Positions 1 through 64,000 of a stretch of 64,000 nucleotides of DNA are shown here, in pieces. Under the pieces are notes generated by a model. That model was not told the DNA's origin. It worked only from the letters and a program-made list of their open reading frames with translations, and searched no databases. The translations under genes and the position numbers were made by a program. Source of the stretch: an uncultured Syntrophomonadaceae bacterium. GTDB lineage: Bacteria > Bacillota > Dethiobacteria > DTU022. Each line of letters starts with the position of its first letter. The first letter of the stretch is position 1. Location of the stretch: NCBI GenBank assembly GCA_964390725.1, contig CAYMIW010000002.1, positions 6,875 through 70,874 on the forward strand. Reading direction: 5' to 3'.

Positions 1-514
1 AATTCTTCTTGGTCGAAAACCATATATCAAGTGGGACGCAACGTCAGAAGATATGCAGATCGTGCGCGACATAATGAAGAAAATGAAGTTGGAAGACTTT
101 GCACTGCGCAATGTTGCCGAGCTTTCAGGCGGAGAAACACAGAAGGTAATGCTGGCCAGAGCGCTTGCCCAGGAACCAAGACTATTACTGCTTGATGAGC
201 CCACGAGCAACCTTGACCCGCGCAATCAACATGAAGTGCTCCGTCTAGTTAAGATAATCGCCCGGGAGCACAATATCTGCGTGGCTATCGTTATTCACGA
301 CCTCAACCTCGCGGTTCGTTACTGCGACCGTTTCTTATTCCTCAAGGAGTCGAAAGTTTTTTCTTATGGCGGCTTAGAGGTTATGACCCCGGAAAATATA
401 GAAGAAGTATATCAAATACATGCTCAAATTATAGAATACAAAGGAGTCCCGGTTATAGTTCCTTTTCCTGATGATGAAGTAAATGTTAATTATTCTGTCG
501 GAAAAATTAAATAA
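1..514 (+). CDS. ABC transporter ATP-binding protein, iron-chelate/cobalamin uptake type (FepC/FecE/BtuD-like), 5'-truncated at window edge
   Basis: Reading frame is open from base 2. ABC signature LSGGETQKV, Walker B LLLLDEPTSNLD, and H-loop IVIHDLNLAVRYCDR typical of iron-siderophore/B12 importer ATPases. Confidence 0.8.
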   Translation, partial: ILLGRKPYIKWDATSEDMQIVRDIMKKMKLEDFALRNVAELSGGETQKVMLARALAQEPRLLLLDEPTSNLDPRNQHEVLRLVKIIAREHNICVAIVIHDLNLAVRYCDRFLFLKESKVFSYGGLEVMTPENIEEVYQIHAQIIEYKGVPVIVPFPDDEVNVNYSVGKIK

Positions 515-1026
515 AAGCAAATAAAAGCTTTAGCCGTAGACTCCCCGGTCATGGATAGATTTAAAGTGAAAGATTGTTGGTAAACATACAATTAAATCTC
601 CAATATGTGCGAGCTTTAAATGAGCTCGCGCTTTGCCGTACCGTATTATATGCAAAACTATTATGCCAAAATATTGTTTTGCAATAATAATTTTGGTATG
701 GTAGCCAGTAAAAGTACAGCAGGAATTTAGTATAAGGGAATGAATAATAGCTGTAAAGGGTACCTAGCCTGTTGTAATATTAAAGCATATGAGCAAGTAG
801 AGGCTATATTTATGGGAGGTGTATCAGAGGTACATGTCTGAATGTGTGTCACTTGTTTTAGTTTCTATAGGCATCGCACTAAACCTTGTGGGTTTTATTT
901 GTCAGGCAAAGCACTTTGCAATGGCTGGCGCGCCTATAGCAGTGAGCCGCTATAGCCAAGGGTAATAAAGTTTAAAAGAAGATAAAAACGAATGTTAATA
1001 AATTAAAGCTTTGGTCAAAGAAAAGG

Positions 1027-1380
1027 ATGAGAAACTTATCTGCTTCTGACAGCTTAAGCATTGAGCTAAAAGAAGAGACTTTTATTAACGAGCGTATTGG
1101 TTTTAAGTCAGAGGTCTCAAGAGCCAAACGGATTAATCGGCTCGAACAGGCTTTTGAATATATTTATGATGAGATAGATTATAAAGACACGAAAATAAAT
1201 CTGCAGCATCAACGATTATCCAAATCACTAAACAAATTAGAGGAGCAAGTAAATAAGGAGAGCAAGCGGTTGGAAGCGTTTTCTAAAGAAGCAGTAACAG
1301 GGGATGTAAGGTTGCAGCTAAGAGGCTTGGTTTTTATAGGATCGGGCACATTTTTAATTTGCCAACACTGTGTTCATTAG
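1027..1380 (+). CDS. hypothetical coiled-coil protein with hydrophobic C-terminus
   Basis: 117-aa ORF with weak RBS (aaaagga), charged heptad-like sequence (LEEQVNKESKRLEAF) and a C-terminal hydrophobic tail. No recognised domain. Confidence 0.35.
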   Translation: MRNLSASDSLSIELKEETFINERIGFKSEVSRAKRINRLEQAFEYIYDEIDYKDTKINLQHQRLSKSLNKLEEQVNKESKRLEAFSKEAVTGDVRLQLRGLVFIGSGTFLICQHCVH

Positions 1381-1430
1381 TGCAACGTTTGTTTAGCTGG
1401 CTATAATGGCGAGTTATTTTTGAGTATTTA

Positions 1431-2255
1431 ATGCTAGAGTGGCTTTATGTAATCTACCATAGCCTTTTATTCGGAAGCATTCACTTCGGATTCGGTTGTG
1501 AACTAAGAGTGGTGGGTCAAATGGTTATCAGTCATAAGTCCAGAAAACTTCTTTGGGGAAAATCTGGAAACCGTTGTGCAATTTGCAGAGAGACACTTTC
1601 TGTGGAGAAATATAATTCGGTTGATGAGTCCTTAATTGGAGAAGAATGCCATATCATATCAAAATCAAAACAAGGGCCTCGCCACGAAGAGAAAGAGAAT
1701 TTCAACTATGATTCTTATGAAAACCTCATCCTTCTATGCAGAAATCATCATTCATTGATAGATCAGCAGTGGGATACATACACGATAGAATTAGTACGGG
1801 AGCTAAAAAGAAATCACGAGAAATGGGTAAGTAAAAAACTGCATGACGATAAAAAGAAGCCTGCAGAGATAAAGAGAATTGAAGATAATATACCAAAAGT
1901 GCTCACAGTGATAAAAGACGGAAAAACCTTGTTTGGTTTGATTAAAGGTGTCATGGCACATAATTTTGATTATGATGAAATAAAGAATAATGTGGAAAAG
2001 GAAATCATTCAGGAACTTAATTGCTGTATAAGTGAAACTATTGATGCCTGGGACTTGTATGAAGGAAGTTCATATATTGATTTGCACATAATGTTAGATG
2101 AGATAATTAGAAAACTAAGTGATATAGGAATCATGGTTTTTGGTGAGAATGAATTGATGTATTTGACTGGTGGAAACTCATCAGAAGATACACCGTGGAA
2201 GGTTGCTTATATCAAAGTAATGCATTCAGATAATCCTGAAGTATTAAAATTGTAA
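1431..2255 (+). CDS. HNH endonuclease domain protein with ~150-aa C-terminal domain of unknown function (alternative start ATG 1521)
   Basis: CAICRETL...ECHIISKSKQG...NLILLCRNHHSLID gives the C-x2-C / H / N / H-H spacing of the HNH nuclease motif. Downstream region has no recognisable domain. Confidence 0.65.
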   Translation: MLEWLYVIYHSLLFGSIHFGFGCELRVVGQMVISHKSRKLLWGKSGNRCAICRETLSVEKYNSVDESLIGEECHIISKSKQGPRHEEKENFNYDSYENLILLCRNHHSLIDQQWDTYTIELVRELKRNHEKWVSKKLHDDKKKPAEIKRIEDNIPKVLTVIKDGKTLFGLIKGVMAHNFDYDEIKNNVEKEIIQELNCCISETIDAWDLYEGSSYIDLHIMLDEIIRKLSDIGIMVFGENELMYLTGGNSSEDTPWKVAYIKVMHSDNPEVLKL

Positions 2256-2395
2256 GTGAGTGTGGAGAAATAGGGCCAGACTCGTCTCTCTTTATTAGTT
2301 ATAATATCTAACAATAAATGTTGCATAATGTTACAATTAGGTGTAAACTATCTGAGAGTGATGCGTTCATATGTATTGTAGAAAGGAGGGGTATC

Positions 2396-2722
2396 ATGAA
2401 TAAATTAGCAGATCGTATTAAAGCATGTAGGAATAAATTGCACCTCTCCCAGGAATATGTAGCGAATTATATGGCTATGAACAGAGCGACGATAACACAA
2501 ATCGAACTTGGTAAAAGGAAGGTTGCTGCTGAAGAACTTGCAAAATTTAGCACTTTATTTGGTATATCAGCAGATGCACTTCTTCATGGTGAAAATATTG
2601 GAGCACCAGTAACAGTTTTCGCCAGAAGTTTTAGTGAGCTTGATGAAAAAGATCAAGATGAAATTATGAGCTTGATGCAGTTTAAAAAACTCATGAAAGC
2701 GCAAAGTCTCATTAATGAATGA
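2396..2722 (+). CDS. XRE-family helix-turn-helix transcriptional regulator
   Basis: RBS aaaggaggg 6 nt before ATG 2396. LSQEYVANYMAMNRATITQIELGKRKV is a Cro/C1 HTH. Stop overlaps the start of the next gene (ATGA at 2715). Confidence 0.8.
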   Translation: MNKLADRIKACRNKLHLSQEYVANYMAMNRATITQIELGKRKVAAEELAKFSTLFGISADALLHGENIGAPVTVFARSFSELDEKDQDEIMSLMQFKKLMKAQSLINE

Positions 2723-4070
2723 TTTTTATAGTGCTGCTAAATCTATGGAAAATGCTGAAGAACTGGCTGAATTATACCTGCAACACTACTATAAAGATCG
2801 CGAAATATCGTTTCCTATTAACCCCTTTCAGATGCTGATAGATGAAGGCGTAAAGTTTGTCATCCGCGACTTCGGAAAGCTGGAAGGGGTTTATATTCCT
2901 GCCCATGATCAAGATGACATTCCTATTGTCGGTATCAATTTAAACCGACCAATCACTCGCCAACGCTTTACTGCAGCGCATGAATTATGTCACTTTATCA
3001 AGGATTCCGAAGGCCAGATATGCCCAAAAATTGGGATAAAATCGGCCATAGAGAAGTTCGCTGATAGTTTTGCTTCAGGAATACTGATGCCGTTAGGTGA
3101 ATTGCGATTACAAGTAGATAAGCGCAGGGAAAATGGATATGTTAATTTTGACGATATACTAGAAATAGCTGATTACTTTGGTGTCAGCTTTGAATCTTGT
3201 TTGTTCCGTATTGCATATTTAATTCATGCGGTACATGGTAATACTGAGATTAAGGAATTGAGGAAAAGAATCCGAAAATACAAACCAGATTATAAACGGA
3301 AAGAATGCGGATTTCATAACGTATCTCTTTACGATGGATTAATTAATTCGTATGAACATGCACTCAGGTTTATTCCAAATAAATTTGCACTTAATGTATT
3401 CCAAAATAAGTATATTTATAATGACAGCCGTTTGGAGGGCGTAGATGTTGATATTGAGACGGCTGCTGAAATTGTTACTGATATTCGACTTAGGAAGCAA
3501 AGAAGTAAATATTGCACAGAAGAAAACGAAGCTTATTTATCAATCGCCGGACATTCAACCATGTATTCTTTGATTTTTGAATTGCCGTTACCGGATAAAT
3601 GCTCTGTATTTGATATGGTTACATTACACAGAAGATTATACTCCTGCTTCCCATACCCTGAATATGGCGGACAATTTCGTGATAGTAACGCACTTGTTTT
3701 AGGAGCAAAATTTGAAACGACTGACTACAAAGATATATTACGTAGATTGATAGAACTCGATGAAAAAGCGAAAACTGTTTTTGAATTAAGATCAGAAACT
3801 TCTATTAGCTCATACTTAAAATCTGCTATTCAACTGCATCATGAATTAACAGTTGTCCATCCCTTTAATGATGGAAATGGCCGCACATTAAGAGCTTTTT
3901 TAAATGTTATGCTGATACGAAACTATCTTACGCCTGTGTATCTCAAGGTTGAAGATAAAAATGAGTACATTGAGGCCCTTGCTGCTGCAGACAAGGATGC
4001 AGATTATTCTCAGTTGTTTGAGCTCTTTTATAAAGCAATATTGAGGACAAATGTTGAATTGACCAGATAA
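2715..4070 (+). CDS. ImmA/IrrE-family (DUF955) zinc metallopeptidase fused to a C-terminal Fic (FIDO) domain
   Basis: N-terminal HEXXH (AAHELCHFI) in a DUF955/ImmA context. C-terminal canonical Fic motif HPFNDGNGRTLRAF. Translationally coupled to the upstream XRE gene. Confidence 0.75.
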   Translation: MNDFYSAAKSMENAEELAELYLQHYYKDREISFPINPFQMLIDEGVKFVIRDFGKLEGVYIPAHDQDDIPIVGINLNRPITRQRFTAAHELCHFIKDSEGQICPKIGIKSAIEKFADSFASGILMPLGELRLQVDKRRENGYVNFDDILEIADYFGVSFESCLFRIAYLIHAVHGNTEIKELRKRIRKYKPDYKRKECGFHNVSLYDGLINSYEHALRFIPNKFALNVFQNKYIYNDSRLEGVDVDIETAAEIVTDIRLRKQRSKYCTEENEAYLSIAGHSTMYSLIFELPLPDKCSVFDMVTLHRRLYSCFPYPEYGGQFRDSNALVLGAKFETTDYKDILRRLIELDEKAKTVFELRSETSISSYLKSAIQLHHELTVVHPFNDGNGRTLRAFLNVMLIRNYLTPVYLKVEDKNEYIEALAAADKDADYSQLFELFYKAILRTNVELTR

Positions 4071-4176
4071 ACAAGATAGGGGATACTTTATTTGACTTCT
4101 TGTTAAGCTTCTTCAAGTTAACCAAACAGCCCCTCTGATTAATTAATCCAGCTTCGTGAAGCCTTATAGTAAGGTT

Positions 4177-4272
4177 GCGGAGAATAACCCCATATTCAGT
4201 GCAATATTTGCGGAGAATAGTTGACTGTGCGGAGATTAAATGGTATATTTGTTGCATAATGTGCGGAGATTA
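4177..4272 (+). promoter_or_regulatory. Four direct repeats GCGGAGA(A/T)TA (4177, 4210, 4229, 4263) overlapping a sigma-A-like promoter TTGACT(4221)-17-TATATT(4244) upstream of the Fic gene
   Basis: Exact 10-mers read from the sequence at the four positions. One copy sits in the promoter spacer and one overlaps the RBS. Confidence 0.4.
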
Positions 4273-4276
4273 TTTA

Positions 4277-5380
4277 ATGTATATTTATGAGAATCCAACA
4301 TGGCCGGAGTTTAAGTGGGGAAATGATAAAATTTTACCCCTGCTTTCTAATGTACGCTTTAAACAAGGAGCAATTGTTGGTGAAATGGGAGCTTTAGGTT
4401 TTGAATTAAAAGACCAGGCAAACCTTGAGATGTTAACGAAAGATATTATTAAAACAGCTGAAATAGAAGGAGAGCTGCTTAATCAAGATCAAGTGCGTTC
4501 ATCAATAGCCCGGCGCTTGGGTTTAGAAGTTTCTGGTTTAATAGCGTCCGACAGAAATGTTGATGGTATAGTTGATATGATGCTTGACGCAACAGGAAAT
4601 TACAACAAAGAACTTAACAAAGAAAGACTATACTCATGGCATAGTTCTCTATTCCCGGCAGGCTATAGTGGTATTAATAAAATAATCACTGCTAACTGGA
4701 GAAATGATTCAGCAGGGCCGATGCAAGTTGTATCAGGTCCTGTAAGTAAAGAAAAAGTGCATTACCAGGCTCCTGCTGCAGAAAAAGTTGATCAGGAAAT
4801 GCAACGATTCTTCGAATGGTTTAACGGCAGCCAGGAAATTGATTTAGTAATAAAGGCAGGCATTGCCCATCTCTGGTTTGTTACCATACACCCTTTTGAT
4901 GACGGTAACGGCAGGATAGCCAGGGCTTTAACAGATATGAGCCTGGCTCAATCCGACAAACAACCATATCGTTTTTACAGTATGTCAACGCAGATTAGAA
5001 ATGAAAGAGCAAGTTACTATGAAATACTGGAGAAAACGCAAAAAGGGAAGCTTGATATAACCGCATGGTTAGAGTGGTTTTTGAATTGTCTTTTAAATTC
5101 TCTGGAAGCTTCCGAAACAATCCTAAGCAAAGTTATTTTTAAACATAACTTTTGGCTTGCGCATGCTTCAAAGATAGACAATGACAGACAAAGGAAAGTG
5201 CTGAATCTGCTGCTGGATGGAATTGATGGAAAACTTACTACATCAAAATGGGCTAAGCTTTGCAAGTGTTCGCAAGATACAGCATTAAGAGATATACAAG
5301 ATTTAATAGACAAACAAATTTTATCTAAAATGCCCGGTGGTGGTAGAAGTACGAGTTATGCCATTAACAGAGAAGATTAA
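4277..5380 (+). CDS. Fic family protein (class II, N-terminal inhibitory helix; C-terminal winged-helix), putative AMP-transferase
   Basis: Canonical Fic motif HPFDDGNGRIARAL. Inhibitory-helix motif TAEIEGE ((S/T)xxxE(G/N)) upstream. ATG at 4277 lies downstream of the promoter-like element. The longer ORF from 4175 is less likely. Confidence 0.8.
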   Translation: MYIYENPTWPEFKWGNDKILPLLSNVRFKQGAIVGEMGALGFELKDQANLEMLTKDIIKTAEIEGELLNQDQVRSSIARRLGLEVSGLIASDRNVDGIVDMMLDATGNYNKELNKERLYSWHSSLFPAGYSGINKIITANWRNDSAGPMQVVSGPVSKEKVHYQAPAAEKVDQEMQRFFEWFNGSQEIDLVIKAGIAHLWFVTIHPFDDGNGRIARALTDMSLAQSDKQPYRFYSMSTQIRNERASYYEILEKTQKGKLDITAWLEWFLNCLLNSLEASETILSKVIFKHNFWLAHASKIDNDRQRKVLNLLLDGIDGKLTTSKWAKLCKCSQDTALRDIQDLIDKQILSKMPGGGRSTSYAINRED

Positions 5381-5622
5381 GCGAACGGGCATGATGAAGT
5401 TCTTTGAATACGGAAGTAAAGATATAGATTATCTAAAGTGCAGAGAAAAGAAGCTGGGCGCTGCTATAGAGTGAATAGGGTTTATTGAGCGGGCGGTAAT
5501 ACCCGATCCTTTTGCTGCCCTGATATCATCAACTCCCGCCTATCAAGTTTAATGTATAATGAAAGCAGGAGCTAATCAATTGTTTGGTTAGAAATAGCCG
5601 TAGGGAGGCAGTTCGTGACATG

Positions 5623-5877
5623 AGTAAAGACTATTTTAAGTTGCAGCGCCCCAGTCATTCACTACCGGGATTTGTTAAACAAACTCTGAAAAAGCGTGGG
5701 CTTCTGGAGGCATATCAGAAAAGACCTGCTTATCAGCAAAATGACTATATTGGCTGGATAAATGAAGTGAAACTTCCGGAGATCAAACAAAAGCGGCTTG
5801 ACCAAATGCTTGATGAGCTTGAGAAGGGTGGTATCTACATGGGTATGGACCACCCTTCTCCTCAAAAAAATGAATAA
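5623..5877 (+). CDS. YdeI/OmpD-associated family protein (DUF1801-like)
   Basis: C-terminal PAYQQNDYIGWINEVKLPEIKQKRLDQMLDELEKG resembles the conserved YdeI family C-terminus. Start chosen at MSKDYFK. Confidence 0.5.
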   Translation, partial: SKDYFKLQRPSHSLPGFVKQTLKKRGLLEAYQKRPAYQQNDYIGWINEVKLPEIKQKRLDQMLDELEKGGIYMGMDHPSPQKNE

Positions 5878-6155
5878 CATAAATGATCAGGGTCAAAGCT
5901 TGCAATCAAGCAAACCTTACAATAGCCTGTTTCCATGGACAGACCACTTCGAAAACCTCTATGATGAGGCTAAAATCTATGCGCTTGTCAGAGGAATTGT
6001 CGTTGATCTAAACATTGACGAGAATATGCGAATACATGACCTTGGCTGAGGGCGTGGCCTTTACAAACGCGCAGGTAAACAGGAATTTCTTGAGCAGATA
6101 GCCGTAATAAAAAGCACAAGAAATTGGTCTTAGGTAAATGATTGGAGGTTTATAA

Positions 6156-6800
6156 ATGAACAGAATCATTAGGATTAGGAATGAAAAAGAATCAGATTAT
6201 GAGAAAGTAGAAGACATCACCAGGAAAGCTTTTTGGAATTTATATATCCCGGGATGTATTGAACACTATTTAGTTCATGTTATGCGGCCACATATAGATT
6301 TTCTGCCGGAGTTGGATTTGGTGATTGAAGTTGATAATCAAATCATCGGGAATGTTATGTATACAAAAACAAAACTAATCGATGAGGATGGTGAAGGAAA
6401 AGACATCCTTACATTCGGTCCAGTTTGCATTTTACCAGAATATCAGAGAAAGGGGTATGGAAAAAAACTAATGGAGCACTCCTTTGAACAGGCAGTTGCG
6501 CTTGGTTATGATGTGATTGTGATTTATGGTAACCCAGGCAATTATGTAAGCCGCGGTTTTAAGAGTTGTAAGAAATACAATGTCTGTCTTGAGAATGGGA
6601 CATATCCGGCGGCAATGATAGTAAAAGAACTCAAGCCAGATGCACTGGACGGGAGAAAATGGGTTTACCATCAAAGTACAGTATATGAGATAGATGAACA
6701 AGAAGCAGGGCGCTTTGACGATGGGTTGGAGAGCCTGGAGAAAAAACATCAGCCAAGTCAGGAAGAATTTTATATTTACAGTCATTCTATAATACAGTGA
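6156..6800 (+). CDS. GNAT family N-acetyltransferase
   Basis: RBS ggagg. Acetyl-CoA binding motif QRKGYGKKLMEH. Confidence 0.8.
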   Translation: MNRIIRIRNEKESDYEKVEDITRKAFWNLYIPGCIEHYLVHVMRPHIDFLPELDLVIEVDNQIIGNVMYTKTKLIDEDGEGKDILTFGPVCILPEYQRKGYGKKLMEHSFEQAVALGYDVIVIYGNPGNYVSRGFKSCKKYNVCLENGTYPAAMIVKELKPDALDGRKWVYHQSTVYEIDEQEAGRFDDGLESLEKKHQPSQEEFYIYSHSIIQ

Positions 6801-7342
6801 ATATCCTTTCATGGTATAAGAGTAAGCTACAACTTCCTATTAGCAGGTGGGGCAGATGAAAAACCTGGGAATATAAGTTTAAAAGCGTTATGGTAACTAT
6901 TCTCATTATCACAAACAAAATTATAACCCGGAATATATAATATAAGATGGCGCGAGATGAAGGAGCAAAAGACGCGCTTGGTTTTAAAAAAGGCAATACT
7001 CCCAAAGATTTGCTCAAAAGGTATACCATCTTCGGATTTTGAAGAATGTTTCGCCACTGTGCCGCTGTTTTGGAAAAAGGTAACACAAAGCGAGATTATA
7101 CCGAGACTCTGTACCCTGTTGAATCAGGAGCCGAGAGGCCTCCTTGGAGTGAGCACCTGCATGAACGGCAAGAATTTCCGAATAGATGGCATCATAATAA
7201 TTGCTAAGTTTAGTATCTAATTTATATTGACTACTCCACTATTATAATTAATAAGGCGAATAGGGAGGCAGGTAGGGCTGGAAATATTAAATTGACAGAT
7301 CTGACCCTATAAGAACTCTCATCTTAAACTGGAAGTGCGGTA

Positions 7343-8908
7343 GTGCCAATGGTTCAAATAGTAGTGCTTCTCTATCTTTTCTTTGCAGTGCTGGTGGCCC
7401 TGTCTTTTGCTATTTACTTGCTCAACCGGGGGCGAACCGGTGTTACAATTAGTTTTGCATTGTTGAACCTTTGCATTGCTGTATATCTGCTCGGGTATAT
7501 GGTCGAAATTAGTGTAATAAATCTCTCAGACATGCTGTTTTGGAATCAGATACAATACATGGGGATCCCCTTTTTACCTTCTTTCTGGCTTCTGGTTTGT
7601 TTACTCTACACCAAAAAACTTAATAAAATATCTTTAATGCCTACACTGATTCTATTTGTCTTTCCGGTTATTGTTTTTTTAGCCCGGTTGACCAATGAGT
7701 TTCACCATTTATTCTATGCATCATATGAAGTTATCAGCTTTGGCAGCTTGAATCTGCTGCGCTTAACAAAAGGCCCTGTATATCAAGCGCATACCATATT
7801 TGCGACGTTATGCTTAATAGTTGCAACGGTAACTTACCTTCACGCTGCCGGGAAAGTCGAGGGAAGGGAAAGGCAGGGATATCAGCTGATGCTGATATCT
7901 TCGATGATTCCTTATGCAGCGCTGCTATTAATGATTTTTGATCCTACCAACAAGGGTATAGATTATGCAGCTTTTCTATTTCCTGTTTCGCTCTGTTTGA
8001 TCTTCTTTGCATTATCACAATACGACGTGCTGTCTATCAGGGCTTTTGCTAAAGATAATTTATTTTACCAGAGTCAAGATGCAATGCTGGTTATTGATAA
8101 GGAAGGGCTACTGCTGGATTATAATTGGCAGGCCCGAGACCTGTTTTTACCTCTTGCAGATGGTTCTAAAGTTAAAGAAAAACAAATTCAACAAACATTA
8201 CAGGGATACCCACAATTAATTGAAGTAATTAAAGCCGGAGTTTCTACAGATTTGATTCTGGATGTAATAAATAATAAAAGGCATTATGAAGTCAGGTGCA
8301 CTATTTTAACAAACCTTCACCGGCGGGTGGTCGGGAAAATAGTGACCCTTAGAGACATTACAGATCGTAAAATTATTGAGGAAGCCCTACGCGAAAGCGA
8401 AGAAAAACACAGGATGTTAGCTACAACCGATACATTGACAGGTTTACACAATCGGTTTTACTTTATGAAAAGGGCCGAAGATGAATTTAATCGGTTCCAG
8501 CGTTACGGCAAGCCTTTTAGTCTTTTAATGATTGATCTTGATTGTTTTAAAGAAGTAAACGACAAGTATGGTCACGCTGGTGGGGATGAAGTGCTGAAGC
8601 AAATTGGATTTCTTATGGGTGGCAATTTTAGAAAAACAGATATTACCGGCAGGCTGGGTGGCGAAGAATTCTGTGTGCTTATGCCGGAAACCACGCCTGA
8701 AGATGCCTGGACAGCTGCAGAAGCATTTCGTCAAACTTTGGAAAATACGATCATTAATAATGGAGACCGTGCTATTACGGTCACCTGCAGTATAGGTATT
8801 TCCAGCTCCAATAAAAACAACCACCGTTTTGATGAAGTTTTGAAACAGGCGGATCAGGCCCTCTATCGTGCAAAACACCAAGGTCGAAACCGTTCCTGTC
8901 TGCTTTAG
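7343..8908 (+). CDS. membrane-anchored PAS-GGDEF diguanylate cyclase (about 7 N-terminal TM helices)
   Basis: About 230 aa of hydrophobic helices, then a PAS-like region, then GGDEF domain with DTLTGLHNR and active-site RLGGEEF. Confidence 0.85.
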   Translation: MPMVQIVVLLYLFFAVLVALSFAIYLLNRGRTGVTISFALLNLCIAVYLLGYMVEISVINLSDMLFWNQIQYMGIPFLPSFWLLVCLLYTKKLNKISLMPTLILFVFPVIVFLARLTNEFHHLFYASYEVISFGSLNLLRLTKGPVYQAHTIFATLCLIVATVTYLHAAGKVEGRERQGYQLMLISSMIPYAALLLMIFDPTNKGIDYAAFLFPVSLCLIFFALSQYDVLSIRAFAKDNLFYQSQDAMLVIDKEGLLLDYNWQARDLFLPLADGSKVKEKQIQQTLQGYPQLIEVIKAGVSTDLILDVINNKRHYEVRCTILTNLHRRVVGKIVTLRDITDRKIIEEALRESEEKHRMLATTDTLTGLHNRFYFMKRAEDEFNRFQRYGKPFSLLMIDLDCFKEVNDKYGHAGGDEVLKQIGFLMGGNFRKTDITGRLGGEEFCVLMPETTPEDAWTAAEAFRQTLENTIINNGDRAITVTCSIGISSSNKNNHRFDEVLKQADQALYRAKHQGRNRSCLL

Positions 8909-9929
8909 GCTATCTTCTCGCATTGATCAAACATTTTAGGCCAGTTTCCCCTGTAGATAAAATATGTAATTTCAAGACATGGCTTAAATGGTCATTGTAT
9001 GACTCAAACTTTGCATTTTCAGGATAATGTAGTATCCTATCGATTTGCAACAGATGTCTCTTCAGGGGGGGTGGTATTAGTAATCATATCACATGTTTGC
9101 AGTTTCAAGAGCTTTGTATTATTTACAAGAATTGAGCTGGATGTTTTAAATCATCACAAGAATTACGTAAAATTTCTGTGCTATAATACTCAAAAATACT
9201 GCGAATTATTAATTAATTATAGTATTATGAGATGTTTATGAAACAATTCACAAGACTGAATACTATTAACAGTCCGGGAGATTGTGTATGAATTGGAGCT
9301 GACGATATGTATGATTTTATAATGACTAAAGCAGCTCGCACTATAGCGGAAGACATGTACCGCCTGAAAAAAGGGGAGTCATGGTGATTACCTTAGACAC
9401 AGAATCGGAACAATGGGTCGTTGAGGCATTGGCGGGAGTTTTGTACCTTGCAGATTCAAGGATAGGGTTTAATATCCAATGGTTATTGTTTTCCATTCCA
9501 TTTGAAGTTGCCGTTGAAAAATATTCAAACTTGCGTTGTCTCTGTTTGATCATGATGAATGTAGAGATGATGATTCGCCTCATCGGCTGTGTTAATCAAC
9601 CTGCTTTATCTTCCCTTCAAAAAAAAGTAACTAATACCACCAGAAAATACAAAAATATATGCTTTAACAGAACGATGGTTTTTGGTGGATCTGTAAAGCC
9701 ACCCTGTGTCTTGCTTGTTAATCTGTTTCGGATGTCAGGGAAAAAGGGTTGTATTACTGCTGAGACAAGAGGATTTAAGGTAGATAGGGCATGTGCTTAA
9801 AGGCTTCCGTATGGCTGAATGATCGACAGATCATGGATCAAAAAATATTATCGAGCCAGATCTGAAGGTTCTTATGGAAGAGATTTTATAGTATTTTTCC
9901 CATGATGACCAACTATAGGAGGAGATGAC

Positions 9930-11531
9930 ATGGAACGCTTACGCGGTATGGTTTTTGTATTCATGATGCTGATGTTAGTCCTGATTTTTAGTGGATGCGG
10001 CCAAAGTAGTAATCAAAATGGTCAGACTGCTGACGGAGGGGCATCGCAAGATGGTCCTCGGATTGCTTATTATGCCCACTTCAGTGAACCGTACATTGAT
10101 CTGGATCCCAGTGTGGAATACTCCAACGGGATTGTTACCCTGCACAACATCTATGAAACATTAACCAGGTATAATGACGACACCCAGGAAGTGGAACCTC
10201 TTCTGGCAGAAAGCTGGGAAGTGGATGAAGATGGGATGGAATGGACATTTAACATCCGGCAGGGGGTTGTTTTCCATGACGGAGCGTCCCTGACTGCTGA
10301 AGTGGTAAAAAAATCTATTGATCGTACTATCAACTTGAACATGGGTGCTGCCTATATCTGGGAGTCTGTATCCGAGATTCAGGTGTTGGATGAGTACACC
10401 GTAAAATTTGTTTTAGAATATGCTGCTCCCATCGACCTCATTGCCAGTGCCGCATATGCCAGCTTTATCATGTCCCCTGATGCGGCAGAGCAGGGCAGTA
10501 ACTGGTTTAATGCCGGCAACGCATCCGGTACCGGGCCCTATAAACTGCAACGAGTGGTTGCCGGTGAAGAAGTATTAATGACCCGATTTGATGATTACTG
10601 GCAGGGTTGGTCAGATAACCAATATGATCATATCCTGATCCGTAAGGTAGTGGAAAGTACTTCCCGGCGCCAATTGGTGGAAAATAGTGAAGCCCAGATT
10701 ACCGCCGGTCTTTCAACGAGTGATATTAATGCTATGAGAAATAATCCAGAAGTGGCAGTCATTGAAGCCGCTGCATGGAAAAACGTAATCGGCTTTTTCA
10801 ACACACAAAAACCGCCACTGGACAATGTAAATTTCCGAAAAGCTATGAGCTATGCTTATCCCTATGAAGAAGTGGTCGAAAATGTGCGTGAAGGTCTAGC
10901 CACCCAATCCTATGGACTGATCCCCGCAGGACTATGGGGTTACGATGAAACCCTCTTTCAGTATACCTATAATCTTGACAAGGCCCAGGAATATCTTAAT
11001 CTTTCAGGCATTGACCCAGACACTGTTAAACTGGAACTTACCTTTACCAGCGGTGATGAAGGCCATAGAAATGCTGCGCAGCTGTACCAAGTGAATCTTC
11101 GCCGTTTAGGTATAGAAATGGATATCCGCGAAATGACCTGGGACAATCTCTGGGAGAAATCCAAGAGCTCCAGCCTTCCCGAAAGACAAGATGTTCTGAT
11201 TATGTACTGGTGGCCGGACTTTCCAAGTCCCAGCAGTTGGTTGTGGGGTTTGGTGCATTCCGAGGAAGAAGTGTTGTTCAATCTTTCTTATATAAATGAG
11301 CCGGCACTGGATGAAAAAGTTGAGGAAGGTGACATGCTGTCAGCAATTGACCGCTATCAAGCTGAAGCGATCTTCCGAGAGGTTCAGGAAGAAGTGGTAG
11401 AACAGGCTTATATGCTGCACATGTATGATGATATGACCATCTATGTGGTTACCAATGACTTCGGCGGTTTCAGTCCCAACCCGTCCTATGAAGGTGTCGT
11501 ATTCTTCTATGATACTTATTATCAGGAATAG
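9930..11531 (+). CDS. ABC transporter substrate-binding lipoprotein, family 5 (peptide/nickel/opine type)
   Basis: RBS ggagg. Lipobox LIFSGCGQ. Length and sequence consistent with OppA/DppA/NikA family. Confidence 0.85.
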   Translation: MERLRGMVFVFMMLMLVLIFSGCGQSSNQNGQTADGGASQDGPRIAYYAHFSEPYIDLDPSVEYSNGIVTLHNIYETLTRYNDDTQEVEPLLAESWEVDEDGMEWTFNIRQGVVFHDGASLTAEVVKKSIDRTINLNMGAAYIWESVSEIQVLDEYTVKFVLEYAAPIDLIASAAYASFIMSPDAAEQGSNWFNAGNASGTGPYKLQRVVAGEEVLMTRFDDYWQGWSDNQYDHILIRKVVESTSRRQLVENSEAQITAGLSTSDINAMRNNPEVAVIEAAAWKNVIGFFNTQKPPLDNVNFRKAMSYAYPYEEVVENVREGLATQSYGLIPAGLWGYDETLFQYTYNLDKAQEYLNLSGIDPDTVKLELTFTSGDEGHRNAAQLYQVNLRRLGIEMDIREMTWDNLWEKSKSSSLPERQDVLIMYWWPDFPSPSSWLWGLVHSEEEVLFNLSYINEPALDEKVEEGDMLSAIDRYQAEAIFREVQEEVVEQAYMLHMYDDMTIYVVTNDFGGFSPNPSYEGVVFFYDTYYQE

Positions 11532-11646
11532 ACAAATCTGTATGTCTATGGTTCACAAATGTCCATAATGATGTTCTGCAGAGATCCTGGAGGCATCCCT
11601 CCAGGATCTGCTTTATCAGCCACCTTTGTAAGTGGAGGAGATTCTC

Positions 11647-12657
11647 ATGTTATCCTATATTCGAAAACGACTCTTTTTAGGTTTGATAGTGATGCTTGGG
11701 GTTGTCACAATAACCTTCTTCATAACACGGATCATACCTTCAGATCCGGCTACCAAGTGGGTTGGGCCCCGAGCCACTCCCCAGCAAATTGAAGCTGCCG
11801 TTATTGAATTGGGGCTGGACCAGCCGTTGCATATTCAGTATTTACGATACATTAAAGCTTTGGCCGCGGGCGACCTGGGCAACTCATTACGCACCCATCA
11901 GCCTGTCATTCGGGAACTGGCTATATTTGTACCTCCCACATTGGAATTGGTGATTCTTTCTTTTGTCATTGCCGTTCTTCTGGGTATTCCACTGGGGATT
12001 TATTCCGCCCGGAAGAAAGATAAAATGCTGGATCATTTCAGTCGCCTTTTTTCTATCGGAGCTGTTTCTTTACCGACGTTCTGGGCCGCACTATTTCTCC
12101 AGTTGATCTTTTACAATTACCTGGAAATTCTCCCATTAGGTGGCCGTGTCAGCACCTATACCTCCATCATGTATGAGCTTCCTAACATCACCGGCATGCT
12201 GCTGTTGGATTCCGCTGTTACCGGACAGTGGTTTATTTTCGGTGATGCGCTGAAACACATGCTGCTCCCGTGTATTACCATTGCCCTGTTTCCGATTGGC
12301 TTGGTGGCTCGCATGACCCGGTCTGCCATGCTGGAAGTTCTGAATGAAGAATATATCGTAGCTGCCCGTTCTTATGGTTTGAAAGAAAGGCAGGTTTTGT
12401 GGCAGTACGCCCTTAAAAACACTCTGGGACCAACCGCTATTATAGTCACCTTGTCTCTTGGCTATACGCTGGTCAATACGTTTTTGGTTGAAGCTATCTT
12501 TAGCTGGCCGGGATTGGGGAACTATGTAGCAACGGCTATCATGACCATGGATACACCAGCCATTATGGGTGCTACCATTTTTTCAGCCTTTTCTTACATT
12601 ATCCTTAATATGATTGCCGATATTATCATCGCCCTGGATCCCCGGGTCAGAATGTGA
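11647..12657 (+). CDS. ABC transporter permease (DppB/OppB-like)
   Basis: RBS ggaggag before ATG 11647. Multi-TM protein with the family-typical N-terminus MLSYIRKRL. Confidence 0.85.
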   Translation: MLSYIRKRLFLGLIVMLGVVTITFFITRIIPSDPATKWVGPRATPQQIEAAVIELGLDQPLHIQYLRYIKALAAGDLGNSLRTHQPVIRELAIFVPPTLELVILSFVIAVLLGIPLGIYSARKKDKMLDHFSRLFSIGAVSLPTFWAALFLQLIFYNYLEILPLGGRVSTYTSIMYELPNITGMLLLDSAVTGQWFIFGDALKHMLLPCITIALFPIGLVARMTRSAMLEVLNEEYIVAARSYGLKERQVLWQYALKNTLGPTAIIVTLSLGYTLVNTFLVEAIFSWPGLGNYVATAIMTMDTPAIMGATIFSAFSYIILNMIADIIIALDPRVRM

Positions 12658-12668
12658 GGAGGAACACC

Positions 12669-13562
12669 ATGCTGACAAAAGGATTTCTTTTTGAGACAAT
12701 AAAACCAAAAGTAAAAGAGTTCAGGTTTTCATTTCACCTGCTGCAAAAAAATCAGCTGACACGATTTGCCTTATACCTGGTTATAGCATTGTTTCTTCTT
12801 GCTGTTTTTGCACCGCTTATTATTCCTTACCCCACCCATATCAGTGATGAAACTAATACTGATAACCGTCTTCAGCCACCTTCCCGAGAGCATTTGTTCG
12901 GCACGGACGAACTGGGCCGTGATATTTTCAGTCGTGTAATCTTTGGCACGCGCATATCGCTAAACACTGCCGTAATGGCAGTTGGATTGGCATTACTGAT
13001 TGGCATTCCACTAGGTGCTATTGCTGGTACCGTGGGTGGATGGATAGATGAAGTAATCATGCGGATTACCGACATCTTCCTTAGTTTTCCTCCTCTGCTT
13101 TTAGCAATTGCTGTTGTGGCAGTCTTGGGACCCAGCCTTCAAAACGCCATGCTGGCTATTGCGATTTCCTGGTGGCCCTGGTATACCCGGCTTGTACGGG
13201 GACAGGCTATTTCTCTTAAGGAGCGAAAATTCATTCATGCCGCTTATGCAATTGGTACCTCTAAAACCAGGATCATTTTCAGCCATATCGTTCCAAACAC
13301 TGTCTCTCCTGTCATTGTGCAGGCATCCCTGGATATGGGCGGCGTTATTCTTACCATCGCTTCCCTGAGCTTTCTGGGCCTTGGAGCCCAGGCACCCACT
13401 CCTGAATGGGGCCTGATGATCAGTACCAGTCGAAACTATTTTTTAAATGCTGCCTGGTACAGCCTTTTCCCTGGTTTAGCTATTTTTATTACCGTTTTGG
13501 GATTTAACCTGCTGGGTGACGGATTTCGGGAAATTTTGGATCCCAAGACCCGAGAAAATTAG
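12669..13562 (+). CDS. ABC transporter permease (DppC/OppC-like)
   Basis: RBS gaggagg. Permease with six predicted TM segments and typical OppC N-terminal extension. Confidence 0.85.
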   Translation: MLTKGFLFETIKPKVKEFRFSFHLLQKNQLTRFALYLVIALFLLAVFAPLIIPYPTHISDETNTDNRLQPPSREHLFGTDELGRDIFSRVIFGTRISLNTAVMAVGLALLIGIPLGAIAGTVGGWIDEVIMRITDIFLSFPPLLLAIAVVAVLGPSLQNAMLAIAISWWPWYTRLVRGQAISLKERKFIHAAYAIGTSKTRIIFSHIVPNTVSPVIVQASLDMGGVILTIASLSFLGLGAQAPTPEWGLMISTSRNYFLNAAWYSLFPGLAIFITVLGFNLLGDGFREILDPKTREN

Positions 13563-13573
13563 GGGGATCAACC

Positions 13574-15394
13574 ATGACACCTTATTTCATGATTAAAGAC
13601 CTCAAAGTAAACCATCTTTCCTATGCAGGAAAGCGAAAAGTCTTGGAAATTGATCACATAAGTATTAACAAGGGAATGACATATGGGATCGTAGGGGAAA
13701 GCGGTGCAGGGAAAACCGTGCTGGCTCTGACCATCCTGCAATTGCTCCAATGTCCTCCAGGGGAAATAACATCGGGAGAGATTAATCTGGACGGACTCAA
13801 CATGATGAAAAAAGCAGACAGTTTTATGCGAGACAAAATCAGAGGAAAAAAAATCTCCATGATTTTTCAGGATCCCATGTCTACATTGAACCCGGTTTTT
13901 ACCGTTGGTTACCAGGTAACCAAAGTAATCCGGACTAATAAAAATCCCAGGATGAGAGAGAAAGAAGCAGCCCGGCAATCTGTGGAAATGCTCAAATTGG
14001 TTAAACTTCCTGATGTTGAAGATATTATGAAAAAATATCCTCACGAACTGAGCGGAGGCCAACGGCAGCGTGTCATTATTGCAATGGCCCTGGCTTGCGG
14101 AGCCGAGTTCCTGATCGCTGACGAACCTACCAGAAATCTAGATGTTACTATTCAGGCCAGTATCCTGAAAACTCTGAAAGAACTCCAACGAGAGCTCGGT
14201 GTTACTATTTTATTTATCGCTAACAACCTGAGCCTGGTTTCAACTTTCTGCGACGAAATTGGGATTCTTTATAAAGGTAGTTTGGTGGAACAGGGTTCTG
14301 TAAAGAGAATTCTTAATAACCCCCAGCATAACTACACCAAGCTTTTACTGGAATCAGTGACTCAGGATCGCCATAAGCCTTTTCGAACGAAAAATTCAGA
14401 AGACATTCTGCTTCAAGTTGATACTCTTTACAAATACTTTCCTGTAAAAAAGTCTTTCTTGCAAAAGGAAACGCTGTTCGTAAAAGCGGTGGATGATGTC
14501 AGTCTAAAACTCCGAAAAGGAGAAGTGCTGGGAATCGTTGGAGAATCGGGCTGCGGCAAATCAACTCTGGTCAATACTATTCTCAATCTGAACGAACCAA
14601 CTTCCGGTAATGTAATTTTTAATGGTGATAATCTATACACTATCCAGGCAAGCCATCTGCGTCGCGTTCGAAAAAACATTCAAATTGTGTTTCAGGATCC
14701 ATTTTGGTCGCTAAATCCTCGCTGGCTGGTGAAAAACATTATCGCTGAACCCATTAAGGTACATGAAAATCTAAATGCTATTGAATTGCTTCGGCGTGTG
14801 GAAGAATTGCTGGTTATGGTAGGTCTGGATAAAGAAGCGGCCTTTAAATATCCTCATGAGTTTAGTGGTGGTCAGCGTCAACGTATTGCCATTGCCCGTT
14901 CACTGGCTGTTAATCCCAAGCTGGTTGTCCTTGATGAACCCACTTCTTCCATTGATGTAATGTCCCAGGATCAAATACTCAAGCTTTTAGAGGATCTTAA
15001 AGAGAAGCTGGGATTGACAAATATACTGATTTCGCACGATTTAAGTGTTGTCCACTATATGGCAGATCGGATTATTGTGATGTATTTAGGGAAAATTGTA
15101 GAAGATGGTCCAGCACATTCTATTTTTAAGAATCCCAAACATCCTTATACACAGGCCCTGTTTAATTCCATTCCCAATTTGCACAAAGATAACATCGAAC
15201 AATTGGAAACCATTGAAGAAAATATCCCCAGTGCTATTTATCTTCCTTCCGGATGCCGGTTCCATACCAGGTGCAAATATGTAATGCCCCGTTGCAAAGA
15301 AGAACAGCCTGTTTTTGCTACCATCGATACTGATCATCATGCAGCCTGCTTTTTGTGTGCGGCTGAAGAACTACAGTCCGAGCCAATTGTTTAA
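13574..15394 (+). CDS. ABC transporter ATP-binding protein with two fused ATPase cassettes (DppD/DppF-like)
   Basis: Two Walker A motifs (GESGAGKT, GESGCGKS), two LSGGQRQR signatures, and a C-terminal oligopeptide-transporter ATPase extension. Confidence 0.85.
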   Translation: MTPYFMIKDLKVNHLSYAGKRKVLEIDHISINKGMTYGIVGESGAGKTVLALTILQLLQCPPGEITSGEINLDGLNMMKKADSFMRDKIRGKKISMIFQDPMSTLNPVFTVGYQVTKVIRTNKNPRMREKEAARQSVEMLKLVKLPDVEDIMKKYPHELSGGQRQRVIIAMALACGAEFLIADEPTRNLDVTIQASILKTLKELQRELGVTILFIANNLSLVSTFCDEIGILYKGSLVEQGSVKRILNNPQHNYTKLLLESVTQDRHKPFRTKNSEDILLQVDTLYKYFPVKKSFLQKETLFVKAVDDVSLKLRKGEVLGIVGESGCGKSTLVNTILNLNEPTSGNVIFNGDNLYTIQASHLRRVRKNIQIVFQDPFWSLNPRWLVKNIIAEPIKVHENLNAIELLRRVEELLVMVGLDKEAAFKYPHEFSGGQRQRIAIARSLAVNPKLVVLDEPTSSIDVMSQDQILKLLEDLKEKLGLTNILISHDLSVVHYMADRIIVMYLGKIVEDGPAHSIFKNPKHPYTQALFNSIPNLHKDNIEQLETIEENIPSAIYLPSGCRFHTRCKYVMPRCKEEQPVFATIDTDHHAACFLCAAEELQSEPIV

Positions 15395-15433
15395 TTACAC
15401 CCAATGAGTCAAAATAGCTGAGGAGGTAATCAT

Positions 15434-16537
15434 ATGATTAATTTAGAACGACAGGATCTGCTTGATATTCTCTATGGATGCACTATACTGGGCACAGGCG
15501 GCGGTGGTAGTCTTGAAAACGGTATTGAAAAGATCGATCAGGCATTCGAAGCCGGCAAAACATTTACACTGGTTGATTTTGGTGAGATAGATCCAACTGA
15601 TTTAATTGTTACCCCTTATTGCTGTGGGGCTATATCTCCTGAGACGGAAGAAGATCGGAAAAAATATGAAGGCCTTCCTGTACAGCAGGAAGTCCCACAG
15701 GTGCTGGCTCTTAAAGAAATGGAAAAATATCTAGGCCAGGAAGTGAAGGCAGTTATCTCTACGGAACTGGGCGGCGGAAATACGGCAGTTGCTTTTTACA
15801 GTGCTGCTATGGCAGGTAAGCTCATTGTTGATGGAGATCCTGCAGGCAGATCTGTTCCGGAACTGCAGCATTCTACCTATTACCTGAACGATATTCCTAT
15901 TCATCCAATAGCAGTTGTCAACGAATTTGGTGAATCTGCCATCATCACCAATGTGATCAATGATTACCGCGCGGAATCTCTTGTTCGTGCCCTGGCCATA
16001 GTCAGCAATAATCAAATTGCAGTTGTTGACCATGTTCAGCCAGCCGGCATACTAAAAAACGCGGTTATTCGTGGCGCCATTACTGATGCCTGGAAAATTG
16101 GCAAAGCTTACAGAATTGCCCATGAAAAGCGTCAGGATCCTGTAAGTGCCGTCATCGAAGCAGGACAGGGTGCTCTTTTATTTACCGGAGTTGTACGCTC
16201 TAACGAATGGGGAACCGTTGAAGGCTTTACGGTAGGCGATGTAATTCTTGATGGAACCGGCTCTTACAGGGGTGATGAGTACAAAATCTGGTATAAAAAT
16301 GAAAACATTATCACCTGGAAAAACGGTAATTTTCATGCAACCGTTCCAGATCTTGTTTGCATTATAAACACAGAGACAGGCAAACCGGTCATGAATCCAT
16401 ACTTTGGAAAAAACATGCTTGTTGCAGTCTATGCTTTACCTGCTCCCACTGTATGGACAACTGAAAAAGGACTAGCGGTTCTCGGGCCAAGAAGCTTTGG
16501 GTTTGATTTAACCTGGCGTCCTTTCGACCAACTGTAG
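15434..16537 (+). CDS. DUF917 family protein (hydantoinase-associated family)
   Basis: RBS gaggagg. N-terminal GCTILGTGGGGS glycine-rich motif characteristic of DUF917 as I recall it. Same operon as the ABC importer with no intervening terminator. Confidence 0.55.
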   Translation: MINLERQDLLDILYGCTILGTGGGGSLENGIEKIDQAFEAGKTFTLVDFGEIDPTDLIVTPYCCGAISPETEEDRKKYEGLPVQQEVPQVLALKEMEKYLGQEVKAVISTELGGGNTAVAFYSAAMAGKLIVDGDPAGRSVPELQHSTYYLNDIPIHPIAVVNEFGESAIITNVINDYRAESLVRALAIVSNNQIAVVDHVQPAGILKNAVIRGAITDAWKIGKAYRIAHEKRQDPVSAVIEAGQGALLFTGVVRSNEWGTVEGFTVGDVILDGTGSYRGDEYKIWYKNENIITWKNGNFHATVPDLVCIINTETGKPVMNPYFGKNMLVAVYALPAPTVWTTEKGLAVLGPRSFGFDLTWRPFDQL

Positions 16538-16618
16538 CCTTCGAACATCTGCCGTCTGAAAGGGTAGCGTTTTGTCTGGGGCTTCAACGCTTTCCTGGAA
16601 GAAAATCTTGCCCGAGGA

Positions 16619-17818
16619 GTGAATAATGTGTATTATATAACTGTTTCGGATGCGTTGAAACTGCCATCTTTTCAGAGTGCACAGGTAATTGCCGGCAGCG
16701 GTGGACTGGACCGAAAAGTCTATCGGATTAGCGTTGTGGAGTGCCCGGAATTTCCTGTCGACTATGAAATATTCGGTGCGACGAATAATCTGTACGCTAA
16801 AGGTGATTTTTTTATCTCCAGCATGTATGCTATCAAGGACTCGCCCGAATTGTTGTTTGACACCATCAAGCTTTACCACCAGTTTAATTCCAGCGGTCTG
16901 GTATTGTTCCTCAGGTATTTCCCCCAGATCCCCCCAGAAGTGATTCACTATGCTAATGAAGTCAATTATCCATTCATCACCCTGGATAAAAACATCCCAT
17001 ATGCTGATGTAATCAGCGATGTGATGAAAGCAATCTTTGCAAAACAGCATAACAGTACATCTGTGATGCTGCTGGACCAGATCCTCGAAAACAACTATGA
17101 TGAAGAAAAGCTGGAACGCCTGGCTTATACACTGAATCCGGGTTTTCAACGCTATTTAATAGCTTTTCACTTACAGCTGGACAACGAAATTACTGCTGAG
17201 AACAATTTTATTATCAAAAGCATAAACAACGATCAACACATGTTTGCTATAAACTACCATCACACCATCCTGGGGTTCTATACCACAGAAAAGCCCATCC
17301 GCCAGGAACAGGAAGATAACCTGATTAAAAGCATCCGTCAGCTGATCAACAAATATGCTTCTCAATACCATATGGGGATCAGTGATGTCCATGAAAAGCC
17401 CCGCCATCTCAAGAATAGTATTGAGCAAGCCATGATCGCCAGCAAGACAGCTCTGATCAGCCGTTCGCCCGTTGAACACTACAGCCGAATCGGTTCTTAC
17501 AAATTGCTACTGCAAATGAAAAACAGGGAAGTGCTCAGGCAGTTTTATGCCGAAACCATTGCTCTCCTGGAACAGTATGATGAGGAAAACAAAGGAGACC
17601 TGCTACACACTATGATCTGTTATGTTAAAAACAGTGGCGATTTTAAAAAAACTGCTGCGGAGTTGTTTCAGCATGAGAACACCGTTCGGTACCGGCTGAA
17701 CCGCATCAGCCAGCTATGGAATAAAGATAACAGCAATCTGGGGTTTTATGAAAATATATCCTTAGCTTATAAGGTGCATCAGATTCTAACCTATGAGGAG
17801 ACAGATCTGGTGCCTTAA
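16619..17818 (+). CDS. PucR-family transcriptional regulator
   Basis: C-terminal HTH TAAELFQHENTVRYRLNRISQL typical of the PucR C-terminal domain. RBS ggagtg. Confidence 0.7.
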   Translation: MNNVYYITVSDALKLPSFQSAQVIAGSGGLDRKVYRISVVECPEFPVDYEIFGATNNLYAKGDFFISSMYAIKDSPELLFDTIKLYHQFNSSGLVLFLRYFPQIPPEVIHYANEVNYPFITLDKNIPYADVISDVMKAIFAKQHNSTSVMLLDQILENNYDEEKLERLAYTLNPGFQRYLIAFHLQLDNEITAENNFIIKSINNDQHMFAINYHHTILGFYTTEKPIRQEQEDNLIKSIRQLINKYASQYHMGISDVHEKPRHLKNSIEQAMIASKTALISRSPVEHYSRIGSYKLLLQMKNREVLRQFYAETIALLEQYDEENKGDLLHTMICYVKNSGDFKKTAAELFQHENTVRYRLNRISQLWNKDNSNLGFYENISLAYKVHQILTYEETDLVP

Positions 17819-18027
17819 TAGAAGAACAATTACTTATGACAAATAGTATACGTGGGGTTATGTTTTAAATTAGAAGGTTTTATGTGGTACAATTTCAAGA
17901 TGGCCAAGCAACTACCATTTTAACATGTCATGCTCCATCTTAGTCTAAGCAATCTGCGTTATGGGAACCCTGTTTTCTGCTTCCGATTTCCGGGTCTTTA
18001 ACAGCCCCTGCGAACTTAGCATATTGT

Positions 18028-18444
18028 CTAAAAATTACTTTGCTCCCCCTTAACAAACTTCTGTATATAATCTGTTATCAAATTCAAAGAATCGCCTGGT
18101 TTAAATACTTGATCAACAAAACCACTACTAATTAATTCTGTAGCGTCGTCTTCTGGGATAATTCCTCCAACTAAAAACAAAACATCACCTATGCCATTTT
18201 CATTTAGCAGTCTACGAATTTCAGGAACAAGGGACATGTGCGCCCCGGAAAGAACGCTTACACCAACGACATCAACATCTTCCTGTAAAGCAACCTCGGC
18301 AATCTGTTTGGGTGTCTGGTGTAAGCCTGTGTAAATTACTTCCATTCCAGCATCCCGTAAAAACCGTGCTATCACTTTTACACCGCGGTCATGACCGTCT
18401 AAGCCTGGTTTGGCTACTAATACCCTAATTCTTTTATTAACCAT
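18028..18444 (-). CDS. acyl-CoA mutase small subunit (cobalamin B12-binding domain)
   Basis: [33 protein letters not shown] contains the DxHxxG B12-binding motif of methylmalonyl/isobutyryl-CoA mutase C-terminal domains. Confidence 0.85.
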
Positions 18445-18460
18445 TTATAGCCTCCTAATC

Positions 18461-20125
18461 TTAAAATATGGGCTTTTCTCGGTATTCACCAAAAACTTCT
18501 TTAAGCGCTGTAACAATTTCTCCCTCAGTAGTATACACTTTAACTGCATCTAAAATCATTGGGATTAGGTTTTCATTACCGCTTGCTGCTTTTTTCAACC
18601 TCAATAAACAGTTTACTACAGCCTGGTTATCTCGTCTCAACTTTAAATCTTTGAGCCTGCCGACCTGCTTATTTTCAATTAATGGATTAATTTTAAGAAG
18701 ATCAACTTCTGTTTGATCATTGCTACAAAAATGATTAACTCCAACCATTACTCGATCTTTACGGTCTACTGCCTGCTGATATTTATAGGCGGCATCAGCT
18801 ATCTCTTGTTGAAAGAACCCATGTTCTATTGCAGGCAGCACCCCTCCCAGCTGATCTATTTTTTCAAAATATTGCTCTACTTCTGCATCCAATTCATTGG
18901 TAAGAGTTTCGATAAAATAAGATCCGCCCAGAGGGTCAATAGTATTGGTAACACCACTTTCACAGGCAATAATTTGTTGAGTACGAAGAGCGATTTTCAC
19001 TGCTTTTTCAGTAGGCAAAGCTAATACTTCATCCATTGAATTGGTGTGTAACGACTGGGTGCCGCCTATTATTGCAGATAATGCCTCAAGAGCAGTACGC
19101 ACAATATTATTTTCAGGTTCGCTGGCAGTTAAACTACAACCCGCAGTTTGGGTATGGAATCTCAGTGATAGTGTTCGGTGATCTTTCGCTCCGTAATTAT
19201 TCTTCATTCTCCTCGCCCATATGCGTCTTGCGGCTCGATATTTGCAGATCTCTTCGAAAAAATCTATGTGAGCATTAAAGAAAAATGAAAGCCGGGAGCC
19301 AAATTTGTCTATATCAAGACCTGCCTTGATCCCAGCTTCGACATAAGTAAAACCATTTGCAAGAGTAAAAGCCAGTTCCTGCACAGCCGTAGAACCGGCT
19401 TCACGAATATGATAACCGCTTATGCTAATCGTATTCCATTGCGGTACATGATCAGCAGCAAAAGAAAAAATGTCAGTAATCAATCTTATGGATGGTTCTG
19501 GTGGGAATATCCAAGATTTCTGAGCTATATACTCTTTCAATATATCGTTTTGAATAGTTCCGCCGAGGTTGTTTAATTTTATGCCCTGTTTTTCAGCATT
19601 AGCTAAATACATACACCAAAGTATTGATGCAGGGCCGTTAATGGTCATTGAAGTAGTAATTGAATCAACAGCTATGCCATTAAACAAGGTTTCCATATCA
19701 TCGAGAGAATCTATCGCTACTCCACAACGGCCGACTTCTCCAAAAGCACGTTCGTGATCTGAATCGAAGCCCATAATCGTTGGCAGATCAAAAGCAACAC
19801 TTAGTCCTGTTTGACCTTGATTCAGCAGATACTGATAGCGCTTATTAGACTCAAGGGCATCTCCAAATCCTGAAAACTGGCGCATTGTCCAAAGACGACC
19901 CCGGTACATACTGGGATGAATTCCTCTCGTATAAGGGTATTCACCTGGGAGACCTATGTCTCTGTCATAATCAAGTATTTTAAGATCGACTGGAGTATAA
20001 AGAGATAGTATGTTTTTTCCGGAAACAGTAAGAAAAGCATCATTTCTCTCCTGGCATTTTGGGGAACCATTAATCCATAACTTCAATCTGTCCTCGGTAG
20101 TTGTTCGGTTGTTATTTTTGCTCAA
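18461..20125 (-). CDS. acyl-CoA mutase large (catalytic) subunit, methylmalonyl-CoA mutase family (IcmA/McmA-like)
   Basis: 554-aa protein with a TIM-barrel substrate-binding domain of MCM-family mutases (RGRLWTMRQFSGFGDA, FHTQTAG). The separate small B12 subunit lies immediately downstream. Confidence 0.85.
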   Translation of the reverse strand: MSKNNNRTTTEDRLKLWINGSPKCQERNDAFLTVSGKNILSLYTPVDLKILDYDRDIGLPGEYPYTRGIHPSMYRGRLWTMRQFSGFGDALESNKRYQYLLNQGQTGLSVAFDLPTIMGFDSDHERAFGEVGRCGVAIDSLDDMETLFNGIAVDSITTSMTINGPASILWCMYLANAEKQGIKLNNLGGTIQNDILKEYIAQKSWIFPPEPSIRLITDIFSFAADHVPQWNTISISGYHIREAGSTAVQELAFTLANGFTYVEAGIKAGLDIDKFGSRLSFFFNAHIDFFEEICKYRAARRIWARRMKNNYGAKDHRTLSLRFHTQTAGCSLTASEPENNIVRTALEALSAIIGGTQSLHTNSMDEVLALPTEKAVKIALRTQQIIACESGVTNTIDPLGGSYFIETLTNELDAEVEQYFEKIDQLGGVLPAIEHGFFQQEIADAAYKYQQAVDRKDRVMVGVNHFCSNDQTEVDLLKINPLIENKQVGRLKDLKLRRDNQAVVNCLLRLKKAASGNENLIPMILDAVKVYTTEGEIVTALKEVFGEYREKPIF

Positions 20126-20323
20126 TATTTTAATCCTCGCTTTTCAAATTGACCTTCACTTGTTATATTCAATTTGCTTTACTTTTACATTGTTTTATAA
20201 CACCGGTAATACTTTTTCACTGGCAACAGAAGATGCCGAATGAGATTTGGTAGTTTTTGCACCGAGTTTTGTTCGAACGTTTTTAAATAAACCTGCTGAC
20301 TTAGAAGCTTTTTCAATCCATAT

Positions 20324-20560
20324 CTATCCACATGATTCTTTTGTGAACCCTTTACTTATAGTAAAAACGAGATCTGGACAAACCTGATAACAATTGGCAC
20401 AGCCAATACATTTATCTTGCTCAATCACTGTTATAAAACAATAGCCGTGGGTATTAACAGTATCTCCCAGTGACAATATGTTTTTAGGGCAAAAGCAACA
20501 ACATAGGCCACACCCTTTACATAGCTCTTTATTAATATGCAGTTTTACTTTATATGCCAT
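20324..20560 (-). CDS. 4Fe-4S dicluster ferredoxin (likely delta subunit of the 2-oxoacid:ferredoxin oxidoreductase)
   Basis: Two CxxCxxCxxxCP motifs (CKGCGLCCCFCP, CIGCANCYQVCP) in 78 aa. Confidence 0.8.
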   Translation of the reverse strand: MAYKVKLHINKELCKGCGLCCCFCPKNILSLGDTVNTHGYCFITVIEQDKCIGCANCYQVCPDLVFTISKGFTKESCG

Positions 20561-20564
20561 TGTT

Positions 20565-21644
20565 TCAACTCATTTCAATAGATTTTACTTTGTTTATTCT
20601 CTCCAGAGCATATAAATCAGCTGCCCGATAGGGTGGTATTTTTTTTTCTTTGGACATTCTCATTATTTTCATAACTGTGTCATGTATGCCTTCTACTTTG
20701 GTGAATACTTTTTGACGATCATATCCACTGACTTCAGAGGCGACATTTATTAATCCACCGGCATTGATTATATAATCTGGTATATACCAAATACCTTGTT
20801 GATGTAAATAATCTCCATGTTTTTCACATTCTAAAACGTTATTTGCAGCACCTGCGATGATCTCGCATTTTAACCTTCCGATCGTATTATCATTGACAAC
20901 TGCTCCTAACGCACAGGGAGAATAGATATTACACTTAACATTAAATATATCATCAGGCTCAATTGCAACAGCATTAAATGCACTCACAGCTCGTTTAACT
21001 TGCGACATACAAATATCCGAAACTAATAAATTTGCGCCGTCATCATGTAAATATTGACACAAATTATAACCAACATTACCCAGCCCCTGAACGGCGATAA
21101 CAAGTCCCTTCATGGTATCCGAACCATTTAGGTAGCTGACTGCAGCTTTAATACCCTTGTAAACACCATAAGCAGTAAAGGGAGAAGGATCCCCACTTCC
21201 GGTGGAAGTGCCAACAACACAATTAGTTACCTGGTGAATAATGTCCATGTCATGCTGGTTTGTACCTACATCTTCAGCTGTTATATACCTGCCATTTAAA
21301 TAATTTAATGAACGACCATAAGCCTTAAGCATTCTCTCATTTTTGTCCCTTGAGCAGTCTCCTATGAGCACCGCTTTCCCACCACCTAAGTCTAAACCAC
21401 AGGCTGCTGCTTTGTATGTCATACCACGAGCCAACCTGAGCACATCAAGCAAGGCTTCATCTTCTGATCTGTAACTCCACATCCTCGTGCCGCCAAGTGC
21501 TGGCCCTAAAGTAGTATCATGAATGGCAACTATAGCTTTCATTTTGGTTGCGGGATCAAAAAAAAATGTTATTTGCTCGTAAGGTAAGTCCTTGCAATAG
21601 TTAAAAATACCCACATATATCATCCTTTCGCTTCGAATATCCAA
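20565..21644 (-). CDS. Glu/Leu/Phe/Val dehydrogenase family enzyme, leucine (branched-chain amino acid) dehydrogenase-like
   Basis: AIHDTTLGPALGGTRMW and catalytic-lysine motif LDLGGGKAVLIGD match leucine dehydrogenase. C-terminal Rossmann domain. Confidence 0.8.
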   Translation of the reverse strand: MDIRSERMIYVGIFNYCKDLPYEQITFFFDPATKMKAIVAIHDTTLGPALGGTRMWSYRSEDEALLDVLRLARGMTYKAAACGLDLGGGKAVLIGDCSRDKNERMLKAYGRSLNYLNGRYITAEDVGTNQHDMDIIHQVTNCVVGTSTGSGDPSPFTAYGVYKGIKAAVSYLNGSDTMKGLVIAVQGLGNVGYNLCQYLHDDGANLLVSDICMSQVKRAVSAFNAVAIEPDDIFNVKCNIYSPCALGAVVNDNTIGRLKCEIIAGAANNVLECEKHGDYLHQQGIWYIPDYIINAGGLINVASEVSGYDRQKVFTKVEGIHDTVMKIMRMSKEKKIPPYRAADLYALERINKVKSIEMS

Positions 21645-21773
21645 ACCCTATCAGCAATTTAGACCGGTGCATGCCTTAATGAAATCTTAAGCGACAAATA
21701 CTGCAACTTATCGAATCTAATTACGCCATGCTGAAAGCATACTTTATTGACCTGATGTTTTTTTTATTGCCAC

Positions 21774-22040
21774 TTAATTCCTGTTATTGTTAAGCTCACA
21801 TAATACACCTGTAACATCAATTAGTTTCTCAATCTGCTTAATAAGATATTCAAACGGTAGGTTGCTGATAGATTCTTTAACAGTAATGATGATTAATAAG
21901 GTTGAATTTTCATTTCTATTAACTAAGACATTCTCTATAACATAATCTTGACGCCGGATAACGCCGAATACTTTAGAAATTACATCACTTTTGTCTTTAG
22001 TATAAATCACCAAGGTTTTATTCAATGCTTTTACCATCAC
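21774..22040 (-). CDS. small ACT-domain-like protein
   Basis: 88-aa beta-alpha-beta-rich sequence resembling ACT regulatory domains. Weak call from composition and pattern only. Confidence 0.35.
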   Translation of the reverse strand: MMVKALNKTLVIYTKDKSDVISKVFGVIRRQDYVIENVLVNRNENSTLLIIITVKESISNLPFEYLIKQIEKLIDVTGVLCELNNNRN

Positions 22041-22070
22041 TCTTCAATCAATTTTCATTTTAATGTGACT

Positions 22071-22619
22071 TCAAATGCTGCAGAGATCGTATTCATGGCC
22101 TGCTTTTAAAGCCTTAATATTGGCATCGATAAGGTTAAGTTTGTGTGGCGGCAAAACTTCTTCAAGCGCTCTATAAATATTTTCAATATATAGAACTTTA
22201 GTGTGTTTTACAAAAGCACCAATGATAACAAGATTAGCCACCCTGTTATCACCGAGCTCCTTAGCGATCTCACCTGCTTCTATTGAAAACAATTGATGGC
22301 TACTTGAAGGAGGTAAATTTTCTGTAGGAGTCTTGTTGAAAATAATTACACCATTGTTTTTTACGGTATGATGGAATTTATCGTATGATGGCTTATTAAA
22401 AGCCAATAATGCATCAGGTTCTTCAATCAGAGGTGAATTAATATCTATGTCAGATATTTGGACTAAACAATGAGCTGTTCCTCCACGCATTTCAACACCA
22501 TACGAAGGAACCCAGGTTACTTTTTTACCTTCAAGCATTGCAGTATGAGCAAAAAGGTATCCGCAGAAAAGTACGCCCTGACCGCCAAAACCGGATATTA
22601 CCAATCCATACTTACTCAC
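22071..22619 (-). CDS. 2-oxoacid:ferredoxin oxidoreductase gamma subunit (VorC/PorC-like)
   Basis: N-terminal LVISGFGGQGVLFCG is the signature of POR/VOR gamma subunits. Confidence 0.8.
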   Translation of the reverse strand: MSKYGLVISGFGGQGVLFCGYLFAHTAMLEGKKVTWVPSYGVEMRGGTAHCLVQISDIDINSPLIEEPDALLAFNKPSYDKFHHTVKNNGVIIFNKTPTENLPPSSSHQLFSIEAGEIAKELGDNRVANLVIIGAFVKHTKVLYIENIYRALEEVLPPHKLNLIDANIKALKAGHEYDLCSI

Positions 22620-23398
22620 AGCACAACAGCTCCCGGATCTTTTATTTTGCCTAATTTATAAAAAGGTAGCATCTCTGTTTCTACCCATTTAATTGATTGT
22701 ATGGGGGTCATGTTCCAGTTTGTAGGGCAGGTAGAAAGCACTTCAACAAAGGAATAACCCAGATTATTAAGTTGAACAAGGAATGCTTCTTTTATAGCAA
22801 TTTTTGCTTTTGCAATATGATGAGGGTTCTGCGCAGAAACACGATTGACGTAAACTGCACCACCAATGTGGCTCAATAATTCAGCGACCAATACTGGCTC
22901 TCCATTGTAATCTTTTTTTCTCCCGTCAGGCGTGGTTGTGGTTCGTTGATTTAATAATGAAGTCGGAGCCATTTGTCCTCCTGTCATACCATAGCAGGCA
23001 TTATTAATAAATATAGTTGTTATGGACTCTCCACGAATTGCTGCATGGAGGAATTCAGCCATTCCGATTGAAGCGAGATCGCCATCTCCCTGGTATGTAA
23101 ATACAAAATTTTTAGGATTAACTCTTTTTACACCAGTTGCAACTGCCGGTGCCCTGCCATGCGCCGCTTGAACTACATCAAAGTTGAAATAGTTGCCGGC
23201 GAAAACAGCACATCCAACCGGAGATATCCCTACAGTAAGCTCTCTTAGATCAAGCTCATCAACTAATTCTGCAATAATGCGGTGAATAATTCCATGAGTA
23301 CATCCAGCACAATAATGAGTCCTTAGATTTGCTAATGCTTCTGGCTTAGTGTGCAATTTTTGGTTAATGACATATGCCTCCTTATACAATATAGTCAT
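22616..23398 (-). CDS. 2-oxoacid:ferredoxin oxidoreductase beta subunit (TPP-binding)
   Basis: YCAGCTHGIIHR and GDGD...A thiamine-pyrophosphate binding pattern. Overlaps the gamma gene by 4 nt. Confidence 0.85.
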   Translation of the reverse strand: MTILYKEAYVINQKLHTKPEALANLRTHYCAGCTHGIIHRIIAELVDELDLRELTVGISPVGCAVFAGNYFNFDVVQAAHGRAPAVATGVKRVNPKNFVFTYQGDGDLASIGMAEFLHAAIRGESITTIFINNACYGMTGGQMAPTSLLNQRTTTTPDGRKKDYNGEPVLVAELLSHIGGAVYVNRVSAQNPHHIAKAKIAIKEAFLVQLNNLGYSFVEVLSTCPTNWNMTPIQSIKWVETEMLPFYKLGKIKDPGAVVL

Positions 23399-23405
23399 TG
23401 CATGT

Positions 23406-24458
23406 CTAATTTACAGATCTGATTATTTCCAGTATTTCTGACACATTTGGAATCATTCCACCCATACGGCCATAAAAATGAACCGGCATTATACCATTTA
23501 CCAACAACCTGACATCGTCTACCATTTGACCGGCACTCATCTCGACGACCAATACGGCTTTAGCGGAATTTATCTTTTTATTTATTATATCTTCGGGAAA
23601 TGGCCAAAGTGTAATTGGCCTGATTAAACCTGCTTTAATCCCATGAGAGCGCGCCAAATTAACTGCCTCTTTTGCAATGCGAGCAGAAGTGCCATAAGCG
23701 ATAAGAACAATCACTGCATCATTAATATGATACATTTCCGATCTTTGCTCATTTAAATGGATTTCTTTATATTTTTCTTGGAGTCTGATATTCAATGCTT
23801 CCAACTCAGATGGTTCTAGATACAGGGTGTTGATTTGATTTTTAGATCTGCCTTTACAGCCATTGGTAACCCAGAGTTTGAAGTTAAAATGTTTGTCTGT
23901 TTTTGACTTAATATCTAAATCAACCGTTTCCATCATCTGACCCAGCAAGCCATCACTCAAAATCATGACCGGTATCCGATATTTTTCGGATAAGAAAAAT
24001 GAAAGCTCAGTTAGCGTGAAGATTTCTTGCACTGAAGTAGGTGCCAAGACAATCATCCTATAGTCTCCATGACCACCTCCCCTGGTAGCCTGAAAGTAGT
24101 CTGACTGAGCTGGTTGTATGCCACCAAGCCCCGGCCCTCCACGCATAACATTTACAATAACACAGGGTAATTCCGCGGCTGCTAAATATGATATCCCTTC
24201 CATTTTTAAACTTATTCCCGGACTTGACGATGATGTCATAGCGCGGCCTCCTGCCGCAGCTGCGCCATATACCATGTTTATGGCAGAAATTTCACTTTCG
24301 GCCTGCACAAATACACCCCCGGCCTGACGTAAATTTTTAGCTAAATATTCAGTCAATTCATTCTGCGGTGTTATCGGATAGCCAGCATAAAACTGGCAGC
24401 CTGCTGCTATAGCAGCTGCACCAATTGCCTCATTGCCCTTCATAAGAAGTGTTCCCAT
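23406..24458 (-). CDS. 2-oxoacid:ferredoxin oxidoreductase alpha subunit (ORF extends to 24503; start at MGTLLMKGNEA more consistent with the family)
   Basis: LLMKGNEAIGAAAIAAGCQFYAGYPITP is the conserved POR/VOR alpha N-terminus. Confidence 0.8.
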   Translation of the reverse strand: MGTLLMKGNEAIGAAAIAAGCQFYAGYPITPQNELTEYLAKNLRQAGGVFVQAESEISAINMVYGAAAAGGRAMTSSSSPGISLKMEGISYLAAAELPCVIVNVMRGGPGLGGIQPAQSDYFQATRGGGHGDYRMIVLAPTSVQEIFTLTELSFFLSEKYRIPVMILSDGLLGQMMETVDLDIKSKTDKHFNFKLWVTNGCKGRSKNQINTLYLEPSELEALNIRLQEKYKEIHLNEQRSEMYHINDAVIVLIAYGTSARIAKEAVNLARSHGIKAGLIRPITLWPFPEDIINKKINSAKAVLVVEMSAGQMVDDVRLLVNGIMPVHFYGRMGGMIPNVSEILEIIRSVN

Positions 24459-25213
24459 AATAACAGCTCCTATTCTCAGATGAACAGATAAAATCATATA
24501 CATTACTATGAATCAGGAAATAATATAAGCGTTGCAAGCAAGTTAAGCAAAGACCTGCTCTTAATCTGACGCAAAATAGTCGCAGTTAAGAGTTAAACCT
24601 GGCTGAGGAAATAACTGATTTTTTCAGTCAAAAGTTGCTTTTTAAACTCGGTTGGCTAAATTAAACTATCCATCGATAGGTAGTATATTATATATTCTAT
24701 ATTATATACTATATAATACATAGAAAAGGTTTTGTCAAGATCTTTTTTCAGGCTTCTTGCCGTGTTGATGATTGTGTTTTTTAACAGTCCCTGGGTGTGT
24801 AGAATGTTTTAGTTCTTAAACAACATTGCTCCAAAGAGATCTTTCAAGTGCAAAAAAGAAGAAAGTAACAAGGAGATTGATGATGGAAGAGATTTAGATG
24901 CTGTTTATGGAGCTAAGACCTACTATGGTGCTCGTAAAGATGGTAAGTTATGAGATACACCAACTTATTGGTTTTGCTACAAGCATTATTTAAAGGTGTC
25001 CAGATGTGCCGTTAATCTGTCCGGATGATTCCGGATTCAGTGTCCGGTTACGGCCGAAATACGCATTTAAAAGCAAATATTGTTTTCAACGCAAATGGCT
25101 CTGCAAAGCTAATCTGTCTTTTAACTTTATTTAATATAGAATATAATTGTTTTAATGGCAGGTTTACTTCATATAAATCATGAAAATAAATATTTTGAAA
25201 GGGGATGAAGTAA

Positions 25214-25891
25214 TTGATGCAAGTAGAAAACTTCATATCAAAACGTTCACTTACCGAGCAGCTATATGACAAGTTACGTCATGACATAACTCATAAAGCT
25301 ATCAAGTGTGGAGAAAAAATTGATATTTCAAAGCTTAAAGAGGAGCTTAACATTAGCCAAACCCCAATCCGGGAGGCAATTATTAAGCTGGAACAAGAAG
25401 GTTTGGTTGATTTTATTCCTAATGTAGGTGCCAGGGTAATCAATATTGTTCAGAAAGATGTAAGCCAGATTTTTGATGTAAACTGTATTCTTGACTGCGG
25501 AGCTATATCGCTGGCTTATCTAAGCAATAAATTTGAAAATCTGGTTGCAGAATTAAAGAACTACACCGAAGCTCATTTAGAGCTTGCTTCATCGAATCCA
25601 ACAGATGAGTACTGGAGACAAGCAATGAGCGTTCATATTGTATTCTATAAATATGCTGATAATGATGCTTTGTATAGAGTTGCGAAGCAAATTGAGGCTA
25701 AAACAGATATTCTTTTTGGTGAATACAACATATCAGAAAAAAATCGCTGTATTGGAGCTGAAGAACATTATGCAATTTACAAAGCTACTGAAGAATTTGA
25801 TTGCCAAAAAACTATTGAGGCTATGCAAAAGCATTGGGGGAATGCTAAGCTCAGGCTGCTTAAGTGGTGCGATGATCAAGGCTATAAGTAA
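25214..25891 (+). CDS. GntR-family transcriptional regulator with FCD ligand-binding domain (FadR subfamily)
   Basis: N-terminal wHTH (ISKLKEELNISQTPIREAIIKLEQEGLV) plus an all-helical C-terminal domain. Divergent from the VOR–mutase operon. Confidence 0.8.
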   Translation: MMQVENFISKRSLTEQLYDKLRHDITHKAIKCGEKIDISKLKEELNISQTPIREAIIKLEQEGLVDFIPNVGARVINIVQKDVSQIFDVNCILDCGAISLAYLSNKFENLVAELKNYTEAHLELASSNPTDEYWRQAMSVHIVFYKYADNDALYRVAKQIEAKTDILFGEYNISEKNRCIGAEEHYAIYKATEEFDCQKTIEAMQKHWGNAKLRLLKWCDDQGYK

Positions 25892-26158
25892 AATCAATTA
25901 ACAGGTTTTGATCGTCAGATTGTCAAGGAGACGGGGTTGTTGAGATTTGTTGCCACCAGAATTTACTCCTTTTCACGGGCGTTATTATTGTTGAGAAGCT
26001 TCTGCCAAATATAATCACGCTAAAATCATTTAACCAATACAGTAGAATTAATACCTTTTCTTTTGTTGATAGCAACATCACACACCGAAGGATGATACAT
26101 ACTATGCAGGAAAAATTATTTAAGAGAGGTTCATAATAACATCATTCCTTTTTTGTCT

Positions 26159-26917
26159 TCAGATAATCTTTTGACTTATTAAACCAAGCAAATCAATTAT
26201 ATCCGGCATAATACATAATAGGGTCAGGTCTTGCAATTCAACTGTAAACGGTAAAATAAAATGGAAGGATGGGGGGTGCAGACGTTTTCTTGGAGAAATC
26301 ACACCGCCAATCCCAACTGTACTCATTGAGCCAAGTAAGCCGGGATCTTCCAGACGTTGGCTAAAGACTAATGAGGTGTATTGCGAACCATGATCAGAAA
26401 GATGGGTAAGCTCCTTATGGGGCCTACGATTCCAAACGGCCATGTTAAGGGCACTTACCACTAAATCAGCAACCGGTTTTTTGCTCATTGGCCAACCGGT
26501 AGCGATCCGAAAAAACAGGTCAATAATCACCGCCAGGAAAAGCCAGCCTTCAGAGGTATCGTGCCGGGTAATATCCAGCTACCCAGAGTTGGTTAGGTTC
26601 AATTGCTGTGAAGGAATGCTCAACAAGGTCAGGATAAACCAGTCGGATCAAGTCTCTTTTTATGTGGCCGTTATTCTTACGACGATGCTCTCCGACAAGG
26701 TCTTCTTCACACATTAACCGGGTAACCCGTTTTCCAAGCAACTAATACCAAGTTCAAATGTAAGTACGGCGTGAATTCTGGGTGCGCCGTAGGTAACTTC
26801 ACTATCATCATGAATTTCTCTAATTAGCTCTTTGAGCATGATGTCTTTCAAAGATAAGGAGAAAGTTTCCGCTCTAAAATTACTCCAAGTATTGAAGTAT
26901 CCACCAAAATGGGTCAA
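26159..26917 (-). mobile_element. degenerate IS3-family transposase (OrfB/rve integrase core) remnant, broken by frameshifts and stops
   Basis: Three consecutive minus-strand ORF fragments in different frames: YGAPRIHAVL (HTH_21), NQLWVAGYY (start of rve domain), HLSDHGSQYTSLVF...GSMS (DDE integrase core). No intact ORF. Confidence 0.6.
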
Positions 26918-27289
26918 GTCCGTGATAACGTAATTCTTTTAGATAGAACACCAATAAGTCAGGTTACCAGAGAAAATGTTCATGACCAGTTTTGCATGGT
27001 TTTACAGGATGCCTGGATATGTTGAGGGTACGATTAAAGAAAACATCGTCTTCGCAAAACAAGGGTTAGTGATGAACTGGTTATTGCCGCCGGTTTGGCT
27101 GTTGGGTCGCATCGCTTTATTCAGAACTATATTATAGCCAATTTGTGCAGGACTGCATAATTAACAGTCGAAGAAACAGATCAGTAAATAAACTTCATAT
27201 TGTGTTCATAATTCTGATCTAAACTTGTTTTATAAATTTTAGGGTTTCGGGTATAGATATAATGAGCAGAGGGATAGGAGAGGTGCCTT

Positions 27290-27964
27290 TTGGTAAATAT
27301 ATTGGTGGTTGAGGATAATGAAAAGCTAAGGCAGCTTATGTGTATTCACCTTGTACGCACCGGGTATAATGTTTTTGAAGCAGGTAACGGCTTTGAGGCG
27401 CTGGATGCCTTGGAAAAAGAAGCCATACATCTTATTGTAGCAGATATCATGATGCCTAAGATGGACGGTTATGAGTTAACCGGTGAGCTCCGAGGGGCAG
27501 GGATTACAATTCCCGTATTGTTGGTTACCGCAAAGGAAACTTTAGAGGATAAAAGAAAAGGCTTTAAAACAGGTGTAGATGACTATATGGTAAAACCGAT
27601 AGATATGGAAGAACTGTTGCTCAGAGTTGAGGCGCTACTGCGGCGCTCTAACCTGTCAGGTAGCCATATCCTTAACGTTGGCGCATCAACCTTAAATTCA
27701 GAATCATTGATGGTTACTTTTGGCGAGTGTATTATTTCTCTTCCGCAGAAGGAATTCCTGCTTCTACATATGCTATTGTCCTACCCAAATAAAATATTCA
27801 CACGAAATATTCTAATGGACGAAATCTGGGGCTATGAAAGCGAATCAGACTCACGTACAGTTGATGTTCATATTATGCGCTTGAGAGAAAAGTTTGCGGA
27901 TTCGCCGGATTTTGAGCTTGAAACCGTTAGAGGACTCGGGTATAGAGCGGTGATTAAACGATGA
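27290..27964 (+). CDS. OmpR-family response regulator (REC + winged-helix)
   Basis: TTG start with RBS ggagagg. VVEDNEKL...ADIMMPKMDG receiver. C-terminal trans_reg_C (VDVHIMRLREKF...GLGYRA). Confidence 0.85.
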   Translation: MVNILVVEDNEKLRQLMCIHLVRTGYNVFEAGNGFEALDALEKEAIHLIVADIMMPKMDGYELTGELRGAGITIPVLLVTAKETLEDKRKGFKTGVDDYMVKPIDMEELLLRVEALLRRSNLSGSHILNVGASTLNSESLMVTFGECIISLPQKEFLLLHMLLSYPNKIFTRNILMDEIWGYESESDSRTVDVHIMRLREKFADSPDFELETVRGLGYRAVIKR

Positions 27965-29007
27965 AACGCATCCAAACGAAGTTTGCCATATTCCTGGTTC
28001 TTACTGTATTAGCATCATCATTACTAGCAACTCTGCTCTCATTTTTCATCAGCGGCATTCTGGCTACCAGAGGGAACCCTGCTGCCTTTTATCTGGGTTT
28101 TGCTCTGAAAGAGATCTTGACACCAGTTTTTACTGTAATAATCTCAGTAATAATTATTGCGACAATTTCAAGAAAAGCTGTATCGCCTGTTGTTGAACTG
28201 TCGAACGCAACGAAGCAGATTGCTTCGGGGAAGTTTGATATCAGCTTAAATAGCTTGGAAAGAAAGGATGAGTTCGGACAGCTGGCACAGAATTTTATGA
28301 TCATGGCCCAGGAATTGAAGTCAAACCAATACCTGGCCAAAGATTTTATATCGAATGTTTCTCATGAATTCAGAACACCACTCGCGATTATTTCAGGATA
28401 TGCCAAACTGATAGATAGTGACCAAATCACCAAAGAGGAACGCCATGATTACTTCATGAAGATCCAAAGTGAAACTGGTCGTCTTATAAAACTTGTTAGT
28501 AATATCTTGAATCTTTCAAAGCTTGACAATCGGAAAATACAAGAGCAACCCACACGGTTCTATTTAGATGAACAAATCCGTCAGGCAATATTATCCTTGG
28601 ATCCTCAATGGCGGGTCAAAGGAATTCAGCTGAACGTGGATTTGCCGGAAGTCAGCTATTATGGAAACGAAGATCTGCTGGCCCAGGTGTGGATCAACAT
28701 TCTCGATAACGCAGTTAAATTTACAGGTGTAAACGGTACGATTAGTGTTCAAATGTGTGTTGATAGTCACATGATAATCATAGAAATTGCGGATAACGGC
28801 ATTGGGATGGATGCCACCACGCAATTGAGGATATTTGAGCGGTTCTATCAGGGGGACTCCTCCCATTCAGATCAAGGCTACGGGCTTGGTCTTGCTTTGG
28901 TTAAACAGATACTAGAGGTATTAGGGGCCAGTATCACTATTGACAGTGAGCCGGGTGTTGGCTCAGTGTTTACCGTTTCTATCCCGTTTAACCCTGCGGC
29001 GACTTGA
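27961..29007 (+). CDS. sensor histidine kinase (2 TM, HAMP, HisKA, HATPase_c)
   Basis: H-box SHEFRTPL. N/G boxes (ILDNAVKFT, DNGIGMD, GYGLGLALV). 4-nt overlap with the response-regulator gene. Confidence 0.85.
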   Translation: MKRIQTKFAIFLVLTVLASSLLATLLSFFISGILATRGNPAAFYLGFALKEILTPVFTVIISVIIIATISRKAVSPVVELSNATKQIASGKFDISLNSLERKDEFGQLAQNFMIMAQELKSNQYLAKDFISNVSHEFRTPLAIISGYAKLIDSDQITKEERHDYFMKIQSETGRLIKLVSNILNLSKLDNRKIQEQPTRFYLDEQIRQAILSLDPQWRVKGIQLNVDLPEVSYYGNEDLLAQVWINILDNAVKFTGVNGTISVQMCVDSHMIIIEIADNGIGMDATTQLRIFERFYQGDSSHSDQGYGLGLALVKQILEVLGASITIDSEPGVGSVFTVSIPFNPAAT

Positions 29008-29045
29008 TTTTCATATAAACAATTTATTCATAAATATGTAAGGTA

Positions 29046-29095
29046 AGGCGTGTCGCACAAAACTTATTAATAATATTGTGTGCCACGCTTTTATG
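29046..29095 (+). terminator. putative rho-independent terminator after the histidine kinase gene
   Basis: Imperfect inverted repeat GGCGTGTCGCACAA...TTGTGTGCCACGC followed by TTTTATGTTTGT. Confidence 0.4.
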
Positions 29096-29269
29096 TTTGT
29101 GCAGTTCATTTATGGTTCATAAATGCGTGGTAATTTTATGCACGAGCTTGATAGTCTGGAATCTATCATTGCCACTGTCAGAGAAAATATTCTGTAAAGC
29201 AGTAGTAAAGACAGTGCGGAAGTTCAGTTCAAACGTCAAGAGAAATGTTAATGCGGGGGAGTTGATATA

Positions 29270-31207
29270 ATGGAAAAGAGTGGAAAGCAAAAAGATACAA
29301 AGGAAAAATATTCAAGATGGATAGTAGCAGCAATAGTTATGGTGTTACTTTGTTTAGGCGTAGTTATGTACACATCAGCTGTCGGCCGTCGGGTGGCATC
29401 AGAAGCGCGAAGCATCACCACAATAACTTTAAGCAAAACAGAGATATCGAATGCTATCTCTGTTTCCGGGCAAGTTAACAGCTCAAATGTTATCAATATC
29501 TTTTCGACGTTATCAAGTTATCCGGTGAGTGAGGTTTTAGTGGAAACCGGGGTCAGAGTCGAAACAGGAGATATTTTGGCAAGAATTGATACAACAAGCT
29601 TAGATTACGATATTAACCAAGCCAAAAACAATTTGAATAACGCACAAAAAACGTTGCAAACAGAAAAACAAAATAACCAAAACAGTATTGTAAACGCACA
29701 AAATGCGCTTAACTCCGCTAGTGTATCCCTTGATAGACAGGAGCTTGCTTACGAAAAAAGCCTTGCTGACCTTGAGGAAGCTGAAAAAGCAATTATTGAA
29801 CCGTTTGATACATACACATATGATCATACAATAACCGAGGCAAAGGTTACGCTTGACAAGAAAACAGCAGACTTGGCAGAAGCTGAATACGAACTTTATT
29901 CCGAAATAAATGACTTTGACGTATATACATATAATAATATAATCAATGACGCTAAAATCAACCTTGACAGAAGTATAACCGACCTGGAAAAAGCGAATAA
30001 CGACAGAGACAGCGAAACCTCATCCTTCAACAGTTCAGCTTATGACTTTGCGATTAACGCGGCACAAGTAGCGGTAGAGAGAAGCCAAAATGACTATGAA
30101 GCCATTCTGATGGCGAATAACAATGATACGACAGCTACTGCGGTTGTTGCTGCAAAAAGAGCATTAGAAGATGCACAGGTTACTCTTAACAAAGCTTATA
30201 ACGATCTGTATAAAGCGCAATCTGATTATTATGATTCCAATCAGTCTGCTCAAGATGCGGCCGACGCAAAAGTTACTGCTGCGAGAAACGCTGTAACCGA
30301 TGCTCAAAGGGCATACGATAAAGCAGTGGAAGATCTGGACAGAGCTTATGAAAAAGCAGTTGAAGATGCAACAAAAAGTGTAGCTTTAGCTAAAACAGCT
30401 GTTAGTGATGCGCAGCGAGCTTATGACAAAGCAGTGGCAGATTTGCAACATGCACAAGATAAAACCGCTGCAGATAACATAACACAATTAACAACTGCCC
30501 AAAGGAATGTTACGGATGCAGCGAAATCGCTAGAAGCTGCACAGCTAAGCGTAGCAAACGCTCAAAACAACCTAAATCAAGCTAAAAATAATATTTTAAC
30601 TGGTGAATCGAATGTAACTAACCAGCAGATTACACTTGACAGGCTACTTGACCAGGTTGCAGACTCTGAGATTACTGCATCGGGAAGCGGAACAATCACA
30701 GCAGTAAACGCAAAAGAAGGAGTTAATCCAAGCGGAATTCTTTTTACGATTGAGGATACGAATCTATTGTATGTAGCGGCGAAGGTAAAGGAATATAACC
30801 TCAGCGATTTAAGTATCGGACAGAATGTCTTGATTACCACCGATGCAACAGATAAAGATATTTTTGAAGGCGATATTATCTACATTTCTCCGACAGCTGT
30901 CAGCGAAGCGGGTTCGACGAATGTAGAATTTGAGATTTGGGTAGCGCTTAAAAACCCGAATGAAAACATCAAGATTGGAATGAACGCATTTCTTGAAATC
31001 ATAGTTGCTTCAAAGAAAGACGTTTACGCAGTACCATTATCAGCTATTATCACAAACGAAAACGGAACCTTTGTTCGGTCACAGTCCGATAACGAAACCA
31101 TTGATATCTCTGTAGAAATCGGGATCATAACCAGTACATCAGCGGAGATTTCAGGTGAGGGAATAGAGGATGGGCTGATTATTCTTAGCACTCCGGGTGT
31201 AAACTAA
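29270..31207 (+). CDS. HlyD-family periplasmic adaptor (membrane fusion protein) with an unusually long, internally repetitive coiled coil
   Basis: N-terminal TM anchor, about 350 aa of alanine/glutamine-rich coiled coil with repeated AQRAYDKAVEDL units, and a C-terminal beta-barrel/lipoyl MFP domain (GSGTITAVNAKEG...). Confidence 0.8.
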   Translation: MEKSGKQKDTKEKYSRWIVAAIVMVLLCLGVVMYTSAVGRRVASEARSITTITLSKTEISNAISVSGQVNSSNVINIFSTLSSYPVSEVLVETGVRVETGDILARIDTTSLDYDINQAKNNLNNAQKTLQTEKQNNQNSIVNAQNALNSASVSLDRQELAYEKSLADLEEAEKAIIEPFDTYTYDHTITEAKVTLDKKTADLAEAEYELYSEINDFDVYTYNNIINDAKINLDRSITDLEKANNDRDSETSSFNSSAYDFAINAAQVAVERSQNDYEAILMANNNDTTATAVVAAKRALEDAQVTLNKAYNDLYKAQSDYYDSNQSAQDAADAKVTAARNAVTDAQRAYDKAVEDLDRAYEKAVEDATKSVALAKTAVSDAQRAYDKAVADLQHAQDKTAADNITQLTTAQRNVTDAAKSLEAAQLSVANAQNNLNQAKNNILTGESNVTNQQITLDRLLDQVADSEITASGSGTITAVNAKEGVNPSGILFTIEDTNLLYVAAKVKEYNLSDLSIGQNVLITTDATDKDIFEGDIIYISPTAVSEAGSTNVEFEIWVALKNPNENIKIGMNAFLEIIVASKKDVYAVPLSAIITNENGTFVRSQSDNETIDISVEIGIITSTSAEISGEGIEDGLIILSTPGVN

Positions 31208-31241
31208 ATAGCCTGTAAATGTGAAAAACGAGGTAAAGCAA

Positions 31242-31952
31242 ATGCTTGAATTGAGAAATATTGTTAAAAGGTATTTTATTGGCGAGCCTAATGAGCTTGA
31301 AGTATTGCGAAAAATATCATTGAAAATTTCTGAAGGTGAGTTTGTTGCTGTCGTGGGGCAATCTGGTTCTGGAAAGAGCACGCTTATGAATATTATAGGC
31401 GCACTTGATCGACCGACAGAAGGGCTCTATCTTTTGGATGGATCAACAATCGCGGAAATGACGGATAACGAGCTTGCTGAAATAAGGAATGAGAAAATTG
31501 GTTTTGTTTTTCAGACATTCAACCTTGTTGCTAAGATAAACGCCCTCAGCAATGTAGAACTTCCAATGTTCTATAAGGGTATTCCTAAAAAAGATCGCAA
31601 AGAAAGAGCAGAATATTTACTCTCGCTCGTTGATATGCAAGACAGAATGAAACATATGCCGAATGAATTATCCGGTGGTCAAAAACAAAGGGTAGCTATC
31701 GCCAGAGCTCTTGCAAACGAACCATCAATAATACTTGCCGACGAACCTACAGGCAACTTAGATACCGAAACAGGTGTTATGGTTACAGACTTGTTCTTGA
31801 AAATTCACCGAGAAGAAAAAAGAACAATTATTCTTATTACGCATAATGACGATTTGGCAAAAAAAACGCAACGGATTGTCACAATAAGGGATGGCAGGAT
31901 TGTTAGTGATGAATCAAACAAGGCTGCTTTTGAAAGAGGTTGTGCTGTATGA
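31242..31952 (+). CDS. ABC transporter ATP-binding protein, MacB/LolD/FtsE subfamily
   Basis: Walker [10 protein letters not shown], signature [15 protein letters not shown], Walker [12 protein letters not shown]. Confidence 0.85.
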
Positions 31953-33229
31953 TATGGGAAAATATAGCATTGGCTGCATCATCTCTTAAAAGCAATAAAA
32001 CGAGAGCGCTGCTTACTATGCTTGGGATAATCATTGGTATTACTGCAGTTATTGCAATCGTTAGCATTGGCAACGCATTGGAAAACTCTGTCAGTTCAAG
32101 TCTTACAGCCTTTGGAACAGCTAACATAACGATTGCGGTTCAGGAAAGAGGTAAGGAAGATACAAGTGATAATTTTGGTCTTCCTTCAGAAAACATTATA
32201 ACCGGCAAAACGCCGTCTTCCGCTGATCTGATTACTGAAAAAATGCTTAGTGATTTCAAAACCAGATATGATGATGTTATTCATGGGGTGTCGACAAACT
32301 ATTCAGGCGGTAGCGCGACTGCAAGAGATATGGAACTATATGCCAATGTCTCGATTTCTGGTATTAACGAGGATTATGCAAAAGCAAATACCATTACGCT
32401 ATTGTCTGGCCGCATCATATCGCAACAGGACATAGATGATCTTGCAAATGTAGCCGTTGTATCTGACAAATTGGTTGAAAATATGTTTCCCCTTGGAATG
32501 GACGCTGTTGGAAAAACAATTAAGATTTACAAACCCTATTCAATTGATATTTACATAATTATTGGCGTTTACAAATACGATCAAGATGGACCGTTTGGAA
32601 GCACAGCTTCAGATAAAGATATACAGACAAATATGTATGTCCCCATAACTACCGCCAAAAAAGATGTATTGGAAAAGAATTTCACTTCATTTACAGTCGT
32701 TGCGAATGCTAATGAAGATGTAAACCAATTAACAGATAGCTTTCAAATTTACTTTGACGGTGTTTACGCCGGAAACAGAGATTGGAAAGCCTCAGTTTCT
32801 AACATGACTTCTATGCTTGACACTGTGACAAGTACGCTTAACACGATAACACTGGCGGTTGCTGTTATCGCTGCTATATCTCTTATCGTGGGCGGCATTG
32901 GTGTTATGAATATTATGCTGGTATCCGTAACCGAAAGAACAAGGGAAATTGGTATAAGAAAAGCTTTAGGAGCTAAAACATTCCATATACAGCTACAGTT
33001 TCTGATTGAAGCTGTAATTGTAACTGTTATTGGTGGTATCATCGGAATTATACTCGGTTTGATCGTAGGAGCTCTTGCTTCGCTACTTTTAGGGGCGGCA
33101 GCATCTGCATCTGTGCCAATGATTTTACTGAGTTTTTTATTCTCAATGGCTATTGGCCTGATTTTTGGCTTGCATCCGGCGAGCAAAGCAGCTAAGCTCG
33201 ATCCTATTGATGCTTTAAGATATGAGTAA
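31949..33229 (+). CDS. ABC transporter permease, FtsX/MacB family with periplasmic MacB-like domain
   Basis: One N-terminal TM, about 250-aa periplasmic domain, and three C-terminal TM helices (FtsX fold). Overlaps the ATPase gene. Confidence 0.8.
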
Positions 33230-33651
33230 ACAGATTAACGTAACAATGATGAACAGGATCGAAAAGACATTTTGAAATTACTAACGGAGGTTTAATAAAT
33301 GTAAATGGCACTGTCACGCGTGCTGTTTAGAGAATAGCCGTCATTGCCTTCTTATTCAAACTCCGGAAGCAATCATATAGACTTAACGATACAACATACT
33401 GACTGTGCATTATGTTATAATGATTTTAGCATAGTTGCAGATTTATTGGAAGCTTATAAATACTTAAAACTCAATGAAATAAAATTACTGTAATTAACCG
33501 CAGTTTCTCTGGATTGTTGCCTGGTGCAAACTGCCTTATTATTAAGGTAATTGAAGGCGACAGATCGTTAATAATGGCGAATTAAATTTGCCGTGTAAAG
33601 ATATTTGTTGTTTCCGGGTAGTGATGTTAATAATATTTAGGAGGCACAGCG

Positions 33652-35154
33652 GTGAGAAGTTTAGATGCGTGTTTATCGGTTCGTGATGGACATCATTTTA
33701 TGGAAGAATGTGATGTTGTTGAACTGATACGACAGTTTGGTTCTCCCATTTTTGTTATCTCGGAAAACCAGCTGCGTCGAAATTTCCAAAGGTATCAAAA
33801 AGCTTTCACCGAACGATGGCCGGAAGGGCCAATTAATATTCTGCCGGCGATAAAAGCCAACTGGAACCTAGCATTGAGGTATATCTTGACACAAGAGGGG
33901 GCTGGTTGCGACGTATTTTCAGTGGGTGAGCTCGCCGCAGCCCTGAAATCGGGAGTTAATCCCGATCTCATTTCAGCTAACGGCGGTGGCAAGAGTAAAT
34001 CACATATCAGTAATTGCATCAAAGCCGGTGTTAAAATAACTGTTGACGATATAGACGAACTGGACCTCATTGTAGAGGCTGCACAAGCAATTGGGAAAAA
34101 AGCCAAGATTCGCTTGAGACTAAGGCCTGATTTCCCGAATCTATGGCAGCCTACCGGATTTGCCCATGAAACGGTACCGATTGATATAGGCTTCCAGGTG
34201 TATAAAAGCGGAATTCCGACCGAGCATGTTTTATCCATTGGCAAGAAAGCCCTGGAGTCGGAATATGTTGATCTGGTAGGTGTTCACATACATCTCGGAC
34301 GACATCATTATAGTGTGAAATATTGGAGAGAAAGCATTAAGAGGTATATTAAATTGATTGCCATGTTAAAAGAAGAGTGGAAGGGGTGGGAGCCGGAGGA
34401 GATAGATATCGGTGGTGGGATCCCCACACCAAGAGACCCCTTTGGTAAGATTCTGGGTTCTTCGCTGGACAATTTACTTTTCCTATGCCTGTGGATCGGT
34501 ATGATCGGTATGAAGCTTTTAGGTGAAAAAAAGCGATATAAGATAATATCCAAGGCGATGCCCATTTTCATGCGTAAAGAACCAAATGAAAAATTGGCGC
34601 CCTCCATTGAAGAATACGCTGATGGTATTACAGATACCTTACGTAAAGCGCTGATTAGGCACAAAATTGATCCAACAGGAATTACCCTGCAGATTGAACC
34701 CGGCCGAAGTTTGTATGGCAACGCAGGTATCCATCTTAGTACTGTCCTTAAAACCAAAAGTCAGACCAAACCTATCCGCTGGAACTGGATCTTGCTCGAT
34801 ACCACCTATTTCTTTATGACCGGTGGCGTCTTTGAAAATAATCTTCACCAGTTCATATTTGCCAATAAAGCCGATCAGAAATCTACTATACTTGCTGATA
34901 TTGTCGGAAGATCGTGTTTTGCCGATCGAATGCTGCCCGAAGTAATGGTTCCCGAGGTCAGCGTGGGCGACATCATTGCCATCCTTGATACCGGTGCTTA
35001 TCAAGAGGTATCCGCTAGTAACTTTAACGCCATGCCCAGGCCGGCTACCGTGCTGGTAAATGAGGGTCAGGCCGAAATCATCAAGCGTGCCGAGACCGAG
35101 GCAGATGTTTTCGCCAGGGATATTGTTCCCGCGCGACTGGAAGTTGGTTCTTAA
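33652..35154 (+). CDS. PLP-dependent decarboxylase, Orn/DAP/Arg decarboxylase family 2 (diaminopimelate decarboxylase-like) with a hydrophobic internal insertion
   Basis: GTG start with RBS aggagg. PLP-lysine motif ILPAIKANWN. C-terminal GAYQEVSASNFN. About 60 extra residues (LLFLCLWIGMIGMKLLGEKKRYK...) relative to typical LysA length. Confidence 0.7.
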   Translation: MRSLDACLSVRDGHHFMEECDVVELIRQFGSPIFVISENQLRRNFQRYQKAFTERWPEGPINILPAIKANWNLALRYILTQEGAGCDVFSVGELAAALKSGVNPDLISANGGGKSKSHISNCIKAGVKITVDDIDELDLIVEAAQAIGKKAKIRLRLRPDFPNLWQPTGFAHETVPIDIGFQVYKSGIPTEHVLSIGKKALESEYVDLVGVHIHLGRHHYSVKYWRESIKRYIKLIAMLKEEWKGWEPEEIDIGGGIPTPRDPFGKILGSSLDNLLFLCLWIGMIGMKLLGEKKRYKIISKAMPIFMRKEPNEKLAPSIEEYADGITDTLRKALIRHKIDPTGITLQIEPGRSLYGNAGIHLSTVLKTKSQTKPIRWNWILLDTTYFFMTGGVFENNLHQFIFANKADQKSTILADIVGRSCFADRMLPEVMVPEVSVGDIIAILDTGAYQEVSASNFNAMPRPATVLVNEGQAEIIKRAETEADVFARDIVPARLEVGS

Positions 35155-35247
35155 GGCAACATAATAATCAGTCATGTTGCTGATATCGGCTCGCACTATT
35201 TTTTAACTAAGCAAACGCTATATTTCGAAGACGGAGGTAGACGTGAC

Positions 35248-35853
35248 ATGCCCAGCAGTGATGCTTTGAAAGGAATGGACAAGGGGGAAAAACTAGAATT
35301 TATTCTTGACTCTGCCATGAAATGCTTGTTCAGGCACGGAAGCGGTGCAACAACTATGGATTTGATATCCGAAGAAGCTGGGGTAAGTAAGGGTACTTTA
35401 ACCTACTACTTTAAAAACAAGGAAGACATTATCATCCAGCTTGCTTCTCACCTTGCCAGAAAATTGTATTCAGAAATAAGGCTGAGTATTCAAGAATGCA
35501 GCAGCCCCAAAGAGCGCCTGATTCAAGCGATCAACCAGTTTTGGTCTAATTACAGGGAAAAACCCCAGCTGCAGATCGGCTATTATGATTTATGGGCTCA
35601 GGGTTTTTACAATGATAGGTTGAAACAGGAAGTTGTCAAAATTCATCGTGATTTTCGCTCAATATTTCTGGAGGAGCTAATGCTTGATGATCCTGAGGGA
35701 CATACCAGTGGAAGGCACAGATATGATGCAATTCTAATAACGGGAGTTCTAGAAGGCGCAATGATGCAATGGCTGCTCGAGCCAGACTTGGTTGATAATT
35801 GGGAAGAGGTTCGGCAACGGCTGGTCGAGGTTGTCACGATAATTATGGATTAA
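35248..35853 (+). CDS. TetR/AcrR-family transcriptional regulator
   Basis: N-terminal HTH TTMDLISEEAGVSKGTLTYYFKNKEDI. Confidence 0.8.
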   Translation: MPSSDALKGMDKGEKLEFILDSAMKCLFRHGSGATTMDLISEEAGVSKGTLTYYFKNKEDIIIQLASHLARKLYSEIRLSIQECSSPKERLIQAINQFWSNYREKPQLQIGYYDLWAQGFYNDRLKQEVVKIHRDFRSIFLEELMLDDPEGHTSGRHRYDAILITGVLEGAMMQWLLEPDLVDNWEEVRQRLVEVVTIIMD

Positions 35854-35961
35854 TGGGGGGGAGGTGAATATGGCTGGTTACCTGTTAAAACTTGTTGATT
35901 AAGGTAGTTCTGGTTACCTAAACACTTGGTTAGGGCCATGGAAATTTAAGGAGGAATGAAG

Positions 35962-37221
35962 ATGGCTTTACAAAAAGCATCAGAGCAAACTGGTTACGCG
36001 GTGTTCGGCCCCCATCCTCATCTATCTGATGTGCCTTATGAAGAGCACCGTTCGAGGATCAGGAAGGCTCAAAAACTTATGAACGAGCAACAGGTCGATG
36101 TATTACTATTGTGGAGTATGCAAAATTGCAGGTATTTCGGCGGCTTCACGTCTTCACATTGGGATGCTCCCAGTATTCAGCCCTGCGTGACAATTATCCC
36201 CGTTGAGGGAGAGCCGGTGCTCGTTGTGCCGGAGTTTTTCCGGTGGAGTACCGAAGCTCAGTGTTGGATTCGTGACATCCGCGGGCAACTGGACGCTCAT
36301 CAGGTAAATGCGACACGGGACCTGCCACGCGATATTGCTGAAGTGGTAAAAGAAATGGGGTGTGGGAAGGGTAATGTGGCTCTTGAGATGGGCCGCATTG
36401 GCCATACGTTCATACCACGACCTTACAATGATATTAAACTGCTGATTGATTCTCTTCCCGATGCACGTTTCGTTGACGGCGACAAAATAATCTGGGGTTG
36501 CCGTATGTTTAAATCACCTTTGGAGATAGACCGGTTAACTAGGGCGGCGGATATACACCGACAAGCTTTTTCAGCAATCATTGATGATTACCGCCCGGGT
36601 ATGACCGAGAATGACGTATTGAAGATCTTCATGGCCACGGCTGTGCAGAATGGAGCCGAATGGGTTTCGTCTGGGCACATTATGTGCGGTGATATTAAAG
36701 AAGGCGTTATTGATTGCGGTGGGCATTGGGATGGAATTGTGATCAACAAAGGTGATTTAATTTCTGTAGATATGCTTCTTAAATACCGGGGATATTTTGC
36801 CGACATGGGTCGATTCATTTATGTCGGACCCACCACGGATGATTACAAGAAAGGCACCGAGATAACGTGGAAAGCGTTCGATGCTGCAGCCGATAAAATC
36901 AAACCGGGCGTGCCGGCAAGTGAAGTCTATGAAGCCATGGTCAAAGTGGAAATGGAGGAAGGTATGATGCCCGTCGAAATGGCCGGTCATGGTGTTGGCC
37001 TGGATGGCCACGAACCGCCAACGATCACAGCCACTGACGAAACGGTGCTTGAAGCGGGGATGTGCCTTGAACTGGAGGCCTGCGGCCTTTTGGGAGGATG
37101 GCATAAGAATGGGGCACCCGGTATGTATCATTACGAGAACTTGGTGGTGGTTACTGAAACAGGGTGCCATGTGATCGAGGGACTCCCACGAAAACACTTG
37201 GAGGTATCTTGCTACAAGTAG
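35962..37221 (+). CDS. M24-family metallopeptidase (Xaa-Pro aminopeptidase/creatinase-like)
   Basis: Creatinase-like N-terminal domain, then pita-bread fold with metal ligands (DMGRF, HGVGLDGHEPP, ELEAC...E). Confidence 0.8.
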   Translation: MALQKASEQTGYAVFGPHPHLSDVPYEEHRSRIRKAQKLMNEQQVDVLLLWSMQNCRYFGGFTSSHWDAPSIQPCVTIIPVEGEPVLVVPEFFRWSTEAQCWIRDIRGQLDAHQVNATRDLPRDIAEVVKEMGCGKGNVALEMGRIGHTFIPRPYNDIKLLIDSLPDARFVDGDKIIWGCRMFKSPLEIDRLTRAADIHRQAFSAIIDDYRPGMTENDVLKIFMATAVQNGAEWVSSGHIMCGDIKEGVIDCGGHWDGIVINKGDLISVDMLLKYRGYFADMGRFIYVGPTTDDYKKGTEITWKAFDAAADKIKPGVPASEVYEAMVKVEMEEGMMPVEMAGHGVGLDGHEPPTITATDETVLEAGMCLELEACGLLGGWHKNGAPGMYHYENLVVVTETGCHVIEGLPRKHLEVSCYK

Positions 37222-37328
37222 GCAAACATACAAAGTTCTTACACCACTTAAAAAAATCCGAGTTGTGGCTCTGATGAGGCTATTCATTGTTGCGAGATTT
37301 ATTAAATAATTGAAAAAGGAGAAAGGAA

Positions 37329-38045
37329 ATGGAGAAATTCAAGATCCTCGGACTGGTGGGTAGCCCCAGGAAAGAAGCAAATACATGGCTTATGGTAAAA
37401 AAGGCGCTTGCCGAAGCAGCTACCGTACCTGGCGCTGAGACTGAGCTCTATGAAATAGCCGGGAAAAAAATAAATCATTGTCTGGGTTGCAACAAATGTG
37501 CAGAGCTGGGACGATGCGTTTTTAAAGATGATTTTGCGGAGTTTGTTGATAAATACCTTGAAGCCGACGGGATTATTTGGGGTGCACCTGTCTATCACAT
37601 GTCAATTCCCAGCCTGATGAAAGCGACTATTGACAGGTTGGGGAATATGCTCGAAGCTTATTATCTCAAAATGGGTAAGGATCAACCGAGATACAGCAAA
37701 GCGTGCGGCGTCATCACCGTGGGTGCACACAGGAATGGCGGACAGGAGCTGGCCTTGAGTCACATGATCAACAGCTGCCTTACTATGAACAACATTGTTG
37801 TTTCAGGGATGACTTTGGCAGGTGCCTATATTGGGACAGCGGGTTATTCCGGGCAGTTACCTAATTTCCTAAAAAAAGATAACGTGCTCCAGGATGACTT
37901 GGGAATGCTCTGCGCTACAACTACCGGCCAAAGAGTGGCTGAGATGGCACGTATCATAGCCGAGGGTAAAGCGGTTCTCCAGAATGAACTTCCCCCGGAG
38001 TATACCTACAAGGAAGGGCCTGATAAATATATACGGCAGAACTGA
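37329..38045 (+). CDS. iron-sulfur flavoprotein (Isf-like), NADPH-dependent FMN reductase family
   Basis: Flavodoxin-like N-terminus LGLVGSPRKEANT. Compact cysteine cluster CLGCNKCAELGRC typical of Isf proteins. Confidence 0.7.
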   Translation: MEKFKILGLVGSPRKEANTWLMVKKALAEAATVPGAETELYEIAGKKINHCLGCNKCAELGRCVFKDDFAEFVDKYLEADGIIWGAPVYHMSIPSLMKATIDRLGNMLEAYYLKMGKDQPRYSKACGVITVGAHRNGGQELALSHMINSCLTMNNIVVSGMTLAGAYIGTAGYSGQLPNFLKKDNVLQDDLGMLCATTTGQRVAEMARIIAEGKAVLQNELPPEYTYKEGPDKYIRQN

Positions 38046-38134
38046 TTGCACAATATTGGTTTTAGCGTATAAAGTTTTTGTGAAACGGTTAAACAAAAAG
38101 TTGTAGTATAGCGAAACCCATTACAATCATTAAT

Positions 38135-38166
38135 AAGAGCCGATCAGAAATGATAGGCTCTTTTTA
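38135..38166 (+). terminator. rho-independent terminator
   Basis: AAGAGCC-gatcagaaatgata-GGCTCTT followed by TTTTA, about 90 nt downstream of the flavoprotein stop. Confidence 0.6.
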
Positions 38167-38713
38167 TGTTTGCGGACAAATCAGAGTTGAAAGCGGGGGC
38201 TTCCGAGGTTAGAGGGTTGACTTTGGAAGCCCTCTTGTATTTCGGCGTTGTTTTTATGCAAAAGTGTTGACATATACTATTATATGGAAAAAACACAACT
38301 AAGTTAGATTAATATTAACTATGTTAGAGACAGGGTGTCTGAAAGTTGAGCGACATAATCTATCCTCAATGAGGAGGGCGTATTAAGCAGCAGGTCAGGA
38401 TGACAGCCGAGTACTTCATTGATAACCCCAATATCTTCGAATTATTTTACCAATTTTAAATGGACGAAAGTAACATCGTGACGATGAGATCCCTTGAGCT
38501 GGAAAAAGGGTATTGCGACGACTTCATGCCCTTTGTCGAAAGCGGGGCTATTCATGAAACGGATATCCCGGCGATATACCCGGGGAGCCCTCGGAGTAAG
38601 TTATATATTTCCTGCTCATGCCAGTCTGCATCCTTGCTGTCGTGTCGTCTGCGGTAAGGGCTACACGAAGCGGTATACTGATGAAATGGGGGATGGACAA
38701 TCTTCTACGGCTA

Positions 38714-39367
38714 CTAGTAATTCCATCCTAAAATTCCTAAAGCCAGGATGTTCATGATGATTGGAACCAGGTATATCCCTGCCAGGATAGTTAGTTTGGC
38801 TTTCATCGTTTTTCTGTTAATCACCCAGATTGCCGCGGCAAAAAAATGGAAATAACCGATAAAAAAGATTAGCCAGACTCCTTTAAAGGAAAGCTCCCAA
38901 AAAGGGTAAACCCAGACTAGATGTCCGCCAATGTTCAGAAGGCATTCTACAAAAACGGCAAAAGCAGCCAGGGCTACAGCAGTCACCCATTTTTCAGGCA
39001 GCCCCAGTATTTTTTCCGTGGTGCTTTCCGACAAGCTATTGTAAAAAACAAAACCAGCCAGGGAAAACATGAACATGATCTCCAGGTTCCAGCCCACCAT
39101 CGTCCGCAGGGCTGTTTCGCCGGGAACGGTCCAGAAGGCAGAATAACCAGTTAAATGCATAACCCACCCATTCCAGGTTTCGTTGAAAAAGTCCATACCA
39201 AACACAGCCAGGGCGCAAAAAAGGGCATCCCAATTACCGGTATTACGCGCCAGCTTAATCTCTTTACTGTATATATAGAAGACAATCAACATTAAAGTGA
39301 TCCCGTACCATTTGAATGTAGTTAAATCTCTTAATCCTTCAAGCGCCTGCAGTGTTGCTTCAGTCAT
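38714..39367 (-). CDS. integral membrane protein of unknown function (about 6 TM)
   Basis: 217-aa ORF with several hydrophobic helices. No recognised motif. Confidence 0.5.
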   Translation of the reverse strand: MTEATLQALEGLRDLTTFKWYGITLMLIVFYIYSKEIKLARNTGNWDALFCALAVFGMDFFNETWNGWVMHLTGYSAFWTVPGETALRTMVGWNLEIMFMFSLAGFVFYNSLSESTTEKILGLPEKWVTAVALAAFAVFVECLLNIGGHLVWVYPFWELSFKGVWLIFFIGYFHFFAAAIWVINRKTMKAKLTILAGIYLVPIIMNILALGILGWNY

Positions 39368-39714
39368 TGGCAGTGCCCCCTAAATAATGATTCAAAAAAC
39401 AATCTACCTAACCAGCTTTTTAATAATACTAATAATTGTTTTTAAACCTTTTCAAACCTGTTATAGCTTCAATAATGAACATCTGACAAGGTTGTTAAGA
39501 ATCCTCAATCTTAATTCCACGAGAAGTGCGAAATTCCTTTTTCCAAAACAGGGTTAGGCCTTGATAGATAAGATTATGTGTGATACGTTTTCCACAAAGC
39601 CAGACCACTGCGTATAGAGTATCCCGAAGCATTGTATTACTTTACGCCTCGCGGTAATGGAGTGAATTATCTATTAAGTAGAGCTCTAAAGAGAACAAAA
39701 TGGAGGAGAATTGA

Positions 39715-40494
39715 TTGGAAAAGTTAATTAAACAATATTTTATATCACCGGCAGCAGGTAAAAGGTTAATAGCAAAATCGATATTGCATATCACATCAAT
39801 AGTCGATGCTTTGGAGAATAGAACGATTGTAATTACAGCAGGAACTACTAATGGCTATATTGTTGAAGAAATATTTAAAAGAAAAATCCAGGACGTAGAA
39901 TTTTCCAAAAAAAGGTTTTTCAGGGGTGTATCATTGCCTCATCAATATGCTATGACTGACACTGGAAGATTAGGAGATGAGAGCCACTTTCCTGGTGATG
40001 TGGTTATTGTAAAAGGAAAATGGGAAAAAGGAAAAACAATATTTGATGTTGCAGATAGTTTGAAAAAGGGTGATATTATAATTAAAGGGGCCAATGCCGT
40101 TAATTTGGAAAGTATGCAAGCAGCAATATATGTTGGACATCCAAAGGCAGGCACTATTGGTGTAGCACTTCAAGCTGTTCTGGGTAGAAGAGTTGAATTA
40201 TATTTGCCAGTTGGTTTAGAAAAAAGAATACATGGAGATATAAATGATATTGCAAAAAGGCTGAACTCTTCAAATGCAACGGGTTCGAGGTATTTACCTG
40301 TAAGCGGGAACGTCATAACTGAATTGGATGCAATTAAGCGAATAACCGGGGCTTCAGCTGAACTTGTTGCAAGTGGTGGAATATGTGGAGCGGAGGGAAG
40401 TTGTTGGATTGCTGTTTCTGGAAGTAATAAACAGTTGAGTGATACGGACGATTTAATAAAAGATATTATTAATGAACCCATTTTTGAAATATAA
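39715..40494 (+). CDS. hypothetical protein (TTG start)
   Basis: 259-aa ORF preceded by RBS ggaggag. Glycine-rich, soluble-looking. No motif recognised. Confidence 0.45.
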   Translation: MEKLIKQYFISPAAGKRLIAKSILHITSIVDALENRTIVITAGTTNGYIVEEIFKRKIQDVEFSKKRFFRGVSLPHQYAMTDTGRLGDESHFPGDVVIVKGKWEKGKTIFDVADSLKKGDIIIKGANAVNLESMQAAIYVGHPKAGTIGVALQAVLGRRVELYLPVGLEKRIHGDINDIAKRLNSSNATGSRYLPVSGNVITELDAIKRITGASAELVASGGICGAEGSCWIAVSGSNKQLSDTDDLIKDIINEPIFEI

Positions 40495-40544
40495 GTCGCG
40501 ATGACGTAGAGAAGAGTTATCAAAATATAACAGAAAAGCCTTCT

Positions 40545-40703
40545 ATGTATAGTTTATGCAATGATTACAAACTTCGAAATGGTGGATACAGGAAAATCGT
40601 GATTAAGAACTGCCTTATTTTATATCGCATTAACAAAGAGGATGAAACGGTTTTTGTCGTTAGGGTGGTATATGGTGGCAGAAATTATTCCGTGCTTATT
40701 TGA
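40545..40703 (+). pseudogene. RelE/ParE-family type II toxin C-terminal fragment (N-terminal half missing)
   Basis: Manual translation gives ...NCLILYRINKEDETVFVVRVVYGGRNYSVLI*, matching the conserved RelE/ParE C-terminus. The ORF is only about 52 codons, stops lie upstream in all frames, and there is no antitoxin-sized ORF upstream. Confidence 0.45.
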
Positions 40704-40763
40704 AGTCGGGGGTGTCAAAAAAATTGACGATAGGCGTTGTTTCTTAAGAGAGGAGGGCTAAAA

Positions 40764-41084
40764 ATGTATAAGAATAAATATTTGGTATTTATCACAACCC
40801 TGTTGCTGCTTGTTTTTTTGATCGCCTGCAGCAGAACTGAAGTAGAAGGGCCGGATTATGAGCTGCAGTTGAAAGCCGAACCTCAAGGGGCTGGGAAAGT
40901 GAACACCTCAATGTCTTCTTTGTCGAATGAGGTAACCCTCGAGGCCAAAGCTGACGATGGATATGTTTTTCAGGTTTGGATGGAAGATGGAAAAGTTGTA
41001 AGCAGTGAAGCCGTTTATCGCTTTGCTCACATCGAAGATAAGGTTTTGACAGCGGTTTTTAAAGCGGTAAGTGAAAATGATTAA
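40764..41084 (+). CDS. small lipoprotein of unknown function
   Basis: RBS gaggagg. Signal peptide and lipobox LIACS. Confidence 0.55.
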   Translation: MYKNKYLVFITTLLLLVFLIACSRTEVEGPDYELQLKAEPQGAGKVNTSMSSLSNEVTLEAKADDGYVFQVWMEDGKVVSSEAVYRFAHIEDKVLTAVFKAVSEND

Positions 41085-41202
41085 TAATCAGAATAGAACT
41101 CAAAACTTCAGATTTGTGAGAGGTACATAATAGCATCATTCCTTGCAAATCAATTTTATCCCTGTTGTTATGGTTGTTTTATGTAACGATAAATAGTAGA
41201 AT

Positions 41203-41232
41203 GTGAATGAATAGAAGTATGCATTCATTCAC
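41203..41232. promoter_or_regulatory. perfect palindrome GTGAATGAAT-N10-ATTCATTCAC, candidate TetR operator (copy 1, upstream of the tetR gene)
   Basis: 10-bp inverted arms read directly from the sequence. An identical element is present at 41877-41906. Confidence 0.5.
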
Positions 41233-41254
41233 TCGGGCAGGGAGGCGGATTCTT

Positions 41255-41848
41255 TTGCTGGATAAAAAACAGGATATATTTAATAGCGCAAGGGAAATGT
41301 TTTACTATAAAGGTTTTAAGGAAACTAACGTTGCTGATATTGCAAAGCATGCTGGAATAGCTGTAGGTACATTTTATAATTACTACGACTCAAAAGAGCA
41401 AATATTTTTCGAAGTTCTGATGAAAGAAAATGAGAAGCAAAAAAAGAGCATGTTAGAGTCAATTGAGCTGAATAGCGATGATCCGGCAGCCCTGGTTAAC
41501 GAGCTTGTTTCGCAAAACCTCAGGGCAATGAATGAAAATCCAATCTTGAGGGAATGGAATAACGAAGAACTTGTTAATAAGCTTGAAAGATTATTCTATG
41601 AATATAAAGGTATTGAGAGTATCGGGAAATTCTATGAAAGTATGGCAATAAAACAAATTAGAAAATGGAAAAACGAAGGTAAGTTACGAGAGGATATGGA
41701 TGATGAATTTATACTGGCGTTACTCAATTCTGTGCATTATGTAGATATTCATAAGGCAGATCTAGGGGTGCAGCACTTTCCACAACTTATACAATACCTG
41801 ATCGAGTTTATAATGAAAGGTTTAACGAGCCTGGTAGTGAAAAAATAG
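41255..41848 (+). CDS. TetR/AcrR-family transcriptional regulator (likely TTG start 41255; the ORF from ATG 41207 would begin inside the operator)
   Basis: HTH IFNSAREMFYYKGFKETNVADIAKHAGIAVGTFYNYYDSKEQ. RBS gggagg 9 nt upstream of TTG 41255. Confidence 0.7.
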   Translation: MLDKKQDIFNSAREMFYYKGFKETNVADIAKHAGIAVGTFYNYYDSKEQIFFEVLMKENEKQKKSMLESIELNSDDPAALVNELVSQNLRAMNENPILREWNNEELVNKLERLFYEYKGIESIGKFYESMAIKQIRKWKNEGKLREDMDDEFILALLNSVHYVDIHKADLGVQHFPQLIQYLIEFIMKGLTSLVVKK

Positions 41849-41876
41849 TTGCCTAAAAGTTGTTTTTTGATTAAAA

Positions 41877-41906
41877 GTGAATGAATATAATAATATATTC
41901 ATTCAC
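41877..41906. promoter_or_regulatory. perfect palindrome GTGAATGAAT-N10-ATTCATTCAC, candidate TetR operator (copy 2, upstream of the DUF4097 gene)
   Basis: Arms and spacer length identical to copy 1 at 41203-41232. Confidence 0.5.
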
Positions 41907-41940
41907 TCAATGTTGCTTTTGGGAAGGGCGGTTAATTAGC

Positions 41941-42804
41941 ATGAAAGCAGTTAAAAAGGGCTTAATAGCGATTAGCATGGCATTGGTTGTTTTGTTAATA
42001 GCAGGAGGTGCAGTATTTATGTTTGGTATGAAGGAAGAAATTTTAAAAGAGAATTATTATCTTGAACCGGGAAGTCTGCTGGACGTTAACAATAAAAGAG
42101 GAACCATAACAATTACGGGGTGGAAACAGGATTATATAGAGATAATAGCTGTCAAACAGAGCGTACTAGGGCTGTTCTTTGATCAGGTAAGTATTGAGGT
42201 AATTGATGAAGAGAGGTTTGCTGTTAGCACAAAATATTGTACCAGTATGTCTCAGGGCGTTGGTGTTGATTACAGCATTAGAGTGCCTGATGGGGTGTTA
42301 GTGTCTCAGGTAAATAATTTAGCAGGGAGTATTAACATTGAGCATGTTGAGGGAGACGTTATTGTACAGACAGCAAGTGGCAGTATTAATATAAATAATG
42401 TTCCGGGAAGTGTCTCAGCAAAAACGTCCAGAGGAGCGATTAAAATTAACGAAGCAGCCGGCTTCGTCAGTGCAATAAGTGAAACCGGCAATATTAGCAT
42501 CAGGGAAGCGGGTGGAATCCACAAGATCCATACCGACCGTGGTAATATTTTATTAGATGTTTTAGCTATTCAGGAGTGCCTGGAAGTTAGTTCTCAATCA
42601 GGCTCAATTACGGCATTTCTCAGCCCAGGTCTGGATGCATATATCGAGGTGAGCACTTCCAGTGGTAATATCTCGCATGAGGATCTATCTCCATCTGTTA
42701 TTGAGTTAACAAGTAATAAACTGATCGCTTCAATAGGAGAAGGGAGCAATAAAATAAACATTACCACATCTTCAGGTTCCATAAATCTGAAAATAATGCC
42801 ATGA
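41941..42804 (+). CDS. DUF4097-family beta-strand repeat protein (YvlB/LiaF-C-terminal-like putative cell-envelope stress protein), membrane-anchored
   Basis: N-terminal TM (LIAISMALVVLLIAGGAVFMF), then repeated SGSINI/GNISI/GAIKIN motifs typical of the DUF4097 beta-helix. Confidence 0.7.
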   Translation: MKAVKKGLIAISMALVVLLIAGGAVFMFGMKEEILKENYYLEPGSLLDVNNKRGTITITGWKQDYIEIIAVKQSVLGLFFDQVSIEVIDEERFAVSTKYCTSMSQGVGVDYSIRVPDGVLVSQVNNLAGSINIEHVEGDVIVQTASGSININNVPGSVSAKTSRGAIKINEAAGFVSAISETGNISIREAGGIHKIHTDRGNILLDVLAIQECLEVSSQSGSITAFLSPGLDAYIEVSTSSGNISHEDLSPSVIELTSNKLIASIGEGSNKINITTSSGSINLKIMP

Positions 42805-42895
42805 ATAGCCTTTGGGGTTAAGGTTTAGCAGGCGAGAAGTTTAAGGTAATAAGGCCAAGCTGTTTTTAGACTACCCGGCTGTTGATTAACGCATA

Positions 42896-42930
42896 AGAAA
42901 ACCGCGCTATTAGAAAACGCGGTTTTCCTG
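42896..42930. terminator. terminator hairpin between convergent genes
   Basis: AAAACCGCG-ctattagaa-AACGCGGTTTT with T-run on + and A-run on the complementary side. Lies between the DUF4097 gene (+) and the reductase gene (-). Confidence 0.6.
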
Positions 42931-42950
42931 TTATCTTTAAAGCATAGTTA

Positions 42951-44159
42951 TTATAATTGATTATGAACGCGAAGAACCACATCACTCATCGGGTATGCCG
43001 AGCAGACATGGACAAAGCCATCATCAAGATCGCCTGCTCTCACACCCAGGCCCTCGGGTCTGTACCATATATCTCCTTTCTCAAGAAGACTGCGACACCA
43101 GCCACATTCGCCACTGCGGCAGTGGGAATCTACAGCATACCCTGCCCGTTCTAGGGCTACTAGAAGGGTTTCATCGGAACGGCATTCAAGTTCAACTTCC
43201 GTTATTCCGTATCTCAATGTTAGTCTGAATACCTGTCCTTTTTTGCCTGCCGGGAATTCCGAATGGGCAGTAATGTCATCGCTTTCTCCATAAGCTTCTT
43301 CCTGACGAAAACGCCTGATTACGCCCAGATTGTCAAGGGCCTTGTTAACAAAACCATACATTGCCTGGGGGCCGCAAATGAAATAACTTTTTCCGCCGGT
43401 ATCTCCTGTAACTTTTTTAATTAGATCGGCTGTGATAAAACCTTTTTCGCCATCCCAGTCAGAAGTGGGTTCCGAAAGCACATGGATTACCCGGATTCTA
43501 CCGTTGCTTTGTTTAGCCAGCAAATCTAATTCTTCCCGGAAGATTATGTCATTTTGATTGCGGCTTCCGTAAAGGATAGTAAGTTTTTCGGGCCGTTTGC
43601 TTTCGGTAAGCATATCCCGTGCGATTGAGCGAAACGGGGTGATACCACTGCCGCCAGCCAATGCCACAAGCTCTTTTTGATCGCGAATACCGTGGTACCA
43701 CATATTACCAAAGGCCCCGTCGCATTGAATGATTACCCCAGGTTTCCAGTTGTTGGTTATATATTCGCTTGTATACCCGCCATCTTTTTTCTTTATGGTG
43801 ATTTCAATATAGCCGTCTTCTGCAGCATTAAGCGGTGAAGATGATATTGTGTAAGGGCGGGTACAGTTACGTCCGTCTATTTCAAACTTAACCGAAAGAT
43901 ACTGGCCGGCGTAGAAGAAAGGCAATTTATACCCTTCTGTCGCTTTCAGCCGGTAGGTCTTTGTTGTTGGGGTCTCTTCTGTAACAGTATCAATTTGGGC
44001 ATCAAATAAACCGGGATGAAATTCTTTTACGAATTCAGCGATCGGGTCGCTTCCATCGACAAAAGGCTTTCCGCTATCTATCCAGGCATTACGCTGCGGG
44101 ATAAGCCTGGCGAATTTAATCAGGTCGCGAACTTTACCATTTACTGTAATATTTGACAT
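42951..44159 (-). CDS. FNR-like oxidoreductase (FAD-binding + NAD(P)-binding) with C-terminal plant-type 2Fe-2S ferredoxin domain (reductase B1)
   Basis: RPYTISS flavin motif, NAD-binding LAGGSGITPFRS, C-terminal CRSGECGWCRS...C (C-x4-C-x2-C...C). Confidence 0.75.
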   Translation of the reverse strand: MSNITVNGKVRDLIKFARLIPQRNAWIDSGKPFVDGSDPIAEFVKEFHPGLFDAQIDTVTEETPTTKTYRLKATEGYKLPFFYAGQYLSVKFEIDGRNCTRPYTISSSPLNAAEDGYIEITIKKKDGGYTSEYITNNWKPGVIIQCDGAFGNMWYHGIRDQKELVALAGGSGITPFRSIARDMLTESKRPEKLTILYGSRNQNDIIFREELDLLAKQSNGRIRVIHVLSEPTSDWDGEKGFITADLIKKVTGDTGGKSYFICGPQAMYGFVNKALDNLGVIRRFRQEEAYGESDDITAHSEFPAGKKGQVFRLTLRYGITEVELECRSDETLLVALERAGYAVDSHCRSGECGWCRSLLEKGDIWYRPEGLGVRAGDLDDGFVHVCSAYPMSDVVLRVHNQL

Positions 44160-45745
44160 TATGACACCCCCTGAAGTTCTTTAAAAGTGTCTTCGGCAAC
44201 GCGGATACCCGAGCTTATAACACTTGAATAACCGACTGTTCTGAAAGTACCGCCGCCTACAAAATCAAGCCCCTTCAGGAAACGCTCTTTTTCCATGCTC
44301 AGTGTGCGCGAAATAACTCCGTCAAGGGCCGTTTGCTCATAACCATATATATTTCCACGCAGGGCATTGGCATAACGGACATAAGTAGCCGGGGTCGAGA
44401 TGGAGATTTCCTCAATGTGTTCCCGGATAGATGCGCCGGTAGCCAGTTCAAACCGGTCGATAAGATAGTTGGCCAGCTCTTCATTTGATTCAAGATACTT
44501 ATATTTATCCATTGCTTCCAGGAAGGCATCCGGATGGTAGGTCTCAGCGAAATTAAGCTGACAGCGGTTTTTACCTGTGCAACCGGGTATGGCAACATCT
44601 GAGCAGGTTACAACCAGTTTGGGATGTTTAACCCAATGTCTTATGGTTTCTGCGATCTGCTCGGTATGCAGGTGATCACCGATAAAGTATTCGTAGCTGT
44701 CAATGCCCATTTCTTTGGCGGGAGCATTGAGGCCCAGGTACATTGTAAAAGGCGACAGGGCAAGTTTGCGGACATTATAGAGTTTTTTCATACGCTCTGG
44801 AATAAATGATTCTGGAAGCATCTTTGTAATGGCAATTGTGGCGAGCGCATTACAAATCACCTGCCTGGCTCCGATTCTGGTTCCGTCTGCAAGTTCAATT
44901 CCTGTTACGCGGTCACTTTCTGTAAGAAAACGCTCCACCTTGGTGCAGCATTCTACCTGTGCCCCCAGCTTCCGCAATTGCATTTCCACTTTATTCGCCA
45001 TGGAGTGAGAAGTTTTTTCCGGGATATGCGCTCCTTCAATAAGATAACGGTGAAGCATAACAGCCCATACCGGAAAGCTTATTATACGCATGGAGTGTCC
45101 CAGGTAGCCAACCATGCAGTGTAAAACCTGAATGGTTCGCTCACTGAAGTTAAACTGGGCATTAACCTCAGCTACCGAGTATCCGGCCAGGCGTACAAAA
45201 GAAGCATGGTCCTTAAGGATTTTCAGGGGTTTGATTGAGCTCGAATTTTCAATGTCTTCCAGCGCATCAGCAATTTCTTCACATAAATCAAGGTAGCGGG
45301 ACATCTTTTCTCCATCGCCGGGCGATAGTTTTTCAATTGCTTCAACAATTTTTGTTCGACCATAGGGCATGGTCATATTAATATCATAGTTCGAAAGAAT
45401 GCAGCGGTACATTTCCGGTGTCTGTTTCAGATCAAGGTCTACTCCGCATTCTTCAATCAGTAACCGACGCGCCCGCCCGTGTGCAGTTTGGATTCCTTTC
45501 TCCTTAGCTTCAATCTGGCCTGTGCCAAATTCACACAATGCATGCAGGGTTGCCTCAAATTCAAAACGGCCCCGTACGAAACTGGTTGCAAAACCGCCGG
45601 TCATATTATGCTGTTCCACCAACAGGACATCAACGCCTTTTTGGGCTAAACGCAGTGCAGCTGTTAGTCCGCCAAAGCCTCCACCGACTACAATAACATC
45701 ATAGTTATCTTTGAAGCGCTTAAGTCCTTTCATGCCGTTTTTCAC
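44159..45745 (-). CDS. CrtI/phytoene-desaturase-like NAD(P)/FAD-dependent oxidoreductase (A1)
   Basis: N-terminal dinucleotide fold YDVIVVGGGFGGLTAALRLAQKG. About 520 aa, as in the CrtI/amine-oxidase superfamily. Stop overlaps the start of the B1 reductase. Confidence 0.75.
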   Translation of the reverse strand: MKNGMKGLKRFKDNYDVIVVGGGFGGLTAALRLAQKGVDVLLVEQHNMTGGFATSFVRGRFEFEATLHALCEFGTGQIEAKEKGIQTAHGRARRLLIEECGVDLDLKQTPEMYRCILSNYDINMTMPYGRTKIVEAIEKLSPGDGEKMSRYLDLCEEIADALEDIENSSSIKPLKILKDHASFVRLAGYSVAEVNAQFNFSERTIQVLHCMVGYLGHSMRIISFPVWAVMLHRYLIEGAHIPEKTSHSMANKVEMQLRKLGAQVECCTKVERFLTESDRVTGIELADGTRIGARQVICNALATIAITKMLPESFIPERMKKLYNVRKLALSPFTMYLGLNAPAKEMGIDSYEYFIGDHLHTEQIAETIRHWVKHPKLVVTCSDVAIPGCTGKNRCQLNFAETYHPDAFLEAMDKYKYLESNEELANYLIDRFELATGASIREHIEEISISTPATYVRYANALRGNIYGYEQTALDGVISRTLSMEKERFLKGLDFVGGGTFRTVGYSSVISSGIRVAEDTFKELQGVS

Positions 45746-45757
45746 TTCCTTTTCGTT

Positions 45758-47002
45758 TTAGCTATTTCTTAAACTGGCCTGTTTTTGAAGCGGCTCTTTT
45801 ACATGTTTCCCAGGTGGGATCCTTATGGTCAGGTCTGATAGGGGATAGGTAGAACAGGGATGTATGTAACCAAGTTCTTTATCTACAGCTCTTCTGCCGT
45901 CATGATCAGGTAGAATGTACACTTCGCCTGATATAAGTTTGCTGCGGCAGATTCCACATTCGCCTGAGCGACAGCATGAATCGAGAACTAAACCGCTTTT
46001 TTCAACAGCTACCAATATGCTTTCAGATGTTTTTGCAGAAATTGCAATACGGCTTTCTCCAATATGTACATCCATATTAACGGTTTTTTCTGCTTGTTCT
46101 GATGGGTAACCTGTCATTAGGGTTACGTTGTCGGGAGTGCCGCCAACCTCAAAACGCATCTGTTTGCGTTCCAGGGCCCCAAGTTTTTGCAGCTCTTTTT
46201 CCACGAAGCTGTACATAATTGAGGGTCCGCAGATAAAATAGGTTTTTACGGAGGGGTCGGGTACATTATTGCGGATAAAATCAGCATCGATGTAGCCCTG
46301 CCGGAGGTTTGAGCTATCCGTTTTTTCATATGTATTAAAACGCCGCAACCTGTCCGGGAAACGTTGGCAAAGATCGTCAAGTTCTTTTTCAAACAACAGG
46401 TCGCAATCATCTTTGCACCCATACAGAATGGTCATTTTCATATCTGTTTCTTTGCAGGCAAACTGTTTCATCATTGAGCGGAACGGTGTGATGCCTGTTC
46501 CACCTGCCAAAGCTACGATATCTTTTGTGTCACGCAAAGGAGAATAAAAAAAGTCTCCATGTGGTCCGGATGCCAATATATCCATACTTATTTCCCAGTT
46601 ATCCCATATAAAATTACTCACCAGTCCTCCCGGTTTTTTGCGTACACTGATTTCGTAGTAACCCTTTGTCCCTTCCGCTTCGAAAGGAGCGGAGGATATA
46701 GTGTAAGCACGGGAGATAAAACTATCTTTTATCACAAGTTTTACACTTATATACTGACCTGCCAGAAATACCGGTAGCGCGGGTGAGTCTTTAGCTGGCT
46801 GCAGGCGATAAGTTTTTACAGTATCATTTTCATCAATAATATCTGTAATGGTAAGTTTCAGTTCATCGGGATGCATTGCTTTTGCCAGTGCGGAAATTGG
46901 ATCAGGTAGTTTTTCTGCAGGTGCTGCAGCAATACGAGCCTGCCGATCTTTTTTCATTCGTAAAAGGGCAAACAGCCCGGGGATGAATTTTATTCTACTC
47001 AT
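45758..47002 (-). CDS. FNR-like oxidoreductase with C-terminal plant-type 2Fe-2S domain (reductase B2, paralog of B1)
   Basis: RAYTISS, LAGGTGITPFRS, CRSGECGICRS...C. Clear paralogy with 42951-44159 throughout. Confidence 0.75.
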   Translation of the reverse strand: MSRIKFIPGLFALLRMKKDRQARIAAAPAEKLPDPISALAKAMHPDELKLTITDIIDENDTVKTYRLQPAKDSPALPVFLAGQYISVKLVIKDSFISRAYTISSAPFEAEGTKGYYEISVRKKPGGLVSNFIWDNWEISMDILASGPHGDFFYSPLRDTKDIVALAGGTGITPFRSMMKQFACKETDMKMTILYGCKDDCDLLFEKELDDLCQRFPDRLRRFNTYEKTDSSNLRQGYIDADFIRNNVPDPSVKTYFICGPSIMYSFVEKELQKLGALERKQMRFEVGGTPDNVTLMTGYPSEQAEKTVNMDVHIGESRIAISAKTSESILVAVEKSGLVLDSCCRSGECGICRSKLISGEVYILPDHDGRRAVDKELGYIHPCSTYPLSDLTIRIPPGKHVKEPLQKQASLRNS

Positions 47003-47014
47003 ATTTTGACCTCC

Positions 47015-48565
47015 TTAGCTGTGAGATGCAATTTGTTCTATTGTGGCTAACCTGCCCGAAAGAATTGAGCTCGGAAAGCCCGCAATCAGAAGCCCGGCAT
47101 TGCCCACAAATGAAAGCCCTTCGATCAGGCGTTCTTTATCCTGTGTCAGGGCCTTGATAATGACTGAATCAAATACTCTGTGGTCATATGCATAAACATT
47201 ACCCATAAATGCTCCCAGGTAGCGGGCAAATGTGTGAGGTGTGCAGACTTCGATTTCTTCTATATGATCACGAATTGGAATACCAAGGATGTCTGATGCC
47301 TGGTCTATGAGTGCACCGGCCAGTTCGTACTTCTTCTCATGATAATCAACCCGGGTTACTGACCTCCAGGCTTCAGACCTGGCGAGAGTTTCCAGGTGCA
47401 AAATACAAGTGCCTTCCGGGGAAGCATCAGGAATCAGGGTGTTTGGACATGCACCTGCGAAATATTCGCTGGGTGCAAGGTTATCCAGGTTGTCATAAGC
47501 GCGGTTGATGTTTCCGTCAGGGGCAAAGTAATACATATAGTGGTTTAAGCCCAGTTCTTCTGCACTCCGGTTGAGGCCCATGTAGAGGCTTAGGAAACTG
47601 GTACCTCTTGAACGCATATTTAATGCCTTTAAAGTTTTTTCTGGGAGTTCTTCTCTGGGGAAAATCATGTTTCCAAATACATTATGAGGTAAAGCGTTTG
47701 AGTAAACATGGTTAGTTTTGATAACTTCACCGCGATGGGTTACAATACCGGTCACCCGGCCCTTTTCAACCAGGATTTTATCTACACGGGTGTTGTATTC
47801 AATCTGACCCCCGAGCTCCTGGATTCTTTCAGCCATTTTTGTAGATATTTCAAATGTGGTTTTAAGCGGTGCATGGACTGGTGTTGTAGACATGCAGGAG
47901 AGGACCAGCCCGTATATGGGGTAGGACATGGCATCCATGGGAAGGCCGGTGAAAGTCCAGTAGATATCCAGTAACTCCAGTGCTTTCTCGGGTATTTTGA
48001 ATTTATCTGTTACTTCTTTTACAGTCAGGCCTGCTGCTGCTATTAAACCACTGTGCTTTCTGATCAGGTCCAGTGGCTTAATATTGCCGTCTTGTTCATT
48101 GATATAATTTACTGCGTCAAGCATCTTATCACAAAAATTAAGATATTCAGTTACCGACTGCCTGGTGCCCGGCACTTTTGCCTCGATATATTCTATAAGT
48201 CTTTCTTTTTCAAGTGGCAGGACTTCCTTGATGTTTTTATTGGTCATGGTGTAGAAACGCCCTTCTGTCATCAGGGGAAAGTCAAGATTAAGCTTGAGAT
48301 CGTCTATCAGAAACTTGTATAAAGGGCCTTTATGCTCGGGCGTGCCGAATTCAGTGATACACTGAACTGAAAGTTCAAACTCGAAGCGCCCCCGAACAAA
48401 GCTTGTTGTTACACCACCCGGTAAATTATGCTGTTCAAGTACCAGCACATTCAAGCCATTATAGGCCAGGTTACATCCGGCAGCCAATCCTCCCATCCCG
48501 CTACCAATTACGACAGCATCATATTGTTCTTTAAATAACTGTTCCAAATTACTCCTCCTCTCCAA
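47015..48565 (-). CDS. CrtI/phytoene-desaturase-like NAD(P)/FAD-dependent oxidoreductase (A2, paralog of A1)
   Basis: YDAVVIGSGMGGLAAGCNLAYNG...LEQHNLPGGVTTSFVRGRFEFE aligns by eye with A1 (...LVEQHNMTGGFATSFVRGRFEFE). Confidence 0.75.
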   Translation of the reverse strand: MERRSNLEQLFKEQYDAVVIGSGMGGLAAGCNLAYNGLNVLVLEQHNLPGGVTTSFVRGRFEFELSVQCITEFGTPEHKGPLYKFLIDDLKLNLDFPLMTEGRFYTMTNKNIKEVLPLEKERLIEYIEAKVPGTRQSVTEYLNFCDKMLDAVNYINEQDGNIKPLDLIRKHSGLIAAAGLTVKEVTDKFKIPEKALELLDIYWTFTGLPMDAMSYPIYGLVLSCMSTTPVHAPLKTTFEISTKMAERIQELGGQIEYNTRVDKILVEKGRVTGIVTHRGEVIKTNHVYSNALPHNVFGNMIFPREELPEKTLKALNMRSRGTSFLSLYMGLNRSAEELGLNHYMYYFAPDGNINRAYDNLDNLAPSEYFAGACPNTLIPDASPEGTCILHLETLARSEAWRSVTRVDYHEKKYELAGALIDQASDILGIPIRDHIEEIEVCTPHTFARYLGAFMGNVYAYDHRVFDSVIIKALTQDKERLIEGLSFVGNAGLLIAGFPSSILSGRLATIEQIASHS

Positions 48566-48601
48566 ATATTATTAGCAAGCAATCAACAGTATTTAACTAG
48601 A

Positions 48602-49333
48602 TCAACTTTCTTTATCTTCGAACAGTTGCTCCAGGACTCCGATTCCCGAATGCATAATAGCCATGGTCGCCTGTTCAGATCGGTCGGCATTGCGCGACCG
48701 CAGTGCACCCAACAGTATTTCGTGTTGTTTAATCGAGGTGGTACAGCGTTCATCGTTATTAAAAATTTTTGGTAAATAATAAAGGAGAGCCTGTTCGAAA
48801 GACTTAAAGATCATGGCGTAAATAATGTTCCCTGATGCATTACAAACCTCATAATGGAATCGGAAATTGGCATGCATGAATTTGTTCCGGTCTTTACCAA
48901 GAGAAGATTTCATTTCAACAATAGCTTTTTCAAGCTCCGCCAGATTATCATCAGTAGCATTTACCGCTGCCAGCTTAGCACATTCACTTTCCAGCAATAT
49001 GCGCATTTCTGATAAACTGGTAAAAAACCCATGATCCGTTATTTCTGAACTGTGGTTAATAAGAGATAAGAGCATCTGCGGGGTACTTTCTTTCTTATAA
49101 TCTGTGACAAATGTTCCTTTTCTTGGTATAACACGCAGAAAGCCTTTTGCCTCCAAATCTAGAATGGCAAGGTTAACAAGGCTGCGGCTAACTCCCATCG
49201 CTGCTGCTAAATCGCGCTCGGGAGGCAGCCGGTCACCGGGTTTTAATGCGCCGGAAAAAATTTTGCTTTCAATCTCATATACAACTTGTGAACGCATGCT
49301 TATGTTTCTAAGTTTGGGAAAGGTTATGCTCAA
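48602..49333 (-). CDS. GntR-family transcriptional regulator with FCD domain
   Basis: wHTH GDRLPPERDLAAAMGVSRSLVNLAILDLEAKGFL plus helical C-terminal domain. First gene of the minus-strand redox operon. Confidence 0.8.
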   Translation of the reverse strand: MSITFPKLRNISMRSQVVYEIESKIFSGALKPGDRLPPERDLAAAMGVSRSLVNLAILDLEAKGFLRVIPRKGTFVTDYKKESTPQMLLSLINHSSEITDHGFFTSLSEMRILLESECAKLAAVNATDDNLAELEKAIVEMKSSLGKDRNKFMHANFRFHYEVCNASGNIIYAMIFKSFEQALLYYLPKIFNNDERCTTSIKQHEILLGALRSRNADRSEQATMAIMHSGIGVLEQLFEDKES

Positions 49334-49774
49334 TTTTATATCTCCTTTCTGGCAACCTGGATATTAAGCTAACTGGCACTTCTATCTGTGGCATGGCCAC
49401 ACACCAAATAATATCACAATCTTTCAAAATGATCAAAAATAATTATTAAGTAGTTTTAAACCTGTGCCATTTAAAGCAACTTTAAATTTTTTCTATGATC
49501 AGGGTAAAGGTATAAAACTGCGCCGAAGTTGTGTGCAAGTATTAATAAAAACCCTTTCATAGCAGTATTTATCCAGTTGACAATAACCCCGTCCCCTTGT
49601 CACCCAACTTCCATGTATCGACTAAAGCTAAATTTAATGTTATATTTTATTAAATATTGTAAAGATAAAGACAAGATGCCGGGGTGTAAGACGTGACCGT
49701 AGCTGAAAATGCATGTTAAGAATATAATGTAAATAAATAATGATTACTATGCCGCGATTTTGGGGGAGTGTAAT

Positions 49775-52651
49775 TTGAGAAAGCTCACAGTGTTCTTATT
49801 CATTCTTAGCTTAACCCTGATTATTGCAACTCCCTGTGCTGCGGAAGATCGTGAAATCAATTTAACTGACAATGAAATAGAATTTATCAATAATCATCCG
49901 GTTATAAAACTTGCCATAGATCCTTTATTTGTTCCTTTTGAATTTATCGATACAGATGGCGAATATAAAGGTATAGCCGCTGATTATCTGTCCCTGGTCA
50001 GCGAGAAAACCGGACTCCGGTTTGAAATAGCAAAAGGATTGAGCTGGCCTGAAGCATATGATTTGGCCCTGTCGGGAGATTTGGATGTTTTACCGGCAAT
50101 ATCGAAAACCGAGGAGCGAGAGCGTTTATTTATCTTTTCAGAACCCTATTACTACTTCAAAAGAGTAATTGTTACCAGGGATACTGAAACCGTTATAACC
50201 GGGATGGAAGATTTAGAAGGATTAACAGTAGCTGTGCAGAGGAATAGCTCTCATCACAGCTACCTGTTGTCTTACCCCGGGATCAATCTAAGCTTATACG
50301 ATTCTGTCGAAGCTGCGCTTACTGCGGTTGCCAATGGCTCGGAAAGATCTTATGTTGGCAACCTGGCAACAGCTAATTACCTGATTCGGTCAACAGGGTT
50401 GACCAACCTGAAGTTTATAGCTTTTGAAGCGGAAAAACAACAGGCCCTGTATTTTGCTGTTCGTCGGGACTGGCCTGAACTGGTTAGTATTCTCAATAAG
50501 GCATTAGCTACTATAACTGTGGAAGATCAAATTGTAATTAACAACAAATGGATTGATTTTGAAACAGATCCCGATTATGGTCTAATTATCCGGATTTTTT
50601 CTATCACAGGCACCCTTGTGGCAGTCGTTCTGGGTGTTTCATTTTACTGGATTGCGCGCTTAAGGAAAGAAGTGAAGATGCGTGAACTGGTTCAGATAGA
50701 CCTGGAAAAAGCAAAACAGGAAGCCGATGAAGCGAATGAGTTTAAATCCAGCTTCATGGCCAGGATGTCACACGAAATCCGGACTCCGCTTAATGCAATT
50801 ACTGGGATGGCTTACCTGCTTAAGAAAACAGACCTTTCACTAACTCAGAGTATGTATACCGATCGAATTACCCAGGCTTCAAACAACATGTTGAGTATCA
50901 TTAATGATATCCTTGATTACTCGAAAATAGAAGCAGGGAAAGTAGAATTAGAGATCACTTCTTTCAGTATGGATCAGGTTATCCAGGATGTTGTGAACAT
51001 TGTTTCTTATAAAATTGAAGAACAGGGTATTGGGTTTAGATTATCTAAAGACCCACAGGTTCCCAACTGGTTTAAAGGTGATCCAAAGCGCATTGAACAA
51101 ATCCTTCTTAATATACTGAACAATGCTGCGAAATTTACAAGCGAGGGCGAAGTTACATTTGATATCAGCCTTGTGGCCAGGGAAAGTGAAATATACCACC
51201 TGTCATTCACTGTTCAGGATACCGGGATCGGCATGACAGAAGAGCAGGTTAATCAACTATTCATACCCTTTATCCAGGGGGATAGCAGTATTAACCGGCG
51301 TTTTGGCGGTTCCGGATTGGGGTTGTCGATAGTTAAAAACCTTGTCGATATGATGGGAGGGCAAATAAAGGTTTTCAGCACTCCAGGGGAGGGTTCTACC
51401 TTTATTTTTCAGTTGTCATTAACTGTGGATAAAGAAAAAGAAGATGTTTATGTTAAGGCGCTGTCATCCAACCACTTCAGGGATATAAGGACATTGGTGC
51501 TGGAAAAAACCGGCTCTAATATGAACCTGATTGAAAACTATCTCAGTGCATTTGGTATGCAATGCGAGCTTACAACCTCAGAGGTCAGTGCATTGAGTAT
51601 GCTTGAAGCTGCCGACGGCAAATTTGCCAAATCTTTCGATCTGTTTATAGTGGATTATGATACCCCTGTGGAAAAGGGCTTTAAGTTTATCGAGTCTATA
51701 CGCGACAACAACAGAATAGTTAAAATGCCGAAGATAATCCTGCTTCTTCCGATGCTGAGGGAAGATTTATTCGATAAACTCAACGAATATGAAATTGATA
51801 TGGGTATAGGCAAACCTATTATTCCTTCTGTTCTCTTAAACGGTATTTTAGATATATTTAACTTAAAAGCGGTTTCATCTACCCAGCTATCTTCTAAAAC
51901 GGAGACCGATTTATCCAAGCGCGGCAGGCAATTAACCATTTTAGTAGCGGAAGATAATAAAACTAACCAACTAATTGCCAAATCGGTTCTTCATCAGGCC
52001 GGAATTGAAGCGATTATAGCCGGAGATGGCCAGGCGGCAGTCGAGTTGTATCAGCAGAATAATAACAAAATAGACTTAATCTTGATGGATCTTCACATGC
52101 CGGTAATGAACGGTTATGAGGCTGCGCAGGAAATAAGAAAGATGTCAGATAGTGTCCCTATCGTAGCGATGACAGCTGATGTAATAATGGGGGTAAAGGA
52201 AAAATGTGAACAAAGTGGAATATACCACTATATCAGTAAACCTTTTGACCCTGATCGTTTAATCCAGAAGGTAAAAGATGTTATTAATGAGCAAGATAAC
52301 AGTATGGCTCAATCAATGCCTATGCTGGATCAGTCGGCTGGGTTAAGTAATGTTGGTGATGATTCTGAATTATACCGCCAGGTATTGAATGAATATCTAA
52401 ATGAGAATCGGGATACCACGCATAAACTTGCCTTAGCAATAAAAGAAAAAAGATATTCTGATGCTGTACAAATAGTTCACAAGGTCAAGGGCAGCTCAGG
52501 CAGCATCGGAGCCAAGGTAATTTATGAAGCAGCCGTTTTATTACAAAAGGCATTAAAAAAAGAGAAGATGGAGGATATAGTGCCACTGGAAGCAAAATTT
52601 TCTCTTCTATTTGAAAGATTACTTAAAGAAGTTGAAAACTTACAGGCTTAA
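49775..52651 (+). CDS. hybrid sensor histidine kinase: periplasmic family-3 solute-binding domain, TM, HisKA, HATPase_c, pseudo-receiver, REC, Hpt
   Basis: TTG start after RBS gggggag. Signal peptide. H-box SHEIRTPLNAI, G-boxes, receiver DLHMPVMNGYEAA, C-terminal Hpt HKVKGSSGSIGA. Confidence 0.85.
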   Translation: MRKLTVFLFILSLTLIIATPCAAEDREINLTDNEIEFINNHPVIKLAIDPLFVPFEFIDTDGEYKGIAADYLSLVSEKTGLRFEIAKGLSWPEAYDLALSGDLDVLPAISKTEERERLFIFSEPYYYFKRVIVTRDTETVITGMEDLEGLTVAVQRNSSHHSYLLSYPGINLSLYDSVEAALTAVANGSERSYVGNLATANYLIRSTGLTNLKFIAFEAEKQQALYFAVRRDWPELVSILNKALATITVEDQIVINNKWIDFETDPDYGLIIRIFSITGTLVAVVLGVSFYWIARLRKEVKMRELVQIDLEKAKQEADEANEFKSSFMARMSHEIRTPLNAITGMAYLLKKTDLSLTQSMYTDRITQASNNMLSIINDILDYSKIEAGKVELEITSFSMDQVIQDVVNIVSYKIEEQGIGFRLSKDPQVPNWFKGDPKRIEQILLNILNNAAKFTSEGEVTFDISLVARESEIYHLSFTVQDTGIGMTEEQVNQLFIPFIQGDSSINRRFGGSGLGLSIVKNLVDMMGGQIKVFSTPGEGSTFIFQLSLTVDKEKEDVYVKALSSNHFRDIRTLVLEKTGSNMNLIENYLSAFGMQCELTTSEVSALSMLEAADGKFAKSFDLFIVDYDTPVEKGFKFIESIRDNNRIVKMPKIILLLPMLREDLFDKLNEYEIDMGIGKPIIPSVLLNGILDIFNLKAVSSTQLSSKTETDLSKRGRQLTILVAEDNKTNQLIAKSVLHQAGIEAIIAGDGQAAVELYQQNNNKIDLILMDLHMPVMNGYEAAQEIRKMSDSVPIVAMTADVIMGVKEKCEQSGIYHYISKPFDPDRLIQKVKDVINEQDNSMAQSMPMLDQSAGLSNVGDDSELYRQVLNEYLNENRDTTHKLALAIKEKRYSDAVQIVHKVKGSSGSIGAKVIYEAAVLLQKALKKEKMEDIVPLEAKFSLLFERLLKEVENLQA

Positions 52652-52678
52652 TGAGTTGTTATAATTGACAAGGGTTAT

Positions 52679-54790
52679 TTGCAGGGAGGGGTAAAGTTGG
52701 TCGAAAAAATATTGGTTGTTGACGATTCTGCTTCAGACAGATTGATCATCCAGAAAATGCTGGAAGATTATAATACTCTTACAGCGAGTGATGGTAACGA
52801 GGCTTTGAATCAAATTAATGAGCATAATGACATTGTTCTGATCATCCTTGATTTACATATGCCCAATATGGATGGATTCCAGGTTCTGGCCAAGCTTAAT
52901 TCTGATAATCGCTATAAGAGTTTACGCACAATAATATTAACAAACTATGATGAGTTGGATAATGAAATCAAAGGGTTAAAACTTGGTGCGGTTGATTTTA
53001 TCCGAAAGCCTGTGCATATGGAAGCACTGAAAGTTAGAGTGGATGTTCAGGTGAAACTCCTTCGAATTCAACAACTACTTGAGCAAAAACTTCATGATCA
53101 GGGCCTAACTTTTGATATAATTTTCAACCAGGCACCACTGGGTATCTCTATCTGCCTTGGAAAAGAGCCTTTACCGATTGAAAACATGCATAAGCTTAGC
53201 GTTAATCCAAAGTTTGAAGAAATAACAGGTAGAACAGAAGCAGAATTGATCAAGCTGGGTTGGGAAAAAATAACTCATCCCGATGATCTGGAGGAGGATC
53301 TGGAAAATTACTGGAAACTTCAGGCAGGAGAAATAAAAAGCTATGCAATGGATAAAAGGTATATCAAGCCTGATGGTTCAATTGTTTGGGTGTATATGGT
53401 TGTTGCTTCCCTGGATTTATATTTGGATAATCAATTTAACCATATCTGCCTGGTTCAGGATATAACCAAGCGAAAAAATGTTGAGGAAAATCTTATTTAC
53501 AATCTCGAGCATGATCAATGGACCGGTTTATATAATAAAAACTATTTGGAAAATCTATTAAAGAACGACATTATGATGCAGGATAAAGTAAAAAGCGCAC
53601 TTGTAGGAATTAATTTCAGTCAACTTCATTCACTAAACCTGGTTTATGGATATCAATATACCAGGGATTTAATAAGGACCATTGTTGATTCTTTAAAGAA
53701 ATTTTGTAGCGATGAACGAATGTTATTTAACATGTATGAACTTCAGTATGCTTTTTACATTAAAGCTTACCGGGAGAAAAAAGATTTAGAAGTATTTTGT
53801 GAAGCCTTGGTCGAAGCCTTGGATTCTTTACTCACTATTGAAAGAATCGACGCCGGCATTGGGATAGTTGAAATAGAAGATAACGCTGAGCTGAATGCTG
53901 ATCAGCTTTTCAAAAAGATGTTGATCGCTTCTGAAAAAGTAATTGATGGATCAGGAAACACAGCGTATTGTTTTTTTGATGATAACATGGAAGCAGAAAT
54001 TGTCCGCAAAGATGAGATTAAGCGAGTCCTCACCCGGCTTGCAGCTGGTGATGTTAGCGAGAGCTTGTTTCTGCAGTATCAGCCGATTCTAGAACTAAAG
54101 ACAAATAAAGTGAAAGGATTTGAAGCGCTGGCCAGAATAAAGAGCAACCAGTTTGGTCTTATATCACCCCATGAGTTTATCCCGATTGCAGAAGAAACTA
54201 AGTTGATCATTCCATTGGGGGATAAAATAATTTTACAGGCTTTTTATTTTATGAAGAAACTCAGCGATAATGGTTACAGTTCATTGTGCTTTTCAATAAA
54301 TATTTCCGCGATTCAACTTTTAAGGAAGGGATTTTGTCAGTATATTTTTGATCTAATCCGGGAGATGAATATAGATCCTGAGAATATTTGCCTTGAAATA
54401 ACAGAATCATTACTGGCGGATGATTATGATGAAATCAATAAAATTCTCGGTGAGCTGAAGAGTTTAGGTATAAAAATAGCGCTCGATGATTTTGGAACTG
54501 GTTATTCTTCACTCGCCCGTGAACATGAACTTAATATAGATATTCTTAAAATAGATAAAATCTTTATGGATAAGCTTCTGACATTGAAGCCGGATGAAGC
54601 AATAACCGGCGATATTATTTCTATGGCTCATAAACTGGGACACCGGGTTATAGCAGAAGGTGTAGAGGAAGAAAAACAAAGGCGTTATTTAGAGGATAGC
54701 AGTTGTGATATGATCCAGGGTTTTCTGATTAGCAAACCCCTTGACGAGGAGTTGGCGATAGAGATAATCAGAAATTCAAGCTTTGCATAG
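52679..54790 (+). CDS. response regulator with REC–PAS–degenerate GGDEF–EAL domains (c-di-GMP phosphodiesterase)
   Basis: Receiver LVVDDSASD...DLHMPNMDG. GGDEF fold lacking the GG(D/E)EF motif. EAL motifs FEALARI and DDFGTGYSSL present. Confidence 0.85.
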   Translation: MQGGVKLVEKILVVDDSASDRLIIQKMLEDYNTLTASDGNEALNQINEHNDIVLIILDLHMPNMDGFQVLAKLNSDNRYKSLRTIILTNYDELDNEIKGLKLGAVDFIRKPVHMEALKVRVDVQVKLLRIQQLLEQKLHDQGLTFDIIFNQAPLGISICLGKEPLPIENMHKLSVNPKFEEITGRTEAELIKLGWEKITHPDDLEEDLENYWKLQAGEIKSYAMDKRYIKPDGSIVWVYMVVASLDLYLDNQFNHICLVQDITKRKNVEENLIYNLEHDQWTGLYNKNYLENLLKNDIMMQDKVKSALVGINFSQLHSLNLVYGYQYTRDLIRTIVDSLKKFCSDERMLFNMYELQYAFYIKAYREKKDLEVFCEALVEALDSLLTIERIDAGIGIVEIEDNAELNADQLFKKMLIASEKVIDGSGNTAYCFFDDNMEAEIVRKDEIKRVLTRLAAGDVSESLFLQYQPILELKTNKVKGFEALARIKSNQFGLISPHEFIPIAEETKLIIPLGDKIILQAFYFMKKLSDNGYSSLCFSINISAIQLLRKGFCQYIFDLIREMNIDPENICLEITESLLADDYDEINKILGELKSLGIKIALDDFGTGYSSLAREHELNIDILKIDKIFMDKLLTLKPDEAITGDIISMAHKLGHRVIAEGVEEEKQRRYLEDSSCDMIQGFLISKPLDEELAIEIIRNSSFA

Positions 54791-55008
54791 AAACACTGTT
54801 CAATAATTGTTGCTACCATGCCAAAAGCAAAACATTCGATTTCTTTTTTTGCTTGTTACTGCAATGATTCAGTTGAGAGAAAGAGAGACAGAATATGAGG
54901 GGTCAGCTTAACTTTACTTCCCGAAATGAGTAACTCTTATCTTCAGATACCGCCGTTTTTACATCCATGAGACTATTTCATGCCCAATCAGCTCTGCTAA
55001 AAATACAA

Positions 55009-55045
55009 GGGATAAAGCCGGATAGGATATATCCGTCTTTATCCC
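55009..55045 (-). terminator. putative terminator hairpin downstream of the minus-strand beta-oxidation operon
   Basis: GGGATAAAG-N19-CTTTATCCC preceded on + by AAAAATA (a U-run on the minus-strand transcript). Confidence 0.4.
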
Positions 55046-55068
55046 TATAGATAGCGTAAACCTGCCTG

Positions 55069-56262
55069 TCAGCTGACCTTTACAATTATAGCGGCAGCTG
55101 TATCTCCGGCAGCACAACCGGCGGCCATCGCATAACCGCCACCCTTAATTACTGCTTCTTCGATAGCCTCAACCAGCAACCGCCCTGCTGTAGGAGCCTG
55201 GGGATGGCCGAAGACCATTGAACTACCATAATTATTGAAGTTATTTGCATCGATACCCAGCCCCTTTGCCAGACAGAGGTCATTGGCAATAAAGGGGTTA
55301 TGATTCTTAATAGCTACAACATCTTCAGCTTTTATTCCAGCCCGTTCCAGGGCCATCTTGGCAGCCGGAACCGGTGCTGCAGGCATAAAAGCTTTTTTAG
55401 TCCTGGCAAATCCGTATGATATGAGCTGGATTGTCACGGAAGGATCACTGCTCAGCTCTGCCGCTTTTTCTTTACCGGTAACCAGGATGCCAACGTTACC
55501 GTCAGCAGGATGAGTCTGGGCTCCAAAAGTGTGAATGCCTCCTTCCATTACAGGCCTCAACTTTTTAAGAGCTTCCAATGATGTTTTCGATATACCTTCA
55601 TCTGTCTCAATAAGTTTTGTTTCCTTGCGTGACACTTTTACCTCAACGGGAAACATATAACGCTTCTGGAATTCACGATCGTTGGCCAGGGCATCATTAT
55701 ATTGCTCATAGCGACGCAGGGTAAGTTCATCTGCTTGTTCACGGGTAAACTCTTCTTCTTTAGCTACGTTTTCCGCTGTGTTAATCATGCCCAGACCGGT
55801 CGCAGGGTCGCATCTCATGTTATCCATATTCCAGTTTTCTGCAATCACTTCTCCTCCCGGTCCCATCGGGTTAGGCCAAATTGTATGCGGACCATTGGAA
55901 GTACGGTCTACCATTAAGCAATAAGCAGTGCCAACACTTCCCATTTCAACAGCCATTCCTGCATTGCACAGAATGGTTGTTGAGGTTGAACAGGCCTGCA
56001 TCATGGTTACCCCGGGAATATCAGGCGCTCCCATCTGCACAGCAGCCCAGGTCGAGCCAAAAAATACCCTGTGTTGCCCAATTGTTATACCAAGGTAAAG
56101 GTAGTCCAGAACCTTTGCCGGATCAATTCCCCGGTCGGCAAACCAGCGTTTACTGGTCGCCGCACCAAGATCGATTGCATTTTCGTTTTGTAAACTTCCC
56201 TGCCATTTACTGAAGGGTGTACTATAATATCCCTTGTAGGGAATATAAGCTTTACTAAACAT
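55069..56262 (-). CDS. thiolase-family acyl-CoA acetyltransferase-like protein
   Basis: Active-site region MMQACSTSTT. C-terminal GSSMVFGHPQAPTAGRLLVEAIEE...GGGYAMAAGCAAGDTA resembles thiolase C-terminal motifs. Confidence 0.65.
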   Translation of the reverse strand: MFSKAYIPYKGYYSTPFSKWQGSLQNENAIDLGAATSKRWFADRGIDPAKVLDYLYLGITIGQHRVFFGSTWAAVQMGAPDIPGVTMMQACSTSTTILCNAGMAVEMGSVGTAYCLMVDRTSNGPHTIWPNPMGPGGEVIAENWNMDNMRCDPATGLGMINTAENVAKEEEFTREQADELTLRRYEQYNDALANDREFQKRYMFPVEVKVSRKETKLIETDEGISKTSLEALKKLRPVMEGGIHTFGAQTHPADGNVGILVTGKEKAAELSSDPSVTIQLISYGFARTKKAFMPAAPVPAAKMALERAGIKAEDVVAIKNHNPFIANDLCLAKGLGIDANNFNNYGSSMVFGHPQAPTAGRLLVEAIEEAVIKGGGYAMAAGCAAGDTAAAIIVKVS

Positions 56263-56277
56263 AATGATGCTCCTTTC

Positions 56278-58317
56278 TTATTTACCCTTAAATTCAACCG
56301 GAGTGCCCGGAGGGGCAGACAAGCCGGCTAATGCATCTTCTGTAGCAAAAATCTCATGTAACTTCTGCAGTTCCAGCTCTACTGCTTCCTTAATTGAAAC
56401 CTTTGACTGTGCATCAATCAGCTCATTGGCCATTTTTAAAGCCACCGGCGCTTTCCTGGAAATATATTTTACCATTTTAGATGCAAAGTCGGAATTTACA
56501 CCTTCAGGTGCCTGTCCGGTTAGTAAGCGTTTGACATTTACATCTGTAAAAGCACCCTTAATATCTTCAAGCTCTTTAGGAAGCTCCCGCGGAGCATATT
56601 TGTCGAACTTACCTTCTGTAACCAACTCTTTAATCGCTGTTTCTGTTTGAGCCGGCTCTACCAGTTTTTTTACAATTCCCATCTGGAAAGCTTCTTTAGC
56701 ATTAATGCCTTTACCCGTGAAAACAAAGTATTTTGCCAGTTCCCGGCCAAGATGTCTTTCGATCCTGATCATCCCGCCCAACCCTGGGAAGATCCCAATA
56801 TTGGTTTCGGGGAAACCGAAAGTACCGTTCGGGGTTGCAACAATAGCCTGGCAGGCTAAAGCCAGTTCACTTCCACCACCCAGGGAAAGGCCATCCAGCA
56901 GGGCTATTGTCAGTTTTTCTGAGTTTTCTATTCTCAACAAAAATTCCTGGCCTTTACGGGTAAAGTCGTACGTTTTGTCGACAGTATTGTTTTTTATATT
57001 ATCAACGAAGAACTTGATATCGGCCCCGGCGATAAATGCTTTTCCTGCGCCGCTGAAAACTATTCCTTTTAAAGATTGATCTTTTTCTGCCTGGTCAAAT
57101 TTAGCCACCAACTGATCAACTACCTGAGGGTTCAGGGCATTCATTGCCTCGGGACGATTAATAATTATATAAGCAATATCATCCTTAACTTCCAGGTCGA
57201 CAAATTTAAATTCAAAGGGTTTGCCCAGTTGTTTCTGCTTTTCCAGTAGAGCAGGCACTTTGAAATCGGGATGTCTTTCGCCCATATTTTTAACCAGCTG
57301 ACAAGCCTTTTCGACTCCAACCCGGTTAATCATTTCGAACGGGCCATAGCGCCAGCGTAAACCAATCTTGGCTCCTCGATCTGTATCTTCAATGCTGGTT
57401 ACACCTTCTTCAACCATGGTAGCTGCAACACCCATTACTGCTGCACACATCCGATCAGCAACAATATCAATTTTTGAAGGATCTACTTCGCCGCTTAAAT
57501 CCCAATCATCTCCGGAATCAACCTGCTTTTTCAAAATTTCCGGCGCTGCATAAAATGGCCCTATCTCTTTGCTTAACGTATTGGCTGAGTGTAAAGCAAT
57601 TGGCACACCGGTAACATTGATAAGCTCAAAGGTTCCCATTCCGATCCCGAAAGCTTTTTTCGAAGCAGCTTCGATTGTCGGAATATTTGCCACTCCTTCT
57701 TCATATATACGAATTGCTTCAACATACCAGGGAATAAAGAAACGGTTGACCGCAAAACCGGGAGAATCTTTAACCAGTATCGTGGTTTTGCCGTGTAGTT
57801 TACTGATCAGCATTGCTTTCTCAATTGTTTCTTTGCTGGTGCCTTCATGTGGTATTATCTCGAGCAAACGATTTTTGGCCGGGTGGTAAAAGTAGTGCAT
57901 TCCGACGACCCTGTCCGGGCGTTTTGTATACTTAGCCAGGTTTTTTACATAAAAACTGGATGTGTTTGTGGCCAAAATTGTTTTTTCAGAACAAAGTTTG
58001 TCAAGCTTTGCAAAAAGGTCGCCCTTAACTTTTTCATCCTCAAACACTGCTTCAAGAACCAAGTCGGCATCAGCCAGTTGCTCAAAATCTGTCGTACCTG
58101 TAATTCTGCCGAGAACTTCTTCAACCTGGTCGGGTGTAAAGATTTTTCGTTTTACACCTTCATCCAATGTTTTTTTGATTCCAGACAAGCCGCGCTGCAC
58201 AAACTCCTCTTTTATGTCAAGAAGAACAACTGATAATCCTTCCTGAGCCATTTTTTGGGCTATGCCGCTGCCCATATTACCAGCACCGACAATTCCCACT
58301 TTAAAAGGTCTGTCCAT
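56278..58317 (-). CDS. bifunctional 3-hydroxyacyl-CoA dehydrogenase / enoyl-CoA hydratase (HADH N-terminal, crotonase C-terminal)
   Basis: N-terminal Rossmann VGIVGAGNMGSGIAQ. C-terminal crotonase region FSGAGKAFIAGADIKFF. Confidence 0.85.
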   Translation of the reverse strand: MDRPFKVGIVGAGNMGSGIAQKMAQEGLSVVLLDIKEEFVQRGLSGIKKTLDEGVKRKIFTPDQVEEVLGRITGTTDFEQLADADLVLEAVFEDEKVKGDLFAKLDKLCSEKTILATNTSSFYVKNLAKYTKRPDRVVGMHYFYHPAKNRLLEIIPHEGTSKETIEKAMLISKLHGKTTILVKDSPGFAVNRFFIPWYVEAIRIYEEGVANIPTIEAASKKAFGIGMGTFELINVTGVPIALHSANTLSKEIGPFYAAPEILKKQVDSGDDWDLSGEVDPSKIDIVADRMCAAVMGVAATMVEEGVTSIEDTDRGAKIGLRWRYGPFEMINRVGVEKACQLVKNMGERHPDFKVPALLEKQKQLGKPFEFKFVDLEVKDDIAYIIINRPEAMNALNPQVVDQLVAKFDQAEKDQSLKGIVFSGAGKAFIAGADIKFFVDNIKNNTVDKTYDFTRKGQEFLLRIENSEKLTIALLDGLSLGGGSELALACQAIVATPNGTFGFPETNIGIFPGLGGMIRIERHLGRELAKYFVFTGKGINAKEAFQMGIVKKLVEPAQTETAIKELVTEGKFDKYAPRELPKELEDIKGAFTDVNVKRLLTGQAPEGVNSDFASKMVKYISRKAPVALKMANELIDAQSKVSIKEAVELELQKLHEIFATEDALAGLSAPPGTPVEFKGK

Positions 58318-58368
58318 AAAAAAATCCTCCTTGTAAAAAAAGATATTATTGTGTAAATACGGAAATTG

Positions 58369-59934
58369 CTAAATAACTGTCTCCCGCAATTTCCCCCATT
58401 CCTGATTAAATATAGCCTGAGGCATTTTTTTCAAGTTGTCCGCAATGAGTGGCTTAAAGTTCATCTGTGCCAAAATGTCTTTTTCCAGATCAATACCAGG
58501 AGCAATTTCAATTAAAGTTAATCCTTCCGGTTCAAGTGAAAATACTGCCCGTTCGGTGACATAAAATACTGGTTGTTTTATTTTCCTGGCGTATTTACCG
58601 CTAAAGGTAATTTGATCAACCTGGTCAACAAATTTTTTAGCCCGGCCTTCGCTTACTATCTTAAGCATTCCGTCCTTAACTGCTACCTCAAGCCCACCTG
58701 CAGTAAAAGTTCCGCAAAAAACTACTTTGCGCGAGTTCTGGCTAATATTTATAAAGCCTCCACTCCCAACAACTCTACCGGTGAATTTAGTAACATTTAT
58801 ATTACCGTCTTTATCGATCTGAGCCATACCCAGATAAGCCAGATCAATACCCCCACCATCATAGAAATCAAATTGGGCATGGTGCTCGATTATAGCATCG
58901 GCATTGTAAGTGTGACCGAAGTCAGGCGGGCTGGCCGGTACACCCCCAATAGTCCCTGATTCTGTTGTTAAATACATTAAATCGGAAACTCCTTCTTCCG
59001 CAGCCACAGCGGCAACATCAGAAGAAACTCCTATGCCAAGGTTAACAATAACATTGGGAGTTAACTCCATTGAAGCACGACGTGCAACAATTTTACGTTC
59101 ATTCAGTGGCAGAGGCGGTATGGATGACAGGGGGATCCGAACATCACCTGAGAAGGATGGATTAAAGTATACTGCTTCAGTCTGAAAATGATTTTCATGG
59201 TTTTCACATTTAACTACATAATCAACCAAAATACCGGGTACTTTTACCCGCTTGGGATGAATTGATTTTGGTAACGCTATTTGCTCAGCCTGGGCGATCA
59301 CTATTCCACCGCAATTTTTAGTTGCCTGAGCAAGCGGAAGGGCTTCAAGAAAAATCCCTTCGTTATCCATGGTCAGGTTGCCGTTTTCATCGGCTACAGT
59401 GCCCCTTATGATCGCCACATCAACCTTGTAAGTTTTATAGAAGAGATATTCTTCTCCCTCTATCTCAATCACTTTTACCAACTCATCCTTACTACAATCA
59501 TTCATCCTTCCGCCCTCTATCCTCGGATCGATGAATGTGCCAAGTCCAACCTTGGTTATTAAGCCAGGTCGGTTAGCGGCTATTTCCCGCCATTGCTGAA
59601 CAACCACTCCTTGAGGCAGGTTATATGCCTCAATTTTATTATCTTCAACTAATTTGCGTAATTTGGGTGCTTGTCCCATATGCCCGGCAATCCATTTTTT
59701 TACCAAACCCTTGTAACCAAAGCGGGTTATTCCTCTTTCACGACTATCACCTGCACCAGAACTGGATACAATTGTCAAATTCTTCGGAGATCCTGTATTC
59801 AGGAACCTCTGTTCGATTGCCTGGGCGACCTCTTCCGGCCAGCCGGCTAATCCCATAATGCTGATACCGATTGTCGATTGATCTTTAATTAAAGCTGCTA
59901 CTTCGTCTGCTGTCCTAACTTTAGACACAACCAA
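58369..59934 (-). CDS. acyl-CoA:acetate/3-ketoacid CoA-transferase family protein (fused alpha/beta, YdiF/Pct-like)
   Basis: About 520-aa single-chain CoA-transferase architecture. Glycine-rich GGGIDLAYLGMAQIDKDGNINV region typical of family I CoA transferases. Confidence 0.65.
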   Translation of the reverse strand: MVVSKVRTADEVAALIKDQSTIGISIMGLAGWPEEVAQAIEQRFLNTGSPKNLTIVSSSGAGDSRERGITRFGYKGLVKKWIAGHMGQAPKLRKLVEDNKIEAYNLPQGVVVQQWREIAANRPGLITKVGLGTFIDPRIEGGRMNDCSKDELVKVIEIEGEEYLFYKTYKVDVAIIRGTVADENGNLTMDNEGIFLEALPLAQATKNCGGIVIAQAEQIALPKSIHPKRVKVPGILVDYVVKCENHENHFQTEAVYFNPSFSGDVRIPLSSIPPLPLNERKIVARRASMELTPNVIVNLGIGVSSDVAAVAAEEGVSDLMYLTTESGTIGGVPASPPDFGHTYNADAIIEHHAQFDFYDGGGIDLAYLGMAQIDKDGNINVTKFTGRVVGSGGFINISQNSRKVVFCGTFTAGGLEVAVKDGMLKIVSEGRAKKFVDQVDQITFSGKYARKIKQPVFYVTERAVFSLEPEGLTLIEIAPGIDLEKDILAQMNFKPLIADNLKKMPQAIFNQEWGKLRETVI

Positions 59935-59961
59935 ACCTCCTATATTTTTACCCAGCTTGCC

Positions 59962-61260
59962 TTAATTTGACATAAAACTGGGCAGGAAAGTGGCAATCTG
60001 GGGAAACGCCATAATTAAAGCAGAAGATACAATTAAAGCAATCCAGAAAGGAATAACCCCGCTGAATACAGTCTCAAGCTTGATTTTTGTTATTCCGGAA
60101 GTAACTACGCTAACCACGCCAACGGGCGGCGTTAGGAATCCGATTAATATCATTAGAATGCTCACAATACCATACCAGATGCCGTCATATCCGGCATTGA
60201 TGATTAGCGGGTAGAAGAGGCTTGTATAAATAACCAGGGTAGCCATGGCATCCATGAAGAAACCGGAAATAAAATAAGCGGCAAAAATTGTAACCAGCAA
60301 TAACAGGGGAGGCATATCAATCATATAGCTGGTTAGGACAAGTGGAATTTTAGAGACAGATACAAAATTGCCGAATACAACTCCTCCAATAACTATTACC
60401 ATTAGCATTCCTGTAACCTTAATAGTATCGTAGAAAGCACTGAAAAAATTCTTAATTTGCATCCGCCTGGTCAGCAAGGCGAAAACTAGAGCAAGAAATG
60501 CTCCCATAGCGCCACCTTCGGTTGGAGTAAAAACTCCAAGGTAGATGCCGCCCATAGTAAACAGAAAGATCAGGGGCACCGGCCATATTGGTTTTAAGGA
60601 CCCTAATCTTTCCTGTATGGAAGCCTTTTCCTTACCAGGTGCCAATTCAGGTTTTATCGATACCATAATATAAGCAGTAATGGCTAACAAGGCTGCAGTT
60701 ATTATGCCTGGTATAACTCCAGCGATTAGAAGCTGACCAATTGATTCTTCTGTCAAAACCCCATAAATAATTAATACTGAACTTGGTGGGATCAAAATGC
60801 CCAGAGTGCTACCGGAAGCCACACTTCCTGCAGCCAGGCTATCCTTATAATTCAAGCGACGCATTTCCGGAACGGCAATTGCCGCGATTGTTGCAGTGGT
60901 AGCTATAACAGAGCCGGAAACAGCTGCAAAAACAGCACAGGTGACAATTGCAGCAATTGCCAGTCCACCTTTTATATGGCCTAACCATTTGTCAAAGGCA
61001 AGAAAAATATCTCTTCCCATTCCAGAGGAACCGATAAACATGCCCATTAAAGTAAACATGGGAATAACACTCAAACTATAACTATGAGCATTGTTAAAAA
61101 GATCAGTGCCAAGTTTTGCCAGGGCTGCAGAAGGGCTAATGATTGCACCATACCCCACTACACCAACCAGAAGCATAGCGAAACCGATTGGTACCCTGAG
61201 CAAAATTAAAACAAATAATAATATTACACCTAGTAAACCGATTAGCTCAGGACTCATCAA
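59962..61260 (-). CDS. TRAP transporter large permease (DctM family)
   Basis: 432-aa polytopic membrane protein with DctM-like sequence throughout. Confidence 0.85.
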   Translation of the reverse strand: MMSPELIGLLGVILLFVLILLRVPIGFAMLLVGVVGYGAIISPSAALAKLGTDLFNNAHSYSLSVIPMFTLMGMFIGSSGMGRDIFLAFDKWLGHIKGGLAIAAIVTCAVFAAVSGSVIATTATIAAIAVPEMRRLNYKDSLAAGSVASGSTLGILIPPSSVLIIYGVLTEESIGQLLIAGVIPGIITAALLAITAYIMVSIKPELAPGKEKASIQERLGSLKPIWPVPLIFLFTMGGIYLGVFTPTEGGAMGAFLALVFALLTRRMQIKNFFSAFYDTIKVTGMLMVIVIGGVVFGNFVSVSKIPLVLTSYMIDMPPLLLLVTIFAAYFISGFFMDAMATLVIYTSLFYPLIINAGYDGIWYGIVSILMILIGFLTPPVGVVSVVTSGITKIKLETVFSGVIPFWIALIVSSALIMAFPQIATFLPSFMSN

Positions 61261-61750
61261 CTTCTTCTCCCCTTAATTTTTTTATTGATTCAACAAAATC
61301 CCACATTAAAGCAATTACCAGCACCAGCATCCCAATGGCAGCTAGATAAATCCATGGATGAATTGGCCAACGTAAAACGCTTGTGAATTGACCGACAGAT
61401 TGAATTCTTTGTGCATATTGCAATGTATGCCAAAACGCTAATGAAAACATCCCGACTCCAATTATTACACTGAATAAATCCAGGATCCCCTGAATTCTAA
61501 TTTTGAACTTTGAGTAAAGAATAGTTATAAACAGGTTTTCCTTTTTAAACTGGGCAACCGCAAAAGCAAAAAAAACAGAAATTGCAAAAAGGAGCCGCGT
61601 CAGTTCAAAGGTTCCGGAGATCGGCCGGTTAAAAAAATATCTTCCAACCACATCGCCGACTGTTAGAAAAAGCATAATAAAAATAGCAAGTATCGCAATC
61701 CATGCAGCGGCTTCGGTGATATTGCCTATAACACGTTTTATTAAATTCAT
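61247..61750 (-). CDS. TRAP transporter small permease (DctQ family)
   Basis: 167 aa, four TM helices. Overlaps the dctM-like start. Confidence 0.7.
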   Translation of the reverse strand: MNLIKRVIGNITEAAAWIAILAIFIMLFLTVGDVVGRYFFNRPISGTFELTRLLFAISVFFAFAVAQFKKENLFITILYSKFKIRIQGILDLFSVIIGVGMFSLAFWHTLQYAQRIQSVGQFTSVLRWPIHPWIYLAAIGMLVLVIALMWDFVESIKKLRGEEVDES

Positions 61751-61823
61751 TCAGACCACCTCTATAATAGCTCCGGCCTTCAGCTTTAAATTTAGCTAAA
61801 GGCCGGAGCACATATTTTACTGG

Positions 61824-62900
61824 CTACCGGTACTGCTCAGCATACTGAAGCACCAGATCATATAGTTCCTGACCAGGCTTCCCGGCATCCTCCAACTCCT
61901 GAACCCATCCCTGAATAAGAGGGTCCACGGCTTCGTGGAAAGCTGCCATATCATCATCGGAGAACCTGACAATATTCAAACCTTCTTCTACTGCAAGATC
62001 CATTGCATGTTCTATCTCTTCATCATATTGTTTCCCGATTTTTTCAGGGAACTCATCAAGCAATGCCATAATTGCCTCTTGATCCTGTGGTGCGATGTTG
62101 TTCCAACGATCAAGGTTCATGAAGAATATAAACGGGGTAGTATACATGTCAAGCTCAATTATAGTGTCTGTTACTTCAATCAAACGGAAGGAGATTAAAG
62201 CTGAGGGAGCCATGAACGAACCGGTTACGATTCCGCGATCCATGGAGTCGTATAAATCACTAACCGGCAGAGTAACAGCAACCGCTCCAATTTCTTCTAT
62301 TACGTCATTGTAAATTGGGCCTGGAGACCTTAGCTGCAAGCCTCTCAGTTCATGCAATTCATCTGCGTTTCCCTTCATTAACAGGTGGCCGAGATCAGAA
62401 CCCCCGAACCAAAGCAACATTGTGTCTGTAAATTCATGTTCTCTTAACATTGGGGTAATTGCAGCCGCAGTTAAGTTTGCCTGTAAAGCAGAGTTAAAAA
62501 GGAATGGGTATTCAAGAACCTGGGCCATCGGGAAACGTCCCGCAGTATATGCCGGAAGCACAAAACCCATATCAACGACTCCACTGACTACTGCATCGTA
62601 AGTGTCACCAGGAGCTGCCAGCGCATTCCCCGGATGAATAACAATATTAATCCTACCCTCTGTTGCATCAAGTACGTCAGCTGCAAATGGTTCAAGAACA
62701 TTTGTGTGAAGGGGATGCATAGCCGACATGAAGTGGTTTAGATGTAATTCCATCGATGCTGCTTCCGGAGCAGGGGCTTCACCATTCTCTGTTTCTTCTT
62801 CTACTACAGTGCCACTATTTCCACCACAGCCGACAAGCATGGTGATACAAAGTAACAAAATGAACATGACAAATAATTTATTTTTGATATTCGTTGACAT
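61824..62900 (-). CDS. TRAP transporter substrate-binding lipoprotein (DctP family)
   Basis: Lipobox LVGCGG. DctP-like fold motifs. Confidence 0.75.
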   Translation of the reverse strand: MSTNIKNKLFVMFILLLCITMLVGCGGNSGTVVEEETENGEAPAPEAASMELHLNHFMSAMHPLHTNVLEPFAADVLDATEGRINIVIHPGNALAAPGDTYDAVVSGVVDMGFVLPAYTAGRFPMAQVLEYPFLFNSALQANLTAAAITPMLREHEFTDTMLLWFGGSDLGHLLMKGNADELHELRGLQLRSPGPIYNDVIEEIGAVAVTLPVSDLYDSMDRGIVTGSFMAPSALISFRLIEVTDTIIELDMYTTPFIFFMNLDRWNNIAPQDQEAIMALLDEFPEKIGKQYDEEIEHAMDLAVEEGLNIVRFSDDDMAAFHEAVDPLIQGWVQELEDAGKPGQELYDLVLQYAEQYR

Positions 62901-63468
62901 TAAAATCCTCCTCGTTAGAAATTAATTAATACCATTTAACCAGTGTAACAATTTCTTTTCTGATCACCCCCTGTTTTATTAAGCTGTTTTACAGTTTAAG
63001 ACGATTTATAGACAAGGTTTGTATAAGTTTTTGAGAAGCTACCTTACCAAAACCACAATGCAATTCCTATGCCATAGTCAATATTATCAAACCATTCATT
63101 AAGTTATTGCTATTAAAGGGAATAGTTACAGTAATAATAAAAATAAAACAATGTTGCATATATGGTTCAATAATTTATAGTAATTTCTCCATTTGTAATT
63201 AAATAGGTTCATTTATTATTTCCAGAAACAACCAATACTATCGGAAATAATTCTATCTATTCTAACCATTATTGACTGTTAGCTTTTTATATGTATTTAT
63301 AAATCAGATTTTGGCATATTATTTGCAGTAAGCAGTTAAGCGTAGTTAATTATTGTAATTGATGAGTTATTGCTGGCAAAGACGGAAAGATGAAATATGA
63401 GTAAAAAGTATGAAGGAAAGGAGCAGCTGTCTATAAATTGTATCAACAAATAATTGCAGAGGTGAAAT

Positions 63469-64000
63469 ATGTCTAAAAAATACTTAGGTTTATCTTTGGC
63501 AGTCGCGGTTTTAATAACAACAGCATTAATACCGCCTTTCTACGATCTCACAATGGCAGGCAAAAACACCCTTGGCCTATTGTTAGCTGGTCTTATTTTA
63601 TGGATTTTTAATGTGATACCAATCTCTGTCACGGCAATTTTACTAATTGTTTTACAACCTGTATACGGGATTGCCAGTATTGGTGAAGCGATTAAAAATT
63701 TTGCAAGCCCGGTTGTTTTCTTTGTTCTTGCCTCATTTGGACTATCGCTTGCTATTACATCTACCCCTTTGGCTTATCGCATGTTGAGGAAATTATTTTC
63801 ATTTTCTGGGAATGATTCAAAAAAAATTCTTTTAGTATTCATGATTACTACATGTCTCTTGTCCTCAATTATGTCAAACGTTCCTGTTGCTTCGCTAATG
63901 ATGGGGCTAGCTCTGGGAATATTAACTCGCATGGATGGTGAGAAGAAAGATTTGAATTTTGGAAAAGTCTTAATGATCGCCATTCCTTTCGCCGGAATGA
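63469..64000 (+). CDS. anion permease (DASS/ArsB-NhaD superfamily), 3'-truncated at window edge
   Basis: RBS gaggtg. Open frame of hydrophobic helices running to the end of the window. Confidence 0.5.
   Translation, partial: MSKKYLGLSLAVAVLITTALIPPFYDLTMAGKNTLGLLLAGLILWIFNVIPISVTAILLIVLQPVYGIASIGEAIKNFASPVVFFVLASFGLSLAITSTPLAYRMLRKLFSFSGNDSKKILLVFMITTCLLSSIMSNVPVASLMMGLALGILTRMDGEKKDLNFGKVLMIAIPFAGM

Follow-up and report, generated by a model that had tools for sequence, protein, structure and literature searches.

The region between an ABC ATPase gene and a GNAT gene in the 64 kb stretch of DNA analysed here (the window) is best read as a small accessory patch resembling a defence island, in which three apparently independently inherited cassettes are accompanied by two decayed edge genes. 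The cassettes are predicted to be a solo HNH nuclease gene, an XRE repressor gene coupled to a gene for an M78 peptidase–Fic fusion protein, and a separate class II Fic gene (Fic2), and they are probably of a phage-defence or toxin type. The XRE/M78–Fic pair is widespread and apparently undescribed. We hold with great confidence that the five genes do not form one system, because neither the HNH gene nor the leftmost gene (orf1) was found near the fusion gene and the HNH gene lacks a conserved neighbour (80 loci in each case). The complete explanation, in which all three cassettes would have the activities proposed below, seems to us slightly better than an even bet.

Composition and edges of the locus

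The five co-oriented ORFs of the preliminary description are present at the positions it gave, with the ABC ATPase gene upstream and the GNAT gene downstream as claimed. Pfam searches recovered HNH_2 in ORF2, HTH_3 in ORF3, Peptidase_M78 (the family formerly named DUF955) and Fic in ORF4, and DUF4172, Fic and a wHTH in ORF5. Taken together, Pfam and PADLOC profiles matched defence-type domains or models across the HNH, XRE, fusion and Fic2 proteins. The label 'AT-rich' applies weakly, the GC content being 36.9 % between positions 515 and 5560 against 41.0 % in the window.

The likeness of the block to a defence island survives in the sense of a patch of defence-type genes, as indicated by the Cap5/SPARHA-type HNH domain, the genes adjoining its homologues and the PADLOC matches, but not in the sense of a single system. 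A multi-component defence system comprising all five genes, in which an HTH/peptidase switch would govern a nuclease and two Fic effectors, might be suspected from their shared orientation, close spacing and defence-type domains, yet we consider it highly improbable. The five-gene combination was found only in near-identical contigs from the same organism; conservation beside unrelated flanking genes applied to the XRE and fusion genes and not to the whole block. Within ±8 kb of the fusion gene, the neighbourhood surveyed at 80 genome loci, no homologue of the HNH gene or of orf1 was present. The HNH gene has no conserved partner, orf1 is a pseudogene, no XRE-type operator with ≤1 mismatch lies upstream of the HNH or Fic2 genes, and Fic2 has its own promoter-like element and repeats. 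A prophage regulatory region was also rejected, because phage structural genes are absent within 10 kb.

Both edges of the block carry gene remnants. The coiled-coil hypothetical, previously taken for an intact gene, proved by alignment and tblastn to be a pseudogene (834–1380, + strand) of a rare two-TM coiled-coil membrane protein, for which only three clusters of homologues were found. Intact homologues are two-TM proteins of 188–189 aa, and the window copy, which lacks about 75 N-terminal residues when aligned to them, runs through three frames from 846 to 1377 and contains an internal stop. Homologue residues 1–16 map by tblastn to 846–893, residues 16–38 to 890–958 (with the stop) and residues 46–179 to 979–1377, each segment in a different frame; ORF1 as first annotated (1027–1380) is only the C-terminal frame left of the pseudogene. 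None of the 80 loci carrying the HNH protein contained an orf1 homologue. On the right, sequence reading and tblastn identified the first ~53 codons of a DNA-3-methyladenine glycosylase gene (5392–5556, + strand), interrupted by an in-frame TGA at 5473–5475; all 53 residues matched an annotated DNA-3-methyladenine glycosylase (45 % identity, E 1e-9). Fic2 is separated from the GNAT gene by this remnant and an OmdA/YdeI gene, and the remnant marks a scar left on the right-hand side of the block by a deletion or insertion.

Structure and conservation of the XRE/M78–Fic pair

The XRE gene (2396–2722, + strand) encodes a CapH-like repressor of 108 aa, matching Pfam HTH_3 and the PADLOC capH model (7.1e-12, profile positions 3–98 of 103). 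Its start is most likely at 2396, with the RBS AAAGGAGG. The protein comprises an HTH domain (aa ~4–65), a linker containing F75-A76-R77-x-F79, and a C-terminal helix, DQxEIMxLxxFK. Within an otherwise variable linker, F75 and A76 are conserved to at least 90 % and R77 without exception.

The promoter/operator region of the XRE operon was read from the sequence at 2298–2349 (+ strand). It contains two operator-like sites, O1 (GTTATAATATCTAAC, 2298–2312, one mismatch) and O2 (GTTGCATAATGTTAC, 2320–2334, with a non-palindromic right half), the second of which overlaps the −35 element TTGCAT (2321–2326); the −10 element is TAAACT (2344–2349). The same order recurs across related loci, in which a GTTAG-N5-CTAAC palindrome precedes a second site with TTGCAA or TTGACA and then TATAAT. 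Palindromes with ≤2 mismatches occurred in 44 of 75 upstream regions, compared with 46 of 1480 control windows. The window's own XRE operators are degenerate relative to the palindrome consensus, and the block holds only one operator-like site with ≤1 mismatch, upstream of XRE.

The stop of XRE and the start of the fusion gene overlap by 8 nt (ATGAATGA, 2715–2722), in agreement with the translational coupling noted earlier. The fusion gene (2715–4070, + strand) encodes a protein of 451 aa in which an M78 (ImmA/IrrE/CapP-like) peptidase is joined to a Fic domain. The peptidase has the features of an M78 zinc peptidase, namely an HExxH motif (aa 89–93, nt 2979–2993) and a distal Glu ligand, Glu113 (nt 3051–3053); in the family H89, H93, E113 and Cys103 (nt 3021–3023) are invariant and E90 is nearly so. 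In a HMMER alignment Cys103 falls on Cys113 of Thauera CapP, the switch residue of CapP (bioRxiv 10.1101/2022.04.27.489752). The cysteine-switch loop of the fusion is shorter than that of CapP and has low pLDDT in the predicted structure.

In the same prediction (pTM 0.90), residues ~225–451 fold as a Fic domain, which by structure comparison resembles the class II proteins FICD and SoFic. The Fic motif HPFNDGNGRTLR (aa 382–393, nt 3858–3893) has H382, G387–G389 and R393 invariant in the family and R390 at least 90 % conserved. The predicted inhibitory helix bears the motif DSRLEG (aa 237–242, nt 3423–3440), in which the invariant E241 and the following Gly are kept from the class II motif (S/T)xxxE(G/N), with D237 in place of the Ser/Thr. 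The fusion and Fic2 both contain the HxFx(D/E)GNGRxxR catalytic motif of Fic AMPylases, and their catalytic-His motifs (HPFNDGNGRTLR and HPFDDGNGRIAR) are intact, as the preliminary description had stated. Its prediction that both are active stands as far as catalytic competence goes, but because both proteins keep the inhibitory glutamate, we describe them as probably competent but autoinhibited at rest.

Profile comparisons placed the pair near several known families. The best PADLOC matches of the XRE and fusion proteins were capH and capP, the latter covering only profile positions 8–153 of 242. The fusion peptidase also matched PADLOC RmrA and its Fic domain the PDC-S04 solo Fic candidates, both proteins of the pair matched PHROG repressor and metalloprotease families, and the fusion gave a weak match to TIGR02613, mob_myst_B.

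Conservation points to a pair and nothing larger. An XRE gene lies immediately upstream of the fusion gene in 76 of the 77 loci usable for this comparison, the two frames overlap or are ≤6 nt apart in 72 of 74, and pairwise identities among the XRE proteins are correlated with those among the fusion proteins (r = 0.91). Beyond this association, no conserved neighbour or orientation of the pair was detected in the 80 loci, where the flanks are unrelated; a SoFic-like gene occurred once, as a weak match. Many of the neighbours are housekeeping genes, and ~10 % of immediate neighbours match defence models. We are confident that the XRE and M78–Fic genes make up a self-contained two-gene unit. Hundreds of genomes, chiefly of gut and anaerobic Bacillota, were seen to carry the fusion family, and the distribution of the pair across phyla is patchy.

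The genomic settings also bear on whether the XRE protein and the peptidase could serve a prophage or integrative and conjugative element (ICE) as an ImmR/ImmA-type switch for lysogeny or excision. Besides the PHROG matches, this idea can draw on seven IMG/VR contigs, in which the pair lies next to serine recombinases. However, an ImmR/ImmA switch adjoins and controls the integrase or excision genes of its element, whereas the source genome has no phage, ICE or other mobile-element genes within 10 kb. The pair had no matches in 50 697 phage genomes, a collection biased towards cultured hosts. In a Bacillus pumilus element it sits after the lysis genes, between them and the integrase, and a separate canonical ImmA and HTH pair stands beside that integrase. 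A switch of this kind is in our judgement scarcely credible for the locus.

Proposed mechanism and relationship to known systems

The pair is most likely a rearranged version of the RosmerTA and CapH/CapP designs, in which a Fic toxin would be autorepressed and gated by a protease. In CBASS and other immune operons, CapH/CapP is a regulator pair that responds to DNA damage (Lau et al.; bioRxiv 10.1101/2022.04.27.489752, 10.64898/2026.05.16.725639). The resemblance lies in a small XRE repressor with a C-terminal oligomerization helix beside an M78 HExxH peptidase, in a cysteine-switch residue at the aligned position (an internal switch loop is found in about a third of CapPs), and in a hydrophobic/Arg motif in the XRE linker, where CapH is cut (F82|R83). 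In CapP, by contrast, the peptidase is followed by a GAF domain, which forms half of a ssDNA groove and docks the CapH HTH, and the fusion has its Fic domain there. Since the fusion lacks a GAF domain, the ssDNA-sensing step of CapP cannot be transferred to it. CapH/CapP also controls an adjacent immune operon, whereas the XRE/M78–Fic pair is self-contained, in the order repressor then peptidase within one translationally coupled operon.

RosmerTA shares with the pair an HTH, an ImmA-type peptidase and a toxin domain, as reflected in the RmrA match. RmrA is an HTH–peptidase fusion with a separate toxin, RmrT, whereas in the XRE/M78–Fic pair a free-standing HTH protein accompanies a peptidase joined to Fic; correspondingly, PADLOC RmrA models match either the peptidase part only or the HTH part only. 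No Fic toxin appeared in the descriptions of RosmerTA that were consulted. The same three functional parts, in permuted form, make up the Xre–COG2856–toxin modules predicted by Makarova et al. (2009), and domain shuffling is typical of the 'ImmA zone' (PMC10440598).

From these comparisons we propose the following mechanism. XRE dimers would bind two operators of the GTTAG-N5-CTAAC type over the −35 element of the operon, as the conserved operators suggest, and keep expression low. The N-terminal domain of the fusion would act as a CapP/IrrE-type zinc peptidase, held inactive by the Cys103 switch to which the alignment points. A signal of stress or infection would prompt the peptidase to cut XRE at or near FARxF, ahead of the C-terminal dimerization helix; we infer this site from a conserved motif in a variable linker, by analogy with CapH. 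Cleavage would release XRE from the DNA and produce a burst of the fusion protein. The class II-like Fic domain of that protein, which Glu241 would otherwise block, could then AMPylate an essential target. By analogy with other bacterial Fic toxins, EF-Tu or gyrase/topo IV are plausible targets, and cells would stop growing, as they do in abortive infection or under a toxin–antitoxin (TA) system. We give this order of cleavage, derepression and AMPylation about an even chance. The explanation gains from the defence context and cargo positions of the pair, inside BREX operons, between the lysis genes and integrase of the B. pumilus element and beside serine recombinases in the IMG/VR contigs. 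Counting against it are the many housekeeping neighbours, the missing GAF domain, the degenerate operators of the window, the Asp in the inhibitory motif of the fusion and the near absence of the pair from the phage and plasmid collections.

Two other roles for the pair deserve consideration. The XRE and fusion proteins could be CapH/CapP-style regulators of neighbouring genes, in which the Fic domain is not a toxin but a module that replaces GAF by sensing a ligand or nucleotide or by modifying XRE. The capH and capP matches and the aligned cysteine switch are compatible with this, as are two loci (L040 and L048) where the pair lies inside BREX operons between brxC and pglX, and the pTM of 0.90 suggests a fixed peptidase–Fic arrangement like that of peptidase and GAF in CapP. 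We nevertheless find regulation of neighbours improbable: the pair lacks a conserved neighbour or orientation and many of its flanks are housekeeping genes, no promoter in the block other than the pair's own carries a close operator-like site, and the Fic catalytic motif and inhibitory Glu are invariant or at least 90 % conserved, as expected of an enzyme under selection.

The pair could instead be a conventional type II TA module without a role in phage defence. XRE would then neutralize Fic by binding to it directly, on the model of the 'mobile mystery protein A/B' pairs of XRE and Fic, and the peptidase would serve only for antitoxin turnover. Xre–Fic/Doc and Xre–COG2856 pairs are listed among TA-like modules (PMC2701414), and the weak mob_myst_B match, the tight translational coupling and the patchy spread across phyla agree with this assignment. 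Against it, the pair is nearly absent from 72 556 plasmids (a collection biased towards cultured hosts), where addiction modules are common, and the invariance of the peptidase site and of the cysteine switch implies that proteolysis is regulated and not constitutive. Its cargo positions in BREX operons and at prophage ends also speak against a plain TA module, which we judge unlikely. A TA module of this kind overlaps mechanistically with the protease-gated Fic toxin, and differs from it mainly in biological role.

The HNH nuclease and Fic2 cassettes

The HNH gene (1521–2255, + strand) most likely starts at 1521, where its homologues begin. It encodes a Cap5-type HNH domain (aa 1–~110), which falls in the Cap5/SPARHA effector clade, followed by a C-terminal domain of ~130 aa whose fold family is unassigned. 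Matches to known effectors end at about residue 170, and the C-terminal domain had no PDB or PADLOC match, although domains of the same type were also found behind TIR, Schlafen-like, SMEK and HTH N-terminal domains. The 80 loci carrying the HNH protein shared no conserved neighbour; adjoining genes included Mrr, N6_Mtase, Abi_C, TIR, RVT, Schlafen and integrase. The CBASS effector Cap5 has the same type of HNH domain, but joined to SAVED and accompanied by a CD-NTase, both of which are missing here, and unlike the HNH–APAZ effector SPARHA the protein has neither APAZ nor a pAgo partner. The best explanation is that it forms an independent single-gene cassette, a predicted solo effector nuclease in which the small C-terminal domain may stand in for SAVED or APAZ as a regulatory or oligomerization module. 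Membership of PDC-M68 was rejected, because the PDC-M68A match covered only profile positions 5–114 of 253 and no protein of the block matched PDC-M68B.

Fic2 (4277–5380, + strand; 367 aa) belongs by Pfam, PADLOC and PDB comparison to the SoFic/CccR/CbFic2 group of class II Fic proteins. Its start is most likely at 4277, the start of DUF4172. The N-terminal DUF4172 carries the inhibitory motif TAEIEG, which bears out the earlier class II assignment, and is followed by the Fic core with HPFDDGNGRIAR and a C-terminal winged HTH. Pfam matches to DUF4172 (8.9e-31) and Fic (6.7e-17) were above cut-off, whereas those to wHTH families (DIP2311-like_C, HTH_DeoR) were below it. Fic2 also matched phrog_5978 (1.2e-67), and its closest solved relative is Coxiella CbFic2 (PDB 8cil; 6.9e-100, full-length). 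It resembles the group in architecture, in its inhibitory Glu and in a near full-length match to the PADLOC SoFic model (1.8e-42, profile positions 16–350 of 361). Orthology with Shewanella oneidensis SoFic was rejected, since the score against the SoFic equivalog NF046030 (NCBIfam) was 48.5 bits, far under the cut-off of 550.

The claim that Fic2 is separately promoted is supported by a promoter-like TTGACT-17-TATATT (4221–4249) in its own 206 nt upstream spacer. This element is bracketed by four direct repeats, TGCGGAGAWTA (+ strand, starts at 4176, 4209, 4228 and 4262, together spanning 4176–4272), and the octamer TGCGGAGA occurs on either strand of the window only at these four sites. SoFic and CccR bind their own promoters ≤100 bp from the start codon (bioRxiv 10.64898/2026.07.09.737422). 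The Fic2 repeats recall this promoter binding, which has been shown for SoFic, and probably act as an array of operators for the gene. An AS1-like small antitoxin gene was not identified beside Fic2, the small downstream ORF being the glycosylase remnant. The best explanation is that Fic2 is an independent, presumably autoregulated AMPylase of the SoFic/CbFic2 type, a known single-gene defence type.

The locus illustrates how PADLOC-style domain matches can make a chance neighbourhood of cassettes resemble a multi-gene system. Peptidases of the ImmA/IrrE/CapP type are emerging as general sensors of stress and infection in bacterial immunity. To our knowledge, they have so far been found as pure regulators (CapP, IrrE, ImmA) or as HTH-fused antitoxins (RosmerTA). 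We tentatively speculate that the XRE/M78–Fic pair is a new autonomous abortive-infection family, in which one sensing event destroys the repressor and arms the toxin and the Fic domain may co-sense in place of GAF, and that the HNH C-terminal domain is an unnamed regulatory or sensor module swapped among HNH, TIR, Schlafen-like and SMEK effectors. If so, defence genes with this C-terminal domain would form a second single-protein family. The effector-swapping domain is a further lead in the search for single-gene defence systems. A sensor peptidase welded to a Fic effector would, as a conserved family, represent a compact and experimentally tractable case of sensor–effector coupling, and the XRE/M78–Fic family would extend the defence repertoire by a regulated Fic toxin.

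Contents and edges of the block

The five forward-strand ORFs claimed for the block in the preliminary description were all present. ORF1 matched no Pfam domain, ORF2 (the HNH protein, 1521–2255) matched HNH_2 and ORF3 (XRE, 2396–2722) matched HTH_3, while ORF4 (the 451 aa fusion, 2715–4070) carried both Peptidase_M78 (aa 45–166) and Fic (aa 300–400). In ORF5 (Fic2, 4277–5380), DUF4172 and Fic scored above the cut-offs and a C-terminal winged HTH (wHTH) gave sub-cut-off hits only. Homologues of the HNH protein begin at MxISDKTRK, so its start is likely to be position 1521; the probable XRE start at 2396 has AAAGGAGG ahead of it, and Fic2 probably starts at 4277. The 3′ end of XRE and the 5′ end of the fusion gene share ATGAATGA.

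On its 5′ side the block adjoins an ABC ATPase gene, which the longer contig L001 places as the final gene of an iron-type ABC operon, and on its 3′ side lie an OmdA/YdeI gene and then a GNAT gene (Pfam). The island had been called AT-rich, and its GC content (36.9 % over 515–5560, versus 41.0 % for the window) amounts to a modest dip. No phage structural genes were found within 10 kb on either side.

Both edges of the block carry gene remnants. Homologues of ORF1 were restricted to three clusters among 5.8 billion proteins, each of 188–189 aa with N- and C-terminal hydrophobic segments, and represent a very rare two-TM family. Residues 1–16, 16–38 and 46–179 of these homologues mapped by tblastn to three separate forward frames of the window (846–893, 890–958 and 979–1377), the second of which contains a stop. 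ORF1 is therefore the tail, in the last frame, of a pseudogene at 834–1380, and we rejected its reading as an intact coiled-coil protein because of the frameshifts. At the right edge, 3′ of Fic2, a DNA-3-methyladenine glycosylase gene survives only as its first ~53 codons (5392–5556), which an in-frame TGA interrupts; the remainder of the gene is gone, suggesting a scar left by deletion or insertion. This small ORF was considered as an AS1-like SoFic antitoxin and discarded, as it is the glycosylase N-terminus with its in-frame stop. The two remnants point to insertion and deletion having shaped the locus.

A 320 nt non-coding spacer (515–833) follows the ABC ATPase gene, and contains a GC-rich hairpin at approximately 603–625 and 19 nt inverted repeats at 653–695. 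Rfam identified no RNA elements at E≤0.1 over positions 1–7500, including the 515–1026 spacer, and none at gathering score across the entire window. ARAGORN called an 87 nt tRNA-Lys(ttt) at 1315–1401, over the 3′ end of ORF1, which is probably a false positive, Rfam having detected no tRNA at E≤0.1; a terminator-like hairpin lies at 1325–1347.

The XRE/M78-Fic pair, a probable independent unit

The fusion belongs to a large family conserved over its full length, with 931 clusters at E≤1e-5 among 8000 candidates scored, and nearly all of the best 120 clusters are ~450 aa in length with both Pfam domains present. The exact protein was found only on contigs sharing the gene order of the window, that is, one organism recurring in several metagenomes. 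In the species-representative genome set, relatives of the fusion were encoded on 379 stretches. The best 80 of these relatives are essentially full-length (57–32 % identity) and come chiefly from Clostridia and Bacilli, the rest being scattered MAGs labelled Spirochaetales, Chloroflexi, Bacteroidota and Synergistaceae.

Co-occurrence was assessed by tblastn within ±8 kb of the fusion at the best 80 of the 379 loci. An XRE homologue was detected in 76 of the 80, each time directly upstream of the fusion, and three of the four loci without one end at a contig end. Homologues of the HNH protein and of orf1 were found at none of the 80 loci, and a SoFic-like gene at one (25 % identity). Clustering of all neighbouring ORFs revealed no conserved gene besides XRE in these 80 loci. 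The HNH protein itself belongs to a full-length, ~250 aa family spread over several phyla, and 80 metagenome HNH loci, 71–79 % identical relatives included, showed no conserved neighbour and no orf1; orf1 was dismissed as an HNH partner on the same grounds. A five-gene system was therefore rejected on the co-occurrence at the fusion and HNH loci. The preliminary description, whose domain-level observations proved largely correct, had named a lack of co-localisation elsewhere as evidence against its own reading, and for the five genes together this is what the 80-locus data gave. A reading of the block as one locus is not supported; its defence-island-like character is.

The XRE and fusion genes are tightly coupled, overlapping or lying ≤6 nt apart in 72 of 74 loci, and 22 loci, more than for any other arrangement, have the same 8 nt overlap as the window. 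Pairwise identity in XRE correlates with that in the fusion (Pearson r=0.91, 2415 pairs). Related loci also share an upstream layout, in which a GTTAG-N5-CTAAC palindrome is followed by a related site containing the −35 element (TTGCAA or TTGACA) and then by TATAAT. Palindromes with ≤2 mismatches occurred in 44 of 75 upstream regions, compared to 46 of 1480 control windows taken at these loci. In the window, the forward-strand operator-like sites are O1 (2298–2312, GTTATAATATCTAAC) and the more degenerate O2 (2320–2334, GTTGCATAATGTTAC), which overlaps TTGCAT-17-TAAACT. No further site with ≤1 mismatch was found within the block. With operator-like sites at its own promoter and no such close match elsewhere in the block, XRE would most simply be an autorepressor.

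The genes adjoining the pair are diverse, and include ABC transporters, VanZ, TGT and glucuronate isomerase, as well as serine recombinases, DNA methylases, a type I restriction enzyme, DRT/AbiP2 reverse transcriptases and MADS components. Two MAGs, labelled Chloroflexi and Flexilinea, carry the pair within a BREX operon, where it separates brxC from pglX (L040, 7651–9311; L048, 4895–6576). The pair was matched by none of 50 697 phage genomes and by one of 72 556 plasmids, on the basis of which a prophage origin was rejected. The plasmid match (L178, NZ_CP154914.1) is a circular, phage-like element of 40.5 kb from Bacillus pumilus that carries phage genes, and in it the pair (4630–6365) lies between holin/endolysin genes and an integrase, a classical cargo position. 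The same element has a separate switch of its own, made up of a short ImmA (167 aa) and an HTH, so two peptidase systems coexist there. Seven IMG/VR contigs carried the pair, the commonest surrounding PHROG hits being serine-recombinase integrase and invertase families. Such a distribution would be expected of a mobile accessory cassette, and not of a lysogeny switch or of a regulator tied to a fixed partner operon.

Domains and proposed mechanism of the pair

Among 80 homologues, the peptidase-domain residues H89, H93 and E113 of the fusion never vary and E90 is kept in ≥90 %; the AF2 model of the fusion is confident (pLDDT 91.6, pTM 0.90). PADLOC capP matched only over its first 153 of 242 positions, so the fusion is without the GAF domain. 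Cys103, also invariant in the 80 homologues, aligns exactly opposite the cysteine-switch residue Cys113 of 7T5T (HMMER alignment). The best PDB sequence match to the peptidase domain (2715–3314) is 9vzy_A, an HTH and peptidase protein of solved structure that at 393 aa is about as large as RmrA and likewise has a cysteine opposite the switch residue.

XRE is a full-length match to PADLOC capH. Its linker is variable except for an F75-A76-R77-x-F79 motif, in which R77 is invariant and F75 and A76 reach ≥90 % conservation; a conserved C-terminal helix follows. CapH is cut at F82/R83, before its dimerisation helices, and the FARxF motif is likely to be the cleavage site of XRE.

The Fic motif HPFx(D/E)GNGRxxR is kept throughout the fusion family, with H382, G387–G389 and R393 invariant and P383, F384 and R390 at ≥90 %. 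A second motif, YIYNDSRxEG, is strongly conserved, with D237, S238 and E241 invariant. The fusion Fic domain also matched the PADLOC PDC-S04 solo Fic candidates (1.9e-19). Both Fic proteins of the block had been predicted active; both keep the catalytic motif but also carry an inhibitory glutamate. Given these features, we consider both to be probably catalytically competent but subject to the inhibitory Glu.

We propose a mechanism in which XRE would repress its own operon until a signal frees the cysteine switch. Cleavage of XRE by the peptidase near FARxF would then part the HTH from the dimerisation helix and derepress the operon; because the peptidase is encoded in the same operon, derepression would give positive feedback. 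Displacement of Glu241 would allow the Fic domain to AMPylate an essential target. CapP and IrrE bind ssDNA between their peptidase and GAF domains, a groove that is absent from the fusion. RosmerTA and the three-component modules (Xre, COG2856 and toxin) that Makarova et al. predicted (PMC2701414) have the same parts list, but the fusion partners differ: peptidase and toxin are joined here, versus HTH and peptidase in RosmerTA. Among the papers we could search, none described a fused ImmA-Fic or COG2856-Fic protein. We regard the XRE/M78-Fic cassette as a new variation on the known CapH/CapP and RosmerTA designs.

Fic2 and the HNH protein

Fic2 belongs to an already known type. It matched PADLOC SoFic near full-length (1.8e-42) while falling far under the NCBIfam SoFic equivalog cut-off, and also matched phrog_5978 (1.2e-67) and Coxiella CbFic2 (8CIL, 6.9e-100). 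SoFic is an AMPylase of EF-Tu that also binds at its own promoter, no more than 100 bp from the start codon (bioRxiv 10.64898/2026.07.09.737422), and Sofic from E. coli is toxic. Upstream of Fic2, four direct repeats of TGCGGAGAWTA (4176–4272) bracket a promoter-like site, and the octamer TGCGGAGA occurs in the 64 kb window only in those four repeats. These putative operators are consistent with autoregulation of Fic2 via its wHTH.

The HNH protein retains every conserved Cys, His, Asn and Asp position. The paper describing SPARHA, a pAgo-associated HNH effector system, cites 9OM4; in it this HNH clade is reported to be activated by tetramerisation and to have many sensor modules attached (PMC12738770). 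The C-terminal ~130 residues (CTD) fold confidently (pLDDT ~90) and had no match in the PDB or PADLOC. In a full HMMER scan, 86 of 1.84 billion representatives carried the CTD, at the C-terminus in 85. Among the longer hits to 1848–2252, its N-terminal partners are HNH_2, TIR_2 (P0272), Schlafen AlbA_2 (P0264), SMEK_N (P0326) and HTH_3 (P0306). Genes found next to members of the HNH family include Mrr, N6_Mtase, Abi_C, Eco57I, TIR, RVT, Schlafen, UvrD and integrase, and in many homologues a gene of 300–450 aa lies upstream. A role as a restriction–modification nuclease was rejected, the 76 neighbours scanned with Pfam being mixed defence genes with no consistent methyltransferase. Because effectors are swapped ahead of the CTD in a defence context, these sequence comparisons suggest that HNH-CTD is a candidate single-protein defence gene, with the CTD as a putative regulatory or oligomerisation module. 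The HNH-CTD family represents a second lead beside the XRE/M78-Fic cassette.

Follow-up and report, generated by a model that had tools for sequence, protein, structure and literature searches.

Results

The window analysed here, a stretch of 64,000 nucleotides from an uncultured Syntrophomonadaceae bacterium, carries a two-gene, three-domain module made of an XRE repressor gene and a gene in which an M78 peptidase is joined to a Fic domain; all features of the module given below lie on the + strand. The XRE/CapH-like repressor gene (2396..2722, ATG at 2396 and TGA at 2722) is preceded by an AGGAGG ribosome-binding site at 2384-2389 and encodes 108 aa, and the fusion gene (2715..4070, ATG at 2715 and TAA at 4070) encodes 451 aa comprising a CapP-like M78 peptidase, a helical linker, and the Fic domain. 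The cassette is compact, at about 1.8 kb. An earlier note on this DNA had described an XRE and ImmA/IrrE peptidase pair with the peptidase fused to Fic, a description borne out by the open reading frames, the Pfam and PADLOC matches, and the sequence motifs. The same note took the 8-nt overlap between the two open reading frames (ATGAATGA) as a sign of co-translation; co-transcription is supported and translational coupling suggested, with co-translation possible, and over 75 homologous loci the two genes lie anywhere between 27 nt apart and overlapping by 11 nt, most often with a 4-nt overlap (n = 18), direct abutment (n = 16), an 8-nt overlap (n = 12), and a 1-nt overlap (n = 12).

Two operators lie ahead of the pair. 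O1 is an imperfect palindrome (AGTTATAATATCTAACA, 2297..2313; family consensus TGTTAG-N5-CTAACA), and O2 (TGTTGCATAATGTTACA, 2319..2335), 22 bp away centre-to-centre, overlaps the -35 hexamer and spacer of the likely promoter, predicted at 2321..2349 (-35 TTGCAT at 2321-2326, a 17-nt spacer, and -10 TAAACT at 2344-2349). Homologous loci show TTGCAA/TTGACA-17-TATAAT in the same register and carry the motif TGTTGCAAAATCTAACA at the position equivalent to O2. A consensus promoter scan placed the promoter elsewhere, at 2308-2337. The pattern TGTTA-N7-TAACA, with at most one mismatch, was present in 38 of 72 homologous upstream regions as compared with 1.5% of control 140-mers, and the half-sites covary between loci (TGTTGG..CCAACA, TGTCAG..CTGACA); because the operators are both conserved and covarying, the XRE protein probably represses its own operon. 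Within the window, full palindromic operators occur solely at the promoter of the pair. An exact 13-mer of O2 recurs just upstream of the neighbouring gene (4277..5380), which matches SoFic (1.7e-42); no full palindromic operator was found upstream of this SoFic gene in the window, and aligning these two upstream regions with MAFFT yielded nothing further.

The XRE protein consists of an HTH domain (aa 4-65; HTH_3 in Pfam, 3e-10) and a conserved C-terminal two-helix tail, and it matches the PADLOC capH profile (1e-11) over aa 1-100 and profile positions 4-98 of 103, as a small HTH repressor of this kind. When compared with the PDB, the XRE profile had the ImmR N-terminal domain (2e-7) among its best matches and also matched DdrOC (3e-4), and a CapH entry was absent among the matches listed for both the XRE sequence and the XRE profile, which were ImmR, DdrO, and phage repressors only. 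Conservation of the C-terminal FARxF...D..EI..L..FK motif exceeds that of the HTH: in 47 XRE partners, R77 never varies, and conservation reaches 90% or more at F75, A76, and F79. The F75-A76-R77-S78-F79 codons (2618..2632) thus mark a candidate recognition or cleavage motif for the peptidase. A single-sequence AlphaFold2 model of the XRE protein (pLDDT 50), used for secondary structure only, predicts two C-terminal helices with low confidence and places FARxF in the first of these, as is the case for the CapH cleavage site. CapH is cut between F82 and R83, and an R83A substitution stops cleavage (bioRxiv 10.1101/2022.04.27.489752); by analogy, we infer that FARxF would be the cleavage site of the fusion peptidase, comparable to that of CapH.

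The N-terminal half of the fusion protein contains a Peptidase_M78 domain (PF06114) at aa 45-166 (4.8e-14, 52.7 bits against a gathering cutoff of 22), and the PADLOC capP profile matches aa 21-169 (6e-24), ending at profile position 153 of 242; this region (2775..3221) covers the peptidase and an HTH-like linker. The HExxH motif to which the earlier note had pointed, HELCH (aa 89-93, nt 2979-2993), therefore sits in a genuine ImmA/IrrE (M78) domain and is kept in homologues. Together with the third zinc ligand, Glu113 (3051-3053), and the HTH-like linker that follows, it forms the arrangement of a CapP-type peptidase. R82, which corresponds to CapP R90, is invariant with H89, E90, and H93 in divergent members of 25-54% identity. 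Cys103 (3021-3023), also in the peptidase region, is invariant in the close family and aligns with the cysteine-switch Cys of CapP, but among 29 divergent members just about 16 keep the switch Cys. The Cys103 loop, which has lower pLDDT in the AlphaFold2 model, is, by analogy with CapP, a candidate autoinhibitory cysteine switch. Such a loop is found in about a third of CapP proteins. A GAF domain is absent from the fusion: Pfam gives M78 and Fic only, and approximately aa 225-451 form a Fic fold.

This Fic module (3387..4067) has its Pfam match at aa 300-400 (1.4e-11, 45.6 bits against a cutoff of 24) and contains the catalytic motif HPFNDGNGRTLR (aa 382-393, nt 3858-3893), so the motif is intact within a real Fic fold, as had been claimed. 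With the HxFx(D/E)GNGRxxR signature in place, the domain is predicted to be competent for AMPylation, and H382-P-F-x-D-G-N-G-R-x-x-R393 is invariant in divergent members (25-54% identity); the fusion therefore has two intact, deeply conserved active sites. A further motif, N236-D-S-R-L-E241-G242 (3420..3440), aligns with T-V-A-I-E234-G in the inhibitory helix of FICD. Relative to the class II motif (S/T)xxxE(G/N), the sequence here reads D237-S-R-L-E241-G, with the Glu and Gly aligned with FICD E234-G and Asp in the first position, and E241 is invariant in 29 members of 25-54% identity. Given this Glu, the expectation for the Fic domain is autoinhibition, or bidirectional activity as in FICD, and not constitutive activity; the domain may be largely inactive or work as a deAMPylase, in the manner of FICD or SoFic, instead of as a toxin. 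SoFic, a class II Fic protein with an inhibitory helix, is toxic on overexpression and acts in anti-phage defence (PMC12249575), so derepression alone could suffice.

Assemblies from JGI, ENA, and Logan contain the identical 451-aa protein on at least 18 independent contigs, and the 120 best database homologues are all full-length or near-full-length, nearly all with both Pfam domains on record. Both catalytic motifs are retained in more than 120 full-length homologues, with identities as low as 25%. The family forms about 31 full-length clusters at 50% identity, reaching down to 28% identity, and AlphaFold2 models the fusion confidently as a single body (pLDDT 92.5, pTM 0.91). The M78-Fic fusion is thus a recurrent architecture and not the frameshift artefact against which the earlier note had cautioned. 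In a few database proteins, the same M78 domain is joined to a DDE transposase, a Mur ligase (C), or FolD; these were rejected as real architectures since they resemble metagenomic genes that are chimeric or have been disrupted.

At all 75 loci, the gene directly upstream of the fusion gene is a homologue of the XRE gene, which is thus an obligatory partner. No third conserved gene was found within about 5 kb by ORF clustering at 78 loci and by comparison of the immediate neighbours with Pfam and PADLOC, the recurrent neighbours being scattered HTH proteins, integrases, methyltransferases, and ABC transporters; the cassette therefore appears autonomous, and because no gene beyond the pair is conserved, control of an adjacent multi-gene immune operon such as CBASS is not indicated. 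The SoFic and HNH neighbours were considered as parts of the system and rejected as specific to this window, SoFic-like genes being near only two other loci. The pair is found in many anaerobic bacteria, with a patchy phylogenetic spread (Clostridia, Bacilli, Coriobacteriia, Anaerolineae, Spirochaetales). Gut and rumen Clostridia often carry the cassette, which is at times prophage-borne. In predicted prophages, in the IMG/VR contigs L091-L093, and in a phage-like Bacillus pumilus element, the pair occurs beside integrase genes as cargo; the B. pumilus element also carries its own separate ImmA/HTH pair at the integrase. None of 50,697 phage records holds a full-length copy, and no integrase, excisionase, conjugation, or phage gene adjoins the pair in the window or at most of the 75 loci. 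Association of homologous loci with defence islands is weak and patchy, the cassette being sometimes next to defence genes. As a small autoregulated operon that is mobile and found in variable contexts, it resembles type II or three-component toxin-antitoxin systems.

Discussion

CapH/CapP, a CBASS-associated repressor and ssDNA-activated zinc peptidase (bioRxiv 10.1101/2022.04.27.489752; 10.64898/2026.05.16.725639), provide the best PADLOC and PDB matches to the module, with CapH itself not among the PDB matches listed for XRE. In both, the repressor has about 105 aa, combines an HTH with a helical tail at its C terminus, and is encoded immediately upstream in the operon. Both peptidases have HExxH, Glu as the third ligand, and an HTH-like linker; in the loop that follows HExxH, the fusion has a Cys aligned with the cysteine switch, and an Arg of the fusion corresponds to R90, the ssDNA-contact residue. 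The designation as CapH/CapP-like therefore holds for the repressor, the peptidase, and the linker, but the fusion is not CapP proper, as it carries Fic in place of the GAF domain and has no separate immune operon downstream; its switch loop is also shorter, the Cys and the Glu ligand being separated by 10 residues as opposed to 16 in CapP. With no GAF domain and Fic in its place, ssDNA or DNA damage cannot be assumed to be the trigger, and since in CapP the GAF domain both builds one half of the ssDNA groove and binds the HTH of CapH, the trigger and the substrate docking cannot be carried over from CapP.

ImmA of ICEBs1 and phage phi105 stands alone as a protein of about 170 aa and, with ImmR, controls mobile-element genes, and IrrE of Deinococcus carries a GAF domain and, with DdrO, controls a chromosomal regulon; neither has an effector domain. 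The three-component Xre-COG2856-toxin systems predicted by Makarova et al. in 2009 (PMC2701414) and RosmerTA share the logic of a repressor/antitoxin, a dedicated zinc peptidase, and a toxin in a small mobile operon. Those systems, however, usually join the peptidase to XRE and encode the toxin (RelE, PIN, RmrT) on its own, whereas the present module joins the peptidase to the toxin-like domain and leaves XRE apart; Fic is not among the COG2856 toxin partners given by Makarova et al. (PMC2701414). For example, RmrA of RosmerTA is an XRE+M78 fusion with a separate toxin, and RmrA HMMs match both proteins here weakly.

The class II enzymes FICD/HYPE, SoFic, CdFic, and BT_2513 carry (S/T)xxxEG, whereas the fusion, structurally akin to class II-like Fic enzymes, has DxxxEG; its N-terminal partner is a peptidase, in contrast to TPR in FICD and DUF4172 in SoFic, and it has no C-terminal wHTH. 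The SoFic HMM matches the Fic part only (6e-13), with no DUF4172, which places the fusion outside the SoFic family, to which the neighbouring gene 4277..5380 does belong. Lactobacillus gasseri plasmids carry an unfused ImmA + HTH-Fic trio, with the same three functions side by side and a Fic half 27% identical to that of the fusion. In the XRE-Fic pairs known as mobile mystery proteins A/B (TIGR02612/TIGR02613), the genes are separate and similarity is low, the fusion scoring 39.4 bits against TIGR02613, for which the NCBIfam cutoff is 124.4, and thus falling outside that family. No description of M78, ImmA, or COG2856 fused to Fic was found in the literature searched, and database entries of this architecture are labelled "ImmA/IrrE family metallo-endopeptidase" or "Fic family protein"; the architecture is uncharacterised rather than rare, being common in databases.

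The interpretation that we favour, with confidence that is about evenly balanced, is that the cassette is an autonomous, autorepressed, protease-gated Fic toxin module, i.e. a CapH/CapP-type switch with a built-in effector. The CapH-like XRE protein would bind O1 and O2, probably as a dimer of dimers, over the -35 of its own promoter and keep the operon low, while the CapP/IrrE-type peptidase half would be held inactive by the Cys103 cysteine-switch loop. Upon a trigger, which by analogy could be DNA damage, ssDNA, or phage infection, XRE would be cut in its FARxF tail, a step suggested by homology to CapP/CapH, IrrE/DdrO, and ImmA/ImmR; cleaved XRE would lose dimerisation and leave the DNA, and the resulting derepression would yield more peptidase-Fic protein in a positive feedback. 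Cleavage might also strip away XRE physically covering the Fic half. The Fic domain, with its canonical AMPylation motif and inhibitory Glu, would then modify an essential host or phage protein and stop growth, an outcome of the toxin-antitoxin or abortive-infection type. That one polypeptide both derepresses and AMPylates, as the earlier note proposed, is plausible and has comparative support in the constant XRE partner, the promoter-overlapping operators, the FARxF tail, the invariant active sites, and the absence of a separate effector gene. A bolder version, which we advance tentatively and hold to be rather unlikely, is that Fic stands, structurally, where CapP/IrrE have GAF, and that XRE doubles as an antitoxin over the Fic site, so that a single cut would derepress the operon and unmask the AMPylase. 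CapH is predicted to lie across both CapP domains, the peptidase and GAF. With half of the CapP DNA groove gone, the trigger of such a one-polypeptide "sense, cut and kill" device, whether for immunity or addiction, may differ from ssDNA.

Several of the same features could be read as those of a signal-free addiction module, in which XRE neutralises Fic by binding and repression, the built-in peptidase replaces Lon/Clp, and loss of the cassette or a block in translation leads to Fic poisoning, the effect being stabilisation of mobile DNA rather than defence. The overlapping genes of a two-gene operon, the variable genomic context and patchy spread, the integrases or recombinases adjoining several loci, weak NCBIfam matches to the spr1629 repressor/antitoxin and Fic toxin-antitoxin toxins, and the listing of Xre-COG2856 as toxin-antitoxin components (PMC2701414) all fit this reading. 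We nevertheless consider it unlikely, as a peptidase that has a presumed autoinhibitory Cys loop and is nearest to ssDNA-activated CapP suggests regulated rather than constitutive cleavage and, on inspection, the XRE tail lacks the (S/T)xxxE(G/N) motif supplied by class I Fic antitoxins. The likeness of the XRE profile to the ImmR N-terminal domain and the location of the pair beside integrase genes in L091-L093 and the B. pumilus element would also be consistent with an ImmR/ImmA-type switch of a prophage or integrative element, in which XRE would repress excision or lytic genes until SOS cleavage and Fic would be an add-on modifying a host factor. Such a role is quite improbable given that mobile-element genes are not adjacent in the window or at most loci, that the operators in the window lie only at the pair's own promoter, that a separate ImmA + HTH pair sits at the integrase of the B. 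pumilus element, and that full-length copies are missing from the phage records.

In a further reading, Fic would be a regulatory or sensor domain replacing GAF, where nucleotide binding or (de)AMPylation of XRE or the peptidase would tune cleavage and the module would be a transcription switch only, in this window perhaps serving the neighbouring SoFic gene. It is true that Fic occupies the place, after the peptidase and linker, where CapP/IrrE bear the ligand-binding GAF domain, that the inhibitory Glu is invariant, as in bidirectional FICD and SoFic, and that the exact O2 13-mer stands just upstream of the SoFic gene; yet there is no conserved downstream gene to regulate, the full palindrome is absent upstream of SoFic, and the complete catalytic Fic motif is invariant across deep divergence, which makes this reading improbable. 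Finally, although chimeric-looking M78 joins do occur in the collection, a frameshift or assembly error joining two genes, or chance motif matches, can be dismissed given the hundreds of full-length homologues, the identical copies in independent assemblies, and the pTM of the fusion model.

ImmA/ImmR, IrrE/DdrO, and CapP/CapH are known as regulators of other genes, whereas here the peptidase is welded to Fic, and Fic, whose toxins are known to be held in check by small antitoxins or by internal helices, here forms part of a widespread peptidase-linked cassette. If the protease-gated toxin model is true, the cassette would offer a minimal system for the triggering of repressor-cleaving peptidases without a GAF sensor and for the release of an autoinhibited Fic enzyme, with transcriptional and post-translational toxin control coupled through one cleavage. 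From an ecological point of view, because of its frequency in Clostridia of the gut and rumen and its occasional presence in prophages, the cassette may aid phage resistance or mobile-element maintenance in these communities.

Gene structure and reality of the fusion

The XRE repressor gene (ATG at 2396 to TGA at 2722, + strand, 108 aa, with AGGAGG ahead of it at 2384-2389) and the fusion gene (ATG at 2715 to TAA at 4070, + strand, 451 aa) overlap by 8 nt, ATGAATGA. In Pfam, the XRE protein matches HTH_3 (3e-10), and the fusion matches Peptidase_M78 (aa 45-166) and Fic (aa 300-400), scoring 52.7 and 45.6 bits where the respective cutoffs are 22 and 24, with HELCH at aa 89-93 and the Fic motif HPFNDGNGRTLR at aa 382-393. 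The earlier note's description of an XRE-peptidase gene pair with the peptidase fused to a Fic domain was accurate in its ORFs, overlap, domains, and motifs. Its doubt that a frameshift might have joined two genes is removed, and an artifactual fusion is extremely improbable, because the identical 451-aa protein recurs, with the same gene calls, in independent JGI, ENA, and Logan assemblies (at least 18 contigs); the best 120 matches in a 5.8-billion-protein collection, at 53-100% identity, are relatives of full or near-full length, almost all recorded with both the M78 and Fic Pfam domains; ~31 full-length clusters, with identity down to 28%, occur in a 50%-identity representative library; and an AlphaFold2 model built with 89 homologues is a single confident body (pLDDT 92.5, pTM 0.91). 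In database proteins P0153, P0178, and P0187, this M78 domain is found fused instead to DDE transposase, Mur ligase C, or FolD domains; such fusions probably stem from chimeric assembly of metagenomes or from genes disrupted by an IS and are not true architectures.

Distribution and genomic context

With one genome per species scanned, the fusion turned up in 136 genomes, mainly of Clostridia (Lachnospiraceae, Oscillospiraceae, Clostridiaceae, Acetobacterium, and Proteiniclasticum), with scattered hosts in Coriobacteriia, Anaerolineae, Spirochaetales, and Erysipelotrichaceae. At all 75 loci with room upstream of the fusion, its direct 5' neighbor on the same strand is a homologous XRE gene (~105 aa); the junction varies between a 27-nt gap and an 11-nt overlap. 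No further conserved gene was found among the neighbors of homologous loci, whose flanks change from locus to locus; the pair is therefore an autonomous cassette. It is sometimes cargo of integrative elements: tandem serine integrases adjoin it on IMG/VR prophage contigs, and on a phage-like 40-kb replicon of Bacillus pumilus it lies between lysis genes and an integrase. The full-length fusion is absent from 50,697 deposited phage genomes. The B. pumilus replicon just named, the circular, 40.5-kb "plasmid" NZ_CP154914.1 of strain FUA2119, carries its XRE-like and M78-Fic pair, 35% identical, at 4630-6365 of locus L081.

In the window, the cassette sits in a low-GC variable stretch between two ABC-transporter operons. 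From ~300 to 9900, GC is 33-41%, against 42-47% past 9900; this stretch holds an HNH gene, the cassette, a SoFic gene, an OmdA-like gene, a GNAT gene, and a 7TM-GGDEF gene, and looks like a variable island, with no integrase or tRNA seen in it. The N-terminal half of the HNH_2 nuclease (1431-2255, + strand, 274 aa) matches CBASS SAVED-HNH effector nucleases as well as the PADLOC candidate PDC-M68A (1e-25 to 1e-27), and together with the preceding 117-aa ORF (1027-1380, + strand), which is without a family match, it may form another small defense module. The SoFic-type gene (4277-5380, + strand) is complete, with DUF4172, Fic, and winged HTH domains (PADLOC SoFic 1.7e-42; PHROG 5978 2e-67), and begins 206 nt 3' of the fusion gene, placing two different Fic enzymes side by side. 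The HNH gene on one flank and SoFic on the other suggest a defense island; at other loci, neither this neighborhood nor the fusion-SoFic adjacency is conserved. In the 94 nt ahead of the SoFic start (4176-4269, +) are the only four copies of TGCGGAGA in the 64 kb, two as TGCGGAGAAT and two as TGTGCGGAGATTA. The last copy provides GGAG as ribosome-binding site, and the four together may serve as an array of operators or as a leader element. The window has just two exact copies of the 13-mer TGTTGCATAATGT (+), one at 2319-2331, within the putative operator O2 and the XRE promoter's -35, and one at 4250-4262, directly past a promoter-like TTGACT-17-TATATT upstream of SoFic, where the full operator palindrome is absent. 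This sharing may reflect common regulation or a duplication remnant. Directly 3' of SoFic, a small ORF (5337-5474, + strand; 45 aa from GTG, 27 aa in public annotations) resembles the 47-aa anti-SoFic protein AS1 (PMC12249575) by position alone. The only other neighbor that the window has in common with a homologous locus is the GNAT acetyltransferase (6156-6800), a close homologue of which (L022 2923-3567) also lies ~1 kb from the cassette in locus L022.

A CapP-like peptidase joined to a Fic module

The top PADLOC match of the fusion's N-terminal half is capP (6e-24), over profile positions 8-153 of 242 only, and in a profile search the closest solved relative of the N-terminal 215 residues is Thauera CapP (7t5t, 1.6e-8). 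In the 7t5t alignment, Cys103 (invariant in the close family), Glu113, and Arg82 fall on the cysteine-switch residue, the third zinc ligand E129, and an ssDNA-contact arginine of CapP, respectively, roles reported in bioRxiv 10.64898/2026.05.16.725639. In CapP, the peptidase is followed by an HTH-like linker and then by GAF; the fusion, in contrast, retains peptidase and linker but has a complete Fic module in place of GAF. The candidate switch cysteine is present in ~16 of 29 members (25-54% identity); CapP is similar in that just one protein in three carries it.

The Fic module starts with a helix bearing N-D-S-R-L-E241-G, which aligns with the inhibitory motif T-V-A-I-E234-G of FICD. Across the same 29 members, R82, H89, E90, and H93 of the peptidase are invariant, as are E241 and the entire Fic motif H382-P-F-x-D-G-N-G-R-x-x-R393; this invariance indicates that both halves are under long-term purifying selection.

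The XRE tail and its operators

Over its full length, the XRE protein has capH as its top PADLOC match (1e-11). Conservation among 47 partners peaks outside the HTH, at F75-A76-R77-x-F79..L82...D86..E89-I90..L93..F96-K97, with R77 invariant, and FARSF belongs to the first of the two C-terminal helices that a low-confidence model shows. The CapH cleavage site is the F82-R83 bond, on helix one of the C-terminal domain, and an R83A substitution prevents cleavage (bioRxiv 10.1101/2022.04.27.489752); the last helix of CapH binds a hydrophobic face of CapP (bioRxiv 10.64898/2026.05.16.725639). By analogy, FARSF is a candidate peptidase recognition and cleavage site.

A layout is also kept 5' of the XRE genes: a 17-bp palindrome (consensus TGTTAGAAAATCTAACA), a second similar site starting 4-7 nt past it and including the -35 hexamer (TGTTGCAAAATCTAACA), and TATAAT. 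With at most one mismatch allowed, the palindrome is present at 38 of 72 loci and in 1.5% of control segments, and its half-sites covary (TGTTGG..CCAACA, TGTCAG..CTGACA). On this basis, putative operators O1 and O2 lie at 2297-2313 and 2319-2335 in the window, with a predicted promoter made up of -35 TTGCAT (2321-2326) and -10 TAAACT (2344-2349). As read from the DNA, the layout is characteristic of an autorepressor that acts as a dimer or possibly a tetramer, paralleling CapH, which dimerizes and tetramerizes via its C-terminal domain.

Proposed mechanism and alternatives

From the observed anatomy, conservation, operators, and structural kinship, we infer a switch in which XRE would repress its own operon at O1/O2 until the peptidase, opened by a trigger, cuts the XRE tail; repression would then be lost, and peptidase-Fic would build up in positive feedback. 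The Fic domain would AMPylate an essential target, halting growth. Since the GAF domain, which makes up half of the ssDNA groove and CapH-docking surface in CapP, is replaced by Fic, the trigger could be something other than ssDNA. The XRE HTH may dock on the Fic domain, making XRE a protein-level antitoxin as well. SoFic acts in anti-phage abortive infection, and the wild-type enzyme, despite its inhibitory helix, is toxic when overexpressed (PMC12249575), so derepression alone could suffice for Fic action; a 2026 preprint gives EF-Tu as a SoFic target, with bidirectional AMPylation and de-AMPylation.

The best-placed alternative, itself unlikely, is an addiction module independent of any signal. 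Still less probable is that the pair serves a mobile element as its immunity switch of the ImmR/ImmA type: most loci lack adjacent element genes, and the B. pumilus replicon already carries a separate ImmA and HTH immunity pair. Slightly more doubtful again is a regulatory Fic domain modifying XRE or the peptidase, against which stands the lack of a conserved regulated gene at homologous loci.

Relation to known systems

By analogy, the proposed peptidase-Fic switch would work like CapH/CapP, ImmR/ImmA, and DdrO/IrrE, and like the Xre-COG2856-toxin three-component systems predicted by Makarova et al. 2009 (PMC2701414); it also resembles RosmerTA. It lacks two defining features of CapP systems, the GAF domain and a separate regulated immune operon, and differs from the Makarova and Rosmer arrangements in that its peptidase is fused to the toxin-like domain, whereas theirs is usually fused to the repressor. 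Lactobacillus gasseri plasmids carry an unfused ImmA, HTH, and Fic trio of distant kinship. On plasmid pHL20_1 (L082 1395-3472), a divergent 143-aa ImmA/IrrE gene lies beside an HTH (213 aa) and Fic (284 aa) operon, and the HTH C terminus (RSFEIL...EDKDQIIDFIEF) is faintly like the window XRE tail FARSF...DQDEIMSLMQF. Full-text literature searches found no description of the M78-Fic fusion, and its database annotation is generic. Modular recombination of defense and toxin-antitoxin parts is expected; the cassette is a real, widespread, uncharacterized module of neat design that is open to direct testing.

Follow-up and report, generated by a model that had tools for sequence, protein, structure and literature searches.

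A minus-strand operon in a Syntrophomonadaceae bacterium joins predicted branched-chain amino acid-oxidizing enzymes to a second isobutyryl-CoA mutase and is a candidate for valine catabolism via butyryl-CoA

Why should genes for the oxidation of branched-chain amino acids be followed on the same strand by a split B12-dependent acyl-CoA mutase? This question is raised by a locus in the 64,000-nucleotide stretch of DNA from an uncultured Syntrophomonadaceae bacterium that was analyzed here (the window). ORF checks and domain profiles revealed eight minus-strand ORFs at window positions 24503-18028 with the predicted domains, in the order 2-oxoisovalerate:ferredoxin oxidoreductase (VOR) alpha, VOR beta, VOR gamma, ACT protein, leucine dehydrogenase (LeuDH)-type dehydrogenase, ferredoxin, mutase large subunit and mutase small subunit, as a first-pass annotation had proposed. 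The intergenic distances amount, in the 5' to 3' direction, to 7, -4, 30, 129, 4, 198 and 16 nt, with 7 nt between VOR alpha and beta and a 4-nt overlap of beta and gamma, and the eight genes are presumably co-transcribed. Internal promoters could be located in the 129-nt gap upstream of the LeuDH gene and in the 198-nt gap upstream of the large mutase subunit gene. Also, the two regulators described earlier were both recovered: a divergent FadR-subfamily GntR regulator upstream (25214-25891, plus strand; GntR HTH PF00392, 56 bits; FCD PF07729, 35 bits) and, converging with the operon downstream, a PucR regulator (16619-17818), which probably belongs to the adjacent Opp/DUF917 operon rather than to the VOR-mutase operon.

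The large mutase subunit IcmA2 (18461-20125, minus strand; PF01642, 726 bits) has a TTG start preceded by a GAGGA ribosome-binding site, and the small cobalamin-binding subunit IcmB2 (18028-18444, minus strand; PF02310, 96 bits; TIGR00640, 164 bits, above cut-off) contains the DxHxxG cobalamin motif as DGHDRG. A TIM-barrel large subunit is thus combined with a separate cobalamin-binding small subunit, as in isobutyryl-CoA mutases (ICMs; EC 5.4.99.13). The subunit sizes of 554 and 138 aa had been taken to point to ICM; however, they are not diagnostic because the genuine methylmalonyl-CoA mutase (MCM) of the same genome is split in the same way (557 and 137 aa). The positions of MCM Tyr89 and Arg207 are the two specificity determinants, and ICM has Phe and Gln there (Jost et al., 2015, as cited in PMC7238569). 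In alignments to 5req/1req and 4r3u, IcmA2 presents Phe (RQF) and Gln (IAQ) at these positions, and the residue comparison against ICM, MCM and 2-hydroxyisobutyryl-CoA mutase (HCM) signatures suggested in the first-pass annotation therefore returned the ICM type. MCM, which that annotation had set against its own reading, was rejected, as Phe and Gln replace the carboxylate-binding Tyr89 and Arg207. The best PDB match of IcmA2 is HcmA (4r3u, 550 bits), and HCM was rejected too: of its determinants, which we take to be Ile90 and Asp117 together with Gln208 (Aquincola numbering), only the Gln is shared, Phe standing for Ile90 and Ala for Asp117. The IcmF model NF045497 matched the C-terminal barrel with 376 bits (equivalog cut-off 1500). 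On the basis of these sequence features, the window mutase is best read as an ICM type with predicted isobutyryl-CoA mutase activity.

Three split mutases are encoded in the genome, one MCM, a canonical ICM and the window ICM. The mutase on contig C47 is a true MCM that has Tyr and Arg (RQY and VAR) and adjoins the propionate genes for SucCD, epimerase and carboxyltransferase. The canonical, resident ICM on contig C34, which shares Phe/Gln, is arranged as thiolase-ACAD-ACAD-CobA-MeaB-IcmAB, and IcmA2 and IcmB2 are 74 and 63% identical to its subunits, respectively. In the phylogeny, IcmA2 grouped with P0002/P0003 (SH-aLRT 99) and was nested among CobA-MeaB-linked ICMs of Syntrophomonadaceae MAGs (71-78% identity to the clade), a placement with ICMs of isobutyrate-isomerizing organisms; the tie of this clade to Slip_0757-0760 is one of cluster architecture (PMC5017805) and not of direct sequence comparison. 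Its terminal branch is long (0.40 versus a median of 0.06). At sites whose conservation within the clade reaches 95% or more, 16 changes were counted, most of them conservative, compared to 1-10 in controls; one of the 16 is a Gln to His exchange at the site that aligns with MCM Tyr75. An adjacent or fused G-protein chaperone (MeaB/MeaI), usual for ICMs though not strictly defining them, is lacking: neither MeaB nor an adenosyltransferase is encoded in the VOR-mutase operon and the only MeaB of the genome lies on C34 beside the resident ICM, so that IcmA2/IcmB2 would have to draw on the resident system for activity. The window mutase is a second ICM copy, probably an acquired one.

The dehydrogenase (20565-21644, minus strand; ELFV_dehydrog_N and ELFV_dehydrog), probably translated from the ATG at 21623 as judged from the ribosome-binding site and gene-caller lengths, has the ELFV fold of about 350-365 aa and is nearer to LeuDHs than to Glu, Phe or Trp dehydrogenases. 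Solved LeuDHs scored 413-437 bits against it (6acf, 437 bits), compared to 327 bits for Trp-DH and 205 bits for Phe-DH, and the NCBIfam model ScyB stayed below its cut-off (399 versus 600). After three close metagenome relatives had been set aside, it ranked nearest to Bacillales bcd-type LeuDHs, with 57-60% identity versus 44-49% to Syntrophomonadaceae LeuDHs. A tblastn search gave a single match in the genome, so that the window copy is its only LeuDH.

Similarly, the VOR alpha subunit (23406-24503, minus strand; POR_N, 176 bits; PFOR_II, 85 bits) passed the NCBIfam VorB model NF005507 with 532 bits (cut-off 399); an AGGAG ribosome-binding site precedes its likely start, the ATG at 24458, and the gene-caller product has 350 aa. 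The ThDP-binding beta subunit (22616-23398, minus strand; TPP_enzyme_C, 73 bits) scored 121 bits, below cut-off, with the PorB_KorB subfamily model, and the gamma subunit (22071-22619, minus strand; PF01558 POR, 129 bits) passed the PorC_KorC model TIGR02175 with 85 bits (cut-off 81). The ferredoxin (20324-20560, minus strand; Fer4 families), earlier called a dicluster ferredoxin, does have two [4Fe-4S] clusters, and this description can be refined: its best NCBIfam matches, all below cut-off, are the OFOR delta-type models OorD, OGOR delta and PorD_KorD. Homologous ferredoxins lie immediately upstream of VorA in the related clusters L037, L111, L146, L192 and L194, and the protein is probably the VOR delta subunit. 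All four subunits of a VOR would thus be present, with a VOR-specific match for alpha and the right domains at scores below family cut-offs for beta and delta, and the family assignment suggests 2-oxoisovalerate as the substrate. The stand-alone ACT protein of 88 aa (21774-22040, minus strand; ACT_5, 38 bits) scored 33 bits, below cut-off, with AHAS small-subunit models, matched PDB 6u9h with an E value of 2e-8 and structurally matched the 'AHAS 2 small subunit' Atlas cluster with a TM score of 0.85. It resembles valine-binding AHAS small subunits and is possibly a branched-chain amino acid sensor; no ACT homolog adjoined a VOR in the 160 loci compared.

The divergent control region of 710 bp (24504-25213) contains a TTGACA box, inverted repeats I1/I2 with 88-93% complementarity and a near-perfect AT-rich palindrome at 24681-24718, which is a candidate GntR operator. 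In this leader neither an Rfam family, including T-box or other amino-acid riboswitches, nor a sigma-54 -24/-12 match was found.

Taken together, catabolism of valine through isobutyryl-CoA to butyryl-CoA in a beta-oxidizing anaerobe of the Syntrophomonadaceae type appears to us a reasonably probable function of the operon. That route had been put forward in the first-pass annotation and is supported by the Phe/Gln pair, the LeuDH type and the VorB model; it can be refined in that the host is of the beta-oxidizing Syntrophomonadaceae type and not a Stickland fermenter. Valine would be deaminated by LeuDH to 2-oxoisovalerate, the four-subunit, ferredoxin-dependent VOR would convert this to isobutyryl-CoA, CO2 and reduced ferredoxin, IcmA2/IcmB2, served by the single MeaB and the CobA adenosyltransferase beside the resident ICM on the other contig, would rearrange isobutyryl-CoA to butyryl-CoA, and host beta-oxidation enzymes would cleave the latter to two acetyl-CoA. 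These substrates and the direction of the reactions are predicted from family assignments. Expression would probably be controlled by the GntR regulator acting at the leader palindrome, the ACT protein may act as a sensor of branched-chain amino acids, and the oxidation of leucine and isoleucine could also be begun by the operon enzymes. The host encodes two ACADs and a thiolase on C34 and shows six Hbd and five crotonase matches. Isobutyrate/butyrate isomerization is already known in Syntrophomonadaceae, and the CobA-MeaB-ICM cluster type was assigned to it in Syntrophothermus lipocalidus (PMC5017805). If the proposed route is correct, valine could be burnt through ordinary beta-oxidation.

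The operon is probably a self-contained catabolic unit acquired horizontally. GC3 is 0.28-0.36 for all eight operon genes versus 0.49-0.53 for the resident ICM; within the genome, the three largest operon genes fall between the 4th and 11th percentiles, and resident IcmA ranks at the 91st. Neither a counterpart nor synteny was found in four congeners. The unit is bounded on the right by a decayed transposase, a truncated integrase-core (rve) fragment (26159-26530, minus strand; PF00665, 42 bits, partial; 123-aa ORF). For VorA, LeuDH and the mutase, the closest relatives (P0365, P0241 and P0003, at 75, 74 and 77%, respectively) are each on a JGI contig of 21,286 bp, and these matching sizes hint at their co-location in a second organism with this linkage.

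Could the operon run in the opposite direction, from butyryl-CoA, the central intermediate of the host, to isobutyryl-CoA, by reductive VOR carboxylation to 2-oxoisovalerate and by LeuDH amination to valine, with valine feedback through the IlvN-like ACT protein? VOR and LeuDH are reversible, VOR-type enzymes work anabolically in certain anaerobes (see the references in PMC7238569), the ACT protein is similar to regulatory subunits of a biosynthetic enzyme, and a fatty acid-oxidizing host is rich in butyryl-CoA enzymes. However, the canonical ilv genes are in place, with IlvC, IlvD and an AHAS large subunit that passes its cut-off at 828 bits, so that there is no biosynthetic need for the operon. 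Its absence from the four congeners and its FadR-type GntR control in place of an amino-acid riboswitch also argue against biosynthesis, and reduced ferredoxin would presumably be expensive for a syntroph; we consider this direction unlikely. Use of the enzymes for branched lipids, with LeuDH and VOR making branched acyl-CoA starters like the Bacillus bkd operon and the ICM balancing isobutyryl-CoA and butyryl-CoA for iso-even fatty acids, is suggested by the bcd-like LeuDH, but ptb/buk, FabH and lipid genes are absent from the unit and, in its genus, the operon belongs to the accessory genes, which makes this use very improbable.

A further alternative concerns the mutase, which might have drifted towards another product of LeuDH and VOR (2-methylbutyryl-CoA/n-valeryl-CoA or isovaleryl-CoA/pivalyl-CoA), or be a redundant, separately transcribed passenger functionally unconnected to the genes upstream. 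The long terminal branch, the 16 substitutions including the His, the gap preceding IcmA2 and the presence of a resident ICM would fit such a history. Against it, neither the two residues known to determine specificity nor the cobalamin motif has changed, the mutase shares the low GC3 of VOR and LeuDH, its closest relative lies on a contig of the same size as theirs, and the linkage recurs at other loci; drift or passenger status is therefore rather doubtful.

Among known systems, the proposed valine-to-butyryl-CoA route resembles that of Streptomyces cinnamonensis, which uses valine dehydrogenase, BCKDH and IcmA/IcmB (Ratnatilleke 1999 and Vrijbloed 1999, as cited in PMC7238569), in that both start with an ELFV-family dehydrogenase, form isobutyryl-CoA by oxidative decarboxylation and employ a split Phe/Gln ICM. 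In contrast, the Streptomyces route is aerobic, has an NAD/lipoamide BCKDH in place of a ferredoxin-dependent VOR, is encoded by dispersed genes and supplies polyketide precursors, not energy metabolism. The Bacillus subtilis bkd operon (ptb-bcd(LeuDH)-buk-lpdV-bkdAA-bkdAB-bkdB) likewise co-transcribes LeuDH with a branched-chain 2-oxoacid-oxidizing enzyme, but in the window VOR replaces E1/E2/E3, an ICM is added and sigma-54/BkdR control is missing; with no ptb, buk or E1alpha/E1beta/E2/E3 domains in the unit and no sigma-54 promoter in the leader, a Bacillus-type bkd operon was rejected. IcmF (fused ICM-MeaI) has an ICM-type catalytic core as well, but is a single fusion of 1,076 positions with a G-protein domain, whereas the window enzyme is split and without it.

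Within the family, the comparison is with the Syntrophomonadaceae ICM cluster (CobA-MeaB-IcmA-IcmB; Slip_0757-0760, PMC5017805; here C34), alike in split subunits, Phe/Gln, DxHxxG and the proposed isobutyryl-CoA/butyryl-CoA interconversion feeding beta-oxidation. Unlike it, the window copy has no adjacent MeaB, adenosyltransferase, ACAD or thiolase, ends a VOR-ACT-LeuDH-ferredoxin operon, shows low GC3, sits on a long branch and lacks counterparts in the congeners. The same logic of a dehydrogenase and an oxoacid oxidoreductase linked to ICM recurs in the family: at L037, L111 and L146 the ICM cluster is flanked by a LeuDH-Fd-VorABG cluster, and in many members (L016 and about a dozen other loci) a sigma-54-controlled operon of LeuDH and an NADP-linked 2-oxoacid oxidoreductase lies downstream of it. 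The resident C34 locus of this genome lacks the sigma-54 activator and LeuDH. Coupling of VOR/LeuDH to a mutase, called uncommon earlier, is thus common in its looser form; what is unusual is the compact packaging, every enzyme type in the operon being already known. The family sigma-54 system consists of separate operons several kb apart, and a GltD-like subunit, the more distant LeuDHs and a sigma-54 activator belong to it. The window operon is its compact variant, a single unit in which a VorB-type VOR and an ACT protein are combined with a dedicated ICM under GntR-type control.

The eight ORFs on the minus strand between 24503 and 18028 form a real and coherent unit of known kinds of enzymes, and domain matches bore out the gene list of the first-pass annotation for all of them. 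The alpha subunit of VOR (2-oxoisovalerate:ferredoxin oxidoreductase) matches POR_N and PFOR_II and reaches 532 bits with the NCBIfam VorB model NF005507 (cut-off 399), the beta subunit matches TPP_enzyme_C, and the gamma subunit matches POR and scores above the cut-off of TIGR02175. They are followed by an ACT protein of 88 aa (ACT_5; 21774-22040), a LeuDH of the ELFV dehydrogenase type, a ferredoxin of 78 aa (2x[4Fe-4S]), and the large (554 aa; MM_CoA_mutase, 726 bits) and small (138 aa; B12-binding) subunits of a mutase, IcmA2 and IcmB2. The gaps between these genes amount, in order, to 7, -4, 30, 129, 4, 198, and 16 nt, and RBS positions together with gene-caller lengths put the probable true starts of VOR alpha and LeuDH at 24458 and 21623, respectively. 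As its top matches are delta subunits of the 2-oxoacid oxidoreductase (OFOR) family and its homologs lie directly 5' of VorA in related clusters, the ferredoxin is probably the fourth VOR subunit. A gene for a GntR+FCD regulator (25214-25891) is divergent from the operon and a PucR regulator gene (16619-17818) converges on it.

The closest solved structure to the window mutase is HcmA (2-hydroxyisobutyryl-CoA mutase; 550 bits), with human and Propionibacterium methylmalonyl-CoA mutases (MCM) behind. Its alignments to these solved relatives settle the type at three positions. The window mutase has Phe at the position of MCM Tyr89, where HcmA has Ile and 5req, the Y89F mutant of MCM, has Phe. 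Gln is found at the position of MCM Arg207 and Ala at that of HcmA Asp117. The Phe/Gln pair is reportedly a signature of isobutyryl-CoA mutase (ICM), going back to Ratnatilleke and colleagues in 1999 and to work on IcmF. Where PMC7238569 cites Jost et al. (2015), the sites of Tyr89 and Arg207 are said to determine specificity in the family, and Tyr/Arg is given as the mark of MCM. Because Phe/Gln stand at these two sites, the Arg/Tyr pair that would have indicated an MCM is absent, and the earlier proposal of a valine to isobutyryl-CoA to butyryl-CoA operon ending in a split mutase holds on this point. The window mutase differs at 16 positions that are at least 95% conserved in its clade. Most of these substitutions are conservative, and they leave the specificity and cobalamin motifs untouched. 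A subtle substrate shift may have occurred.

Three split mutases are encoded in the genome and serve as an internal control. The one on contig C47 is flanked by succinyl-CoA synthetase on one side and by methylmalonyl-CoA epimerase and carboxyltransferase on the other, and its Tyr/Arg pair identifies it, by sequence, as a textbook MCM. On that contig, positions 4992-12958 hold a complete propionate module on a single strand, with a sigma-54 activator carrying a PAS domain, SucC, SucD, the split MCM, methylmalonyl-CoA epimerase, and carboxyltransferase. The resident ICM on contig C34 is preceded by genes for thiolase, two acyl-CoA dehydrogenases, CobA, and MeaB, the latter being the only MeaB of the genome. 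In Syntrophothermus lipocalidus, isobutyrate isomerisation has been attributed to a cluster of this type (Slip_0757-0760; PMC5017805). Identity of the window copy to the C34 mutase is 74% for the large and 63% for the small subunit, and both mutases have Phe/Gln. Since all three paralogs are split alike into about 555 + 137 aa, subunit size, which the first-pass annotation had matched to ICM, does not discriminate between them. New in the operon are a second ICM paralog without a chaperone of its own and the ACT protein; it is a natural test case for the question whether one MeaB/adenosyltransferase system can serve two ICMs, and it leaves knowledge of the enzyme families themselves unchanged. 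Tandem pairs of mutase large-subunit genes on one strand occur at about 7200-11600 in three loci from Chloroflexota MAGs (L052, L069, and L074), their products being 60-61% and 63-65% identical to the window mutase.

A catabolic direction of the operon is favoured because its LeuDH is of the catabolic Bacillales type, control appears to be of the GntR type, with a TTGACA box and a palindrome of 38 bp adjoining the FadR-type gene, AHAS, IlvC, and IlvD are present in the genome, and abundant beta-oxidation enzymes could consume butyryl-CoA. Within window positions 16000-27500, no T-box, cobalamin riboswitch, or other Rfam family was detected; no sigma-54 promoter was found in the operon leader, and promoter and terminator scans did not rise above chance. 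A beta-oxidation cluster with a fused crotonase/3-hydroxyacyl-CoA dehydrogenase of 679 aa (56278-58317) is located on the minus strand of the window at 55069-61260, about 30 kb from the operon. Plain beta-oxidation handles 2-methylbutyryl-CoA, not isobutyryl-CoA. On this ground we infer from pathway knowledge, and for the family from PMC5017805, that valine in particular is the amino acid with which an ICM is logically paired. Valine would then be converted directly to butyryl-CoA inside a beta-oxidising syntroph.

The reverse route from butyryl-CoA to valine is possible, as VOR and LeuDH are reversible and the ACT protein resembles valine-binding small subunits of AHAS; an anabolic necessity of the operon was rejected given the ilv genes. 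At the thresholds applied, none of the 160 loci retrieved showed an ACT homolog beside VOR, which suggests that the ACT gene is particular to the operon as it occurs in the window. To our knowledge, a valine-sensing regulatory subunit has not been described for the ferredoxin-dependent 2-oxoacid oxidoreductase family. In a rather improbable reading, the IlvN/IlvM-like ACT protein would act as such a subunit and gate flux through the operon, which would then be a B12-dependent shunt leading from butyryl-CoA to valine or a reversible valve between these two pools. A predicted complex of the ACT protein on VOR alpha/beta/gamma scored 0.00 in a prediction without controls, which is evidence neither way. 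The usual view is that fermenters excrete protein-derived branched-chain amino acids in the form of isobutyrate, isovalerate, and 2-methylbutyrate, and that specialist syntrophs then degrade these acids. If the catabolic reading is true, that food chain would be shortened where a beta-oxidising syntroph itself converts valine to butyryl-CoA, some Syntrophomonadaceae would be predicted to take up amino acids or peptides themselves, and LeuDH-VOR-ICM would represent a compact transferable module for making linear C4 units from valine under anaerobic conditions.

None of the 40 relatives examined, four congeners (genomes of the same genus) included, has more than one gene of the ICM type or more than one of the MCM type. 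A recent duplication of the resident ICM within the genome was rejected on three counts. In the tree, the window copy groups with the metagenome proteins P0002 and P0003 (SH-aLRT 99), apart from the C34 clade, on a terminal branch of 0.40 versus a median of 0.06; constraining it as the sister of C34 lowers lnL by 41.7 (AU p 0.018), the group having been named after the tree was seen; and GC3 is 0.28-0.36 in all eight operon genes (window mutase 0.31) versus 0.49-0.53 in the resident ICM genes. Among 1,437 long ORFs, the three largest operon genes rank at the 4th-11th percentile of GC3 and resident IcmA at the 91st. The four congeners gave no LeuDH match, and VorA matches in only two of the four, at 51-52%, similar to the window genome's own paralog on contig C7 (53%). 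No DNA-level synteny with window positions 9-29 kb was found in them, save for paralog-level mutase matches. The GntR gene is closely followed by a truncated integrase fragment. Low GC3, the grouping with P0002/P0003, the lack of a congener counterpart, and the integrase fragment together make the operon, mutase included, look like one acquired unit and not a local duplication. The stretch 9000-28999 contains an Opp-type peptide transporter, DUF917, PucR, the operon, GntR, an IS remnant, and a two-component system. As GC3 in the Opp-PucR part is higher (0.36-0.51) than in the operon, the parts of this region may have been acquired separately, as a mosaic.

Of the 80 species-representative and 80 metagenome loci that the mutase retrieved, none has the window arrangement and nearly all are of the canonical CobA/MeaB type. 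The metagenome loci came from a scan with P0003, in which the best match was 79% and the contig of P0003 itself was not among the results. No close LeuDH ortholog was found among 73 genomes of the family (best 57%), 149 of the class, or 401 sampled across the phylum (best 59-60%). A partial match in genome G010 (80%) and the nearest VorA/LeuDH, in G024, were rejected as window-like loci for their canonical arrangement.

Three lines indicate that the linkage of LeuDH and VOR with ICM is meaningful. A looser linkage recurs independently, in that LeuDH-Fd-VorA-VorB-VorG clusters adjoin the ICM cluster upstream on the same strand (L037), 4 kb downstream (L111), or convergently and adjacent (L146). 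Also, in many family members the ICM cluster is followed by a sigma-54 activator, LeuDH, and a GltD-containing oxoacid oxidoreductase (L016; LeuDH matches in about 12 loci). Finally, the nearest relatives of VorA (P0365, 75%), LeuDH (P0241, 74%), and the mutase (P0003, 77%) fall on what may be, judged from equal sizes in cluster tables and not from gene order, the same 21,286-bp JGI/Logan contig; by size in these tables, VorA and LeuDH relatives are also paired on contigs of 8,656 and 26,509 bp. The operon is a compact, probably transferred variant, under GntR-type control, of a family-wide association of LeuDH and oxoacid oxidoreductase with ICM. Compared with L016 (13993-21662), the C34 locus downstream of the resident ICM (187-7063) still contains LigA and OFOR genes (gamma, GltD-like, alpha, and beta) and has a 170-aa C_GCAxxG_C_C protein in place of the sigma-54 activator and LeuDH, both of which it has apparently lost; for this reason the window carries the only LeuDH of the genome. 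The C34 ICM/beta-oxidation locus recurs at about 100% protein identity on the metagenome contig Ga0334882_1000301, which places the same organism in that JGI metagenome, and another locus (L107) is related to it at 80-94%.

Follow-up and report, generated by a model that had tools for sequence, protein, structure and literature searches.

What is encoded by two adjacent pairs of genes, each consisting of a CrtI-like flavoprotein gene and an FNR-type reductase gene, in an uncultured Syntrophomonadaceae bacterium? The window, which is the whole stretch of 64,000 nucleotides that was analysed, carries these genes closely packed on its minus strand, in the order A1-B1-A2-B2 behind a GntR/FCD regulator gene, and all five open reading frames are confirmed. 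A preliminary description, made from the letters alone, had placed the two pairs head-to-tail with start and stop codons touching at 44159, and both the reading frames and the shared base agree with it. The features are:

49408..49436, minus strand: promoter-like site upstream of the regulator gene (TTGATC, 17 nt, TATTAT, extended TG)
49387..49401, no strand assigned: candidate GntR operator, a perfect 6-3-6 palindrome, TGTGGC-CAT-GCCACA on the gene strand
48602..49333, minus strand: GntR/FCD regulator, 243 aa, first gene of the operon
47015..48547 (first listed as 47015-48565), minus strand: A1, flavoprotein of predicted CrtI/CrtD fold, 510 aa, of a derived clade with Gln for His68
45758..47002, minus strand: B1, NAD(P)H-FAD-[2Fe-2S] reductase, 414 aa, cognate partner of A1
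44159..45745, minus strand: A2, flavoprotein of predicted CrtI/CrtD fold, 528 aa from GTG, which keeps His68
42951..44159, minus strand: B2, NAD(P)H-FAD-[2Fe-2S] reductase, 402 aa

The stop codon of A2 and the start codon of B2 have one base in common (TAATG), an overlap consistent with translational coupling, and the 12-nt gap between A1 and B1 contains AGGAGG. The start of A1 is corrected here to the TTG at 48547, preceded by the ribosome-binding site GGAGAGGAGGAG, within which the TTG at 48565 falls; A1 therefore has 510 aa and is identical to the database protein P0001. The database version of A2 has 524 aa and starts at the ATG at 45733. The contig of the window is also present in JGI metagenomes (L001-L003).

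B1 and B2 match the Pfam models FAD_binding_6, NAD_binding_1 and Fer2, all over the cut-offs, and their layout is that of an intact FNR-type reductase, in which the FAD and NAD(P)H parts are followed by a [2Fe-2S] domain at the C-terminus. The motifs RxY[ST], GGxGxxP, CGP and C-x4-C-x2-C...C, for FAD, NAD(P)H and the 2Fe-2S ligands, are invariant in 82 B sequences. The best match of B1 among solved structures is BenC (1KRH, E 1.8e-24), and the nearest families are PaaE, GbcB, BenC and Hcr, FNR-type reductases which have the same three domains and cofactor motifs and are encoded beside the enzyme that they serve. All of them supply a terminal enzyme with electrons taken from NAD(P)H, which suggests that B would be the electron donor of A. 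PyrK, the electron-transfer subunit of dihydroorotate dehydrogenase B (DHOD-B), is a functional analogue of B and is weakly matched by it; DHOD-B with PyrK sets a precedent for coupling a flavoenzyme to a partner of FNR type that carries FAD and [2Fe-2S]. B differs from all these reductases in its partner, which is a CrtI-fold flavoprotein and not a Rieske, di-iron, hybrid-cluster or DHOD enzyme, in its scores, which reach at best 138-144 bits against equivalog cut-offs of 383-500 (PaaE, GbcB, Hcr/PRK10684, BenC and PyrK), and in an N-terminal extension peculiar to the family, some 50 residues long, where Arg20 and His44-Pro45 are invariant.

A1 and A2 contain the Pfam domains NAD_binding_8, DAO and Amino_oxidase, and fall below the cut-off of every curated family, CrtD included, with scores that are 2- to 6-fold short. 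For the CrtI phytoene desaturase model TIGR02734 (cut-off 238.1 bits) A1 scores 102.4 and A2 104.8 bits, and for the CrtISO model TIGR02730 (586.9 bits) 143.1 and 91.4 bits. With all curated cut-offs missed, the A proteins lie outside the characterised clades, a placement that the preliminary description had asked about. Among NCBIfam models A1 matches the carotenoid isomerase family best (143 bits, E 1e-41, residues 15-460), and A2 fits CrtI-type desaturases better than that family. In the AF2 model of A2 (pLDDT 89, pTM 0.90) the three-domain FAD fold of CrtI/CrtD is predicted; its best fold match is gamma-carotene desaturase (4REP, E 1.6e-30, TM 0.76/0.82), followed by 4DGK (E 2.3e-23) and 5MOG, with identity of at most 17% to solved desaturases. 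The domain calls which had been made by eye for the A and B genes are right by Pfam, NCBIfam, solved-structure and fold matches alike. The N-terminal FAD-binding motif and an F-x-F-[D/E] strand are common to A and the branch of CrtI/CrtD, CrtISO and RetSat, as is the fold (4REP, TM 0.76-0.82), and these relatives, carotenoid desaturases and the carotenoid isomerase family, point to an enzyme acting on C=C bonds of lipid type. A differs from this branch in its sub-cut-off scores and its gene context, and we know of no CrtI, CrtD, CrtISO or RetSat enzyme with a dedicated, genetically linked reductase.

Members of the A family are labelled 'prolycopene isomerase', 'phytoene desaturase family' or 'NAD(P)/FAD-dependent oxidoreductase' in databases, by automatic annotation. 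Such labels and the CrtI/CrtD fold would fit ordinary carotenoid genes, a phytoene desaturase or prolycopene isomerase, with B belonging elsewhere. That reading is extremely improbable and effectively refuted by the scores and low identities given above, by the hosts, which are non-pigmented anaerobes and lactobacilli, by the linkage or fusion of B to A essentially everywhere, and by gene context, as neither the recurrent neighbours of 80 loci nor the called-gene tables include any carotenoid biosynthesis genes.

Of 80 reference-genome loci, drawn from Bacillota, Syntrophia, Spirochaetota, Chloroflexota and Asgard archaea, 78 have A next to B or fused to it, and the other two are truncated at contig ends. 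In two Syntrophia MAGs (L018, L028) B and A are fused in frame through a linker some 12 residues long, and no third gene is linked everywhere to the pair among the recurrent neighbours of the 80 loci. A separate search also finds the pairing in cultured lactobacilli. Species-representative genomes contain at least 584 loci of the A family, and metagenomes thousands of its proteins; most of the family has a single A-B pair. Strict anaerobes or fermenters predominate overwhelmingly among the hosts found; cultured carriers are Furfurilactobacillus rossiae, Loigolactobacillus bifermentans, Companilactobacillus allii, Levilactobacillus zymae and Natronincola peptidivorans. A and B are thus a conserved two-gene module, which is new here, and would act as one functional unit. 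The functional coupling of A to B, proposed earlier from the window only, extends across phyla, and the co-occurrence counts and fusions speak against B being part of an unrelated neighbouring pathway. Since the reductase partner is conserved and sometimes fused, these database labels of the A family are wrong in kind.

The closest described systems are the limonene dehydrogenase CtmAB of Castellaniella defragrans, with its ferredoxin CtmE and reductase CtmF, which is known genetically and biochemically, and the delta24-desaturase (delta24-SD) of Sterolibacterium denitrificans (PMC4109377; PMC11061730). Likened to A by description and motif, both are oxygen-independent COG1233/CrtI-like flavoproteins. 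CtmAB genetically needs a [2Fe-2S] ferredoxin and clusters with an NADH:ferredoxin reductase, and A is likewise linked, at the genomic level, to a FAD/NAD/2Fe-2S partner; the Ctm ferredoxin and reductase are separate proteins, whereas B unites FAD, NAD and [2Fe-2S] parts of FNR type in a single polypeptide and is in some cases fused to A. The earlier statement that the pairing is not a described system was therefore too strong, as CtmAB with CtmE and CtmF and DHOD-B with PyrK are precedents. Searches found no characterised member of the A family giving substrate, product or direction.

As in CtmAB and delta24-SD, two divergent paralogues are encoded side by side in the window. A1 and A2 share 33% identity over 505 aa (E 8e-96) and B1 and B2 39% over 389 aa (E 1e-94), far above chance, so that both are the alignable paralogues recognised by eye. 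A tandem duplication, as this had been read, is wrong as a local, recent event, because A1 and A2 are each 36-40% identical to the main family and only 33% to each other. With the B proteins encoded behind A1-clade genes B1 has 57-85% identity, with other B proteins about 44%, and it co-varies with the A1 clade, so A1 and B1 co-evolve. Nor is the second pair the same across related cassettes, and a relative of 93% identity (L008) keeps GntR-A1-B1 at 87% nucleotide identity and has lost A2 and half of B2 by deletion. Another locus (L012) has A1-B1 only, and a third (L093) has only a pair of A2 type.

[quoted passage not shown] Both known enzymes are built of two paralogues that are 26-27% identical (PMC4109377; PMC11061730), arrays of the type A-B-A-B or A-B-A-A-B recur, and in cassettes with a complete downstream part the Gln68-bearing A1 clade adjoins a His-bearing A, L012 excepted. 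However, the two paralogues of CtmAB and delta24-SD make one enzyme, whereas in the window each A has its own co-evolving B, and elsewhere A1-B1 is retained after the loss of A2 (L008) or stands alone (L012), the A2 lineage occurs as a lone pair (L093), the second A varies between related cassettes, and most of the family has a single A-B. A heteromeric complex, one of the two explanations first offered for the duplication, is disfavoured because each type of pair is found alone, and we regard it as very unlikely. From gene content and sequence, A1-B1 and A2-B2 appear to be independent of each other and A1-B1 autonomous.

The residue that distinguishes the two A proteins is His68. It is found in 83 of 83 family sequences outside the A1 clade and replaced by Gln in 11 of 11 members of that clade; A1 has ...RGRFEFELSVQC at this site and A2 …FEFEATLHA…, and A1 retains 62 of 86 conserved family positions. 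In delta24-SD and CtmAB the flavin is attached to His57/58 of an N-terminal G-F-[LR]-x-[NS]-[TL]-H-A motif (PMC4109377; PMC11061730). His68 of the family motif (…F-E-x-S-L-H…) has the same spacing from GxGxxG in a motif-level comparison, some 50 residues past it and in a setting which resembles F-x-x-[S/N]-[L/T]-H, and A1 differs from both enzymes by lacking this His.

This likeness is one argument for an oxidative two-component dehydrogenase, in which A would desaturate or hydroxylate an allylic or activated C-H bond like CtmAB and the sterol delta24-desaturase, and electrons would leave from the [2Fe-2S] cluster of B through FAD to NAD(P)+, as in DHOD-B with its FNR-like PyrK, a subunit type that B weakly matches. 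The requirement of CtmAB for the 2Fe-2S ferredoxin CtmE, its clustering with CtmF, and the single-electron cycling of the delta24-SD flavins, which suits a 2Fe-2S partner, agree with it (PMC4109377; PMC11061730). His68 is not diagnostic of oxidative enzymes, though, because stand-alone RetSat-like proteins have a His in the corresponding place too, and the A1 clade is without it. CtmE and CtmF are separate proteins, the reductase is annotated as NADH:ferredoxin oxidoreductase, and their hosts are denitrifiers with a respiratory chain; most A-B hosts are fermenters or syntrophs, and Asgard archaea also carry the family; in all of these the reductive direction is more plausible. For desaturating a C-C bond or hydroxylating an allylic position, at about 0 mV or higher, NAD(P)+ (-320 mV) is too weak an oxidant unless the product gains unusual stability. 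The oxidative reading is considered unlikely.

The same potentials, about 0 mV for C=C/C-C couples and -320 mV for NAD(P)H, favour the reductive direction, so that thermodynamics and host taxonomy make a reductive use plausible. Our tentative reading, to which we give somewhat less than an even chance, is that A-B draws on NAD(P)H to reduce C=C bonds in hydrophobic substrates of carboxylic or acyl kind. The locus is a self-contained operon and would encode two independent two-component flavoenzymes, A1-B1 and A2-B2, differing in substrate specificity. The FAD of B would accept hydride from NAD(P)H, and its C-terminal [2Fe-2S] cluster would hand single electrons to the flavin of A, which once reduced would saturate a C=C bond, most likely conjugated or allylic, in a hydrophobic substrate of carboxylic-acid or acyl type, the reverse of the desaturations carried out by its relatives. 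For an anaerobe the gain could be an electron sink, a detoxification or a catabolic step. RetSat is the precedent for a saturase in the CrtI superfamily. The 1:1 B-A fusion resembles self-sufficient redox enzymes, which may also speak for the reductive direction.

An acyl or carboxylate substrate is suggested by a Syntrophaceae array of AMP-ligase, FadD, ECH, ACAD, B and A, by AMP-ligases close to the module in L012, L029 and L094, by YhhN and lipase-like hydrolases close to it in L007 and L094, and by the FCD/FadR_C regulators. Against the reductase reading, these hints are heterogeneous and each is limited to a few lineages. A covalent His-linked flavin usually has a higher potential and is typical of dehydrogenases; such a flavin on His68, if present, would count against reduction. 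The sole characterised CrtI-like enzymes known to be of this kind, the ferredoxin-dependent CtmAB and delta24-SD with its His-linked flavin, are oxidative (PMC4109377; PMC11061730).

The top NCBIfam match of A1, an isomerase family, also stands against the reductase reading, and with the automatic 'prolycopene isomerase' label in many database sources it leads to a redox-neutral alternative, in which A would carry out cis-trans isomerisation or double-bond migration on a reduced flavin like CrtISO, and B would be a mere reductive activator. CrtISO and several related flavoenzymes need reduced flavin without net redox change, which fits. The score of A1, however, is a quarter of the 586.9-bit cut-off, A2 is a closer match to CrtI-type desaturases, and strict 1:1 pairing, translational coupling, co-evolution and B-A fusion are more typical of stoichiometric electron-transfer partners; to our knowledge, no CrtISO with a dedicated reductase has been characterised. 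We hold this alternative to be quite improbable.

The regulator has an N-terminal GntR winged helix (64.3 bits, Pfam cut-off 27) and a C-terminal FCD domain (86.9 bits, cut-off 24.3), which place it in the FCD subfamily of the GntR family, as first described; it also weakly matches FadR_C, and it is under all NCBIfam equivalog cut-offs for named GntR regulators (NanR, LldR, PdhR and FadR). FCD/FadR_C-type regulators typically sense carboxylates or acyl-CoA, and such GntR proteins adjoin A-B in lactobacilli, Natronincola and others too. The palindrome at 49387..49401, which agrees with GT-N(x)-AC, the operator pattern of the GntR family, lies just downstream of the best -10 element and has no second copy in the window. 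Related palindromes (TGGTGGC-N3-GCCACCA and TGGTGGC-N3-TCCACCA) occur upstream of the GntR genes of two cassettes (L004, L007) in which the A1-type protein shares about 70% identity with that of the window, so the site is conserved at the regulator's promoter. The promoter-like site itself is a consensus match, of a kind no commoner in the region than in shuffled expectation. The GntR/FCD protein probably autoregulates the operon, and would do so through this candidate operator.

A-B is a two-component redox enzyme of anaerobes, apart from carotenoid synthesis. It occurs in cultured, tractable organisms, which makes the module testable, and the cassette of the window offers a natural comparison, with a His68 enzyme beside a Gln68 enzyme. 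If A-B is a saturase, it would provide a type of enzyme by which unsaturated lipids and plant acids could be hydrogenated anaerobically in guts, digesters and sediments, a process so far poorly understood, and a first example of electron supply to a CrtI-fold reductase. A broader proposal, possible but doubtful, is that A and B form a new family of self-sufficient, NAD(P)H-driven CrtI-fold saturases in anaerobic Bacteria and Asgard Archaea, with a flavin that may be His-linked and a dedicated [2Fe-2S] reductase feeding one electron at a time, and that they are the missing enzyme type with which conjugated or polyunsaturated lipids and isoprenoids are hydrogenated under anaerobic conditions. 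Were this true, the family would bear on rumen and gut biohydrogenation, such as the reduction of CLA, and on the saturation of lipid double bonds in sediments, and would reveal the kind of electron donor used by CrtI-type saturases such as RetSat.

Five genes follow one another on the minus strand, where ORF reading and Pfam searches found them with the domain assignments that the preliminary description had given; they are listed here with a palindrome:

48602-49333, minus strand, GntR regulator, ORF with Pfam GntR and FCD domains
47015-48565 as first called (start revised to 48547), minus strand, A1, CrtI/CrtD-fold flavoprotein, Pfam NAD_binding_8, DAO and Amino_oxidase
45758-47002, minus strand, B1, FNR-type reductase, Pfam FAD_binding_6, NAD_binding_1 and Fer2
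44159-45745, minus strand, A2, CrtI/CrtD-fold flavoprotein, Pfam NAD_binding_8, DAO and Amino_oxidase
42951-44159, minus strand, B2, FNR-type reductase, Pfam FAD_binding_6, NAD_binding_1 and Fer2
49387-49401, perfect palindrome TGTGGC-CAT-GCCACA

A1 and A2 align over 505 residues with 33% identity (E 8e-96), B1 and B2 over 389 residues with 39% (E 1e-94), and the paralogy within both couples is, judged from these alignments, unambiguous. The junction of A2 and B2 is TAATG, in which one base is common to both genes, and the 12-nt gap between A1 and B1 includes AGGAGG. A1 starts at a TTG codon at 48547, which is preceded by GGAGAGGAGGAG, and the 510-aa protein read from this codon is identical to the database entry P0001. 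The contig of the window is also present in JGI metagenomes (L001-L003). The nearest reference genome, in a scan with one genome per species, is an uncultured ‘Syntrophomonadaceae’ MAG with an A1 protein 93% identical; the relatives at about 70% identity are Eubacteriaceae or Eubacteriales MAGs.

The 426 nt upstream of the GntR gene contain a promoter-like site, and the palindrome lies just downstream of its -10 element. Two like palindromes, TGGTGGC-N3-GCCACCA and TGGTGGC-N3-TCCACCA, are found upstream of the GntR genes in related cassettes of other genomes (L004 and L007), where the A1-type protein matches that of the window at about 70% identity. Because the intergenic gaps are short or overlapping, the order GntR-A1-B1-A2-B2 suggests a single transcript, which would be autoregulated by the GntR regulator; a search of the DNA after B2 gave no terminator-like site. 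FCD-type GntR regulators usually respond to carboxylic acids or acyl-CoA.

Divergent from this operon, at 49760-54790 on the plus strand, are a 963-aa hybrid histidine kinase, which has a periplasmic SBP_bac_3 sensor and Hpt, and, after it, a response-regulator protein of 703 aa that carries PAS, GGDEF and EAL domains. This pair recurs in the metagenome copies of the contig from other samples (L001 and L002) and is not found beside related cassettes. The operon at 55069-62900 on the minus strand has genes for a TRAP transporter (DctPQM), a CoA-transferase, a 679-aa 3-hydroxyacyl-CoA dehydrogenase/enoyl-CoA hydratase protein and a thiolase, a set that suggests organic-acid uptake and β-oxidation. 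It is treated as not linked to the cassette, since the two opposite-strand signalling genes lie between them and the operon is absent from related cassettes. Elsewhere in the window, two adjoining Fic-domain proteins are encoded at 2715-5380 (plus strand); the fusion partner is an M78/IrrE-like peptidase domain in one and DUF4172 in the other. At 15434-20125, an S-Me-THD (DUF917-type) protein has a PucR-type regulator and a peptide ABC transporter as neighbours, and a methylmalonyl-CoA mutase large subunit lies on the opposite strand. A 259-aa ORF at 39715-40494 (plus strand) has no Pfam match and is also a called gene on the JGI contig.

A1 and A2 miss all curated NCBIfam cut-offs. They score 143 and 91 bits with the carotenoid isomerase model (cut-off 587) and 102 and 105 bits with the CrtI family model (cut-off 238), and a role of the cassette as carotenoid biosynthesis genes is effectively excluded. 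AlphaFold2 models A2 with good confidence (pLDDT 89, pTM 0.90), and the top structural match of the model is the γ-carotene desaturase 4REP (TM 0.76/0.82), with CrtI (4DGK) and plant PDS also matched; amine oxidases rank below the desaturases, and sequence identity to all structural matches is at most 17%. B1 and B2 are similar to PaaE, GbcB, Hcr and BenC and reach no equivalog cut-off. Among 82 family members, the FAD motif R-x-Y-[ST]-x-x-S, the NAD(P)H motifs GGxGxTP and CGP and the [2Fe-2S] ligands C-x4-C-x2-C…C are invariant, so B is, judging from its cofactor motifs, an intact NAD(P)H-FAD-[2Fe-2S] electron-transfer protein. The N-terminal Arg20 and His44-Pro45 are invariant in the same 82 members and specific to the family.

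The A proteins carry the motif PGGF-[AS]-[TS]-SF-x-RGRFEFE-x-[ST]-[LM]-H, whose His is position 68. It is His in 83 of 83 sequences outside the A1 clade, a small derived group, and Gln in all 11 sequences within it. In the sterol Δ24-desaturase of Sterolibacterium, FMN is bound covalently to His57 of the α subunit and His58 of the β subunit, within the N-terminal consensus G-F-[LR]-x-[NS]-[TL]-H-A, which is also present in the limonene dehydrogenase subunits CtmA and CtmB (PMC11061730). A2 has F-E-A-T-L-H-A at a spacing from GxGxxG equal to that of the Δ24-desaturase/Ctm His motif in a motif-level comparison, and owing to this likeness His68 is a candidate flavinylation site. Stand-alone RetSat-like proteins also have His there (GFEWDVGLHY), so this residue is not unique to Ctm-type enzymes. 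In the P-x-x-R-S-H-E motif, the Arg conserved in the family is Thr in both A1 and A2, a substitution which hints that the specificity of both may lie apart from that of the mainstream family.

Relatives of A were sought by an alignment-based scan in which one genome stood for each prokaryotic species. It gave at least 584 loci; the best 80 were kept and their ORFs searched with the window proteins. B directly adjoins A in 76 of these best 80 loci, B and A form a single in-frame polypeptide in two, and the last two are cut off by contig ends. The fusions are in MAGs of Smithellaceae (L018, 228-3341, a reading frame of 1038 aa) and Syntrophaceae (L028, 4477-7245, 923 aa), and the junction of the latter reads …YPLSDLEIRLP-LTGAAAKGGPHF-DAAYDCIVIGAGNGG…. 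In the Syntrophaceae MAGs of L015 and L041, neighbours of the fusion bearers, B and then A are separate genes. A CrtISO-like isomerase working with reduced flavin, of which B would be the reductive activator, agrees with the top family match of A1 and is disfavoured by the stoichiometric A-B linkage and by the B-A fusions.

The 80 loci belong to Bacillota, Syntrophia, Spirochaetota/Leptospirales, Chloroflexota and many Promethearchaeota (Asgard archaea). A separate search found A-B in the cultured lactobacilli Companilactobacillus allii, Furfurilactobacillus rossiae, Loigolactobacillus bifermentans and Levilactobacillus zymae, and a divergent GntR/FCD(FadR_C) regulator stands ahead of A and B in all three lactobacilli with context examined. 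A tblastn search of plasmids gave only stand-alone RetSat-like proteins with at most 27% identity and no B partner. Flanks vary everywhere and clustering of 681 neighbour ORFs revealed no third gene universally linked to A-B; TetR, a GPH transporter, radical SAM, a glycyl-radical enzyme, AMP-ligases, ACAD and ECH recur, each in few lineages. Because the flanks differ and no universal third gene exists, A and B are, in terms of gene context, a self-contained unit, often with a GntR/FCD or TetR regulator.

Several Asgard MAGs have a PFL-like dehydratase-type glycyl-radical enzyme or its activase near A-B (L034, 4750-7749, minus strand; also L017, L033, L037 and L043), and a Firmicute has the activase alone directly upstream of A-B (L061, 6092-7144). 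The enzyme has an N-terminal extension of about 190 aa without a Pfam domain, and an SCP2 domain guessed for it has no Pfam support. In Companilactobacillus allii, two shikimate/quinate dehydrogenase paralogues, an SDR, an AP_endonuc_2 (TIM-barrel) protein and two MFS transporters lie beside the divergent GntR-A-B (L089, 1-5986); they are possibly a hydroaromatic-acid pathway, seen in one genome only, where coincidence is possible. In L007 (13516-16149) an A-B-A-B array is followed directly by a YhhN-family (lysoplasmalogenase-type) membrane protein and by a hydrolase of 645 aa whose C-terminal part is a multi-pass membrane region; this hydrolase is near A-B in four loci (L007, L011, L023 and L064).

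The tandem duplication proposed in the preliminary description is not a recent event, as A1 and A2 are each nearer to the main family (36-40% identity) than to each other (33%). A1 is a member of the derived clade, whose genes always come first after GntR. The B partners of this clade vary together with it: B1 shares 57-85% identity with them and about 44% with other B proteins. The second pair is of A2 type in the window, L009 and L095 and of main-family type in L004, L007, L010, L011 and L013, and the layout is A-B-A-A-B in L004, L005 and L013. GntR-A1-B1 of L008 aligns collinearly with the window (87% nucleotide identity), with A2 and the N-terminal half of B2 deleted. The 189-aa B2 remnant left in this closest reference genome lies directly after B1 (10807-11376, compared with window 42951-45745) and has CRSGECGWCRS changed to CRSGECGWCPS. 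L012 has A1-B1 only, L093 has an A2-lineage pair on its own, and independent A-B-A-B arrays are found in L094 and in an Asgard MAG (L014). Since the second pair varies, L008 and L012 are without A2-B2 and L093 has a lone A2-type pair, A1-B1 and A2-B2 are, on comparative grounds, autonomous modules prone to gather in arrays. An obligate A1/A2 heteromer, which had been one option for the two pairs, is disfavoured by these same three loci, and the autonomy of the pairs argues for the other option, that they have different specificities.

A and B show the make-up of a two-component redox enzyme, in which the predicted path links NAD(P)H, FAD and the [2Fe-2S] cluster with A's flavin. Electrons would flow from NAD(P)H through B and A to a C=C bond, and A would saturate a conjugated or allylic double bond. 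The superfamily performs allylic desaturation of lipophilic chains (CrtI, Δ24-desaturase) and RetSat performs the reverse reaction, which points to this chemistry. In an oxidative dehydrogenase, electrons would pass from the flavoenzyme through [2Fe-2S] and FAD to NAD+, a route for which DHOD-B/PyrK is a precedent; the His motif and the mode of the only characterised analogues, Ctm and the Δ24-desaturase, speak for it, and thermodynamics in these hosts disfavours it. We favour the reductive direction on four grounds: the nearest families of B are all electron donors; nearly every host found is a fermenter, a syntroph or an Asgard archaeon; with C=C/C-C couples near 0 mV, saturation at the expense of NAD(P)H is strongly favoured and its reverse to NAD(P)+ is not; and the 1:1 B-A fusions resemble self-sufficient redox enzymes.

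Gene context hints at acyl or carboxylate substrates, and no such hint is universal. It comes from an array of AMP-ligase, long-chain FadD, enoyl-CoA hydratase, 615-aa acyl-CoA dehydrogenase, B and A in two Syntrophaceae MAGs, from AMP-ligases near A-B in L012, L029 and L094, from a YhhN lysoplasmalogenase-family protein and membrane or lipase-type hydrolases in L007 and L094, and from the FCD/FadR_C-type regulators. The isoprene reductase of Acetobacterium wieringae, a GltD/NfnB-like Fe-S flavoprotein, is unrelated. No protein named as the Butyrivibrio CLA reductase (Fukuda 2007) came up when an A-family member from Lachnospiraceae was searched against a database; a link to this enzyme, whose protein family is unstated in the accessible literature, is unsupported. 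Searches of the RetSat/CrtISO literature gave nothing relevant on bacterial electron donors.

To call the pairing undescribed, as had been done, is too strong, given that CtmAB of Castellaniella defragrans, a CrtI-like flavoenzyme, requires a 2Fe-2S ferredoxin and lies in one gene cluster with a reductase (CtmEF; PMC4109377). The A-B family differs from Ctm in that one FNR-type polypeptide, in some cases fused with A, serves as its reductase, its stoichiometry is one A per B, its hosts are fermentative or syntrophic and its direction is probably opposite. The searchable literature, including that on COG1233, gut bacteria and Asgard archaea, contains no characterised member, and the A-B family is widespread, wrongly annotated and open to experiment.
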